Positions 1 to 64,000 of a stretch of 64,000 bases of DNA are shown here, piece after piece. The number at the start of each line of letters is the position of its first letter. The first letter of the stretch is position 1. A program made the translations under genes and the position numbers. Source of the DNA: Cirrosporium novae-zelandiae (lineage: Eukaryota); NCBI GenBank assembly GCA_026023565.1, contig JAPETS010000037.1:62001-126000 (forward strand). Reading direction: 5' to 3'. The notes beneath the pieces were generated by a model. That model saw only the letters and a program-made list of their open reading frames with translations, made no database searches and was not told the DNA's origin.

Positions 1-27
1 GGGCTAGGTATATAAATGTCCCTATCT

Positions 28-92
28 GGGATAACGGGAATAACGGGAATTGCATAGAATTATGCAGAATTATGCAGAATTATGCAGAATTA
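28..92. repeat. Short tandem repeats (9-bp ATAACGGGA x2, 10-bp GAATTATGCA x~3.5)
   Basis: Tandem copies read directly at the window start. Confidence 0.85.
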
Positions 93-617
93 CCGGTGCT
101 AATTAATGATAACCGAGGCATTTTGGATTCGAGTCTGAAACGTCAAAAACAGGTTGCAAAGATCTTTGGGTACTTAGGTAATTACCACAAGGCAGGTTTC
201 GGTGGGTTCGGATGTACGAGTGTACAACTAAGCCTATTTTGGTAGACTCGCCTATGACACGTTTACCCAACCCTTGTACTCACTCCTTGGAAATTTTGAG
301 CATGTTGAGATAATTGTTGAGCCCAGGCAGATGCTTATCACATGTAGGAACTTCATGTCTACCTACCAAAGAGCATCTCCATTTACTGATGCCTTGTGAA
401 TTAGAACTAAAATAAGGCCATCTGCAGGCAAGTTGATAACGCAGAGATTGCCACGGCAGAAAAACCACGCCAAGAGGAAAGCGTTGAGAAATTCCTCCAG
501 GAAAGACTTGAAGGCCGACTTGATGATATACAGTTGTCTTTCTATAAGTACACAGTATACATGATCCGGAAACTGGAATTACTGTCGTATTGTCCTATGG
601 ACAGAATTTAGTTAGGC

Positions 618-2392
618 ATGATTGGGACATCTACCTGGGACCTTGTTTTTATCAGATCATGTATATTCCTCCTTCGGTGCATTGCACCACTTGGTATTCT
701 GTATTGCTTGATTGCTTTTCTTGTTCCTCCGCCTCGTTTCCTTATTTTCAAGGTGCTCGAAGTCTGGTGCGTCAGTGAGGCAGCCTTTTATTTACTTCTT
801 TACCTCCCGCGCAAATTCTATCTTCAGGCGCCAGCCACACATCCTACACTTATACCCCGTGAACGCCGTCGGGATCTATTCCATCGCTGCCATGAAAATG
901 TCTCTGATCCGGAGAGCTATCTATCAAAATGGTTTAGAGATGCCGAGCGCTCAGAGATCAAAAAGGAGAACGTCAAAGATTTTCTCCGCTGGGCGTTTCT
1001 GAATAAAGGAGAATTTGATCCAGCAGACGACGAGGAGCTTGATGAATACATCGTGGGTATAGAGTCGATGTTAGGGAGGAAGCTGAAAGATGGAAGAGGA
1101 AAGGCAAAGTGCCTGAGATTGACTGTTGACAAGGTGGATATGTTACATCGGAGCTTGACGTGGTATTTGGTAAGCACTGAAGAAAATATGAACAGAATTA
1201 TCACTCTAGCCTACAGCCTTATCTTACTGATCTGACCCTAATCACTTAGTGTGTTTTTGTCGTCGACACAATAACATATGTTTCCATGTGCTACCACTCC
1301 TTCCGCCCCTATGGCACATCTCTCCGCCGATTCCCCACAGTCTTCCCCTTTCGCCCGCTCACTCTCCTCAGCCCTTATCGCTCACCCGCGAAAACGCTTA
1401 GCTACTGGTACCGTCCACACACCTCCAAAACCAGACTTCCAATCCTCTTCATCCATGGCATTGGCATCGGACTTTACCCATATGTGAATTTCTTGGCAGA
1501 TTTGAACGCCAAAAGCAATGTGTACGAATCGGATGGGGAAGTAGGAATCATAGCATTGGAGATCATGCCCGTGAGTTTCAGGATCACGGGTGGGGCATTA
1601 CCTAAGGAAGAGATGTGCAATGAAATCTTAAGCATACTAAACAAGCATGGATGGGAGAAGGTCGTCTTGTTGTCACACTCGTAAGCTTTTCCTCCCCGCT
1701 TTCCCCAATCACATAACTAACACTACCGAACCCCAAAAAGGTACGGAAGCGTAATATCCACCCACCTTCTCCACACCCCCCAGCTAGCCGAAAGGATTGG
1801 CCCGATCTTATACGTCGACCCCGTCTCCTTCCTCCTCCACCTCCCAGACGTAGCCTACAACTTCGTAAGTCCCCTCCCAACCCAACCCAACCCCCCTTTT
1901 CTTTTCTTTTCTTTTATCCACCTCTCCCTCCCTCTCCCTCTCTCTCTCCCACCACCCCCTCTAACCCCTCCCATTTAGACCTACCGCAAACCCAAACGCG
2001 CCAACGAGCACCAACTCCACTACTTCGCCTGCAAAGACATGGGCGTCTCCCACACCCTCTCCCGCCACTTCTTCTGGAGCGAAAACATTCTCTGGAAGGA
2101 AGATATCAAAGACAGACGCGTGACTGTCGCACTCGCTGAAAACGACTCTATCGTGAATACTGAGGCTGTGGGGACGTATCTTGCTGGAGTGGAAGATGAT
2201 GATGAAGAAGAGGAAGATGGGGAGGGGGCAAGTTGGAAGGAAAATAAGTTGATGGGAGAGGGATTAGAGGTTCTTTGGTTGCCTGGGTTGGATCACGCGC
2301 AGGCTTTTGATCGAGACTGGGCTAAGGAGAGGTTGGTTAGTGTTGTTTTGGGGTATTGTCGGGATGGTGGGGAAGGGGGGATAAGGATCTGA
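618..2392 (+). CDS. Alpha/beta-hydrolase-fold protein with N-terminal hydrophobic segment, 4 exons
   Basis: ORFs 618, 1286 and 2039 join via canonical introns (~1170-1249, ~1681-1740, ~1865-1978). Motifs PILFIHGIGIG and spliced SHSYGS nucleophile elbow; C-terminal LDHAQ. Confidence 0.8.
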
Positions 2393-3073
2393 ATTTCCCC
2401 TCCCCCTTTGAAAAAAAAAAACTAACCCCTGGGGATTAGAGAGTGGGTGGGGAATAGAAGGTGGAGGTGGGGTTTTTTGTTTATAGAGATTTTTTTTATG
2501 AATATAGAGAGAGAAGATAGGATACCCTGGTATATGAATGGATAGATTGTTATTATTAAATTATTAGTCGTGCTAAATCTCCTCTACCCCCTCGTATCCC
2601 ACTAACTAGGTACTCATCTCCATACATAATCCCCTCCCTATCCCAAAAAAATCCCTATCTCTCATCCCGAAAATCACAATAATGTCCCCTCCCCGTCATC
2701 GTCATCATCATCATTTCAACATCCTCCACATAACTCTCAATTCAAAGATTCCATCAAAAAGGAATTTTCTCTAGCGAGAATAGATCAAGGGTTTTTTTTT
2801 AGATTTTCGGATTCTAGAATAAGGAGATTCGTGAGAAGGCCCGGGGGGGGGGGGGGTGAATTAACATAAAAGATGTATTTTCTGGACCGTATTAGGTAGG
2901 GAGGGACCCAGATGCCCAACTAGTTACTCGCAGCGATCCAGACAAAATATCATTTTTTTTCTTTTCTCTCTTTTTCTGAAAACCCCCACGCCCTTGGTTC
3001 TCTCGTCTCTCTTTCTGGGCACACGCAAACACACAGCAGGAAAAAAGGGTTGCCAGGTAGGCCTAGACCACAA

Positions 3074-4055
3074 CTAGTCCAGCCTCTCCACCAGCCGCCT
3101 CACCAGATCTCGACCCAGAGCCCCCACTTCTTCCAGCAGCGCTCCAAACTCGCTGCTCGTTTGCAGATCCTCAACGACGCAAGCCGCATAGTGCACAACG
3201 AGGTCTCTCAACTCGTCCACCAGTCCTGCGCGATCGGCCGTGTTGGAGTAGGTATAGCGCATCAGCTCGATGATATCTCCGATTCGGTCTTGGCACAATA
3301 TAAATTTATCCAGTGCCTGGCAGAGGTTATGGAGGGCAAGCGATTGCAGGTTGGGGATGTTGTATCTGTCTCCAAAGACGTAGAGCTCTGCGTGGGAAAG
3401 GAATACGGGAGTGAAGTCTTTGTATGGTTCGATATTAATTTGAGGGTTGACAAGGGGAGAGGGAGCGATGTAGGATTTACGGCTAAAGGCGTTCCTGAGA
3501 AGAGACTTCCGGGATTGAGGGGGGGCTTGTTCACATAGAAAGTCTGGGAGCATCTCTACCCTGCCCTTTTTCCTTCTGCGAACTTTGGATGAAAGCAAAA
3601 CCGTACCAAACTCATCGATAGATTGGCGGGCTTCATCCGGGTTGTTGTCGTTGAGGGTACTAGGAGAGTTACCATTCACAACAGCATCCACGGTCTCAAC
3701 GCTTGACTCATCAAGCAAGATACCCGGCTCCGCAGCATCATACTCCCCTGTATAAATATACTGGCTAAATCTTACGAACGTCTGTTCGTTAACATCTTCT
3801 AAATATGCACACTGTTCCTTTGCCTCGCACATAGGTCCGTTGACTAGGACAGCAAGTACTTTCGAATGATGTGCAGCAAGTGCTGCATGGATCGTGAATA
3901 CTCTTTTGTTGGGGCCAAGAATAAAGCGAAAGGGATGAGACGAGACGATGCTGTTGATGAGGTAGCATTAGCTTTTCGTCTATTGTATTTTTTGGAGGCC
4001 GGGGATATTGAATCGAATTAGATTTGCCTTACCTTTCGTAGGAAATCTCCATCAT
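3074..4055 (-). CDS. BTB/POZ-domain protein, 2 exons
   Basis: Micro exon MMEISYE, GTAAGG intron, then IVSSHPFRFILGPNKRVFTIHAALAAHHSKVLAVLVNGPMCEAKE...FVRFSQYIYTGEY; C-terminal HAELYVFGDRYNIPNL typical of fungal BTB proteins. Confidence 0.85.
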
Positions 4056-5393
4056 GCCTGATCTGGAGAATTGCTTGGTTAATGAGAGTTAGTTTAGATG
4101 TATCTGAGAGCAAGCCTTGCCATGTATTGGAGACTGAGGGGACTTTTTTTTCTTCATCGTGTGCTGGTCGGCTACCTGGCTTATATATGATTGATGGGCA
4201 TATCTTCCTGCTATGACTTTCCTGCCTGCCTCTCTGCATTGATGACATGGATATTGTGTCATGTAGCGAGGTACATTTTGCGCATCCAGCCAGTTGCATT
4301 GCATGATAACTGATTATTCTACCCAAAAGATATTTGAATGGAATATTGTCAACACACGTGTTTGCCTAAGTGTGGCCTTGACCCCCTACAGGTCGTGTAC
4401 CCGCGCGTCACCAAGTACTTTGTAAAGGCCATTAATCTTCGTCTTCTTTAATATTTCTATTTTTCATTTTGACCGGAAGACTCTTATAATTTGAATCCTA
4501 TAATTCTTTTTGTATCTTTGACATTTAATATTGTCTTTGGTTTTGTGCATGATCGTAGATCCTTGCTTCCTGATTGACTTGTCTTATTAAATCATTTAAT
4601 TAATAGTGTACTCGAGTATGTAATCCATGCCTTTTCGAGAGACCATCGCTCCACACAAAATATACAGGTTCCCCAGACTTTCTCAGATGAACCATCTCCA
4701 CCTTGCTCAAACTTCAAATAAACTTTTGTACAATACATAAAACAGATACATTGGTTTCTTACAATGTAGTCTACGGCAATGCAACAAACTCGCTCATTTA
4801 GGAATAGCAAGTAGGTAATAAAACCATACGATACCATAACAGCGCATGTTAGCACCTCCACACATTCACATATCAACATCATTGACCCAATCCCATCTTA
4901 AATCAGTTTCTGTAAATTATTATAGGTTGGAATTCTATTATACAATTCAACACTTCCCAACATTGAATCCTAAAATACTTCCATCATCCTAAATAGCGAA
5001 ACAGTTAATCGATTTGAATGTATATATATACACTAAGGTGACAAGGGTAATTTCAGTCTGATCTAAATTAGGAATAGCCCGGTTATTTATGGAGTGTTGT
5101 CTTACATAGTACAGGTCATCAATCTCATCCTTTTGATGGTAGCACAGAACTTCGAATATGCTTCAATGACTATTTTATCTCTGTTTTTTTAAGTCTCCCA
5201 ATAAAGGAGTGCAGGAATGCTTCATCATTTATGGAAAGGAAAAACCCGAATTCTGCCGATTGCGGTGTCATGATTTGAGATTTCATGGCTTTCGAACCTA
5301 TAAGACGGCTTGCCAGATTTATGGATGTTGAAAGCAACAACTGACACGGATAAACTAATTGTACCGTTGAATTTGAAGTGAATTTATTAGATA

Positions 5394-7880
5394 ATGGCCA
5401 ACCATGTGACTTCCAACACGACAGAAGATTCTGATGAGGAGAAATCGCATACCACAAGCGATGATATAAGTCTCCTTAGCGACAGTGACAGCAATAGCAG
5501 TAAAGAAGACGAATCGATGCCAATGGGGCCATGGTATTATGAAAATCCTCCATGTGTGCCCGACAACTGCGCAGGTTATCTATGTGGGGTCTGCAAGCGT
5601 ATAAATTTCGAATGGCTCTTCGAAAATGATCTTAGTGCTACATATGATGAGTTATACCTAGATCATTTGATGGAGGAACAGGACTTGTCAGATACTACAG
5701 ATGAAACCACACAAAGCATTCCGCTTGGAACAATGGCAGGTATCGTCAGCAAGCAAAGATGTACGTTCTGTCGATTGTTGGTTCGATCAATCTGCACGAC
5801 ATTTGACATCGATTCTCCTATCACTGAATATAATGGCCAGCAAGTCACCTGCACGCTCGACAACCACCCAAAGGTCAGGAGTCAACTTATGGTTACGTTG
5901 AAACCAATTCCAACAGACTGGAGTGACGATCTTGCCAATGCTGTCAGCGACTTCATGTATGTTATCATCCATAGACTCGTAAAAGAGACCATTCCATCCG
6001 CAGGCCGATTCGTCCAGGGTTCTCTGATTAATCTTAAGATTCTAGAAAAATGGGTTTCCTCTTGCCATTCTAGCAACATCAAGTCCCTTGGGGGTGGGAA
6101 TATACATTCTAATAGTAGCCGCCTGGTTGGCTTCCGAGTTATTGATGTTAAGCGTCAATGTATCGTTTCAGCAGATGCTATTTCTTGCCGTTTCTTAGCA
6201 TTGTCATATGTCTGGGGAGGTAATCAGGAGCTCCAGAACACCAAAAAGACACAGACTTCATTGGAAAGAGAAGGCGGGCTGAAGATGGATGATAATAGAC
6301 TCCCTCAGACGATAAAAGATGCAATGTTCCTCGTGTCCCAGATAAAAGAACGGTATCTGTGGGTGGATTCTCTCTGCATCATCCAAGATGATGCAGAGTG
6401 CAAGCATAGTCAGATTGCTGCCATGGATCAGATATATACCCACGCAATCGCCACTATTATTGCCGTATCTGGGGATAGCGCCCGTTCGGGTCTACCCGGT
6501 ATCCGTCCCAATACACGAACATGGACCCAGCACGTCGAAAAAGTACAGGACATTATACTAGGCAACAGACACAAACTTGGACAACTTAACGGGAGTCCCT
6601 GGAACTCTCGGGCTTGGACATTTCAAGAGTGGCGCCTCTCAGGCAGGTCCCTTATGTTTTTCTCGGATCAAGTCATTTTTATTTGTGAATCTGGCCAATA
6701 TTTTGAGGATGTACACGAATATAACGAGACTCTTGTGGATATATTTTATAATTTTGAGACTAATGTTGATGCATATGCGAACTTGGTTGAAAAATACACT
6801 TCCAGAGGCCTTTCCTACGCAACTGATGCGCTGAATGCCTTTACCGGATTAATGGCCTTCATCCGCCCCACTTTCCGAGGAGACTTTCTATATGGCCTTC
6901 CAAGCACGGAACTAGACACTGCATTGCTTTGGCAGCCCATAGGTACTGGCACCCGGCGCCTTCATTCGGTCACTGGCATGCTACTCTTCCCTAGTTGGAG
7001 TTGGGCTAGCTGGGCTGGCAGTGTCTCTTATGATTTATCAGATCCTATGTCCATACTTGGCAGAATTACATGGCTTGATTCCACTACCTCATGCCCATTC
7101 ACAAGCGATGAATATCGTAGTTCTGTATCCACGGAAACACCCACTAAGTGGGAGCTTGCCGAACGGGGGACAAGTGACACGCAAATAGTAAATCCCTATT
7201 ATGTCGACCCCTCCGACCCGGATCTTCATTTTCTCCACCCCATCGAACCAGAGCTCTCAAGACCCTCCAGATATTTTCTTCGGCCTGGTTCCCAAACTCT
7301 ACGTTTCGAGGCCCTAACAACCATGCTCACTGTAACAACTAAGCACATGCCTAAAACCGTACAGGAAGAGACGCCGTCGTGTACAGAAGAGACACATATT
7401 ATATGCCCGCTTGCAATAATCAATACTTTTGGCTCCATAGTTGGTACTGTTCACATCCCAGCGTCTTTGGCACCTTCAAAACCAACTCCTTACCGATTCA
7501 TCGCCCTGTCTCGAACGGTTCTCCATGATCGCACTTCAAAGGATGATTCCTTCCGCGAGCATATCTTATATCATGATCACGATGTCATCTCCTCGAACCA
7601 CAATCCTGATTCAGCATCCCCATTCCAGCAGCAACGCACGTTGAAGCCTCTGGAAAAGAAGCTAATGGGGAGAGGTTTGGGATTGAGATCAAGGTATGCA
7701 TTCGATACGAAGAAGTTTGATCTGTTCAAACCATGGTGCTTGATGAATGTGATGATGGTTGCGCAGAAGCAGGGGCAGACAGGAGATGGTGTGTTGGAGA
7801 GATTGGGGCTTGGGGTTTGCCACGTCGAGGGATTTTTCGGAGATGGGAATGTGAGACGAGAGGAGATTATGTTGGGATGA
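5394..7880 (+). CDS. Heterokaryon incompatibility (HET-domain) protein, 828 aa, intronless
   Basis: HET motifs FLALSYVWGG, LPQTIKDA, RYLWVDSLCIIQDD, QIAAMDQIY, WNSRAWTFQE; downstream FPSWSWASW; N-terminal CxxC motifs. Confidence 0.92.
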   Translation: MANHVTSNTTEDSDEEKSHTTSDDISLLSDSDSNSSKEDESMPMGPWYYENPPCVPDNCAGYLCGVCKRINFEWLFENDLSATYDELYLDHLMEEQDLSDTTDETTQSIPLGTMAGIVSKQRCTFCRLLVRSICTTFDIDSPITEYNGQQVTCTLDNHPKVRSQLMVTLKPIPTDWSDDLANAVSDFMYVIIHRLVKETIPSAGRFVQGSLINLKILEKWVSSCHSSNIKSLGGGNIHSNSSRLVGFRVIDVKRQCIVSADAISCRFLALSYVWGGNQELQNTKKTQTSLEREGGLKMDDNRLPQTIKDAMFLVSQIKERYLWVDSLCIIQDDAECKHSQIAAMDQIYTHAIATIIAVSGDSARSGLPGIRPNTRTWTQHVEKVQDIILGNRHKLGQLNGSPWNSRAWTFQEWRLSGRSLMFFSDQVIFICESGQYFEDVHEYNETLVDIFYNFETNVDAYANLVEKYTSRGLSYATDALNAFTGLMAFIRPTFRGDFLYGLPSTELDTALLWQPIGTGTRRLHSVTGMLLFPSWSWASWAGSVSYDLSDPMSILGRITWLDSTTSCPFTSDEYRSSVSTETPTKWELAERGTSDTQIVNPYYVDPSDPDLHFLHPIEPELSRPSRYFLRPGSQTLRFEALTTMLTVTTKHMPKTVQEETPSCTEETHIICPLAIINTFGSIVGTVHIPASLAPSKPTPYRFIALSRTVLHDRTSKDDSFREHILYHDHDVISSNHNPDSASPFQQQRTLKPLEKKLMGRGLGLRSRYAFDTKKFDLFKPWCLMNVMMVAQKQGQTGDGVLERLGLGVCHVEGFFGDGNVRREEIMLG

Positions 7881-10467
7881 TTTCTGCAAGAAATAGCAGG
7901 TGTGGGTTTCTGGTATTATAGGTTCATGACATGTATGAAATTTATGACTTGATGGATTTACGGATATTAGCCCTAGTGATGAGTGGGAAAGGATGGATAA
8001 CCTAGTCACTACTTGTATTTAATCTTTTGAAGACAAAAATTCATCAATTCGCGTTGGGGAGACCTTCAACCTCAGTGCGTCATATTCAAATAAGCAAACA
8101 ATGCAAATGTATAAATTGGTTTGCTTGGCAGGGGATAAAAATAATTTTCACTACGTACCCAAGTACTCTGCACAACATCATCCTTGATATATTATCACAA
8201 CAAGATATAATCACAACAAGGCTACCAATGTTTAATTTCTCCTATCTATGGGTACTTAGGTAGACTCAACTATTTTCAAAATTATTTCTAACAAAGCAAA
8301 AAGAAACCCCTCACCGGTCAGATACCTTGCTTTCTCATGGGAACATGAACGTGCAATACTTTATCTACTCGGTGCATAGATCGCTTATAATGACAAGACA
8401 AAACGCTAACCAATACATATGAGATATGGCCATCCTTAACTATCTCTCTCCAAGACTATGAATTGAGTCAAGGATGTTTATTTATATGTGGTAGGGGGGG
8501 CAAGTGATTTGATCTAGGCATATTGATCCTATAGCAAAGTCCATGGGTTAAGGACAAGCTGCGATTCTATGCCAATACAAAAGCATAGCAAACGATGATA
8601 AAAGCCTGGCTATGAAGGACGAACCTGTTCTGAAGCCTTGCACGATGTTGATATCTTCTTGATCCAACATGAATGCTTGTCGGCCCAAGTTCGCTCCAAT
8701 CAACCTCCAAGGGGAATCAGCTCCAGCACAATTTCCGAAGATAAGGGGGACGACCTGGACAAAGAAATACAGCAGAATATTCTCCTATATGTATGGCTAA
8801 ACATATAGAAATCTTTCTATTGATGAACGACGATAGGTCTTTTAGCATTGCAGGAATTAACAGAACATACCGGATACCCCTGAAGGTCGACAGCACCTAT
8901 ATAAGGCTTTTATCTTAAGCTGGCACAACAAATACCAAGTATTCGGACTCGAAGGGGAGGTCATGGCAGTCGGCATCTCATGCTATGCATACCTTCAAGA
9001 AAGGGGTCTGGGACCATATGGGCATACTGTATTAACACTATAAACCCAAAACAACTAAAACAAGAAATAGGACTGGTATATAGAATAACTTCCCTAGGTC
9101 TTCGATGAGAGTATCAGCATCAGCCATAGCCTCGATCCATTCCAGCAACAATGTTTCCTTCCTGCAGAGATGTCCAAACCAATGATGTCAGCAAAAGGAT
9201 TGACAGCCAAGAACGAACATGCTTAGAATTATCGAAAAATATCCTGAACTAAAGGGAGAAACACCTGCACACACCACTGCAGACTCTTAGAAGAAGATGA
9301 AGAACCAAAAGATGCGGAAACCAGACCTCCATTTATATTCCAAATTTACCAACCTACGATTTCAATTACCTCACATGCCATTACATTGCACTTACTAACT
9401 GCTATAGATGGAACAACAACGACACAGACACAAAACGGAAAAAGCGATCTGATCCCGAAATCACTTCTACCGTTCTTCTACATTTACAGCTACTATGGAT
9501 GGACTACTCCTAAACTCAGAATAAGTGAAATAAGGCTCATAAACCTCAACCCCCCACCTTCCACTTGACTAGAAGGCCTTGGGTTGGGTTATTACGTGAG
9601 AGATATTCTCTAGCATCTGGCTTCAGTTGCAGGAAACTGAGAGAGTTGCAACCCCCTTATTTTGTGTGCGTGTGCGTGTGCATGTGGTTGTATTAACAGC
9701 AGATGTTCTACACTATCGGGACTATTAAGACAACGCCCCTTATTATGTATGTGCGTGCGTATTATCAAAGAATGTTTCCACAGTGCCAGTACTACAAAGA
9801 ACATACATAACCAAATCAAACTCTATAGACAAGTTATTTATTTCCATGCCAAAGAAGCCAATTTAGTTTACCACTGCTACCACCACCACTATATCTGGAA
9901 ACCCATCCCATCCCCCCCAAAACTACTATACCCATATCATATCATATCCATATCATATAAAAATATTTTCTCCACGCTCCATGTTTTCCCCCCTACAAGC
10001 ATACAAGCACACGAGTAGATAGATATCTAGACATCAATCAATCATTAATTCTCATAAATAACCTAGACCTCTCTCCTACAGTAACTCCTAACTCCTGAAA
10101 CCCACGACCTACCTATAGCGCTAACCACCTAAAAAAAACACCCCCCCAAAAATGCACTCCCAATCCCCATCCCCCTGTTTTCAACCACCACCACCACTAC
10201 TACTATCCATCATGCTACCACCCCAGTTTCCCGCCCTCCAACCTTCGCTCCGCCCTCTCGCGCCTCGCCTCCATCTCGGCCATTTTACTCCGTAGGTCCG
10301 AAAAGCCGAAAGTTCTTGTTTCTTTTTCTGTTTCTGTTTTGCGAAGAACCTAGGAACTTACTTCATGCCGGAGAGTTATAAATATCACCTATTACTCTCT
10401 TCGTTCATCATCATCATCTTCTTTTTCTTCTTGAGCTCGGGGGGGGGGGGTTGTATGGTTACTTTCT

Positions 10468-10945
10468 GTTATGGTTCCCTATTAGGTTAGATCCATTAGG
10501 GCACATGCATGCCCTAGCTTCACTTTCTTTTGTTGAGCTCTCTCTCCATTTTAGAGTAGAGGCCTCATAACAGGTTGCTTTCTTTCTTTCGTCGTTTTTT
10601 TTCTTTTTTGTTTCTTCTCTTCTCCTCTTCCTCATTTTTGTTTCTGTGCTTGCTACTTTCTTTCTTTCTTTCTCCCTATAATCTATCTCTATCTCTTTAT
10701 TCTTTAGTTCTCTCCCCTTTCTCTATATAAAATAAAAAATACAATTAAACACACCCCCCCCCCTCCCCACACACGCCCTCCCTTCCAACTCCCAATAAAT
10801 CGTCAAACCTTGCTTACCTTTTCATTTCATTAAAAGTCTCAATATTTTAAAGAAAAAAAGAATAGTGGTGTTACGGTTCCCTATTAGGTTAGGCCATTAG
10901 GGCACACACCCTAGCCTCACCTTATAAGGTGAGCCTCCACCCTAG
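10468..10945. repeat. Imperfect ~70-bp direct repeat (copies ~10468-10540 and ~10870-10935)
   Basis: GTTAYGGTTCCCTATTAGGTTAG(AT/G)CCATTAGGGCACA..CCCTAGCYTCAC occurs twice. Confidence 0.8.
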
Positions 10946-11495
10946 TCTAGCATCATCAACCAATACACATATTACCAAGTCAGACCTAGTCATTCATCTA
11001 TGACCTAGGTCCCCTGACAAGTAGCCAGCTATATATTTATTTATATATGTTTACTTACACTCACTCCACCTTCACCTTTACCTGTCTCTCTCGAAAGATA
11101 GATATATTTTAGATGTAGAGGTAGAACCGCGTCAGGAGCTAGGGCTAGGGCTGGTAATTTACACAGATCATGTATGCCCATATAAATACACCTATTCCTA
11201 TTTAGTAGATTGGTCTCCCCCTCCCTCCCTCCTCCATCCATCAATCCATCCATAGTTTTATACATGTGCATATCTCACATAAATATTTCAGTTCCCATTC
11301 CCGACCCGCGTCCCACCCTTTCCCCTTCAAAAGCGCACAAAGAGACAAGACACAGAGATGCGGCCGCACCAAAGAGAGTTCAGCGAGCGGGTCCTGACTC
11401 CGCTTAGTCCACCTAACCGAAAGTTTTATATCTTAGCGTACAGGTACGTCAACCAGAACCTTAAATTTTTTTCCCGAAAAGGCTAATTAGCGGAG

Positions 11496-11971
11496 GTAGA
11501 GAGGCTGGACGGAGTCTATGGACAGCCCTAGCTCTCTTGGACGGTCGTTTCCATAAACCCCCCACCCAAAAATGAAATTATTTTTTTATATATATCAAGT
11601 TTTTAGTTTAAAAATCTTATTTCATTGGCAGTATAAATATATAGTTCTATATAGTTGTAAGTAGTGGCCATATGTCAAGGATTGGGCTCCGATAGTGTAG
11701 TATTTGAATAGTAGTATATCAGTATAATACAAGACTGAAAGCTGGGCTTTCCTAGCCTCCTCCTTTCCTTTCTATATAATGTCCTTATCCTTCGGTGACT
11801 TATCGGCGCCACGTAGCGCCATATTCTCGGTCCGTAGGTGTAGAGCCTCGTCCTAGTGTTCTACTCTCCTTCCTTTGTGACACAAATAATTTCATTTTTG
11901 GTGGGGTTTACGGAAACGAGCGTCCAAGAGAGCTGGGGCTGTCCATAGACCCCGTCCAGCCTTGCATCTAC
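11496..11971. mobile_element. Non-autonomous TIR element (MITE-like), ~475 bp with ~85-bp terminal inverted repeats
   Basis: Left arm 11502-11583 (AGGCTGGACGGAGTCTATGGACAGCCCTAGCTCTCTTGGACG...AATGAAATTATTT) is the reverse complement of 11884-11962 apart from a few substitutions and short indels. No transposase inside and no TSD identified. Confidence 0.85.
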
Positions 11972-12225
11972 TCGGGTAGATGGTGGCAGCGGGAATCTCG
12001 GCCAGCCGGCGGCCGCTCCTTCCCGCATGCATAATTATAATTCACTATGATTCTACATCTCCATTATTCAATATCAAGTATCACAAGCTAAGGGATAAAT
12101 TTATTAACATCATATCCCAGATTCTTGCTTGCCTGATAACCCATCTCTTCCATTCGTGAGGTGGGAAAATACCTAAGGATAGTAATAATCGTAAATCTCG
12201 AAAGCCCTCTAAGCGCAGAAATGGT

Positions 12226-13137
12226 TCAAATCTTTAAGGCCGAGCACAAGAAGTTAACCGCCAAGGAATACGCCTCTTCTCTAACCTTGGCTTCGTATGA
12301 GCCATCCTCCGCACTCTTGTCCCACGCATGACCGACACCTTGCAACCTCCGATTAACAACATTACCTCGACTCTTCACTATTTCCGATGCTAGCTCTTCT
12401 GCCTCCAAGCACAAATTATCGCCCTCACAGGTGACAATGAGAACATTTTCGGGGAATGTGCTTGCATCGATAAATGCCGGTGAAATGCGAGGATCTGATG
12501 GCTGGATAGATGGTGGTATATAGCAATCGGCAATGAAATTTGCGACGTAGGACGGGATAGGTTGGATTGGTGCAATAGCTTGTTTGGTTTCGGGTGGGAT
12601 GGAAAGATTGGTAGGCGGATAGAAAGCAAGAATAGCTCTGATTTGTGCTTTCGTCATATTTCCATGGTTTGAGGATGATGAAGCCACTAACGCGAGGTTT
12701 CCACCTGCACTGAAGCCCGACAAGGCGATCTTTTCAGGATCGAACTTTTCAGGTTGACCAAAAACCCATTCAATGACATCGCAGACATCTTCCAACCCAG
12801 CGGGGAAAGGGTGTTCGGGTGCTTTGCGGTAATCTGCATCTATCACGGTTATGCCGATCGCGTTGCTGACCCTGCTGCAGAAGAGGGCATCGCTCCCAAG
12901 AGCTGGAATAATAAATCCACTTCCGTGCCAGTTGATAAGGACGGGTTTTGCTCTTTGTGATTCACCATCATGAGGGTAATTATAGACGTGTAACTTGATC
13001 TGCCGTTCTTTCTCGCGCGATTCAATTTCAATTTGAGCGATCTCCTTAGGTGAAAGATCGCGTGTAAGCTGCCTTGAGGAGAGCCTAAGAAGCGTGGCAA
13101 GAGTCTTGCGTCGAATGAATGTGATGTAGCTAGCCAT
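12226..13137 (-). CDS. Hormone-sensitive-lipase-family esterase/lipase (Abhydrolase_3), intronless
   Basis: HGSG oxyanion motif, DYRKAPEHPFPAG, GFSAGG nucleophile, GDNL and GHAW. Confidence 0.9.
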   Translation of the reverse strand: MASYITFIRRKTLATLLRLSSRQLTRDLSPKEIAQIEIESREKERQIKLHVYNYPHDGESQRAKPVLINWHGSGFIIPALGSDALFCSRVSNAIGITVIDADYRKAPEHPFPAGLEDVCDVIEWVFGQPEKFDPEKIALSGFSAGGNLALVASSSSNHGNMTKAQIRAILAFYPPTNLSIPPETKQAIAPIQPIPSYVANFIADCYIPPSIQPSDPRISPAFIDASTFPENVLIVTCEGDNLCLEAEELASEIVKSRGNVVNRRLQGVGHAWDKSAEDGSYEAKVREEAYSLAVNFLCSALKI

Positions 13138-13557
13138 GCCTTCCTATACGATCGGATTGTTCTTTGGTCAATGATCCCCGAAATAGTAGGGGAAAGTGTA
13201 GAGACGGAGGCCAAGAACAGAATCTTAAATGGGGCAGAAGGGCCCGTCTATTTTTGGAGTATATCAAAAAATGAATATTGCTAGAAGTGATGCGGCCGTA
13301 GAGTCGGAAATGCGGCCGTATAATTCCTGTCTGGCCGCTTCAGATGGTACCGTCTTGTCTGTTCTTATCCCCGTCAGTACCTCCGAATATTACGTAGTTC
13401 AATCTTCTCCAAGCACACCTTATATATAATGTCCGATTCATCGCCCACGAGAGTATAACATTCAAACATCTCAGCCAACAAATACACTGTAACCAGTCCC
13501 CTTATCATCTGAAGTTACTATATTCTATTTATATCAGACTTTCAACCCATTTTCACC

Positions 13558-14556
13558 ATGACCTCAAAGTACGCTGCAGCTCACGCCTCGCCCAAAGGCC
13601 CTGGCGATGCTCGTCCCACGGCTCTGCAGATCATCAAAGATGAAGGTCTCGAGGGAAAGCTTACCGACGAAGTCATCTTCATCACCGGCTGTTCCTCGGG
13701 CCTCGGAATCGAGACTGCACGCGCTCTTTTAAAGACGGGGGCGACACTCTACCTTACGGCTCGCAATCCTGAGAAGGCGAGATCTGCATTAAAAGACGTT
13801 TTGGACCTGAGCCAGGTGCATCTCTTGACACTCGACCTCAGCTCACTTGCTAGCGTCCGCGCGTGCGCTGCCGAGTTCTTATCGAAGAGCAAGACTTTGA
13901 AGATCCTCATTAACAATGCTGGCGTTATGGCAACACCCGAAGGACGTACAGCAGACGGATTCGAAACTCAATTTGGGACTAATCACCTGGGCCATTTCCT
14001 CCTATTCCACTTGCTCAAGCCTGCTCTATTGGCCTCTTCTACCCCGACTTTTCACTCGCGCGTCATTATTGTATCTTCGAGCATGCATCGTGCGTCCAAG
14101 GTTCAATTTGACAACATCAATTTCGAAGGTAACTATGACCCATGGAAGGCTTATGGCCAGAGCAAGACAGCCTTGATATGGACGGCCAATGAGATTGAGC
14201 GGCGGTACGGGGTTAGGGGCCTCCATTCCTTCAGCCTGCATCCTGGGGGTATTTCAAGTGGACTTCAACAGCACGTTCCGCAAGAGCTTATGGAACGATG
14301 GGGAAAGGATACGACGCTTACATCTTACTTTAAGAGTGCAGAACAGGGCGCTGCAACGACCGTATGGGCAGCTGTGGCGAAAGAATTGGAAGGCCAGGGT
14401 GGGAGGTACCTCGAGGACTGCCAGATCAGTAAGCCTTGGGATCCCAAAACTGGAGACATGGGCCAGGGCCATTCAACATGGGCTTATGACAATGAAGGAG
14501 AGGAAAAGCTGTGGGCAAAGTCGTTGGAACTAGTAGGGCTGAAGAGTAACGATTAG
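13558..14556 (+). CDS. Short-chain dehydrogenase/reductase (WWOX/retinol-dehydrogenase-like), intronless
   Basis: TGCSSGLG Rossmann motif, LINNAG, FGTNHLGHF, YGQSK catalytic motif. Confidence 0.92.
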   Translation: MTSKYAAAHASPKGPGDARPTALQIIKDEGLEGKLTDEVIFITGCSSGLGIETARALLKTGATLYLTARNPEKARSALKDVLDLSQVHLLTLDLSSLASVRACAAEFLSKSKTLKILINNAGVMATPEGRTADGFETQFGTNHLGHFLLFHLLKPALLASSTPTFHSRVIIVSSSMHRASKVQFDNINFEGNYDPWKAYGQSKTALIWTANEIERRYGVRGLHSFSLHPGGISSGLQQHVPQELMERWGKDTTLTSYFKSAEQGAATTVWAAVAKELEGQGGRYLEDCQISKPWDPKTGDMGQGHSTWAYDNEGEEKLWAKSLELVGLKSND

Positions 14557-16040
14557 AGGCGTCCGAACGGCGTCTGAATATCAGTTTGGAAAATAACACA
14601 GAATAGTATTTCCAGCGGAATAGGAATCATTCCATGTTTTTTATCTTTCAAAAATCTATTAAAGTACCTCAACCTCTCTACGCGTAGGCTATCAGACGAT
14701 TTCATCGTCCGAGCATTTTTCTATGACAAATGGTGTTTATATTTCCCCTCCTTAGCACCACTTACTCTCAGTGTTGTGAATAGACCAGACCAAATAGACG
14801 GTCTATAGACCTTAAACCGATCAGATCTTGATTTCTCAAAGTCTATTTGGCCTATATAAATACGAATTATAAGGTGTGGGGGGGGGGAGTTGTTGAGGTT
14901 TTTTAAAGGAAGAAATTAACGACCCCGAGTTCCGAAAGGTTTCGATTTCTCTAATTAATTAATTAATTACCTAGTAACATTAGCTGTAATTAAACAAAAG
15001 CGCGTACCACCCACCCCCGTACCGTACGGGCTCTGTCAAGAATTGTGGAATTAAGCGAATGGCACCTTCAAACATGCAAACTTGTGGAATAGATAAATCT
15101 TTATGAAAGATAATCAAGTTATACTCGAGTACTATCTAGCTCGGCACGAAGTATACCGGAACATCATCATAACCCTCCCTAAATATATTAAACTCGATGA
15201 TAAACTTGAATTAATATTATACCATCAATCCTTACTCTTCCCCTGTGTAGCATTGAAAAGATGATATCTATAGGATAAATTTCAGAAAAATGTGACAGGG
15301 GCTTTGCTTTCTTTCTTTCCCCTTGATTCAAATAAAGACTTCCGTTCTATACTTATTTATAACAGAGAAGCGCCGATATCTCATCATTCTTGATAGGACT
15401 AGAGATTATTATATCTATGAACTTGTTTGTAGGTACCCCCTCGCTGGATTCGGATCTAACAACTCCCTCTTTCCCCCTTGGTTTTGAAGCTTTCTAGAAA
15501 ATTTATAAATGTCGCCTATTTTTCGCTGGTTATTCACGATCGTCGCTCCCGCTTCTTCATTCCCCCCCTCCTCCTTCTCTTTCTGTTCTCTCAACTCTCT
15601 CTCCGCACTAGCTGCCCTGTCACTACATTTTCTCGCAACCAATCGAAGCTCCCGAGTCCCATCGTTTTCTCATTAACCCCTATGTTTGCGCCTACTATGA
15701 TAACCCGTCCCATGGAATATGCTGACGCGGGTCATGTCCCGTCCATTTCTTGATACTGTTAGAAGGATGCCTCCGAACTCAATGCTCTATGCCACCATTC
15801 CACCTGGGTTCGCTTGTTCCGAGTAAGTGATCTGTGACCTATGCCGATGTGATATCTGCTTGCATATGGTGGGGACGAAATGCCTAGTAGGTGGTGTCTA
15901 GGTGGGCTAATTTATGTAGGATGGATGGATTACTCTGGATTTATGGGACGATGCTTTCGAGCGACGTTGAACATGATAATGTGAGCTTTGCTCGATTAAT
16001 TGTGATTTTTTGCTGGATACTGCAATCTACTAAAAATGCA

Positions 16041-16848
16041 CTAGGCCCCCAGCGGCTCAATTTTTACCCATTCATTCCCCGGATGAGTAACCTCTACGGT
16101 CAAATGGCACATAAAGCAATAATCGATGTCGTTACAAAGACGGCAGTAGAATTGAAGGCCGTATATTTCCTTTGTTTTGGTTAGAACTTTTCTATGAAAT
16201 TAATAAGTGAGAGACTTACATGGAAGCAACCATCGCATAGAAATTTGACAGGCACTTCGCTTTGGAGAAGGGCCGTGCCCTCTCTCTTGAAAATACTTAT
16301 TAGTGCCTCCTGCCTTTAACATGTCAATTCTAGTGTTGAGCTTACTGATAAAGCAGTGCTTTGAAGTAGTTGTCCATCTTCTTTTACAATATTCGTATTC
16401 TCATAAAAAAAGGCGATGGCATACGGTGTTCATTGACCTGGTGGCTCAGATGTTGTGATTGTGTTTCCCTTAAATCCTGCTGCAGCCAGAATATTGATGA
16501 GCTTTATATCCCCAGCCCTGCATGCCAAGTGAACGGGGGACCAGTATTAACTATTTGCATCGTTGGAGTTCATTAGCTGCAGAATCCTGTTCACAGCTTC
16601 AATTGAACCTCCACAGGCGGCGTAGTGTAAGACTGAATCTCCTTTTATATCTTTGGCCGCGATGTCAAATCCCTGGTCGAGAAGATAGTTGAAACCTTCT
16701 ATCTGATTGTAACGAGCAGCGATGTGAAGAGGACTCCGCCCTTGGCTATCTGTAGAGTTAGAATTGAGCCCATTCTGCTGCAGAACTAATTGCAAAAGCT
16801 TGACATCGCCATTAGAAGCTGCTGAATTCAACACATTACTATAAAACT
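16041..16848 (-). pseudogene. Decayed 3' part of the NLR gene: further ankyrin repeats plus ZZ-type zinc finger
   Basis: After a frameshift near 16848 the frame continues FYSNVLNSAASNG...GRSPLHIAA...DSVLHYAA, with stops at 16547-16549 (TAA) and 16430-16432 (TGA, GQ*TP), two introns, then CDGCFH|EIYGLQFYCRLCNDIDYCFMCHLTVEVTH, stop at 16041-16043. Confidence 0.8.
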
Positions 16849-19800
16849 CCTCCTTCAGCATTAGGGTTGGCGCTTTCATTCAACAGCAGATGCACAATAT
16901 CTTCATTCCCTTGAGCTAAAGCTGCCTTTAACACGGTGCCATACCATCCACTTTTATCATTGATGTTAGCTCCTCGATCCAGCAATAATTTGATGATTTC
17001 TAAATAACCCCTTTCTACTGCTAAATATAAAGAGGGCCATCCGTAATTAACAGTAATATTTGGATCGGCTCCTCGATCCAGCAATAATTTGACGATTTCT
17101 AAATGGCCACTCTCTGTTGCGAAATATAAAGGGGTCCATCCGTAATTAGTAGTAATATTTGGATCGGCCCCTCGATCCAGCAATAATTTGATGATTTCTA
17201 AATGGCCACTCTTTGTTGCGAAATATAAAGGGGGCCATCCGTAATTAATAGTAATATTTGGATCGGCTCCTCGATCCAGCAATAATTTGACGATTTCTAA
17301 ATGGCCACTCTCTGTTGCGGAACTCAAAGGGGTCCATTCGTAATTAGTAGTAATATTTGGATCGGCCCCTCGATCCAGTAATAATTTAACGATTTCTAAA
17401 TGGCCACTCTCTGCTGCGGAATTCAAAGTAGTCCATCCAAATTTGTTTTGGGTGTTTATATTAGATCCGGCTTCTAAAAGAAAAACCACGGTTGTGTAAT
17501 GGCCGTTCATGGCTGCCAAGTATAAAGACATTCTCCCCATTGGATCTACGAGCGCCAAATTTGCACCTAAGTTTATTAAGCATTGAACCATGTTTTGCTG
17601 ACCAGTAGCTGCTGCAGCATTGAGTGCAGAACCAAATTCTCCACCATCGAGATTAATATCAGCACCTTCGTTGATCAGGTATGCGAATATGTCTGCGTGG
17701 CCTTGAGCACATGCTGCCTGCAATGCAGTTCCGTATTTCCCCCCGATGGAATTAAGGTCCGCTTGGCCTTTAGTCAAAAGAAACTTTAGAGTAGGTAAGA
17801 AACCTAAAAGGGCAGCATAATACAAGGATGTTGAAGGTTTTCTTTCCCATTCAGTATCTTCTAACCTTGCCTCTTCGACTGATTCGAAATATGCTTTCCA
17901 AGCATCGAAATTAGGGTTGTCTGGGTGAAATAATTCATTGAGGAGATTGGTTAATTTGTGGTCAGTTGTTATCGTTCCATTTATATGCAAATGCCATGAT
18001 CTAGCGGCATAGTCACGAAATGCAGAAAAATAGCTTGTATTTTCGTCGAAGCTTGGATTCTTCCATATCTCCTTGTGGTTCAAATATCGTAGACAGACTT
18101 TAGAAAGCTCGCCGTTTGCCGCATCAGGATCTAAAAATGGAATGGGAAAAGTTTTCTGCACTTGAGAATTAGGTGGTTTGGAAAGAAGATATTCCTTAAC
18201 TGAAGCATGAACTAGATGAACGGTTTGAAAGCCTGGTGGTTTCTCAGGATCCGCGGCTCGAATGTCGATAAGAGAACCACAAAAGCCCTTTATTGCAGAG
18301 TCGATGTATTCGTCATCAATGCTATCAGGTAATTCGTCAATTTGAAGGTTCTCGTTTTCGTCGTTAGGATCAATGACGAGTGCTTCGGTAATTTCATATA
18401 CTGTCATGGGTCTAAGTGCGAATGTGGCCCAGCGAAGAATAGCAATAGCACGGTTCTGGTCATCATATTCAAGGCTCTGAATGCGCTTCAAATCACGTTC
18501 GTATGTGGAATCAAGTCCTCGGGGCATGCCGTTCACAATATCTTGAAGTTGCCTGCGGGATCTCCAGCCCTGCAACTGACCTTGTTGCAGTTTTATCCAT
18601 AAAAACATACCTTCGCATCTTTTTGCCATATCTAAAGCAAATTCTTCGCGAATAGATTGGGGTTTTTTCGACAACTTTTCATCAACGATGCTTTTCGAGT
18701 AGAGAGTAATATCAGATTGAGTATCGCTTTTCGAGATTCTGCACTCAAGCATGACATACTCTGGACGGTTCTCTGCCGCTGAACAGATTTGGGATTTTAT
18801 ATCAACTTCATCCCGACTTATTATCAAGACCCGTGCTTCGGTTCCTGCTACTGCCATTTTAAGCTCTTGAAGGAAATGAATCCGGAAGTCATCTCCTTGG
18901 CTATATTCATCTAGCCCGTCAACCACGAAAGTACAATTTGGGACTTGGGACACGATGCTCCTAAACAAAACCCAAGTCTTATTTTGTGACGCCATCTGGC
19001 CAATTTCGTCTTCTTGCAAGGTCTCTTTGGCCAGTTCAAAAGCGTCTTGGTTAAGTCTTATAATCTGTGAGATCCAAGATCGAACAATGCCATCCGGCTG
19101 GCCTCCAGCTTGAACGTGGTTATGGGAAAATAAGTACACTGTTGGGCGTGTCGAAACCTCTTTCAAGTGTTGAATCAATCTTGCACAGAGGATAGTTTTG
19201 CCAAATCCGGCGGGTCCACAGATCCAAAGGAACTTGGTAGCTTTGTCGGGAAAATCTGTTGATGCCCATGCTTTATATGCAAAATTATCCAAAATCCAGT
19301 CACAAGTTCCTTCAAGGCGCAAGGAAACATATTTCTCATATTGCTGGTCCATTTTAGTCACATCGAGCCACCCGTCGATTTCTTTTAGCATTTGAATGAC
19401 GGTACTGCGTCGAGTTCCTTCGATTAGGGCCTGAATATCGTTTTGAAAACTGGCCAATGTATTTTTGCTACGAGTGAGGTCATCTGAATTGACATATTAG
19501 ATACATTTTGTGCCTCAAGTAGGATGAAATACCTTCAACATAATTCCCTTGCTTATCTGTAGCTATTATTCGCTTTGTGTCTTCATTCGGGGGCACAAGA
19601 GCGTGAAGTTTGGCAACCAATACCTCAAATATCTCAACTTGACCCGTAAACTTTTCTTTTCGTCCACATGCCCAAGCAAACTTGCTCCTTTTAGAAGTGG
19701 GTAATCGCATCACTTTTCTGTCTTTTGTCTGACTCTGGGAAGAACTAGGCAAGTCTAGGGAAGTTCCATCAACCCCTCCAGAAGAAAGCCGTAATTGAGT

Positions 19801-20091
19801 TTTAGTACGCTCTGTGGTTTGAAATATTTCGCAAATACTAGTAAGAACCATCTCTACCCCGGCAACGATCTGAGGATGGTCAAGGCGAGGATGATGCGAA
19901 TCTCTTAATTTACCATCAGCTATTCCAACGGCGTCTGCCCAGCTTCGCAGCCTGATCTTTTCTGCCTCGAAGCGAGTGGCCGTTGTACGTGAATGGATCC
20001 CGAATTCTTTGAAGGACCCAACCCGTTCTAGAACATCCCCATACACACTAATCAGACTTGCAACACTAATAGTAAATCCCACGAACTCCAT
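16839..20091 (-). CDS. Fungal NLR-like protein: HeLo domain - NACHT NTPase - ankyrin repeats
   Basis: Exon 1 (ATG 20091) HeLo-like RFEAEKIRLRSWADAVG...HPRLDHP; 49-nt intron 19532-19484 joins it in frame to NACHT (GPAGFGKT, FVVDGLDE, GMFLWI, LVHASVKEYL) and multiple ANK repeats. Confidence 0.88.
16955..17450 (-). repeat. Five highly similar 99-bp ankyrin-coding repeats
   Basis: 33-aa units xNYGW[TP]PLxxAxESGHLEI[VI]KLLLDRGADPNIT with near-identical DNA (CCTCGATCCAG(C/T)AATAATTT recurs every 99 bp). Confidence 0.95.
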
Positions 20092-22044
20092 GATCTGCAA
20101 GACAAAATGGAAGCTTCAGATTCAATTTTAATAGTCTTTTAAAAGCAATAGTGATCGAGAAAGTGATAACTTGGAAAAGTGTTCGGGAAAATGGAGAAAG
20201 AGAAGGCAAAGAACACATAATTGAAAAAAAAAAGGATTTGAACAGGCCTCTGCACGTCAACACAGCCAGTATGCCAAGGCGGGGTCCACCCCACCATCAT
20301 GATGTGCTATCAGCCTTGGGCTTTACCTTACTATGGTATCAGGCGAAACAATCCATCCTAACTAGCTAAAGTGCTGGGGGCAGTGCTAAATGAGGAGCTG
20401 AAATTCAAAAGTAGATAATAAAAACGACGTGAAGAGGGTGAAGTAGAGTGATAACGACAAATCGATTGGACGGAGTAAGGCCTGAGACAGTGAGACAGTT
20501 ATTCACAACGCTAGTAGCGTCCAGGATAAATGTAAGTAAGACTGCAATGGCAGCCTAAGGATGTAGGCTACGTGTGAGAAGAGAGCTAGGGTATGCAAGC
20601 AGGAATAAGTATATTGAATGGATTGGTATGGAAAAGTTTGGCGTAGCGGGTTCGCCCGCGCCGGAATAACTATATTCCGTGGTCCGAGATTATAAGGTTT
20701 TATACCTATTCCTTACCACACACTACTCTACATGTTATCAAATAGAATCCGCGATAAATGCAACTATAATTCGACCTGATGTGTGAAGGATCATGCCTAA
20801 TAGCGTAGGTAGCGCGATGCAAGCCTCACTGTCCTCCCTCTTCGACTTTCTTGCTGCCTACTCGAGTATAAGGGTCTTCTCTCCTCATGGCATGCTTCCC
20901 CGCATCTCGTTCTCACCTCTAATACATATTTCTAAATCCCATTTTCTATACCTCGCTCCTCACTCCTGGGCAGCTTGTTCGTGAAAAAATAGAAGAGGGC
21001 AGGGACAAAACTAAGCGATTACATGAATAGAAAGACCCTAAACTATAGTCTCGTAGATCTACACGGCTGCCTCAGGCAGTCATAATACAGGGTTATTATT
21101 AGGGCAGGGCTTAAATTAGGCAGTTTGGTAAGAATAGCCATCTAGTAGTTAATGTAGACCGTATAATAATGGAGATAAGATAGCAATAATATACTGATGG
21201 ATTCACGTGCAAGACGTAAACGATGATGATTGTTCAAATACGCCCGCAGAGTAGATGCAAAGGTCCAACGCTGACCTGACAAGTCAAGCAGCGTTCTCTT
21301 TTAAATAGGATATTGCAACGCGTCTCGCGTTGTGAGCGCAAGCGCTTTGACGAGTCTTGGTATGCCCTCCTGTAACACTATAGCCAAGATGCCGCCTCTA
21401 CGGAATGAAATGGTCCATATAATACTAGATCTAATTTTTGTGCTGGGTATATTCGGTATGTACTACTCGTTGACTTTGAATTAGATATTCTTTATAGTAC
21501 TAGTAAATTCTATGTGTACATATGACTCCATCCTCCAGTCCCTTCCTTGGGAAGGGATAAGGTTATGACATCACATATTATGCGAATAAGGAGGGAAAGG
21601 TGAGACAAGAAAATCTGACAGGTATTAGATACATATATATATGGTGAAGTATCATGATCACGTAACCCCCTCCCCTCCTGCTTCCAAGATTCTCCAAATT
21701 TCCCTAACTCCTTCCAATATATATCTATATCATGAGTAGCCGCCTTTATATGAAATAGATGTTTTGTTGGTATGCGGTTTATACACCCCAAGGTCAGTAA
21801 AACAATGCAATTTCTCCTGCATGCAAAGAAACCTCTAATCCGCCGATGCGACCTCTTTTTTGAGTTCTATACCGTATCTTTTGGGATAGACTGTAAATTC
21901 TCGAGGGAAGATGCTATAAATGTAACATATGAAATTATAAAGTAGATTTGAAATGGAATGCTTTTGTCTCGGCGTGGTGAAGTAGATGATAATGGTATTG
22001 TTCATTGAATGAAATCGGCATGTGTACGGTAGTTGCTTCGCTGG

Positions 22045-22711
22045 CTAGGGCGCTGCTGTAGTGGTGGATGCAGATGGCTCGGGCGACTTTAGAGTTGATT
22101 TTGTTAAGGCCTTGGTTAGCTCATCTTCAGAGAAGGGCGTGTTATTCTTTGCTGATTCTGGTTGTGTTGTGGCTTCATTTGTCCTAGGCATTATCTCTAT
22201 GTTGATGGGTTTTGCACGGTTTTCTGATTTTGCCCTTGTTGTTGCTGTGTGTGATCTGGTGCTTGGTTGTGTTGTTCCTTCATGGGTATGTACTCGCGAC
22301 ATGCCAACTGTAGAGCATTAGTTATACTAATTACCTGCACCATAAGAATTATACCTATAAATGATGCATACCGTAGGCGACATCTCCTTCATCCCCTTCC
22401 ATCTTCTCCCTAACTAAACTCCGTCGGCCTCTTTCCCGACTCTTCCGTCCTACACTTCGTAAACTATTCCGACGACTCGGCACTCGGCTTCCGAATGGTG
22501 AATATAACGAAGTGGTGCTCGGACGACGACCCCAAGCATCAGCAAGGGAGAATTCTTTTAGCTTGTTGGCACATGCTTGATCGAAACGGCGGCTATATTT
22601 AGGGTGAGGAAAGTCTCCATTTGATGTCTTGGTAGACTTGGCGGATTTGGACTTGGACAGAGAGGTGGTACTGCGGCGAAAAGCTTTTTTAAGACGTGAG
22701 CTGAGAGTCAT
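22045..22711 (-). CDS. Small basic Ser/Arg-rich hypothetical protein, 2 exons
   Basis: ORFs 22355-22822 and 22045-22302 join via GTATGC...CTAAT...CAG intron (22371-22308), giving DVAYVGMSRVHT. Confidence 0.7.
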
Positions 22712-24115
22712 GATGAAGACGCTGGAAAGAAGTAAAGTTTCATCAAAGATGGAACGGGGTATTTGGATTGACAGATGGAATGGAAAGTGAATGGAGTACT
22801 CAGATGAGCTACCAGTCGACAACCATGCCTCATGAATGGTGACGGAAGCAATGGAGAAGGAATTTGAAGAATGAATGAATCTAAAGTTTGAAGAGTCCTG
22901 GGGAGAATAGACTAGATTATGACGCCAATTTGCCGGAAGGCATGGGAGGCAAAGCCTAAAGATCTAATCTCCTATTGGGGAGAAGTGTAATGTTGAGGAT
23001 CCTTGAATTTGAAGAGCCAAGCTTTACCGGGTAAAGACGTTGGGTATGTGGGATTTGGCATTTGTCTCAAGCACATGTGAACTCTGTCACGGAAAGAAAC
23101 TAAAATGTAGAACATTATTGGTAGATGATTGGAACTCATTTTCCAGTTTTGAAGCCGTTGAATTGTAATTGAGGGAAAGGGAAAGGAGGCTTTTTAGGGG
23201 ATCACGGGATCTGGGATCTGCCGAGGGTATTGAAGTCTCGGCCGAGTTCTTAGAGTACCACACTCAACACTCAACACTCAACACTAATAAGTATTCAAGG
23301 ACCTACCTAACCCGTATAAAATAAATAGACTGTATTTAGAAAAAATATTAAATGTAGATATAGACTACTTATTGACTTGCATCACTCAAAAGACTTTTTA
23401 TTTGAGACTGTGATGGAAATTCTTTTTCGCTGGGGGGGATGTTGATCATTATTCAAAGGACTGGATGGAAGACCAAAGGGCTAAAGGGGGAGTGGGGGCG
23501 CTGATGGGCGGCTTTTAATTAAATGATTTTCCTGACTGTGGCTGATGGGGATCTCGGTACCTTGGATGCGGATAGACTACTACATCATCGTCCCCCTAGC
23601 CAAATTCATCAGATACAAATCCGGAATGCGGGGCAACTTTTTGACACCTGAATTAATCAAGGATCTCATGTGTGATGACGGGGCTTGTTTACATAAAATT
23701 CAATTGTGCGCGGGTAGCTGCATACATTAATCCAACTTCCAAGTGTTTGACAGCCGTAACACCTTGAATGGAGTTGAGGCATCTCCAAGCCCAAAACGCC
23801 ACCTATTTCATCATCTTCCCTTCCCCTCGTTACTTCCTTTGCTGGTTATAATTACTATTATTTCCATACACAAGTTTCATCAAACTCTACATTCGAATAT
23901 ACGTCAAAACCAAATACGTATAAGGCTTTGGTCCTTTATTCTCCTGACTCTCCTGGTTCTACCAAGTACTCCTTGTTGTATATCTTCTCTGCACCCCGGC
24001 TGTTTAGTTTAACCAGGGCATCTATTTTATTTCTCTGTAATATCCAACTCTCCATTCACTCCAAGATTGTTCAACTTCACATTCAGTCTCATCCAAATCC
24101 CACAGACAGTTGGCT

Positions 24116-26882
24116 ATGGAAACCCTAAGGAATATCCTGTATGTCATTTTCCAATACCCCTATTTAAGTCGAAATTACTGACAACCCTCAGGCGCCCGGG
24201 AAAAGATCAAGAGGATGAGATCCTCTATGGCTCCGGTGAAGCTCACGACAGTCACAAAGGGGAGATTGCTGGTGAAGGGTCCCATTTCCCAACCTCAACC
24301 TCAAATCAACCTAAATCTGCTGTCGCAAGTGGTCACAAGAGCTATGAAGGTTCCACTGGTAGAGTCGGTGCAACTCAACAACCGACGAACACTTCCACTA
24401 TTAGTTCAGGTACTCAAATCTCTGCACCGTTCAGGCCAAAGTATCTCGCAGGTCCCGATAGCACAGCCAGTATCAAATCTGGTATACAGGGTTATCCGCA
24501 GAAAAAAGAGTCACACATTCCGCTAACTGGAGGTCCTCAAATAGAACCTTCTCACGTAACACAAAATGTGGAACCAAGAGAAGATAGCTCCAGCGGATAT
24601 ACTGCTGGGCAATATTCGTCCAATCTAGCAAACAAAGTTGATCCAAGAGTCGATTCGGATCGTGATGATCATATAGTTGGCACAGGCTACGAAGAGACCT
24701 CAACTGAGAGAAGCACAAATGGACAGGGCATCCCAGATCGGACTATTCGAAACCAACAGTATGTTACTCTATCCCTTCATGAAATTTCTGACTGACTGAC
24801 TCAGCTCCCTGAGAAATGATAACTCTTCTAGCAATACCTCACACCTTGGACGCGAGATAGGATCTGGGGCCGCTGCAATTGGAGTAGCAGAGACCATCCA
24901 TCATCACCGGGAGTACAATGCTGAGGAAGCAAAGCGTGAGGATTCTGGAATAGCTACGGTTGGAACCACTACCACAAATTGGTCTTATCCATTAGCTAGT
25001 GGTACCACCGTATCGTCCACTAAACCATATTCCTCGCATGATAATGTGAGCGCCACCAACACCAGATATGGTTCTAGTATGGTTTCTACAACCACTGAGG
25101 GTCACGGCCACCTCGGACGAGATGCTGCTATTGGAGCCGGGGCTCTTGGAGCAGCTGGCCTAGCTGGACATGAATACAGAAAAGATCATGATAATGCTAC
25201 AGCCACTGGTTTGGATGGTCAAGGACACAGAGTGGAGTCCTTAGAAGCTAAACCCCACGATAAAGACAGCCGTGACCAAATCGAAGGAGATTCTGGAAAT
25301 AATGATGCACAATCTGTTCACAACCCTCACAACAGGGGCACCGTATATCGGTCTGATTCTAATACGGATCCTACTAGTCATATGCCTGGAGCCTTCGTGC
25401 TAACTCCTGGTGATGAAAGGAAGAATTATTCATATCCATATACTACCTCTTCTGTTGATGAACGAACAAATCAATCTCAACCTGAGGCTTTCCAAACCTC
25501 AGCCGGACCTCGCTACGAAAATGCCGGTCTTGTAGGCGCTGGCGGCCTTGCCGCATATGAAGCATCCAAACACCAGAATCGCAACCAACCAATAGCCAAT
25601 GATCCATCAGACCCAGATTATAGATTCCGCACAATGCAAAGTGAGCCTCAAAGCGCGGTCCAAGGTAAATCTGGAAATGATCATCATTATAGCCGTGACG
25701 CTGGGCTGGCTGGAGCGGGGGCCGCTGCGGCGTATGGAATTGCGGATCATCACCATCATAATGAACCTCCAAAGGTCGAGCCTAACGAAGCTGTTTATTT
25801 CCGGGCTCGGGAAACTGAACCGACCTTCATTCCAGCTGCTCAAGATCCTAGTCACGAGAATCACAATGCCCGCAACTCAGGAATCGCAGGATTAGCTGGA
25901 GCTGGCGGTACTGCCTATACAGCTAATCAGTATGACAAACAACGTGTTGAAACAAGGTATGTTCCCGGCAAAACTCGGATTGGTGAAGAACCGACACAGT
26001 CCACACAGGAGGACCATCATTATGGACGTGATGCTGGTTTGGCTGGCGCTGGCATAGGGGTTGGTGGAATCGCTGCTTATGAAGCTAATAAACATCATCA
26101 TCATCATGAGAACGATCCCAGGTCCGAGGACGGTTCTCCAACTAAGCAGGATCCTCATGATCATTCTATGGTCAAAAATGCTGCTTTGGTAGGCGGTGCA
26201 GGTGCTGCCGCTGGAATTGAATATTCAAAGCATGATGCCGCGAAAGAAGCTAAAGAGCAGCGAAAGCAATTCGAAAGGCAACAAAAAGAGTTAGAGAAGC
26301 AGCATGCTAAAGAACTCAAGGCCCAAGAGAAAGAGCGCTCAAGAGAAGAAAAGGCTCAGGAGAAGGGCCTTGAAATACAACACGATAAAGATCTCAAAGC
26401 GCAAGAAAAGGGGCAGGCTAGGGAAGAAAAGGCTCGTCAGAAGTCTTTAGAGGAAAAGGAACGTCAAGAATCCATCGATAAAGAGGAAAAGGAGGAAACT
26501 GGTCGCAAGAAACGACATAGTTTCTTTTCGTTCTTCCATCGAGATAAATCTCCTAAGGATGAAGAAAAAGAGGAACACCTTGATCAAGAAGAGGTGGAAG
26601 GTGCTGCTGGGGTTGGAGCTGCAGCTGCAGTAGAAGATGCACATGAGCATGGCAAACATGACCGTAACAGATTGCACAAAGACCCACCGGCTGAGAGGTA
26701 GGCTACCTGGTTTAGCTCTCTCCAATACTCGAGCTTGCTAATGAAAGCATAGGCTCAGCGATGATGGAGAGAAGAACGTTGTGATTGAGCCTTCCACTGG
26801 TCTCCCTATGAATGTAGGCAAGTATGGAACAGGTGAAGGTGGGACTGATGCTGGGCCAATTCATGGATATCAACAGGAGTAA
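24116..26882 (+). CDS. Large hydrophilic low-complexity protein with DPR (fungal dehydrin-like) motif and HHYGRDAGLAG repeats, 4 exons
   Basis: METLRNIL|RPGKDQEDEILYGSG start; introns 24139-24191, ~24759-24804, 26698-26752; NKVDPRVDSDRD motif; E/K-rich coiled coil; last exon EPSTGLPMNVGKYGTG. Confidence 0.8.
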
Positions 26883-27517
26883 TTCTCTTTGGGCTTATCC
26901 ATAAACAAAATGGAAGTTTACGAGACACGAAAGTATTAAGTATACAGCGGGTGATGGCTGTTGTTGTACTAGCTTAGCTGTATATCCTATTGCTAATAGA
27001 ATGGAATCTTGAGATGTATTAATAGTCAACTCTATGAAGACAAGAACAATACAGAACTTTATAAAAGGACAGTTCTAAATAATTAAGTTTGTAGTAGCAC
27101 ATACCCTTCCCTAGCATAAGTTGTCCATTGGTCAGTTCAAGGGTTAGATGCTCAATATAGAGTTGTTCGACGGTGGGACATTACATGCCTGTACGAGCAA
27201 GTGTATAGAAATCTATTGTAATCTTGTTGTATCTACTGCTCAGAAATCACCTAGCCCTTGTTTCTTATCATATCTCCACGCAACCAGCAAATGCATCTGA
27301 AGAAGCAACAGCTTTGAATCCCGTCCGAGCGCATAGTCTTGAGGTAATGCTGATTCGCTGAAAACAAAGTTTTTTTTTTTTTTTTTTTTAATATTCTTTG
27401 ATCCTTTTCATAAGCTATTAATTATATCAGACAACTGTATCGTTAATATCTACCATGGGTACCAGAAACGCCATCCACGATGATGCAAGCGCCGATTTTA
27501 TTTAAATTCCCAAATCT

Positions 27518-28614
27518 TTAATCTTCATGTGTGACCGCCATATCTAGAACCTCCACCCTCCCCCTCCCTCTGGTCTCAGCGCCTATGAACTCGCTCAGGC
27601 CCTTGAACGCTCCCGGTTCCACGAACCCAGTCACCTCCCACTCAGCGCCGAGCGTATCCTGCGCTTCCACCTGCTCCACGTAGCTCAGGATCCTATCCTT
27701 GACCGTCCCCTTCGTCTCTCCTCCTTCGGCGGCAGCCTCGCCAGCCGATTTCGATTTCGCTGCTTGTTTTAATTGGGCCGTGGGACAGGTGACGCGCAGG
27801 CGCATGCGCGCGCGCATGATGGGGATGGGCTGCCATGCGATGAGCGCCTTCATGGCATCCAGGGCTTGCGATTTTGCGGATTTGGTGGTCACGACGCCAG
27901 TCCAGGTGGGTCTTGGTTTTGAAGGAGCAGGGCTGTCTTTCGAGGCGCCGCCATTCGTGGTGGGGGTGGTGGTTCCGCTTGCCGCCGCGCTGTCTTCGCT
28001 GTGTCCGCCTTTCGAGCTCAGCACCTCCAACGCCTTCTCAATCATGCCGGTTGTGTAGACCCTCCCGCTGCGTGGATCTACTACCTTCCCCGCTACGATC
28101 TCAAGGACCTCTTTCTCCAGCCGTTCCAGTTCGCTTTTCCGTTCTTTCTCGCCCACCTGTAATTCTCCTTTCTTTAGGATCTCGAGGATGATGTCTTCCT
28201 GAGAGGTGTTTGCGCCGAACGATTTCTTGAGGTCGGCTGTCGGGGCCAGCTGGCCCTTCGAAACGGAGAGGAAGACGGATGGAATCTGCAGGACATTGTC
28301 GAGGTCTGTTTCGGCGCCCGTGCGGTATTCGAGGACTTTGTTTTTGTAGCAGGCTACCTCGTAGCGTTTTTTACCTGGGTGTGGGAAGAAGGGGTTAGAA
28401 TATGGGGTTTTTGTGGTGATGACGGCTGGGAGAGATGATTTACCTTTTTTTAATCGTACAAGGGAGACATTTGTGAGTTTGATTTGATTGGAGGGCTGTT
28501 AGGTTTTTATTTATTGATTAGTATTGGACTGTTTTTTGTTTGTTTGTTTGTATATTGAGAGAATCAATTCACGACGAGTGGAGCGCATACTTGATTTATC
28601 TTTCCTCCAGGCAT
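27518..28614 (-). CDS. SDO1: Ribosome maturation protein Sdo1/SBDS, 3 exons
   Basis: Spliced MPGGKINQ|PSNQIKLTNVSLVRLKKG|KKRYEVACYKNKVLEY...LDNVLQIPSVFLSVSKGQ; KSAKSQAL, RARMRLRV. Confidence 0.95.
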
Positions 28615-29230
28615 CTTTGCAGTTTGGGTATTTTGTATGATATCTATGGAGAGAAAGGAAGTAGATGATGAATGAGTGGGTTGTGACGGTTTTCATTCTT
28701 GGCGAAAATATAATAAAATGGAAAAAAAAACCCCCTCTCCCCCGCGCTAACTTGTCGTTATGATTTAAGGTTGAGTTCTTTGACATGTGATGAGGTTATT
28801 AACTTTATTCTGACTGGACTTATGCAAGTAATTATGCAAATACGTCAGTTGGCCGCTCGGTTTATCTAACAGACTTGGTGTTGGAATGGAACTGATTTCA
28901 TTCTGTAAACAATATCAAAGCCTAGCTAAGATTTTTACAGGGACCTGGTCACTCCATTCCATACAATCCCGCCTACACTAGTTGGTACCCCGACTCTCTT
29001 TGAACCAGTCCTTTATCAGTCCGCGTCACCAGTTTTCCCACAATATTTCCAAGACAGCTCTACCTCTAAATGTCCTTAATGAAGGCTTCCTGCAAGGCTG
29101 TGCAGTAAAGTTGCAGCATCTAGTGGAGGGAAGTTAGAATAAAATTTTGATTTTATATTAATACTCGGAGCTTTGGTCAGCTTCATTTGAGACAAGGCAA
29201 ACGTGGAATAGGATAATTTGTTCAAGTTAT

Positions 29231-29310
29231 TATCTATTGTCAGCTATTGTCAGCTATTGCCAGCTATTGCCAGCTATTGCCAGCTATTGCCAGCTATTGC
29301 CAGCTATTTA
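29231..29310. repeat. 10-bp minisatellite (CAGCTATTGY) x~8
   Basis: Tandem array read directly. Confidence 0.95.
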
Positions 29311-29773
29311 CTATCAGTCTTCATTAATAACAAAGGTTCAGTAGGCAAGAGAATTAATATAGAATTGTCGGTCCTTTGTTTTGGAAAAGCCCCAATCGGA
29401 TGACATCACATATAACCCGAATGCGCATTGTGTAACTCCTAACGAGTCCAGTGGTTGACATCCACCAAGGAATCCTTCCAAGATTCTTGAGCTACGTGGA
29501 CCCGTAGAGGGGTTCCCTCCTTTGCGACGCGCGAAGCAGGTAACATAAAAAGATCCCTTCGAACAACCAAAACCTGTACAAATCTGTGACTTCATTCATC
29601 CCATTTTCTTTTCCACTGTCCATCAGCAAGTCTGTATTTCTTCCCTCAACCGAGGCATATATTATTAGCGTTAGTTTATATATTCACCAAGCATTCATTC
29701 TTCACCACAAAAAAAGGCATTAATTTCTAGTCTTATCGAAACCCCTCTATCTTGCCTCGAATCTTGTATAAAC

Positions 29774-30900
29774 ATGGGTGGATCAGATACCAGGATCGGG
29801 AAAGCACAATTCCTTCCATACAGGAAGTAAGTTCAGGATCTCTCGACGTTGCTAGCAAGGTCTCTCACTAATGGCACTTTCATGACACCAGTTTCATCAC
29901 CTCTCCTTCATTTACACTTGAGATTGAAGGCTCAAACAAAAAGTTTTCCATTCATGAAGCTCTACTCAAGTCAACGTCAGATGCCCTCTGGAATGCTTGT
30001 GATCATAATTGGTTGGAGAGCCGAGAACGTTGCTACAAGTTTAGCAGCGATGTGGTTGAGGACGTCATCACATGCTTTGTGGAGTGGGCTTACACCGGTG
30101 ATTATTCCATTCCAGGAACAAGATCAGAGATCCATCATGATATAGCGCCACCGGTGCCACAACCTCCAACAGTCTATGTTCTACACTGCAAGTGCTGTAA
30201 CGCGACCTACTGCTCCCAAGAAAATTCTAGCCACGGCGACTGTTTCTCCTGTGGCCAACCGCGAAGCGATTATTCTTCTTTGCTGTGTTCTGGACGATTT
30301 GACGAAGACGAACTGTGGGTTCCGGTATTGCAGAAGCCAGCGCAAAAAGCGGTTGAAGACGTGCCCACCGAACAACCCCTACAAAAACAGTTAGAACCAG
30401 TCATTGAAGAACCCCAATCCGAGGAAGGATCCGCAGTATCCGTATCATCCTCAGCCACAGAGACCCCACCGCGACAGGCCTCTCCAGCGCCCTCAGAACC
30501 CGAAGAGATACCCCCACTCCTCCTCTACATCCACATCTACTCCTTCGCGCACACATACTTCATGGACCCCCTATGCAACCTTTCGCGCGAAAAGATATTC
30601 CAAACCCTCCAAGAAACCGGCACCTCCTGGTCCCTCAGCGACCAGAACACCATCTTCGAACTCCTCCACTACACCTTCAACAACCTCCCCGAGAGCGATA
30701 TCTTCCTCCGCTGGTTGGGCATCTATGCCAGCTCGAATATCTCTCGACTGACAAGGGACCCGCCGAGGCTGGGAGAGCTGCTCGAGTCCCCCGCCGGACC
30801 GACTTTCGCCAAACATGTTTTTATGAATGTTAATCAGGGGAGCGATGATCCTTATGCCATTAATGACAAGGAGATTGCTCGTCGAGCTACGATTTTTTAG
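29774..30900 (+). CDS. BTB/POZ-domain protein with Cys-rich insert, 2 exons
   Basis: Exon 1 MGGSDTRIGKAQFLPYR, GTAAGT intron, then FITSPSFTLEIEGSNKKFSIHEALLKSTS...CFVEWAYTGDY; C-terminal LLYIHIYSFAHTY. Confidence 0.8.
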
Positions 30901-32321
30901 ACGGAGAGGGTTGGAGGCAGCCTGTCTCTCTCGCCCTACATTCTATGCTAGGAAGAATCATCACCTACCATTACCATTCATCACCATCACCATTCACCAC
31001 CATCCCATCCACACCTCCTGAGTTTAATGCTCACTCATCTCGACCACCTAAACATTCCTTATCTGTTTTATTTATTTTCGGGTTTCCTATACTTGATTGA
31101 TTTTGTTCTTAAGAGCGGCGGGCGCAGGTGGGGGGATTGTCGGGCAAGGGCAACAGCAACGAAAAACATGATGAAATCTTTTAGACAAATGTCCCCCCCT
31201 CCCCCCCCCCAAAAAAAAAGCAGGCGGGAGGGGGGGGGGGGGGCTAATTAGAATAATTAATAGTTAATAGTGGATGAGAAATGAATATATGATATTGATG
31301 GAAATGGAGGCGGGTTTTGTTCTGATGTGAGATAACTTGTTAATTTATTTCTTATCGATTATCTATATTTACCTATCGATCTAATTCTTACGTCATATCC
31401 CATAATTAATTAATCATCCCACATCATCCCATGACCCCTTCACATGCCCTTCAATAATATCCTTGTCAAAAAAAATTTTCCCCCGTACATTAATTACCTA
31501 CCATATCCACTCAGTCTAGACTATCTACATGTTTTTATTCCCCTTTTCAAAAAGAAACTTCATTATTTCGAGTGACTGGTTGGCTTAGTCTATTCTATCT
31601 ATCTATAATTATCTACCTACCTACCTAAGTACCTAGGTATCAAACAAGACGAGGACGGACAGATGGGGTATATCATATCATATCCATATCCCGCTGGACT
31701 AGTTAGTTAATTAAATAAATAAATGATTTATCTAGGTATGTAGGTAGGTAGGTAGGTAGGTGTCAGAGTTAAAACCGTAACCCTCCCACGTGCCTCCCTA
31801 TAGATATACGAAAAGAAAAGAAAACCAAAGCAGAAAAAGAAAAAAGAAAAAAATATACCTTGCGAGAAGGTTTCTTTTAATAAGAGACCTACCTATTAGG
31901 TTCGGATCATGTTTGTCGTATGCGAGAGTTTTTGAATGAATGAATGAGGATTCCATAACACCCCATTGGGGGAGTCTCTCGTGGCTGGGATCTATTTTGG
32001 ATCTATTTTGGATATGGATAGGCTTGGGGGGGGGGGGAGTTCCTACTATAGGGGATAATGATAGTGATGATGATGACTTGATGGATAGATGGAGTGTGTA
32101 TATCGGGAATGTAAACGTGAATATGAATATGAATATGAATATGGAGTCCTGTTGTGGAATGTAGGGTGTAGGGTGTGGGGTATTACCCTCCTCTCCTCCT
32201 CCTCGCTCTCAAATTGCATAGCATACGCCAAGTACCTAGGTAGATAGATAGTTCCTAGACTAGATAGAACAAATAGACCATTTCTGTACTTCCCTAATCC
32301 CAACCCCCCCCCCATTTAGCC

Positions 32322-35222
32322 CTACCTCTCTACCTTAAGTCCCTCCAACCTCTCGGCCAACCTCTCCCACGCAGGCGACCCCTCCCACCTCTCCCTCCCA
32401 CGACCCATAACCCCCCTAACCGCACTCCTACTCTTAAACCTCCACTCCTTACAAACCAAAGTCCCATCATTCATGCCCTCCCTCTGCCTCTCCCCAAGCG
32501 ACTCATACGCATCGCACAGCTCCTCCGTCTCCCTCGCTACCTCCTCAAACACCCTCCCATCATCACCATCAACGATGTTATCTTCCCAGTTAGACCCCCC
32601 CGAGGGTGCCAGCGCCGCCCTCCACGCATTCTCGTTCGCGGAGAGAGAGGCAAAGGGTCGATTTCGCCAGAGCTGGATCCGCGCCACCAGGCGCCAGAGT
32701 TCTGCGGAGTGCGTGATTACGGGGATGACGTCTTTGTCCATGAGGCGGAGGAACATGCGCGTGATGCCTCTGTTTGCGGATTCTGGGCTGTAGGGTTTTT
32801 GGGATATGATTGTTCGGGTGACGAGGGAGAGGATGAGGATGTCGATTTGCTTTTCGGCGGAGGAGCCGCTGGTGGTGCTTTTGGAGCTGCCTTGGAGGGA
32901 AAGTTGAATGAGGCGTGATTGCGCAACTATGATTGTGGCGATGTCTGGGGGTGAGACTGAGGCGGCTACTGTGAGGAGGTTGGAGGTGATGCGGGGGTTT
33001 TGGGGAGCTAGTCGTGAGGCTTGATTGAGAGCGTGCAGAGCGGAGTGCTTGTTTGAGTGTTTGGTTTTGGTTTGGGAGTCTGGAATTTTTTCTTCTTCGA
33101 CCTCTTCGTCCTGTAGAGGTGGCGGTGCAGGCAAGACTTCGGTACCCCTGAAATCTTCGGGGAGTCTCAGGAGCGCAGCCGCGAGATTGCTCCATGCTTC
33201 CGCATCGTCGTCCTGAATTTGGACTGATTGTGTGAATGATTCGACTGCGCTTGGCCAGTCTTCTAGTTGTAGGTAGACGCAGCCCACGGCGAACCAGGTG
33301 GAGGCGTTTAGTCGGTTGATTTTGAGACTGCGCCTGTATGCTTCCGCTGCTTTTGCGTATTGTTTTGTGGTGACGTAATGGCGGCCAACTGACCGCTGGG
33401 CACGTGCGTAATGATTGTTCGAAACTTCCCATGCACGCTCGTAGAGTGAGGGCTCGTGGTCAAGATCGCCCAGGATACAAAAAAGCCGTGGAGCGTTAGG
33501 TGGGAGCGGGCGAAGTTCCGGTCCTTCGTACTTGTCGTTCTCATCTCCAGCCCCACTTGCAGTATATAGCTGCCTCCGAACTATTCTTCGAGCCTGATCT
33601 TCGCGATCTACGGCTGCATAGCAGAGGGCTGCCTCGGGCCACATGTGCAGACGCTCGTAGATCTCAAGAGCGGTACGTAGGCCACCGAGATTTACCCACC
33701 TAGCCGCGAGCTCAGCTTCGAGATCCCAACGCGTCGGAGAGGACAGTGCATATACATATCGAAGACGTTCGGAGGCCGGAGCAGATTCGGAGGGCTTGGG
33801 CTTCGGGAGGAAGGCTGTGGATGGCGCGTCACCATCTGCATTATTAGGGAGCACTTCAATATTTGGATCGGAAGATCCGATGAAACTTGTTTCGGCAATA
33901 ACTTGATCCACTAGGGCTTGCAGTTGAAGGACGCCTCTCTCAACTGTCCGTGATCTGTAGCCTTCGATACGAGAGCGGACGAGAAGAGCTTGTGTATACA
34001 CTTGCCAGTTGGAACTTCCTCCTTCAAGGACTCGGGTTGCATAGGGTAGTGTTTCTTCGCGGGTTAGACCATGTTCGGGGGAGGTGTTCGTGATGGAAGA
34101 GGCAAGGGAGAGGAGAATAATAGAATCAAGAGGCTTCAGCTGTGGTTGATTGGAGGGATCAACAGACATAAGTGCCCGAGGAATGTCTCTTTGTAGTTCA
34201 TGTGCGCTAGCGGTGGGCTTGGAAAAAGAAATGGCTTCTAGAAGGGTATCGTCGTTTAGATCGATATTATCAGGCTTGGTCTTCTGGTCTAGGTTTTCTT
34301 TATTTTCTGCGGGAGATTTTCCATTTCTATCTCTCTCGGTCGCTTCATCCCAGCTTTTAGCCAGTACCACTAACTGACTAACATCCTTCTGCTGGAATTT
34401 TGTTCTCTTTCCCAGTCTTCCCGTTAGTACATACTGAAATCTTCTTGTCATCGTTGCTTCCTCTAAGTCTTTTCTAGCCTTCTTATCAAGACCGTGTTGA
34501 GTATAAATGGCTGCTCTCTCAAGCAAGAATTGGACTCTTGCATCTTTGGAATATCCAGAAGCGATCCCCAGTACTTCTTCCCCAACAATTTTCAAGTCAT
34601 CGAAAATCAAACTCTGGAGTGAATCTGTATTCTCCGAAAGCAATTTCTGATGAATGAAGTTGACCCTCAACCTCGCCCATCTTGCACCTGGAACCATGTC
34701 AATAATTTCATGGCTATTCAGGATTCTTCGTGCAGCGCAAAGAAGCTCCACATGTGGAATCAATTGGTACGCTGTCTCTCCGTCAACCGTCAAGCCCTCA
34801 ATCATACGCTTCTGCAGCGTAGAGGCTTCTTGGCCTGAGGTACGAAGGACTGAAGGAATGAGGAGATCTGATGGGTTGAAGGAGAGAACGGGTCCAGTAA
34901 CATTAGACTGGAGAAATGCTTCGAGAGCGGCGAGCCCAACGCAAAAATAGTTAAATGCTCGAGATAAGTGGAGATCACAGTCATCAGCAGCATCTTTGAG
35001 TAAGGAACCGACTGCACGGGTGTAGAAATCACCGGGATCCTGATCTCCCAGAGATAATTCTTTTGAGCTTATAATTTCTCTCGTTTGGGGTCCAGAAAGT
35101 ATTTCTTCATATTTGCCTTCTTTGAGGTCTTCAACAATTTGGAGTAACGCCTTTTTGGAGCTCAACCTTGGAGTTTGCTGAAAAGCAGCCTCTAGAAAAG
35201 GAAATTGTGCGAAATCCATCAT
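32322..35222 (-). CDS. EMW1: TPR-repeat protein Emw1/TTC27
   Basis: Long single ORF with AFLQSNVTGP, LTGRLGKRTKFQQKDVSQL, SSNWQVYTQALLVRSRIE, TVERGVLQLQAL and C-terminal TPRs. Confidence 0.88.
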   Translation of the reverse strand: MMDFAQFPFLEAAFQQTPRLSSKKALLQIVEDLKEGKYEEILSGPQTREIISSKELSLGDQDPGDFYTRAVGSLLKDAADDCDLHLSRAFNYFCVGLAALEAFLQSNVTGPVLSFNPSDLLIPSVLRTSGQEASTLQKRMIEGLTVDGETAYQLIPHVELLCAARRILNSHEIIDMVPGARWARLRVNFIHQKLLSENTDSLQSLIFDDLKIVGEEVLGIASGYSKDARVQFLLERAAIYTQHGLDKKARKDLEEATMTRRFQYVLTGRLGKRTKFQQKDVSQLVVLAKSWDEATERDRNGKSPAENKENLDQKTKPDNIDLNDDTLLEAISFSKPTASAHELQRDIPRALMSVDPSNQPQLKPLDSIILLSLASSITNTSPEHGLTREETLPYATRVLEGGSSNWQVYTQALLVRSRIEGYRSRTVERGVLQLQALVDQVIAETSFIGSSDPNIEVLPNNADGDAPSTAFLPKPKPSESAPASERLRYVYALSSPTRWDLEAELAARWVNLGGLRTALEIYERLHMWPEAALCYAAVDREDQARRIVRRQLYTASGAGDENDKYEGPELRPLPPNAPRLFCILGDLDHEPSLYERAWEVSNNHYARAQRSVGRHYVTTKQYAKAAEAYRRSLKINRLNASTWFAVGCVYLQLEDWPSAVESFTQSVQIQDDDAEAWSNLAAALLRLPEDFRGTEVLPAPPPLQDEEVEEEKIPDSQTKTKHSNKHSALHALNQASRLAPQNPRITSNLLTVAASVSPPDIATIIVAQSRLIQLSLQGSSKSTTSGSSAEKQIDILILSLVTRTIISQKPYSPESANRGITRMFLRLMDKDVIPVITHSAELWRLVARIQLWRNRPFASLSANENAWRAALAPSGGSNWEDNIVDGDDGRVFEEVARETEELCDAYESLGERQREGMNDGTLVCKEWRFKSRSAVRGVMGRGRERWEGSPAWERLAERLEGLKVER

Positions 35223-36038
35223 TGTAGGAGTATTGGGTATCAAATGTGTGCCTTGGGAAAAGATCTCAGAGTTTTAGGTCGTAAGCCCTATTGAAAATAA
35301 TTTATACGTCCAAAAATCCATATACCATCATAGCTCATGTAATCAGTTATCGTACCTTCATTATTGTCAACATATTTAAGAATGATGGTGCTGGAGATGG
35401 CTGGTTAGTTTACTCCAAGATAGATTAGTTCGAATTTTTTTACTGTTATCGAGTTCCTATGTCATGGTGGTCGTCATCTACGAAAGCCAGTGGATGCCTG
35501 GTTATTGAGGCAGCCAGTAATCAGACCACGTGATTATCACTAGACTAATTAGCGTTTCTCACGCAGGCCACACAGGCCACACAAAGAAGTCTTTCTTCAA
35601 CTTATCCCATCTATCTTGCTCATCAATGTGGGGCAAAAAGGGGGAAGAAACACACGGCCCCCATGTACAATTAACATAATCCGCAATTGGTAATTATCCT
35701 TCCATGACACGTTCTCACAGCACTAAATACATAAAAATATTCCTAGGCCCATTCTTATTTGTCTAACTGACTACCTCCGTCTTGTTTCCTCGCTTTAGTA
35801 TATATGCTAAAGTAGTCGCCTTGTTGCTATAGTCTAAGAGATCTTCTGCTCACGTTGTCTACCTGGGTACTCATAAATGCCGCTTTAACTATTCCAGAAG
35901 TATTCGAAGATTTTATCCTGGTTGAGTTGCTCCTGTTGTTGTTTTTTTCCTTGTGTGGTTTACTCTCCCAGAGTAACTTGACATATCCTACAAATTACTT
36001 TGGCAGCTTGCATTCTATTTTTTTATTGCTTTTAAACC

Positions 36039-37832
36039 ATGGGAGACCCCGCTCACCATGCTGGCACCATTCAACCGGCCCCTACCAATGTCGATGATGC
36101 TGAAGATCCTCTGAATGTCCGCTCTTTATGTACAAATCTTGCTCCATCTTGCTAACCAAGAAAAAACAAAAGGATACCTCAGAGGTCGATTCTACGTTAG
36201 GGGATGAAACATACTCGTATGCCTTGGTCGAATTTCACTTCCACAGAGAACAAATGATGAATGCTAAGGGAATGAACGTCCTTTCAGCCTGACCGACACC
36301 GTAAACTCTCAGAATTACCAGCATCGCTATCTCGTTGATGGCCGTAGGACGCATGGATTCGAAGAGGCGGGTCAGTTATACCAACACGAAGAGAAAAGAC
36401 CAAGATTGATGTGTATCCGAACTAGCATACTTCCTACCTAATGATGAGGTATGATGTTGGGCATCTATGTTTTAAAGGGGGGCTTCTAACGTCTCTTCCA
36501 AAATACTCAGCGCGAGCAAGATCGTTTGAGTAAGCTTCCGGAAGCTTTGATACAGAGAGGATTCTTTTTCTGAACGGAGATGAACAGACCTCCAGCATCT
36601 GATGTGGAGGATATCGCTCGATGACAAGCTCCACGAGGCCCCAATCAAAGAGGATGTCCACAATATTCTTGATATAGCAACTGGCTCCGGAATCTGGGCC
36701 ATTGAAATGGTAAACCGGAAACCAATAGTCCAACCTCCTTATTTTTATAATTTTCTCTTCTTACACCTGATAACAACAGGCCGATAAATATCCTTCCGCA
36801 AAGGTCACCGGGACAGATCTGAGGTACTAGATTTCCAAATCATATACATTTATACCATCACATTGCGCTAATCCTTCTCTCTCGAAAAAAAAAGCCCCAT
36901 CCAACCAAACTTGTAGGTCACCCCAACCAACCCAGGGGTCCAAGAACGAGCTTACTATTTTAGGAGTGTACCGCCAAATTGTTTCTTCATAGTCGAAGAC
37001 AGCGACAACCAAGAATGGATATTCAACGACAAGTTCGACCTCATCCACAGCCGTGCCCTAACCTCCGCCTGGAGTGACTGGCCCCGCTATCTCCGTAACT
37101 GTTACCAGTAACTAAGATAATCACAACCCCTTCTCCCCCCCAACCTCAACATAACCTCCCCAACTCATACTAAGAACCTCTTCTTTTCTCTCACTCAAAA
37201 AAAAAAACAGATTCCTCACCCCCGGCGGCTGGCTTGAACTCCACGATGCTATCACCCACCTCGGATGCGCTAACGGCCCTTCCCCCAACCTTGGTTCCGA
37301 ATGGGGAAAACTCCTCGCCGACGCCTGCGCCCTCAAAGGCGTCGATACCCTGCGACCCGGCCACCTCGAAACCGATCTGGAAGCCGCCGGCTTCATCAAC
37401 ATCACCAAGAAGCATATCCGGTGGCCGATCAACCCGTGGTCGGACGATCCCAAGGAGAAGGAGCTGGGCAGGCTGTTTGAGATTAATGAGGATTTGGAAG
37501 GGATTATGATGGGCGCTTTGACGAGGGGGTTGGGGTGGAGTCGGGAGGAGGTTGAGGTTTGGCTTGTTGGGGCTAGGAAGGGGTGGCATGATCGGAGTTT
37601 GCATAATTATCTTCCTATGTGAGTGTGCGGGCTTTGCTTTTGTTTTTGCCGTCGTTCGAGATGGGTTGAGGGGTGTTGTTTTACTTACTCCCTTGCAAAC
37701 ACTCCCTTTCCCCTCCCCTCATCCCTCCTCAATTTCCAAAACCAACTCAACTAACCATAAAATCAAATATCTATTATAAACAGGTATACCTACTGCGCCC
37801 AAAAACCAGAAAGTCCTGTCTTGCCTAATTAA
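36039..37832 (+). CDS. SAM-dependent methyltransferase (LaeA-like/Methyltransf_23), ~11 exons including micro-exons of ~18-23 nt
   Basis: Spliced YFLPNDE|REQDRL|DLQH, ILDIATGSGIWAIEM, GTDLS|PIQP, FDLIHSR, LTPGGWLE. Confidence 0.85.
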
Positions 37833-38385
37833 TTGATTGATTAATTAATTAACCAGTCAATCCCTTGATGATGATGACGATAGTGATGGATCATTATATT
37901 CTGATAAAAACGACTAGTTTTCCAAAAAGGTATCCCTTCCGATTTCTTCTGATTAAAAAGTTCTAGTTCTTAGAATTGGGATGGAGGGGTTGGATCTATG
38001 CATACCGTACGTACATAGAGACAAGAAGATATACATATACATATATATAAATAAATAGCGTAGAAAGTATTAGATGTGTCTTCATGTATGAGACATGAAA
38101 ACCTTTTTCTCCATAATAAATATTTCCTGGTTACGATTTCTCTTCGTCTCTTCTATTGTTGAGGCTATGTGTTTAGAGATGAATAGACAGTCAAAAAGTT
38201 ATTTAATTATATTGAGGTGGATATTATGAATTCAAAACATTGGGATCGGGATCCTCCTCTCCGGCAATAAATAAGCCAAAAAACAGAGGCCCCTCTCAGA
38301 TCCTATACATATTCAAAAAACGAGTCGGTTGGTTGGTTGGTTGGTGCAATGACCTGTCCTCGATTCCATTGTGCATTTTCCAAAC

Positions 38386-39517
38386 CTAAAGCCCCTTCGT
38401 TATACCCGGGCAAATATCCTCCAGCTTAACAACAAGTTCGCCCCAAACTTTCTTCTGCGCCTTCTGGCCTTCGGGACTGGTGACGAATTCCCCAAGGGCG
38501 TTGCTGTTTAAAAAAAGGAGGGGGAAGTCAGAATCAGGGGTCTAGCTCCATGCGAGTTTGGATCAGGAGGGTACTTACTTTTTGACCAAACAACCACTGA
38601 TGTAAATCCCATGGGATTCGGGTCCCACAGTTGTGCCATGGACGAGTGTTCGGCTGCCCTTTTCTGCTGACCGTGCCAGGAGAGTTTTCAAGACCGTCAT
38701 CACGATGAAGGAGACGCCAGTTGCGCTTCGCGATAGGGATGTGTGGCAGAGGCCGGGGTTGACGGCGTTGATAATAACAAGGGGTTTTTTGTTGGCGGTT
38801 CTGTCGGCGATTTCTCGGACGGCGAAGAGTTGGAGGAGTTTTGAGACTGGGTAGCTACGTGCATTGATCGGTTAGTGTTGTTGATTATATAGATGTGGGG
38901 TGAAGATGCTGGGTGGCTGGAGGGGGTACATGCCGGTCTGTCATGGGCGTTTCTTTGTCGTTGAGGGTGGCTAGCGAGTTGGGTGCCTCGCGCTCCGGGA
39001 AATTGGTGTAGGCATGCACTTCTGAATTGACGATAGTGATGATGGGCATAATGTTCCATTTTGCTGCGAACGTGCGTAATGTTGGTAGTAGAAGCAGTGC
39101 CAGCAGCGTGGTGCTCACGACGTTCACTGTAATGGTACTCTCGTTGTCCTCGAAAAGCTCGAAGTTAGCTGTTGCAATACCAGCATTCAGGACCACGGCG
39201 TCAACGCGGGATAGCTTTGCAACTTTGGCAGCGAATGCTTTGACTGAGGCATAGCTGGAGTAATCAAGCCCCCAGACGTCCACAACCCCGGTGCGTTTTG
39301 TTTCGGCCTCGATCTCGGATTTGGCTGCCTCGCCTTTAGCAATGGAGCGTACTGCGACGATAACTTTCTCGGCATTCAGGCGAACGAAATGCTTGACGGC
39401 CTCTTTCCCAAGGCCAATGTTTGCGCCGGTGACAATGATAGTTTTCCCGGAGAAGTCTGTGTCAGGATATGGAATAACATCCATGAACTGGGTGTGGATA
39501 AGGGTGAATATCGGCAT
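38386..39517 (-). CDS. Short-chain dehydrogenase/reductase, 3 exons
   Basis: TGANIGLG, VLNAGI, spliced RYPVSKLL, VNPGLCHT, ARSAEKGSRTLV; ends WGELVVKLEDICPGITKGL*. Confidence 0.88.
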
Positions 39518-40219
39518 GGTGTTAATGGAAGAAGACGAATTTATGGACTTCAGTTGAGCTGTGGTAGTTGTTATTATAGTAGACAATAAGGTACAATACA
39601 ATGGTGCCGAGACTATGGCGAGGACATTTATCCAAAGTCGTACTTTCAACAGCCTTTATAGTATGAAAAGGCAGCAATGAATTCGTAACAAGCCATGATA
39701 TGAATCCTACTGACGTCATACAGTGTCAAGAATAGCCATCCAACATTGTGGTTCTAACTGGCCTTTGACGTCAAAGTAGAAGATAAGTGTGAAGGGAATA
39801 AATGTAAGTAAGATAGGCTAAATAGACCGTTCTGGATGGGATGTTTCCATCTGAAAACAAATAGTTTTATCAAGCCTTAGTGGTTTACTTAGGCAAAGTC
39901 GGGGGAATATCTGACCGGAAGTGAAAACTTGGGTCGGCGTTTTTAAGCCCGTCATTAAGTCCGACCCGGAGATCGCATACTTGAGAAGGAATTGGGAGCC
40001 AGCAACTGGGACGCAACCCTACCTAGGTAGTCTCTTCTCACTTCTCGCCCTTAGGTCGACTTGACAGAAGAGCCTTGCAGTGTTTTAAGGCATATATATA
40101 TAAAGAAAATCCACTCACAGTATCAAAGTGACAAGCCCTCGGGATTGAACAAGACTAGGAGCTCCCTTTCAATGTTCAATGATTTCCCGGCAGGCGCAGT
40201 ATAGATGTCGTAAATTCAT

Positions 40220-41914
40220 CTAAGGCTCAAGGGCATGTTTGTTTCCTGTCTTAGGATGCGTCTCAGGTAGCAAGTCAGTCCCACAGTTTTTGAAGCATGA
40301 ATGCTCAAGAGCTTCTTTGGCAGAAATTCGTTGTGACTGATCCCACTCTAGCATACGATATAGAAGATTCTCAATGGAATCGTCTGGTGCATCGTGTAAC
40401 ACTTTAACTGCATCCTGATAACGAGATTTTTCCAAGAGTAATGATCGCCAAGGACTTCTCCCTCTAGTAACGAAGAGTTGAAATCCTACAACTCCCAACG
40501 CCCATATATCCACACGGTTTGTATAAACTTCGCCTTTGACTTGCATTTCCGGAGCCAGGTATGGAATAGTTCCAATATAACCAGGAGTTGATTTAACCTC
40601 AGCTTGCTTGATTGCCTGGCCAAAGTCAAAAATCACAATTTGAGGCACAGTATAACTAACGATACCCAGGTTTGCCGGCTTGACATCCCGGTGGATGATA
40701 TTATGCCGATGCAATTCGTTAATTCCTTCCAAGGCTTGTTGGAAGAGACAAAGGGAAGTGTTTCTGGTGAGTGTTTTAGCGACATCAAGCGTTTCCCGAG
40801 CAAGCGGTTTCCAGATCAAATGGACCCTTTCCGGCCGTGGACCTCTGTACCATCGGTTCCCCCGCTCATACACAACGTCAACTAGTTCCGCCAAATAACA
40901 CTACGCTACAATCAGTACATGTTTCGATTGGTCTGTTGAGGAAGGACTTTTATCGTGTCTTACATGTTTAGGCAAATTACGTGCCAGAGCGATTTCCGAT
41001 CCCGTCCCTCGAGTATTCCTTGGATTGCGAATCACTAGTTTTGCTGCAGCTTCGGCACCAGACGCCCTGTGTTTGGCGGCGCTGACAGTACCAAAACTTC
41101 CTTGGCCTACTGTTCCCGTGACGATCCAGTTTCCAATAACATAGTTTGTGTCCGAGGGAGTCGCAGAACAATCTGGCGGTGGGGAAGAAGCGCCGAGAAA
41201 GTCGCGAAGGAAGTTTCGCAACTGCTCCTGGAATCGTTCCTCATCCTCATCAGTTTGAGGCGCACGTTCAAACTCATAAGCCAAATCGCCGAAGGAAATT
41301 CTATTCTTACGCGACAGTACACGACTCCCATCACGGGCTATATCATCGTCACCTACAACAACAGGCCTTCTAGGGTTGTCAACACAAACGAGGAAAGACC
41401 CGTTCCGAAGAAATGCAAATCGCGCATGAACGCCTGCAAGCTTCCACTGTGGGTGTCTCGTTTTGGCAAGAAGAAGGTCGACTCTACCATTCGTCTTGTT
41501 TCCAAACTTGCCCTCCCATCTCCCTCCTCCAAGCTGCCATCCAATAGCTGGCGCTTGTGGCATTGTTTTGAAAGACAGATAATAATAGCCATTCCAAATC
41601 TCTCTTCGGGCCTCCTGCTGAAGGCCGTCTTCGGATTCGGTCTCGGTTAGGTGATCATTGTCAAGGCTGACCTTGGTGTCCTCGATATGTATAAATTGTT
41701 GAGCATGTTTGAAGCGATCAGTGCCTTCAATTATTTCATTTGCGACTTCATGAAAGGCTAAACGAGCCTGCAAATTGGCAGGTCGCAGATATGCGAAGAT
41801 GGAGGATTTATTGCCGTCGAAATAGAGCTTTCTTTCGGTATTATTAAGAGAGTTGTGAGTAGTATAAAAGTCGTCAGGATAAGGAAGCGTAGATCCATCT
41901 GATTTATCTGTCAT
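40220..41914 (-). CDS. Ser/Thr protein kinase with N-terminal FHA-like domain, 2 exons
   Basis: GWQLGGGR...LAGVHARF...ISFGDLAYEF (FHA-like); GQGSFGTV, AAAK, intron ~40963-40901, HRDVKPAN, DFG, GTIPYLAPE, DIWALG all intact. Confidence 0.88.
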
Positions 41915-42341
41915 ATTAGTGAACTACAAAGTATATTCAGAGTTGGGGATAAACATCATGGATGGGACAAAAGACATACCTGGGAAAAAGATTGCTACTA
42001 AACGACGGGCGTTAATTGTGCATATTGCGTGTAAGCTATCCGTACCTTGTCAGATTTCGAAAATTGATCCAACCAAATTGATGCCTAAGGAAGAGAAAGG
42101 TACTTATGGGCGTGTAGCCCTACTCGAGGAGCTGTAGCCTACACGGCACTCTAAGCTTTAAGGCCTCGGGTGTTGAAAGACGGAAAGTTTCATCTCCGAA
42201 CACCGGCGTCTTCTCGCTTCTCAGTCTGATCTCTAGCCGAACTCTCCCTCTTTTCATCACATTCGACTGATCATCAGAACGAACATCCATCACAGGAGTT
42301 ACTTTGCCTTTCATATCACCTATCGTCTTTGATATATATCA

Positions 42342-43059
42342 ATGGCCATAGGTCGTCGATCTATGTCACCATTTCTTTTCCAGTCTCCTTGCCAGGTCCC
42401 TGACCTGGTAGAGCATGCATCTCATTTGGACAAAGCCCTGAAACGCCACATCGAACTTGAGGAACTTTCATATATGTATCGATGCCAAAAATATGGCTGC
42501 AGAGTCACTTGGCCTCGCGGAGATACCCCGGAGGAAATGCGAACAGCCTACGAGGAGAAAATTCAAGCCCAACTACGATGGTGCCGGGAAGATTCGTTGG
42601 AGTCCGAGTCTGATTCTCCAAATGAATCTATGAACTTTGGCTTAGATGCAGGCCATTCACATTCAAGGAAACGACGAGCTGAAGACATGATGAGCCAATC
42701 CCTAGCTGATAAACGACCTGCCAAAAAGCTCAAGCTCCCAGACTTTGGGATAGTTCGGAAAAGAGTCAGACCACAACTTACTCCTCCAACTAGTACACAC
42801 AACAGGTAACAACATGTCGCTATGACGTCTAAACGGCTATCCGAATAAGTTCTAACAAGGGATCTACATTAGCTACAATGTTTCACCCATCCGAGACCGT
42901 CCTAAAAAACCCTGGAACGCCCTTCCTCGAATTCCCAACTCTCGCAGTACTCATCCTATGGTAACAAGGTCTCGAGCAAGGCTCCTAAAGAAGAAGAAAA
43001 AGAATATGAAGAGGTTGAATCCAAATTTGAAAACGACAACGAAAAAACCGCTATCATAG
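42342..43059 (+). CDS. Small basic hypothetical protein (NLS-like RKRR/PAKKLK; C-terminal STHPMVTRSRAR), 2 exons
   Basis: 155-aa ORF, GTAACA donor at 42806, CTAAC branch, TAG acceptor at 42872, open exon 2 to TAG at 43057-43059. Confidence 0.65.
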
Positions 43060-43439
43060 ATAATTCAGGAGAGAAAAAAAATTATTAAGGAACGAGGATA
43101 CTAATACTCAATAACTCCAACATCGCGTTTTCGCGATAGGCCTTACCATTTCCTCATCCCGTTTTGCTAGGGCTATCTCAGTTACCACCAAATCGGTATA
43201 CTAGAAGCATGGAAAGCTGTTGCAAAAAAACAACTGGCTCTCAAGCAATGCTACTGGCTCTGGAATACAGACGTACAGCTGGCAAGGCAACATGCTCTTC
43301 CTGGGTTATGTATTTTGTCGATATCGATCTCCCAATCCATTGAATTTAATAAGTTCTGGGATGCAAGATTGTTATCATCAGGGAATCATGATGGAATGGA
43401 CAAAATATGAATGAATCATCAGAAGAAGGAGAAAGAGGA

Positions 43440-44010
43440 TTAAGAATCCCCCAGGTTAGCCAAACGTGAAACTTTTCCCAAAATCTGGAGGCCGGTTTCC
43501 AGAGCTAAACTTGGCCAGCAGTACTTTATCGGTAAGTAACTCGACTTCTCGGCTTGTGCCCTAGTTTTCTAACTTGCCCTGGAGAAGGGATCCAATGTTA
43601 CGATTGACTAATCCTTTGCTTGATAATGCGTGCAGATTCTACGAACTCCAATACCATCGCTATCTATCACTGTGACGAGCTTAGCGAATAATCCAATAGC
43701 TCGCTGCACTAGATATCCACAAGAGAAATTTGCCACCTGGTTTGGCGTAGTCCAGAAGTAATTCTTTGATACCTATAGGTACTCATTGGTTATTCAGATG
43801 GCCTACTAATTCTTGTTGAACGTTATTAAGAAAGCTGCTCGCATCATGAGTACCATCTGGAGAACAAATGCCTCTGCCAACATGGAATTCTCCATCAATG
43901 CTGAATCAAGATGCCCATAAGGAAAGCTTAAACGCAATACCGTGGATTTTCTCATCGTTCTTAGCTTCATAAGATCTAAGAGAAACTGGCTCTCTAGCCA
44001 ATGTACACTA
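43440..44010 (-). pseudogene. Possible degenerate coding relic of unknown family
   Basis: One frame reads protein-like for ~190 codons (LAREPVSLRSYEAK...IKELLLDYAKPGGKFLLW...) broken by scattered stops; family not recognised. Confidence 0.3.
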
Positions 44011-44566
44011 CTTCTCTGGTCTCAACAATGTTATTATAATGATTCAAGAAGTATCCAAGCATGTATTTCCGTCTTATCATGGGTTGTTTGTTCAGGTGCC
44101 AAGGAATCTTCAGCTAGCATTGTTTTCATCCTGTCGGGTTACCATGTCATTCCAACCTGACAAAGAAGATCACCATACTATGTTCTAGCTCCTTTTGCAT
44201 CGACATTGCTTTGGCAAATGGAAAGGATCTCTTCCTAGAATCGACTATTTGTGCATAGGATACCATGCTAGCGAGTAATCTTGAAAGAAAGTCATAGCAA
44301 TACAACTTTATCAGATTAAATAGCTAGCAATGACAAGAAATACTACTGAAGCCATGATTTTTAGTGTGATATTTGGACATTTCATGTAGAAACTATATAG
44401 ACATTTGATTCCATTGATTCTACCACAGTATGTCGCCTAATCATACGCCCTGTTTGAAGATACTACTATGCTAGGACATGTCCACATCACATCAACTGAT
44501 ATCCTTACCCTCATCTATATTGTTATCTATGTTGTTGAATGTAGGAGAAGCCTTGAGGATCCTCAC

Positions 44567-44567
<1 letters not shown>

Positions 44568-44596
<29 letters not shown>
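44568..44596. repeat. Poly-C tract (~29 nt)
   Basis: Homopolymer run read directly; shorter G/C runs occur near 2842, 10439 and 31194-31243. Confidence 0.9.
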
Positions 44597-44597
<1 letters not shown>

Positions 44598-44670
44598 TTC
44601 CAACACGCCTCATTCCACACAGCCCACCTACAACCCCACCAGAACTAACCACCCACGACCTCTCACGACC

Positions 44671-46135
44671 TCACTCCGCCAACGCTTTCCTCAACGCCGC
44701 AATCGCCATCTCATTATAAAGCCTCCCACCCTCCAAAATCCCATCCAGCTGCATAAAAACATGAGGCACTCCCGGCACGCGAACAATCTCAGCCACAGGG
44801 GCTTCGGCGGCTTCGTTCATTTTCCGGCCGTAGGCTTCGCCCTCGTCGCGGAGGGGATCCATCTCTGCTGTTATTATGAGGGCGGGTGCTAGGTTTGAGA
44901 AATTGGGGGCGAGGATGGGGGAGATTTTGAAATCCTAGAGAGGGAGAGGGGGGGTTATTAGGGGTGTAATAAGCGTGTGTGGTTGTTTGCAATGGGAGGA
45001 ATGAAACTGGAGGAATCTCGAACTTTGTTCGGAGAATCATGCTAAGAGCAAAGACGCAGGGAAAAAAAACAAACAGACAAAGCTCACATTCTCCGACCCC
45101 CTTGGGCGCGGAACCCCCAAATAATGCCTACAAAAATACGCCATCCTCTCCGCCGGCAGCGCAGGTGTAAACTCCATCTCGCGATACGACTCATAAGGAC
45201 AACTCTCGCGGTCGAATTCGCCTTCAGGTGTAAACATGCTATGGAGGTCGCAGACGGGAACCCCCAGCAGCTGGAATCGAAGCGGGATCTGCTGGTCGCG
45301 GCAGAGGTGGGCGATTACGGCGCTGATGCAGCCACCGGCGGAGCAGCCACCGACGGCGACTCGATTGGGGTCGAGGTTTAATTCGGAGGCTTTTGTGGTG
45401 AGGATCTGGTAGTTGGTTTGGGTGAGCTGGGGGGTTGGGTGGGTAAGGGTGGGTAGGGGAAAGGATGGATGGGGTCTTGTTGAGGAGAGATTCCTAAACT
45501 AAATCGTGCTGGGGGAAGGGGGTTGATTATACGGACAGACATATGCGTGCGTATATGTATGTATGTATATACACATTACGTACCCAATTAAAAGCCCTCC
45601 AACAATCATCCACAGGCAAAGGATATTTATACTCAGGCGCAAGCCTATAATCCACATCAAATGCAACAACCTCACCATCCAACTCATGAACAATCCGTTT
45701 ACAGAAATCATGATCCACCATAAGGCCCCCAAAAACCCACCCCCCGCCATGGAAATTTATATATGCACCCCTCTTCTTTTTCATCTCTCCACCACCCACA
45801 TCCACAAGCTTCGGCTCCGGCTCAAAAATCCTAACCACAATCTCACCTCCCTCGACGGGGCATTTTTGCTCGCTGATACGGTATACATCCGGCCCCGTAG
45901 CTCGGCCATAGGAAATGGTATATTTTAGGGGGTTGGCACGGTAGTCTGAGATTGGGACTTCGTGGGTGTGGAGGCGGCCGGCGTTGTGGAGGTTGTAGTG
46001 CGAGACGTAGATGGGGTCGAAGCGGGGGAGGAGGTTGGGGGGAATGCTGTTGTGGAGGGGTTGGTGTATTGTGTAAGGTTTTTGTTGGTTTAGATATTCT
46101 GTTGTGGAGGGGGTTGGTGGTGGAGGGTTCGACAT
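44671..46135 (-). CDS. HSL-family esterase/lipase (Abhydrolase_3), 3 exons
   Basis: INFHGGGW, DYRLAPEYKYP, spliced AVGGCSAGG, TAEMDPLRDEG, PGVPHVF. Confidence 0.9.
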
Positions 46136-47136
46136 GTTCACTGTATGTAGTATTATGTAGATATATGCCAATGCCCTCTTTTTTTTGTAAAGAGATTGTT
46201 ACTTATAACTAATTATCCACCTCTTCTCCTTCCCTCTCCCTACCCTTACTTTCTTTCCATAATAAAATAATAAATGGCATGACTGGCCCGTTCTCGGACG
46301 TTGTAACGTGGGATAAGGTAACGGAGATACTGTCAGGTACCGTGTAATCTATCGGCATTTAGCCTATCTCCCTCTTACAACAACATATGATTATAAACAA
46401 AAAATATATTATTCCTTATCTAGAAGTTCATTAATTCAAAGCCCATCACCTGTTAATTATATTATTATTGTTATAACATGACCTTTTCAAGTCGGTTCAG
46501 GGTACTCGGGATGTGAGTGAGTGGCTTTGCGAACTGGTGGGCGCTTGATGTGTGATGTAATGCTATCCCCCCCCTCTAGCTCGCTATGCATCGCACCGTC
46601 GTTCACTTTCTCAGTGGAGGAAGGTGTACTCTAGTAGTACATTCATCCACAGCTGCATAGGACGCATGGGATTCCTTGTTTAGTGAGGCCTTTGCTATAC
46701 TGTCAAACTGTGCCGATTTCTAGGATGACGGTATTGTTTATTATATTGATATAATTAACCTACTTGTTCCATCTATATCACTGTCAGGGAAGACATTCTG
46801 TCTGCCTGCTCTTATGCGCACATATACATGTGATATCTCTCAGCATAGCTCAAGTGGAAAATGTCCGTTATACTCGGTAATTACTCGTGAAAATGCGTCT
46901 AGGCTATCCGTTTCTAGATCCTTTTCTTCGATATCATGTCAGCCTATAGAAGTTAGTAAGAATAGATTATGAACTTCTTTTCCTTGAGTGTTTTGATTTC
47001 CCTCTGTTTTCTGGAATTATATTTTCTCATTGGCGTACTCCTTGCGCAAAGCTCTGTATTTGGGTGTAAATATCTGATTGAAATATGAAAGCGCTGGTCT
47101 CTAGACGATTTCCAAGGCGCAACATAGTGCAGAAAA

Positions 47137-49869
47137 TTACGGCACTCCAATCCCTGAGAGATCTTTGAGAAAGTCAAGGTTGCTCTCCATAATAAACGGC
47201 CCCATTTCCATCTCACCAAGATCCCAATTCTGACATTCAGAGAGAAAAGATTGGCTGTCTTGATGGGAACTTGCTTCTGACCCAGCGGAATTTAGGGCCA
47301 GCTGTCCTCTAGTCCTGTTATTAAAATTATTAGTCTCTGGTGATTGGTTTGGTAGCAATCCTTTATCCAACAGCTTCTTAAGGTAACGGCGACATCTATC
47401 AACCATGTGGTTGCCGACATCTAGCTTTTGTAGAGCATTGATGGCCATATCCAAACTTTTCCTCATTTCATCGAATGTGGCAGGCTGTTTCATGTGAATG
47501 TTGGAATCCTCAGAGCAGATAAGCCAGATTGCGAAGATTGCAAGAGCAGAGTTGAAGGCTATATTTTTCTTAGCATAGAGCCCTAGAACATTCACACGAG
47601 CCATTGCGAGAAGGGAGGAGAGTGGATAACCTACTGTAATAAAGTGAGTACCACCAAGCTCCGAGAGCAGCTTTCCGCTCACCGAGATCATGAATAATAG
47701 TGATGATCTCCATGGCCGAATCGAGACTCAGTTGTACACTACTCCACCCCATTTGCTTATAAAATGCCCACTGGCTATCACTTGGTTCGGCTCTGCCACA
47801 GTTATTTAGTAATCTCATAAGGATAGGACGGTGAAGAAGATTTCGTAAGTTAAGGTATCGAAGAGTAAGTATCGTTCTGAGTCGACTGGAAGTAGAAGTA
47901 TCTCCAATTATCCCAACGAGCCTAGTGTTGGCTCTTAATTTCAACTCAACTGGAAGAGCAAGTAGCCACTCTGCAAGATCCTGCTCCAACTCTACTATAT
48001 GACACATCATTTCAGAAATCTTCTCGGTTGTACCACATCCAATGTTTTGACCATATAGTATATCAATTGTTTTCCACATGATTTTATATAACATTCTAAA
48101 AGTAGTCAGTAATTTTGTTCATACAGCGGGCTTTGTTTGATAAGGATTACATGGTCGCATTGAAGAAGGATATGCTTAATGATGCATCATGTATTGATAT
48201 AAATCGAGCTGTTAGACCATCAATCTGCCTTGGCAAATCCAGCTGTAAGTAGCTATCTGGGATGCTTGCCGGCCTGCCGAAAGTCATACTGAGAGTTCTA
48301 AGGACATGGATGAGAAAATGAACGATTGATCTAGTCCGGCAGGTATTAATAACTAACCTATCCATCAATACACAGGCATACCATGTCCTCTTACGCTCTT
48401 CTCGCTCGATTGTCGTGAATCGTTTTGAGACCTCCTCCGACTGTAGACCTAGCTGAAAAGCAGATTTCACCGCTTGCCCATGTACTGCATAGGTTTGCAC
48501 GGACCTCTGAGACCCTTGAAGATACTGCACCATTAAAAGAAGATACTGGACTTTATACGCCATTTGTGTTAGCAACAATATGACATTGATCTGACGAATT
48601 TCTCGTTGTAAAGATTCAACGTACCCATCTCAAGACTTGTTCCTTGCATATCTCGCTGTTTTGATAAACCAGCAGCCCTCCGATAGAATATGTCAGACGA
48701 AGTAGTCCTTTCGTTCACCGTTAGCCTGTCATCAACTCGAGAGCCCATGGCATTAGCCATAATCATATTAAACAACGCCAACCAAGACATTCGCATAGCC
48801 TTGAAATTCTCCCGCTTCATCTGTCTATACGTTTTATAAAATGATTCGGCATGGATATAAGGAAACAAAAACCCAGTATTGGAAAAATACTGTTCCGCAA
48901 GATCTAACGCTTCAGATTCCGCAGGCAAACTATACAGATTGAGACGAGGTGTTCTGCCTTGAACTTGAGAGGCACTTATTGTTCGAGATGTACTCATTAT
49001 GGCGGTATTAATTTCCGGGCTGACCTCAGAGCTTGAGAAAGTTGGATCGCGGGTCGCTACTATAGCATTTGATATATGACCCATTAAGGCAATGTTGGAA
49101 GAGGGACCTAAACGAATGAGAAAGTGGGTCGAGATCAATTAGTTAGCCACCTGAACACATACCAAAGAATCCTGAGTCTTGCTCATCTGCAAAAGCAATA
49201 ACGCCCATACCATCAACTGAGCTTTCAACGTGCCCTTCTTCATCTTGAGCCTCTTCGATGGCCAGTTCGCAAGAACCATCCAGTATATCGGAGTCATTGA
49301 AGCTAGCTGCACTAATGGCCCCATTCGAGAAATGTCGATTAGTTATACTTGATTCGGGTGTATGCGTTGATGCGCCCCCTTGACGCCTGGCTGTCCCACT
49401 TTCGAATCTACGCAATCGATCTTCCATGGCACGTAATCTCCGTTCCAGATTCAATACGCTTCTTCAAAGTCATTAGAGACATGTCATGATCATACATTCC
49501 GGATGGTCACTCTTACTCCTGGTCTAATCCAGCTCTTGTAGTCGAAGTAGGCACTTTATACACACACTCATACCCTGCGGACGTACACATGGAACAAGCT
49601 GGTTGGGTTCCATCACACTGGCGAAAAGTAAAAATATTAGCCCAGGTATTATACTAATCGGTACGGGTGAGACAATCAGATAAAGATCTCACACGAGACT
49701 TTTTTATTCGACATCGATCGCAGGCCAACGCAACCCGTCGTCGTTTCCTGCCTCGTGGTGAAGCGTCCGCTCTCTCATTATCTGATGCGTAGTTCCCAGT
49801 AGGTTCATTTTGGTACTGAGAATTGGTCTTAAGTAACTCTTGAGAGCTTTGGTTTGGTTGGCGACTCAT
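47137..49869 (-). CDS. Zn(II)2Cys6 transcription factor with fungal-specific TF domain, multi-exon
   Basis: ACDRCRIKKSR|CDGTQPACSMCTSAGYECVY; YFSNTGFLFPYIH; AFQLGL...REERKRTWY...DR|LSMTFGRP. Confidence 0.92.
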
Positions 49870-50318
49870 ATTGTTTTGTATACTAAGGGATGACAGGTTA
49901 GAACTCAAGAATCTGGGGATATGAATTTACAGGGGAAGTATTGCAACTGGTGGCGGGTATGGCTCCGCGGATAGCTATCCCCGCACCCCGCATTTCGGCC
50001 AACCCATTTCAACCCTTGGAGAAACAATCCCGCATCGGTCAGTCACCCACTTACCCGGGCATCTCTTCAACGAGCATTGGTAATTGGTGAGTTTTGTTTC
50101 TTTTACTATCTGGATATTCCATGTCTTTTGCTTCATATTCGAATGAGGTTATGTCATTCCGGGGAAGCTATTTCCGTAGAGCTACAAGCTTCGGCCCCTT
50201 CTCCGCCCAGGGCTTTATTTACTGTATAAAGAGACACGATGTTTGTTTTGCCGTTGTCAGATAATTTCATTATTACGGCTCTGGGGGTGTAGGTTTATAT
50301 TTGAATTGACATATCTCA

Positions 50319-51741
50319 ATGGCAAAACCCAAGTTTCATGTCTCTGTTGTGGGTGCGGGTCTTGGGGGTCTGGCAGCAGCTATTGCCATAGCTCGAGGAG
50401 GTCACATCGTTACAATCTTTGAACAAGCACCCATGCTTGCAGAGGTAAGGAATTTCCCTACATTTTAGTTATTTTACCAACCCAGAGTTGACATCTGTTC
50501 TAGGTTGGTGCTGGCATTCAGATCCCTCCAAATACCTCCCGTATCCTCAAACGCTGGAACATCCTTCCTCAAATAGAGAGTTGTGCGGTACGCCCACAAG
50601 ATTTCATCTTTCGGTCTTATCGAGATGGCGCTATTCTATCAACTCAAAATATGGTGCCATATTGCGAGGATCGGTATCATGCACCATATCTGCACATCCA
50701 CCGCGCAGACTACCACGAGGTTCTAGCTAAGCATGCCCGTGAATTGGGTGTTACAATACGCCTTAACTCAGTTGTTGTCTCCATTGATTGGAAAAAGCCT
50801 TCCATCATCACGGATAAAGGACAGGAATTTGTCTCCGACCTTATCATTGCTGCTGATGGACTGAAATCTATTTGTCGACAGCTGCTACTGGGTCATCCGG
50901 ATCCACCTCATCTAACTGGAGATCTTACTTATCGAATCGTCATGAAGACAGAGGATATGAGGAAACATCCAGAGCTCTCCGAGCTTACAGCCAACCCTGC
51001 GATTAATTACTGGATGGGTCCAAATTGCCATGTGGTATGTTATTTATTGAAGGGAGGGGAGCTCTGCAATCTGGTTCTAGCTTGCCCGGACAACCTCCCC
51101 GAGGGCGTGAATGTAGCTGCGGCGAATATTGAAGAGATGAAGGCATTATTCAAGGGCTGGGATCCCCGACTAAGTATTTTACTGGGCATGGTTCAGGAAA
51201 CCCAGAAATGGAAGCTTCAGAACAGCGAAGAGATGAGATTCTGGAGACATCCCAATGGAAAATTTGCTCTGCTGGGTGACGCCTGCCACTCTACATTGCC
51301 ATATCTGTATTACCAGGCCCTTAGATTATTAAAACAAAAGAACATCCACTAACGGCTTACAGTGCACAAGGTGCGGCTCAGGCTGTTGAGGACGGGGCAG
51401 TGCTTGGCTCTCTATTGGAACAGATAGAGCATAAATCACAGCTGCAAGACATCCTCATCATCTACGAAAGACTACGCAAGGAACGAACGACACGTATTGT
51501 TAAAGGCAGCACCGCTTTACGCGAGATATTCCATTATCCCGACGGGGACTTCCAGAAGGAAAGAGACCGACAGCTATTGGAGCAGGAACCGTTTGAAGGA
51601 TATCCCAACCGCTGGGCAGATCCCGTCTTCCAAAAGTTCATGTTCGCATACGATGCGTATGGAGAAGCGGAAAGAGCTTGGAAATTGTATAAGGACGGTA
51701 AATTCCCAGGTACGGCAGGCAAATTTCGAGCGCGGATGTAG
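50319..51741 (+). CDS. FAD-dependent monooxygenase (salicylate-hydroxylase-like), 3 exons
   Basis: VVGAGLGGL, spliced EVGAGIQIPPN, IHRADY, DLIIAADG, LLGDACH...PYL|AQGAAQAVEDG. Confidence 0.93.
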
Positions 51742-52448
51742 GGCTAAGAATCTGCAATCTGCATCCCTCAACCAAGTATATGCCTTTGATGGCAAACCTC
51801 GGTGCTTTTCTGCTCTGACATAGTAGTCTGTACCGACCCCTAATGGTTATCTCTTATCTATAGAAGAACGCTGGGTGAGGGTGGGGCTCATATAACCGAC
51901 TCCTACGGCAGCTTCTTATTAATATTAACGAGCTGAAAAGGATGATGTGCGCTGATAGATTATCAAATTTCAAAAACCATCAACTCGATTGATTTATCCT
52001 ATTCCAAGAGATTTAGCCAGAGAGAAAATTCGATTAAGAGCCAGACGATACTCGTCATCAACCCGTTACTTAGCTTTAATGTACAGTACAGTACGAAGGC
52101 CGAATAGTTTTGGTATTAAACAAACATAATACTCAGGAACCATTCAAAAGAAACGTCGACTGTGATAATATAATATTGAAATGAGCATTCACGAAAGGAC
52201 GATGCGTGCCAGCATATTCTAAACCCAAAACTTCGGGACTATGATTGTACACGAACAGAGCTTTGATATGTAAGATATTACATATAACCATTATAGCAGA
52301 TTGCAGATAGGCAGTCCATCTGTCCACCCTCCCTCTCTCTGTACTGGATAGAGGATTCGAAGACAAAGTCTCACCCAGTCAGCCTGTAGTTAACTACCTA
52401 GGTATGACTAGAATGGACCGCTATACGAACCACACAACAGCATCAACA

Positions 52449-52685
52449 CGCTGTGCTGGCAACCCCGAGCGCCCTCACACCACGGGCGTTTCACCCTACC
52501 CAGTCCAGAATATTTATCCCATCCCATTTGCATCGCAGCCCCAAAATCAAAACATCGGTAGCACAACACAGCAAAAAACACGGCAGTTCAGCCTCGGTCA
52601 ATGATCGCACGCAGGACAAAGCATTCAACACCAAACCAAGCGTAGAGAACGAACGAAAACAGCTGGACGCTAGCTTACTATGGCT
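52449..52685 (-). ncRNA. Candidate box H/ACA snoRNA (snR42-like, possible guide for 25S rRNA psi2975); 5' end uncertain
   Basis: Minus-strand hairpin CTGG...GTAGGGTGAAAC-GCCC-loop-GGGC-GCTCGGGGTTGCCAG-C-ACA-GCG; ACA 16 nt from the pocket top; 12-nt complement to conserved 25S GUUUUACCCUAC. No strict ANANNA H box found. Confidence 0.5.
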
Positions 52686-55600
52686 AAGCTAGTGATCACG
52701 AAAAGCCTTTTAGATAGCTAACAGTGACAACTATTTGCTTGTTTTGTTGTCTTGGGATACACCGCCGGCCTGCCCTACCTAGGTACCTACAACGATCGCA
52801 CGTACGCAATATGGTGTTATCCAAGAAATACATCAAGACTATGATTGGCTACCCTAATCAAAGACATTCCAACGAAGCAGCAAAGAAGCCAGGGAAGGGA
52901 GTAAACAATTACGCAAAAGAAAAACAACGACCTATCCTCCTTCCTCTTTTCCCACAATCCTCAAAACAAAACCCAGCATAAACTACCTACCTATTCCATC
53001 CCCTCACCCCTCCAAGAACCAGGTTCTAAAAAAACCTCCCAAAACCAAAAAACCAAAAAAATTTGCACCCCATAGCTATACCTACCTATAAGTTTAGCTA
53101 CAGTAGCCACCTAGACCCTTGACCCTAGGACCATCAACCCTAGAACCCAGCAAGCGTCCCGAATCCAGAGTCCAAAGAAAAGCAATTAAGAGTTTCTGCA
53201 ATATCTCCACGCGGAGATACAACATCGGTTCGGGAAATGATACTCCGATCACCGTTAGTCACCCCCGGCGCTTGGTTTTCTTATTGTCGATCATTTCCTT
53301 TCGGGTACTGCCGATTTTGGCTCCCCCCGAATCCCGGTTGGCGGAAACTAATTTAGGATTGTTTTTTCTTTTTAGTTGAAGGAGAAGGAGGAGTCTGTAT
53401 CGGTTGGTTGGATGGATTGGAGGAAGGAAAACCCCTGGAATTTAGGTTTCTTTGGTTTAACGTTTTATGGTGGAAGTACCTAAGGTAGGTTACTGAGATA
53501 TCTATTCGCCCACCACCATTACCTATCGAAGAGGGAAAGACAGACGGACAAAAAGAGAGAGCATAGACACATACGCACAACCACCACTACTTATTAGCCA
53601 AATAACGTAACTCCAGCGTATACACTTAGTACGGCTTATAACCCAACCACTCTACTCTACTCTACTCCAAAAAGGGTCGATAAACGAAACAGATTTCCGC
53701 TTAGCGTATCGTAGTACTAAGTAATTAGTTGCAAATAAAAAAAAAACCAGTCGGGTCCCTTTCTTAATTATTATTGAGAGTTCTTCTTGATAATTATGGA
53801 AAGTTAATTACAAGTTAACTATTTCGAGTCGTTTAAGCGACAGAGGACGGACGGGTTATCGATATAAGTTTGTAATGTGTCGTATTTTATTTTATTTTAC
53901 GGTTGTTTGGTTAACTACCTAGGTACCTAGGTTGGTAAAAAAGGAATTAATTAATTACGTTATCATGATAATGATGGCTGCCGCGGCGAGCGGGATATCT
54001 ATATAAAGCTGAAGTTTAGGCTGGTTGGCTTCATGGCTTGAGAGTTGTCTCTTGGGTGTATTGTGGTTAATTAGTTATACTCTGTACTGCTGTGTAAGTA
54101 GAGAGAGAGAGAGAGAGAGTATGGAGCATATATATATGTTTTACCCCACAGTCTAGTTTCTTTTTCTTTTTCTGTTTTAAGAATTGTCACTAATTAGTGT
54201 GTGTTGCGTTGGTGTTTGTAATTATAAGTTATAACTCCTATCCACTTTTTTCTATTAATATATAATAAATAGTATACCATTTGTTCAAGGTAATTACTAC
54301 TGATTGGATAAACATATTCTTTCCCCTTTTGGGGATTTGTGTGTGTGTTGTCTGTAATGATATATATATATATATATATATAACTGGCTGGCTACTATCT
54401 TTCCTTGCCTTTCAACCTATAAATCCCCTCCTCGGTATAGTGACTGTAAGATTGAATCAAGGTAAAGAAAGGTATTTATGAAAAAATAAAGGGGGGTCGA
54501 TGATAATGATATGATATATTTAACTTGTGTCATGGTGATGGACGAAACAACAACACGACCTGCGATGGGCCGATTCTGATAAGATAATTATAATTACCCA
54601 ATCCCCCCCACACGTCCGTTGCCAGCTAAGAATGGGGGGGGGGTGCTTATATGTAGCTTTCTAGGTGATACTTCATAGTTATATCTAGCTTAGTGTAGCT
54701 TGTTTGCCTTCATGCCGTTAGAACTTGGAAGGAACAACGAAGTTAAATTTATGTTGGCGGTTTAGATAGCTTATAATTATTGCATCTTGGCTTCTGTACT
54801 ATGTATGATATTAGTAATGTACATAACGTAAAATACATATATATCACTGACCTTTCACCAGAATAAGAAAACTAAACTCTTCATAAGATAGGTAAATGTA
54901 TGACGAAGAAAGAGAGAGGCACGGAGGTAATTAAGAACAAACACCCTTCTTCTTCTTGCTAAGTTAGTAAAAGAAAGAGATGACGACGATGATGCAACCT
55001 CGATCAATGATGTAAGTATAGTAGGACCAAACTAATACATACCACATCCATAGATAACTCGTAAGAAGTTTCAACATTCTTTTTCTATGCTTCAAACTTC
55101 ATCTTTCCTCCGATTCGCCCAAACTACCCCTCCCAACCCCAAATCCTTAATAAAAAATCCCCCAAAGCATCAGAAACAGACGGACCCAAAAGAGGCAAAA
55201 AAAATTTGTGTTTCTCGAGTCCGTTCTGGGGTTAGGTTTAAGGTACCTTACCTTAGTTTAGTTAAGTTAAAAAGGGACAGTAAATCGGGAACCAAAGCAA
55301 AAGCTGGCTGCAGGAAACAAGTGGGGCTTTGCTTGGGGCGGAGCGGGCCAAGGTTTGTTATTGGCACCGGAGCAAAAAAAATGATCGACAGAAGTTTGGT
55401 GTTATCGGAGCTATATTCCCGGTTTCCTTTATTTATTTTAAATTTTTTTTCTTTTTTTTAGGTATCATTGCCGCGTTTTTCTTCTCTTCTCTTCTTTCTT
55501 ACAAATTGAAAATGAATTTTTGAATGAGAGTGATGGAAAACTTATTTCGTTGCGGGGGGAATGGGTGAAGAGTCATGGCTCTTTCTTTTTTCTTCTTGGG

Positions 55601-56066
55601 TTTTCTTTTCATCAAGTAGTTATTTATTGTTGTCAATTGTGTTAGTGGTGATGATTGACTTGGTTGACTTGATTGATCTGATTGTGTGGGGGAGAGAGGT
55701 GGGTTCCTTGAAAGGAGGGATCATTGTTTGGTCCGAAATGATTGTTTTCCGATTGGATTGGTTTGGTAAGTATGTAATGGAATGAGCTTCATTAGTCTGA
55801 AGAAGGACGATCACGTTTATTGTGGGATCCCCTTGACTGTTTGTAAATCTGTAGAAACGAAGCTGGTAAGCTTACCCCCTTTCTCTAGCCTCTGCTACTG
55901 GTCGATCTGGATATAAATATCTGGTCATATCCAGGAACATTCCTTGTCCCCTCTTCTATTGAAGCAGCAGGAACTTTGAGTTTATATATATATTCGCTTC
56001 TTTCCACCACCTCTCCAATTTTAGCCTGCCCAGGGCTCGTATATACCGTCATTTTTTCTTGCCAAG

Positions 56067-56778
56067 ATGAAGCTCTCAATGAATTTTGTCTTCTTCTTCT
56101 TCACTCTGTTCCTCCGTGCCTTCGGTGCAAACTCGACCAATTATCTTGGAAGCACGCCTGCTCAACGTCATGTCATCAACTTGACCCAAGCCCAGGCCAT
56201 CATTACGGCCGCCATGGCACAGGCTGTCATCACTGGGGTATGTTTTTTTTTTTTTACCTTCTTTGAGCTTTCGTAGCAAATGCGGGGCTTGAGCCTAGAA
56301 GAGGCGTTCGTTGTGTGAAATATCACCTGCTAACATGGTACCTTTTCTTATTAGTCTCCATCCAACATTGCCATCTGCGATCCTTCAGGCTACTTGGTCG
56401 CATTCGCGAAGATGGACAATGCGTTTTTGGGCAGCACCGACATTAGTATCAAGAAGGCCAAGACCGTCAGGTAAGTCGTGTTTGTAGGATTTCCGTTGTT
56501 GTCAATTGTGCTATATGCTAACGTCCATTCTTTTTCACCATGATAGTCTTTTCAACGGAGCATACACCACAGCTGATCTCATGGACCTAGTCCAGCCCGG
56601 CGCTTTGTTCTATGGAATTGAGGAAACAAACGGTGTCCTCGTCGTTTTCGGTGGAGGTGTCCCCGTTTACGTCAACGGATATTTCATTGGAAGTGTTGGT
56701 GTCAGCGGCGGAACTGCAGACCAGGATGCTACTGTCGCAACTGCAGGTGCAAAGGCTATCGGAACACTTTCGCTATAA
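56067..56778 (+). CDS. Secreted GlcG/HbpS-like (DUF336, haem-degrading family) protein, 3 exons
   Basis: Signal-peptide-like N-terminus; NIAICDPSGYLVAFAKMDNAFLGSTDISIKKAKT; FGGGVPV...IGSVGVSGGTADQD. Confidence 0.88.
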
Positions 56779-57661
56779 TTGATAGGTCTTCTATAATTTT
56801 TAGGAGGGTAGCGATTTGGTGGAAAGCATTTGGAGCGTCACTGCAGGGAGTTGGTGGGACTCATTGAAAGTGGAAAAGATGTTTAAATATATTCATGGGT
56901 AGAACTACTGTAAATATCAATGCCATGAAACAAAAGTTTTCCACAATATATCATCATGGCCGTCCGAAACGAAGATCGAATTTGTCAGTTCTGACGAGGT
57001 GGGGGTTTAACGTGAAGCGTGATACTCCGAGTAAAGTTTGGATTCCATGTGGTTCTATATATTGAATAATTCAAATCCTTATCATCTCGAAGCATAAGGG
57101 TTCATAAGATCCTTTGATCCGTTTCCTTGAAACGGATGCTCAAAGAAACGTCTTGTACGTTTTTATGGACATTCATGGCTTGCCACGACCCCAGTGGCCT
57201 TCTTAAAAAGCTACCGCCTGTGAGCAGGAGCTGATATATACGGGACAGTCAAATGATTAATGCTAGTTTCTTATCCTAGACTATCACAAATCATTTCAGC
57301 AGAAAAAGGGCTATATATCATCTACATAAACTCGGCGCCATTTGTTCTCATGAGTATTATACCCGAGACTCATTCATAGCTCCATAACCTCCCAGCGTTA
57401 CACGTATCTATGTACCAATGTACCACTCCGATTTCGGAAGTCTCGACATCTTCCTAAGTGCTTTGTAGGATTTACGCATTTAGTTGAACTTGAGGGGTGG
57501 AGGGGTTGCTGGATCTCACGTCATTCAGGAGCGGAGAAGTGTATATAAATGGCGGCTAGAGAGGTCCATTCCCAGAAAAGTCTCAAGGTCCAAGAGAAAT
57601 ATTAACAATATTGAAAACGGGAGACTCTTTATAACTTATATGCGTCATTATATCTCAAATT

Positions 57662-58744
57662 ATGTCATCCAGTGAACGCGAAATGCATCCCGCCACTAAA
57701 TTGGGAGAATGGATCAATGATTCCGAGAAAATCGTTCTACCCGGAGCCTTTGATGGGTTTTCGGCACGCTTGACTCTCCGAGTGAGGTTCGATGCCATGT
57801 ATATGGTCAGTAGTGGCTATTTTCCAGCGAAGAAAGCTAAGTTTCACTTCACTTCACAGGCATTCATCTGGCCACGTTGCTCCGTTAGATATATTTCATA
57901 AATTGCTTACCAAAATAACTGACTGTCGTATATAGGAAGGCTTAGATGTTAGCGCATCTCACCTTGGGCGCGCTGATATTGGAATCGCATCACTAGCGGA
58001 TATGCGAGCTCATGCTGAAATGATTGCGAATCTAGATCCTACTGCCCCCCCTGATAGCGGATATGAATACAGGATATGGAGGTCTGTGACATGCTCTTCG
58101 GCTACTCTCAAACCATATTGATGCTTTCTCTAGGCTCGACAATGATCATCCACAGTGTGGAGGAGTACATCAGATCAGAGGTATCTGGATTCCACATCGA
58201 GGATCAAGTCCAGTAAAAGCGGTGTGGGCATCTCAAAGGAAAACAGCTTGTTTCCCTTGATGAATATCTAACCCGAATCCGTTCTGCTGTTCATGTTCGG
58301 GAGAAGCACCACAGTGATATTGTTATCATTGCTTGCACTGATGCTCTACAATCATTTGGCTATGACGATGCCATTAAGCGTCTGAAGGCTGCCAGAAACG
58401 CCGGCGCAGACGTGGGTTTCTTTGAGGGGATTATGAGTAAGGAGATGGCAGCATAAGCTATACAGGATATGTATCCCTTTCCAATGTTATTGAATATGCC
58501 TGAGCAAGGAACGACCCCCATGATCTCGGTACAAGAAGCCAAGGAAATGGGGGTTCAGCATCATAATTTTCCCTTTTGTAGCTGTGTGGGGGCTTATGGC
58601 AGTATGAAGGGGATGCTGAAGAGACTTAAGACTAAAGGAGTGACAAGGACTAATCCAGAACGTACGGTAGAAAAGTCCTTCAATCTCTGCGGGTTGAAAA
58701 CCCTGATGAAAGTCGATCGTGCTATAGGGGGAACAACATTTTGA
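57662..58744 (+). pseudogene. Pseudogene of the ICL/PEP-mutase family (oxaloacetate acetylhydrolase / 2,3-dimethylmalate lyase-like)
   Basis: PGAFDGFSAR, LIADMNTGYG, FHIEDQVQ*KRCGHLKGK; stops at 58214-58216 and 58454-58456; frameshifts at C7 58045-58051 and G5 58549-58553. Confidence 0.88.
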
Positions 58745-59056
58745 AGGTGACGACAGAGCTTCTTATCGCAAATATATTTGTAGTAATCCCTTTCTAGCTA
58801 TATATGCGTAGCTCCAATTAAAGTGAAGATTTAGATATGTTTTTCAACAAGTTGAATTCTAGGAACGAACGTTATTAGATTTTGTGGGCCGAGGATGAAG
58901 AAGAAAAAGAAGAAAAGAAGAAAAATGCACGTACCACCCATGCCACCATCCAACGTCTTGGCAGGTACCTCAAGCTTATCGATTAGCATCATATACCTTT
59001 CTATTGAATTTACCTCCCCACACCAACACCATAACCACTTTCAAGCTCCTTCCAAC

Positions 59057-61561
59057 ATGGTTTGCCCTCATATTGATGCTCTTAGTCCTCCTGGGCCTAA
59101 TCAACATGTATACCGCGAAGACTGTACTCAGTGTTTTGACTCTATCGACGATTCCGCTGGGCTTGATGTTTGTTTGAGTTGTTGGAACGGTGGTTGTGCG
59201 GGTGAGCGCAATCATTCCAAGCTCCATAATGAGCGCACCGGTCATTCCTTGGTACTTAACATTAAGAGGAAGAGAAAGCAGGTTCAGGCAAGTCAACCAT
59301 TACTAGTACGGGAAACACTATGTCTAACAAGAAGATGCGATACCAGCGCGACGAACCTCCACAGAAGATTTCAAAACTTGCCATCGCAGCAGAGACAGAA
59401 GAAGACCGCTATGATACGACTACTGAGGTACGATGCTATAAGTGCCAACTAGAGGGCATTGACAAGTCGTTGGGGAAGCTATCAGAGGTAGTGGACGGTG
59501 TTATGAAAGCGATGACCTTTTCCCGAAAAGAAGAGGTCAAGGCATGGGAACAGGAGATCACTCCATGCGAGCATACTTTGTGTTTATCTCAGGAGGAGAG
59601 TCGAAAAATTGCTTCCCAAGGTACGATCTCATTCGTATGTTTCAGAGGTTTGTGCTAATCTACAAAGATCTTGGACATTGCTCCATGTGTGATCTCAAGG
59701 AAAACCTTTGGCTCTGTCTGACCTGTGGAAATCTGGGTTGTGGAAGAGCACAGTTCGGTGGAGTGGGGGGAAACTCCCACGGCTTAGCCCATACCGATGC
59801 TACACATCATCCCGTGGCTGTGAAGCTTGGTTCGCTTACCCCAGATGGCACGGCTGATATTTACTGCTATGCTTGCAACGATGAACGAACAGACCCAGAA
59901 CTGGCTGCTCATCTTGCCCATTGGGGAATCAATATTGCTGAGAGGGAAAAGACGGAGAAGAGTCTTACGGAGATGCAAATAGAACAAAATTTGCGATGGG
60001 AATTTTCCATGACATCGGAAGATGGAACACAACTAAAGCCTATATTCGGCCCTGGTCTTACGGGGCTGAAAAATTTGGGGAACAGTTGCTATTTGGCAAG
60101 CATAATTCAATGTCTATTCTCACTCCCAGCATTCCAACAGCGCTATTATTTCCCTAATCAACAGCCACCGAATGTTGAATACCCGGCCGAGGATTTGGAG
60201 ACTCAGCTCCGAAAGCTAGCTGATGGTCTCCTCTCTGGAAGATATTCATATCCAGACCGTGACGTCCACGTGTCTGAAGAAACCCCAGAAGTGCCTCACC
60301 AAAAAGGCGTAGCACCAGCAATGTTCAAGCACCTTATTGGCCGTGGACATGAGGAGTTCTCCACGATGCGTCAGCAGGATTCTTTCGAGTTCTTCTTGCA
60401 CCTACTAAAGAAAATTAGTCTCTCCAAACATAACGATGGCCTGGAAGATCCCGTCAAGTCATTTCGATTTGTCATGGAGCAACGTCTGCAATGTCTGAAT
60501 TGCAAGAAGGTTCGCTATAGCACTGACGAACAGGACAATATATCCGTTCCCGTCCCGGTCCGAAGGATACCAAAGAAAGCCCCAGAAGATGAAACGGAGA
60601 AGCAGGAATTCGAGCCTGTAACGCTGAAAGAATGTCTTGATATCTTTACTGGTTTAGAGCAAGTGGAGCTGAAATGCGCTTCTTGTGGGGCTAACTCATT
60701 CTCTAAACAAAGTCTCTTCAAAACTTTCCCTCAAACTCTCGCCGTGAATGCGCGTCGCTTTGAACTTGTTAATTGGGTTCCTACCAAATTGGATGTTCCA
60801 GTAATAGTAGGCGACGAGCCTTTCTCCATGGATTCCTACCTCTCGCATGGTCTTCAAGGTAATGAGGAACTTCTCCCCGAAGATGCGCCCCAGTCTCAGC
60901 CAGCATTCGTACCCAATGAACTCGCCCTTTCTCAACTTGAGGCTATGGGCTTCCCTCGCCCTCGTTGCGAGAAAGCACTTCACGCCACTGGGAACAATGA
61001 TGCGGAGGCCGCTATGAATTGGTTATTCGGCCACATGGATGATCCTGATATCGATGCTCCTCTCAACCTAAGTGGTGGAGATAATGTGTCAAAGCTCTCA
61101 ACGGTTGATGAAGCCAGTGTAGCGCAACTAGGAGAAATGGGAATATTGCCTGCACAGGCACGCAAAGCACTAACGGAGACTGGGGGGGATATGGAGAGGG
61201 CTGTTGATTGGGTGTTTAGTCATCCAGATGACCTAGGCGATGAAGAAGGTGGTGTGAATCCCCAGACTGATAATACTCCTCCAGGAAGCTCGGAGCTACC
61301 AGCTAAATTCCGGCTACAAAGTATTGTCTGTCATAAAGGAACCTCTATTCATGCCGGGTAGGTTCTTCAGGTCTTGGATAACCATCAAATGACGACTAAT
61401 AATTTAATAGGCACTACGTAGCATTTATTCGTAAGGACATCCCGGGAGAAGAAGGAACCTCATGGGTCCTATTCAACGATGAAAAGGTGGTCAAAGGAGC
61501 AGACGCGGAGGAGATGAAGCGCTTTGCATATGTGTACTTTTTTCAGCATCTACAGAATTGA
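59057..61561 (+). CDS. UBP14: Ubiquitin carboxyl-terminal hydrolase 14 (USP5/13 family), 4 exons
   Basis: YREDCTQCFD, zf-UBP (LWLCLTCGNLGCGR), GLKNLGNSCYL, QQDSFEF, two UBA domains, HKGTSIHAG|HYVAF, FNDEKV. Confidence 0.95.
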
Positions 61562-61730
61562 ACCTCCTAGAGCTATTACGTCGAGCTAATCATTCTAAAA
61601 TATTACTCGGTTTGCGTAAAGCTTTGGCCGGGCAACAATCCACAGCGTTTTAAGAAATAGCTAGAAATGGATCACTAAGAATTGATCCCACCCCGAAACT
61701 TTCTAGAATAGTCCTACAGTGCAATACAAT

Positions 61731-62564
61731 CTATAAACGGCCGGCCTCTATCCAGGCTATCCAATCACCCCCAATCATATTAGCAACATTTAAGGCAGTA
61801 AGACCATCTGAATCTTTTAGCTCTCTTATATCGGAGCTTCCAGGCTGGCAGTGCCTTTGGACGCCCATACCCTGGGCTAGCTGCATGAGGTCAGGAGGAA
61901 ATGCTGCCGTATCTAAATTTGAAGCCATCCATAGCAAAAGCCACGCAGTATCGAACTGGTTATTTATAACTGCCAGATGAAGTCCAGATCGCATGCCGCC
62001 AATTGCGTCTTGATATCTTAGAATGTCTGGAGTATGTATATGATTTTGCTCCTCCTCTTCCTCGTCATCATGAAGTACCCCTATTATAGCTTCAACATCA
62101 CCGTTCTTGCAGTATTCTAGGAAGGCGCGACATTTGCGCTCATCAGGATAAGCTTTCAGATAGGCCTCTTCTCTGAGTTCGGGGAGTATATCCAAATTTT
62201 CTTGAAGTCCGCCTTCATTTTGGAGGGTACATAAAAGTTGCTCTTCTCCTTTTTCATTCATGGTTGCTAGGGACTTGAAACATTTAGGGCATTCTGTTAC
62301 AGTGTAGGCTTCAATAAGACACTCCCTAGAATCAAAGAGGAATCAGTAAGTATTCTCGTGCAGTACAAGAGGCAATGTAGCATGATGGGAGCAAAAGAAA
62401 TAATCAACTCACCAATGAAAATGACACCCACATGGAAGGCACACATCGTCGGGTACAATCTCTTGTTGCGAAGAGCTTGGCCCGGGACCTTGATCTATTT
62501 CATTATCGCTGTCTGGCTCAACCTCAAAGACCAATGGCTTTTCACAAGCCGCGCAAACAGCCAT
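61731..62564 (-). CDS. Conserved hypothetical protein with RING-like zinc finger and ankyrin-like C-terminus, 2 exons
   Basis: CAAC...LPCGCHFHW|ECLIEAYTVTECPKC; SGLHLAV and DGLTALNVA. Confidence 0.8.
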
Positions 62565-62910
62565 ATCTGAATATTTCGAGGAATAGAAAGTCGTCAATTA
62601 TAAGCCTATGGGGAACAAGTTTTGGCGTGGATAGTTTTCTTCGGATTTATTTGTTCCTGCTGTTGTCCGTACTTAATTTTTGCTCTCGTTGTCATTTCCT
62701 TCTTTTTTCTCGATGAGACTCCCGTCGGTAGTCGGAAACAGCGTCATCGCATCTTCAGCTATGTTCCCTCCCCGACCAATACTCCAAGGTACATAACAAT
62801 CCCTTCCATAGACTGTCCTTGAGAGAATGTCAAAACCCCATTCTATGTGGTCATGATCATCTTGTCGCTTGGGAATGTGTCGATTATAGAAAGACTATAC
62901 CGTAATTGCA

Positions 62911-64000
62911 ATGGAGGCCGCTACCGATCCAAAACCCTTGTGTCAGAACACTGACACCGATCCTTTGTCCAAAGATGAGAGTGCTCCAGTTCTAACGACC
63001 CCAGAACCCCCCAGCTCACCACAACGGCCACGAAACCTTACAGATCGCATCCTTGAATTTCTATCTACTGCTAGCAACGAGAAGCTTGGGCTATGTGCAT
63101 TGGGCCTTGGAGCTACAACCTATGTTGTGCTTGGAAGAGTTGGGCTCATACTTATAGGAGTTGTTGGAGGAATAATCTTACATGCTACGTGGGATGGCAG
63201 TATAGCTGCAGCTGGGCATAATGAAGCTAGAGCTCAGGAGGCGAGGCGAAGAAAAGAGGTCGGAATTGATGTTGTGAGCAGGATACTTGCATGGCGGGAA
63301 GAGAAGAAGGAGAAGGCGGGTGATGAGAACACAATTGACTTGGAATTCTCCGACTTTCAACCTGCAACAAGAGATGCATTGGTATCTCTGGTGGATGCAG
63401 TAATTGGAAATTATGTCAAGTAATGAACCCGTCTGAATTTACCCCTGTACAAGCTGATCTTGTTTACATTCAGGTGGTGGTATAATCCAGTAATCCCATC
63501 CGATTCCTCATTCCCAGCCGCATGCCGAGAAACCCTTACAGGCTTCATACTATCTATAGCCAGTCATCTTGCTCGAAAACGCCCAGCAGACGCTTTTCTA
63601 GATTTTGTTACGAACACGTCTTCAATCCTCATAGTCTTTTTAAACGAGCTTTCGGTGGCTTTGATGAATCCGCAGGCCGATGGCCTGTCTCATAAAGAAG
63701 CCATGGAGCTATACTTGAAAGAAAAACCAGAAAGTAGTCTTGCCAATGTGCTGGACCCGCGACAACAGTATCGCAAGCTGGACTTGGTCTCGGACGATGT
63801 CCTGCATAATTTCCTCGGGCCCTCCAATTACAGCTGCCGACCTGCTCAGGTCTTCCTACGACGAATACTAGCAGATGTAATTTTGGAAAAGACAGTTCAA
63901 AGCTGTTCGAAGGCGGAATGGGTAAACAATTGGATTGTTTATTTGCTTGAAGATGGGGATAGAGAACATAAATTAATCAATGCAATTGACGCCGGTGTTG
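62911..64000 (+). CDS. PXA-domain sorting-nexin-like protein (Mdm1/SNX13-like), 5' part only
   Basis: Hydrophobic N-terminal segments, then LVDAVIGNYVK|WWYNPVIPSDSSFP...PEWVN-like AEWVNNWIV; runs off the window. Confidence 0.8.

Follow-up and report, generated by a model that had tools for sequence, protein, structure and literature searches.

The window, a 64-kb stretch of Cirrosporium novae-zelandiae DNA, carries what we read as a real pair of divergently transcribed genes, probably a conserved functional unit, in which a small basic protein would be the dedicated partner of a protein kinase; we put the probability of this reading at about 0.5. The two genes probably work together, because the pairing recurs on two related pieces of fungal DNA.

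Structure of the gene pair

The kinase gene, on the minus strand, was read from its open reading frames and splice signals as two exons encoding a Ser/Thr kinase of 543 aa. The small gene, on the plus strand, has two exons encoding 216 aa and is identical to the public model P0122. The features of the pair are as follows.

41914..40964, minus strand: kinase exon 1, 317 codons, with the FHA-like domain, linker, kinase G-loop, Lys292 and Glu307
41255..41809, minus strand: predicted cryptic FHA domain, about residues 36-220 (AF2 model, Foldseek, VIA-align)
40963..40901, minus strand: kinase intron, 63 nt, GTAAGA...CTGAT...TAG, GT..AG, phase 0, after '..LPKH'
40900..40220, minus strand: kinase exon 2, 226 codons plus stop (40222..40220), the C-lobe with HRD, DFG and APE
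42144..42293, minus strand: additional 5' exon in public kinase model P0002, where tblastn places P0002 residues 1-49; probably spurious
41915..42341, no strand assigned: shared 5' intergenic region and putative bidirectional promoter, 427 bp between the ATGs
42342..42805, plus strand: small-gene exon 1, a weakly acidic N-terminal part with predicted helices at 21-51 and 63-87, then a disordered K/R-rich stretch
42806..42872, plus strand: small-gene intron, 67 nt, GTAACA...CTAAC...TAG; the splice reproduces P0122 exactly
42873..43059, plus strand: small-gene exon 2 with stop, a very basic tail
42943..42975, plus strand: conserved C-terminal motif RSTHPMVTRSR, P0122 residues 179-189

The sequence-only reading had described head-to-head genes about 430 bp apart, which agrees with the ATG-to-ATG distance of 427 bp on divergent strands. 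The kinase splice in P0002 is identical to that read here, and the position of the intron is conserved, as the complete exon-1-only fragments of relatives continue past '..LP.H' into 'V..' at this point. The extra 5' exon of P0002 is probably spurious as judged by sequence comparison, with a counterpart in 0 of 6 full-length relatives and 0 of 32 others.

The neighbours of the pair in the window are an SDR and an abhydrolase. A degenerate relic to the right of the small gene, proposed in the sequence-only reading, was not borne out: tblastn with four family kinases and the small protein gave nothing credible in 43060..44500, and none of the 10 short ORFs in that interval had a Pfam match better than E 0.067. 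No paralogue or relic of either gene was found elsewhere in the 64-kb window. The stretch is present once in the source assembly at a likeness of at least 80%. Of three DNA contig runs, X1 contained a single identical record, possibly the source itself, X2 contained two tiny pieces of the kinase loop, and X3 had no match.

A predicted active kinase with a cryptic FHA domain

The Pfam Pkinase profile (PF00069) matched exon 2 with 96.6 bits (E 2.1e-27; cut-off 31.7), and the end of exon 1 matched profile positions 4-55. All of the catalytic motifs from the G-loop through to APE were present, as had been claimed from the letters of the DNA. These were GQGSFG, K292, E307, HRD387-389 (HRDVKPAN), N394, DFG409-411 and APE433-435, in our own numbering from the 543-aa two-exon model, and they lie in invariant or near-invariant columns of the family alignment. 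The protein is predicted to be an active Ser/Thr protein kinase. A search of solved structures with the kinase domain gave CaMKII, CDPK, CDK2 and AMPK as the best matches (5e-20 to 6e-18), and a Chk2/Rad53 entry was absent from the best 60 matches listed.

AlphaFold (AF2) modelled the N-terminal ~220 residues of the kinase with a pLDDT of 85.7 and a pTM of 0.81, and the FHA-like model includes an inserted helix at residues 48-63 and a disordered acidic loop at 84-104. Every match listed in a Foldseek search of the PDB was an FHA domain, the best being TIFA (4zgi, E 2.9e-4, probability 1.00). An exhaustive PDB search with VIA-align (48,161 chains), in which about residues 32-220 of the model were matched to FHA domains, gave 52 matches at Z>=8; the best 45 were all FHA domains (Z 12.4-8.8), and Smad7, at rank 46, was the sole non-FHA entry among the best 50 of the 52. 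In the model, the N-terminal domain is a beta-sandwich of the FHA fold.

At the sequence level, the FHA profile PF00498 gave no Pfam match to the kinase at E<=10, and none to any of 60 family relatives at E<=0.001. At E<=1 it matched 9 of 100 family members (best 2.3e-4), all weaker than the usual trust level. A sequence search of the PDB with the N-terminal 258 aa returned one chance match only (E 0.71). On manual alignment to the FHA consensus, G131-R132 and H163 are kept, the Ser of SxxH is replaced by A160 and the S/T-x-N-G loop by N-P-R-R-P. The substitution of AGVH for SxxH, already pointed out in the sequence-only reading, was located at residues 160-163, in a region that is predicted to fold as FHA. 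As the canonical pThr-binding Ser and Asn are missing throughout the kinase family in our alignments, FHA-type phosphopeptide reading is doubtful. The domain, as modelled, appears strongly diverged, with the fold, the Gly-Arg and the His kept and the phosphothreonine-contacting Ser and Asn loop replaced. It would be an example of an FHA domain without canonical phosphothreonine contacts that is yet still fused to a kinase.

The small divergent gene

P0122 has a pI of 10.26 and 21% K+R, in keeping with the basic protein of about 217 aa described earlier, and the charge is divided between an N-terminal 90 aa of pI 5.9 and a C-terminal 100 aa of pI 12.0. The NLS-like motifs were recognised by eye as K/R clusters (RKRR, KRPAKKLKL, RKRVR and KKKKK), and from its sequence the protein is probably nuclear. 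The fold prediction was of low confidence (pLDDT 57.8) and mostly disordered. No Pfam family matched at E<=10, and hence no HMG14_17 match was obtained; no relative was found in 5.8 billion clusters (3 candidates), and a structural search of a protein atlas gave chance-level rows only (best score 0.80, TM <=0.29). A zinc-finger reading of C48-x4-C53 was rejected on inspection, there being no downstream His.

The in-frame codon score of the small gene was +0.04, with -0.27 and -0.18 in the other frames, and was weaker than the scores of 8 confident ORFs (0.13-0.27). Because about 3-4 stop-free stretches of such length per 64 kb are expected by chance (an estimate), ORF length alone does not prove the small gene real.

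Linkage in related loci

Two related loci were informative. In the metagenome locus L001 the kinase begins at 6001(+) and a 229-aa ORF lies at 5703..5014(-), 297 bp apart; in the metagenome locus L003 a small ORF of the L001 type diverges from a kinase with an in-frame stop after six codons, across a spacer of about 294 bp. Of the 2 related loci in which the 5' end of the kinase is intact, both thus have a divergent small gene upstream; this is a very small sample, and both loci belong to one subfamily. The small gene is absent from a third relative, L002, where the kinase lacks its 5' end, carries a frameshift and lies next to a FunK1 kinase fragment. The small ORFs of L001 and L003 are clearly homologous, with 55% identity over 60 aa (E 1.25e-17), a value close to the 57% identity of their kinases, which suggests that the small protein is under constraint. 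The L001 and L003 kinases are just 38% identical to the window kinase, and no shared neighbour is visible between the window and L001 except the pair. Pfam analysis of the L001 and L003 small ORFs gave nothing but a FAM193_C row (E 0.033), treated as noise, and no promoter word of at least 7 nt is common to the three spacers. A search for related loci with the alignment A5 gave 189 pattern matches in metagenomes, of which 0 were confirmed. The lone prokaryote-genome match to A5 (L004) was dismissed as spurious, as it lies antisense to a riboflavin-synthesis-type ORF.

The small proteins of the window and L001 were compared by BLASTP, which gave collinear segments at E 0.025 and 0.14. When the six-frame ORFs were ranked in the window-L001 comparison, the two window small-gene exons came 3rd and 4th of 1583, and in the reciprocal search the L001 small ORF came only 2nd of 542. 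In whole-sequence phmmer of the window and L001 small proteins 170 of 3000 shuffles scored equally well (p 0.057), as did 143 of 5000 when a two-sequence HMM was run against the window protein (p 0.029); the whole-sequence similarity to the relatives' small protein is marginal (p about 0.03-0.06) and was judged not significant. The C-terminal motif is RSTHPMVTRSR in the window and PSTHRMETRSR in L001, identical at 8 of 11 positions (STHxMxTRSR), a match reached by 0 of 3000 global and 5 of 3000 local (block-30) shuffles (p <=0.002). The two proteins also have a common layout: 216 aa in the window and 229 aa in L001, a pI of 10.3 in both, an acidic N-terminal 90 aa (pI 5.9 and 4.4, respectively) and a C-terminal 100 aa of pI 12.0 in both. 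We tentatively infer that the window small protein is homologous to that of L001 and L003.

Linkage elsewhere, the point on which the sequence-only reading had staked itself, was found at L001 and L003, on little DNA. The linkage looks conserved, as both loci carry a divergent small gene and the window protein shares its layout and motif. Of the earlier inference of an accessory module, the functional two-gene unit itself is plausible because of the linkage at L001 and L003 together with the match to L001 in layout and C-terminal motif. That the small protein recruits, inhibits or is a substrate of the kinase, that it acts on chromatin, and that the pair is of a selfish or defence type would be conjectures beyond this.

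The kinase family across fungi

By sequence, the kinase falls within a large family of filamentous ascomycetes that is uncharacterised and evolves fast. The N-terminal 258 aa alone matched 287 cluster representatives (clusters defined at 50% identity) at E<=1e-3, and 91 at E<=1e-10. Among 60 proteins scanned with Pfam, Pkinase followed the N-terminal domain in all 31 of those with at least 495 aa. Some family members come from plant-associated and lichen fungi, and the named genera with a family kinase include Neofusicoccum, Lasiodiplodia, Diplodia, Amylocarpus, Leptodophora, Cadophora, Xylona, Botrytis, Zymoseptoria, Fonsecaea and Polytolypa. One Leptodophora assembly has two near-identical family copies on different contigs, and in Zymoseptoria tritici IPO323 family kinase fragments lie on a contig of 773,098 bp. 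One published report gives 773,098 bp as the size of the dispensable chromosome 14 of Z. tritici (PMC3111534). A literature search of listings and abstracts found no paper describing the kinase family or the gene pair. The literature found on Cirrosporium novae-zelandiae itself concerned taxonomy only.

Alternative explanations

It is unlikely, in our view, that the two genes are merely adjacent, with a stand-alone accessory signalling kinase next to a small ORF that is an unrelated lineage-specific orphan or over-prediction and resembles the L001 and L003 ORFs by chance among basic low-complexity tails. Beside kinases of such low identity to that of the window there is again a small gene alike in orientation, spacing, size, distribution of charge and C-terminal motif; few or none of the shuffled sequences reached the motif match; and between L001 and L003 the small genes show about the same degree of conservation as the kinases. 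Chance adjacency would nevertheless fit the marginal whole-sequence tests, the weak codon bias of the small gene and the finding of no other homologue of its product. Divergent neighbours are also common in fungi, and compact fungal genomes contain many head-to-head gene pairs separated by a few hundred bp. That the small gene is non-coding, being upstream regulatory DNA of the kinase or a promoter-associated divergent non-coding transcript for which the public model is an automatic prediction, seems very improbable. The low coding score and the mostly disordered predicted protein would be expected of such DNA, and the public annotation also puts a doubtful kinase exon in the spacer; however, two distant lineages maintain an open frame of 216-229 codons, the L001 and L003 products keep 55% amino-acid identity, the intron in the window is of canonical form and carries a CTAAC branch site, and frame 0 outscores both of the others.

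We give equally little credence to a selfish or conflict pair (toxin-antidote, allorecognition or genome defence), in which the kinase and the small protein would be antagonistic and move as a mobile unit. Several observations point in this direction: the family looks dispensable and fast-evolving, with its 287 clusters at 50% identity; the near-identical Leptodophora copies lie on different contigs of one assembly; L002 is truncated and frameshifted beside a FunK1 kinase fragment; the Z. tritici fragments lie on a contig of the size given for dispensable chromosome 14 (PMC3111534); and the sequences flanking the pair are not the same in the window as in L001. Against this, we saw no repeats, no transposon genes and no second copy, and the source assembly has the stretch once, no toxin-like domain is present, and the kinase has a conserved intron and ordinary composition.

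Proposed mechanism

In the preferred reading of a functional pair, both genes would be co-expressed from a shared promoter of ~300-430 bp, and the small protein would serve as a dedicated substrate or docking adaptor of the kinase. The kinase domain may phosphorylate the conserved Thr-containing STHxMxTRSR motif, and/or the non-canonical FHA surface may recognise it, and the small protein would direct kinase activity in the nucleus. A bolder extension, which we consider rather unlikely as a whole, is that of an ancient ascomycete cassette, often lost or duplicated, in which a kinase with a re-purposed FHA domain and a fast-evolving disordered nuclear protein are under one bidirectional promoter. 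The kinase would have the STHxMxTRSR tail as its dedicated target or anchor, possibly on nucleosomes, and the cassette would be an accessory element (given the Zymoseptoria accessory chromosome and the pseudogenised copies) that may serve genome-conflict or non-self roles. If the linkage holds family-wide, several hundred fungal 'hypothetical kinases' would gain a cryptic FHA assignment and a candidate partner, and an anonymous accessory kinase family would become an experimentally tractable kinase-substrate or kinase-adaptor pair.

Comparison with known systems

The checkpoint kinases Chk2, Rad53, Dun1 and Mek1 have, like the window kinase, an FHA domain followed by a Ser/Thr kinase domain, and VIA-align matched the window FHA model to the FHA domains of CHK2 (3i6w, Z 11.7; 1gxc, Z 11.6), Rad53 (FHA1, 5t2s, Z 12.0), Mek1 (5yyz, Z 11.3) and Dun1 (2jql, Z 10.0). 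Sml1 and Hed1, the small dedicated substrates of Dun1 and Mek1, respectively, offer an analogy for the proposed partner in the window. Unlike the Chk2-type kinases, the window kinase has no Pfam FHA match, its pThr-contacting Ser and Asn loop appear to be replaced, and residues 1-130 contain no SQ or TQ; its family is not universal in fungi. Orthology with Chk2, Dun1 or Mek1 was rejected, as the search of solved structures showed no specific closeness of the kinase domain, whose matches to CaMKII, CDK2 and AMPK are as good as that to Chk2 (all about 1e-20 to 1e-18). To our knowledge, no genomically linked partner has been reported for Chk2-type kinases.

The C-terminal tail of the small protein (TRSRARL in the window, TRSRTLA in L001) loosely recalls the HMGN core RRSARLSA and the arginine-anchor motifs of the HMGN/LANA type, which bind the nucleosome acidic patch. 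This resemblance of TRSRARL is presumably the nucleosome-binding-like motif of the sequence-only reading; in contrast to HMGN, P0122 is without a Pfam match at E<=10, and short basic motifs of this sort lack specificity. TIFA is a small FHA protein that recognises its own tail phosphorylated at Thr9, and it may illustrate how an FHA domain could bind a single specific phospho-Thr within a short disordered tail. However, TIFA lacks a kinase domain and retains the canonical binding residues, and the resemblance is one of fold only, at 10-19% identity.

The bacterial PknH-EmbR and PknB/PknG-GarA systems resemble the window pair in that a kinase and FHA-based recognition are encoded as neighbours, the kinase and FHA-protein genes being adjacent. 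The FHA domain of EmbR (2fez) was the top structural match of the window model (Z 12.4, VIA-align), and GarA (6i2q) scored Z 11.9. In the bacterial pairs the FHA domain resides in the substrate or partner, whereas in the window the kinase itself carries it as a fused domain, with a disordered basic protein as the partner.

Gene structures of the divergent pair

The kinase gene and the small gene lie head to head among the following features of the window.

27521-28498, minus strand: SBDS ribosome-maturation protein
32325-35273, minus strand: TPR protein
38885-39655, minus strand: short-chain dehydrogenase
41914..40901 and 40900..40220, minus strand: kinase open reading frames, joined via an intron
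40963..40901, minus strand: kinase intron (63 nt, GT..AG), read from the sequence
42342..42805 and 42873..43059, plus strand: exons of the small gene (67-nt intron, CTAAC branch site)
44790-46198, minus strand: alpha/beta hydrolase (Abhydrolase_3), several exons
47140-49138, minus strand: Fungal_trans transcription factor

The joined reading frames encode a kinase of 543 aa. The public model of this protein (P0002, 596 aa) has an identical splice and adds a 5' exon (~42293..42144). No counterpart of this exon was present in six close relatives and 32 other family members, and the kinase start was therefore taken as ATG 41914; the exon is probably an annotation artefact. It sits in the intergenic spacer (42144-42293, minus strand), where it would bring the start codons to 48 bp apart. 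The small-gene product (216 aa) is identical to its public model, P0122. The window is fungal. Both predicted proteins have exact matches in a public collection, annotated there as hypothetical proteins of a metagenome-assembled Cirrosporium novae-zelandiae, and the stretch holding the pair is single-copy in the likely source assembly at a likeness of at least 80%.

The observations of the sequence-only reading were largely right. The head-to-head genes it had placed ~430 bp apart are a two-exon kinase gene and a divergent 216-aa gene whose ATGs are 427 bp apart, but a search of the window did not find the degenerate relic described on the right-hand side of this small gene. The surrounding genes are ordinary, and no transposon genes or secondary-metabolite core gene were seen near the pair. 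Low-complexity DNA at 44530-44580, encoding a run of about ten prolines (glycines on the opposite strand), adjoins the Abhydrolase_3 gene at its 3' end.

The kinase and its family

Exon 2 matched Pfam Pkinase with 96.6 bits, and the catalytic motifs, all of which had been noted from the sequence, form a complete set, each in a column that is invariant or nearly so across 33 aligned family members. The domain was generic relative to solved structures (CaMKII, CDPK, CDK2 and AMPK, all ~1e-20 to 1e-18). A whole-protein query returned 172 proteins at E ≤ 1e-3 among 7,999 scored candidates, with matches over 68-85% of the kinase length in six other proteins only (Neofusicoccum, Lasiodiplodia, three Diplodia and Amylocarpus; 32-41% identity). 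When the N-terminal 258 aa alone were scored against 1.84 billion representatives, 287 proteins were found at E ≤ 1e-3, 91 at ≤ 1e-10 and 5 at ≤ 1e-30.

The Pfam scan took in 60 of 150 listed matches. Pkinase followed the N-terminal region in 31/31 relatives of at least 495 aa; it was matched in nine of the 29 shorter relatives, limited in eight of these to the first ~60-70 positions. The complete short relatives end in '..LP.HV..', a read-through into the intron exactly at the window intron position, and are thus exon-1 fragments, which indicates that the intron position is conserved. This phase-0 intron (40901-40963 in the window) follows '..LP.H' in the N-lobe of the kinase and keeps its place throughout the family, so prokaryote-style gene calls on metagenome contigs give ~300-aa fragments ending inside it.

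Names looked up for 30 family proteins were all generic or automatic. The named sources included Leptodophora (two copies from separate contigs of one assembly), Cadophora, Xylona, Caeruleum, Botrytis, Botryotinia, Monilinia, Scytalidium, Cryomyces, Fonsecaea, Pseudocyphellaria, Phlyctema, Polytolypa and Zymoseptoria tritici/brevis, which we take to span Leotiomycetes, Dothideomycetes, Eurotiomycetes, Lecanoromycetes and Xylonomycetes. At the C-terminal end of most members, beyond the kinase domain, is a short basic patch (G-x-K-R-x-R-like) that may act as a nuclear targeting signal; the window kinase has GNKHALEP at this position.

The FHA-like domain

Pfam FHA did not match the window kinase, nor any of the 60 scanned relatives at E ≤ 0.001; at a loose threshold, weak matches were present in 9/100 family members (best 2.3e-4). 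The AlphaFold2 model obtained for residues 1-258 from 100 aligned sequences was confident (mean pLDDT 85.7, pTM 0.81). Foldseek analysis against the PDB gave FHA domains only among the matches listed (TIFA, KIF1A, Rad53 FHA1, OdhI/GarA, Dun1 and Nbs1; best E 2.9e-4, probability 1.00). Exhaustive structural alignment against 48,161 representative chains yielded 52 chains at Z ≥ 8, of which the best 45 were all FHA domains, aligned to model residues ~32-220 (EmbR 12.4, DgcB 12.2, Rad53 FHA1 12.0, GarA 11.9, CHK2 11.7, Mek1 11.3, Dun1 10.0). On the strength of both structural comparisons and the weak Pfam matches in relatives, assignment of the modelled N-terminus to the FHA fold is sound.

When the sequence was aligned by hand to the general FHA consensus, Gly131-Arg132 and His163 proved to be retained, whereas SxxH has Ala160 in place of its Ser (AGVH, as the sequence-only reading had it) and the S/T-x-N-G loop is NPRRP. 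At the first of these sites the family consensus is [VL]xGxHA. The canonical phosphothreonine contacts are therefore predicted to be partly lost family-wide.

The small protein

P0122 has no Pfam family, and a word-indexed search of 5.8 billion clusters (three candidates) found no relative besides P0122 itself. The protein has an overall pI of 10.26; its first 90 residues are mildly acidic (pI 5.9) and its last 100 have a pI of 12.0. The AlphaFold model, built on three sequences, was poor (pLDDT 57.8), with N-terminal helices at 21-51 and 63-87, a C-terminal helix at 187-203 and disorder otherwise. The codon score favoured the annotated frame (+0.04, versus -0.27 and -0.18 in the other frames), but was lower than that of eight confident ORFs (0.13-0.27). 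Considered by itself, P0122 would be a doubtful orphan.

Linkage at related loci

Linkage was surveyed in metagenome contigs. A scan with window-type patterns confirmed no locus, and a second with sister-subfamily patterns gave three loci carrying relatives of the window kinase (L001, L002 and L003). L001 has an intact family kinase from 6001(+) and, 297 bp away, an opposite-strand 229-aa ORF from 5703. L003 is 1.1 kb long; its kinase starts around 535-556, and an opposite-strand ORF from ~240 runs off the contig end. At 535-555 the L003 kinase frame has an ATG followed after six codons by an in-frame TAA, just before the conserved domain start 'ARLTPAN'; a nonsense mutation, an error in sequencing or use of another start could account for it. 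The L002 kinase (6001-7229) lacks its first ~150 codons, its match starting at P0002 residue 209 right after a stop codon, and is frameshifted within the loop of catalytic residues (..IKPSNLE*, continuing as GIVSS.. in a different frame). No small partner gene was found at L002, which looks like a decaying copy and is thus uninformative on linkage. The region looks gene-poor, with a Pkinase_fungal (FunK1) fragment nearby (2688-3389, minus strand).

The informative related loci are therefore two, L001 and L003, from one subfamily, the L003 kinase with its early in-frame stop. Their small ORFs share 55% identity over 60 aa (E 1.25e-17) and their kinases 57%; the small gene thus evolves about as slowly as the kinase, as expected of a real protein. 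The two spacers (L001:5704-6000 and L003:~240-535) have in common the 13-mer CCAAATAGCCGCT, a candidate promoter element that the window spacer lacks. No other genes common to the window and L001 flanks were visible.

Between the window and L001, the kinase N-termini are 38% identical. BLASTP of the small proteins gave two weak, collinear segments, window 45-78 with L001 48-81 (E 0.025; including TPEEMRTAY versus TPEDLQEAY) and 180-195 with 213-228 (E 0.14). With phmmer, the window small-gene exons ranked 3rd and 4th among 1583 six-frame ORFs, and the L001 ORF ranked 2nd of 542 in the reciprocal search. Whole-sequence shuffles were marginal (170/3000 and 143/5000). The C-terminal motif RSTHPMVTRSR versus PSTHRMETRSR (8/11 identities) was significant, being reached by 0/3000 global shuffles and 5/3000 shuffles within 30-residue blocks. 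The proteins also agree in length, overall pI and acidic-head/basic-tail layout. We consider it likely (probability about 0.6-0.7), judging by these sequence comparisons, that the two small genes belong to one family.

Discussion

A head-to-head small gene recurs next to family kinases at two related loci. The check for linkage of the two genes elsewhere came out in favour of the pair in a small sample, with a divergent, probably homologous small gene at L001 and L003, and the idea of a functional two-gene cassette survives on that sample of two loci and one subfamily.

The case for a selfish or defence role, also raised from the sequence, is circumstantial. It draws on the large and divergent kinase family, the duplicate copies in the Leptodophora assembly, the decayed L002 copy and the Z. 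tritici IPO323 family fragments on a 773,098-bp contig, the size given for dispensable chromosome 14 in Goodwin et al. 2011 (PMC3111534). Among the Z. tritici relatives (P0199 cluster, P0291/P0292), the IPO323 annotation has only fragments of 83 and 76 aa for the family member, whereas a full protein of 580 aa is present in other strains, on contigs of 0.42-0.68 Mb.

The pair consists of an active-looking kinase fused to a predicted, diverged FHA fold and a recurrent head-to-head small gene. As partners, the two would be co-expressed from a shared promoter. K/R clusters spotted by eye suggest a nuclear location, and the conserved Thr-containing tail may be phosphorylated and/or bound by the kinase.

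The FHA-plus-kinase architecture is known; here its FHA domain is cryptic and non-canonical, and the neighbouring small gene is a candidate conserved partner. Dun1- and Mek1-type FHA-kinases have small dedicated proteins as their targets, and in bacteria kinase genes often lie beside those of FHA partners. Such pairs, Dun1/Sml1 and Mek1/Hed1 for the proposed partnership and PknH/EmbR for the gene pair, serve as analogy, not evidence, and the small-protein tail loosely resembles HMGN-type arginine-anchor nucleosome motifs.
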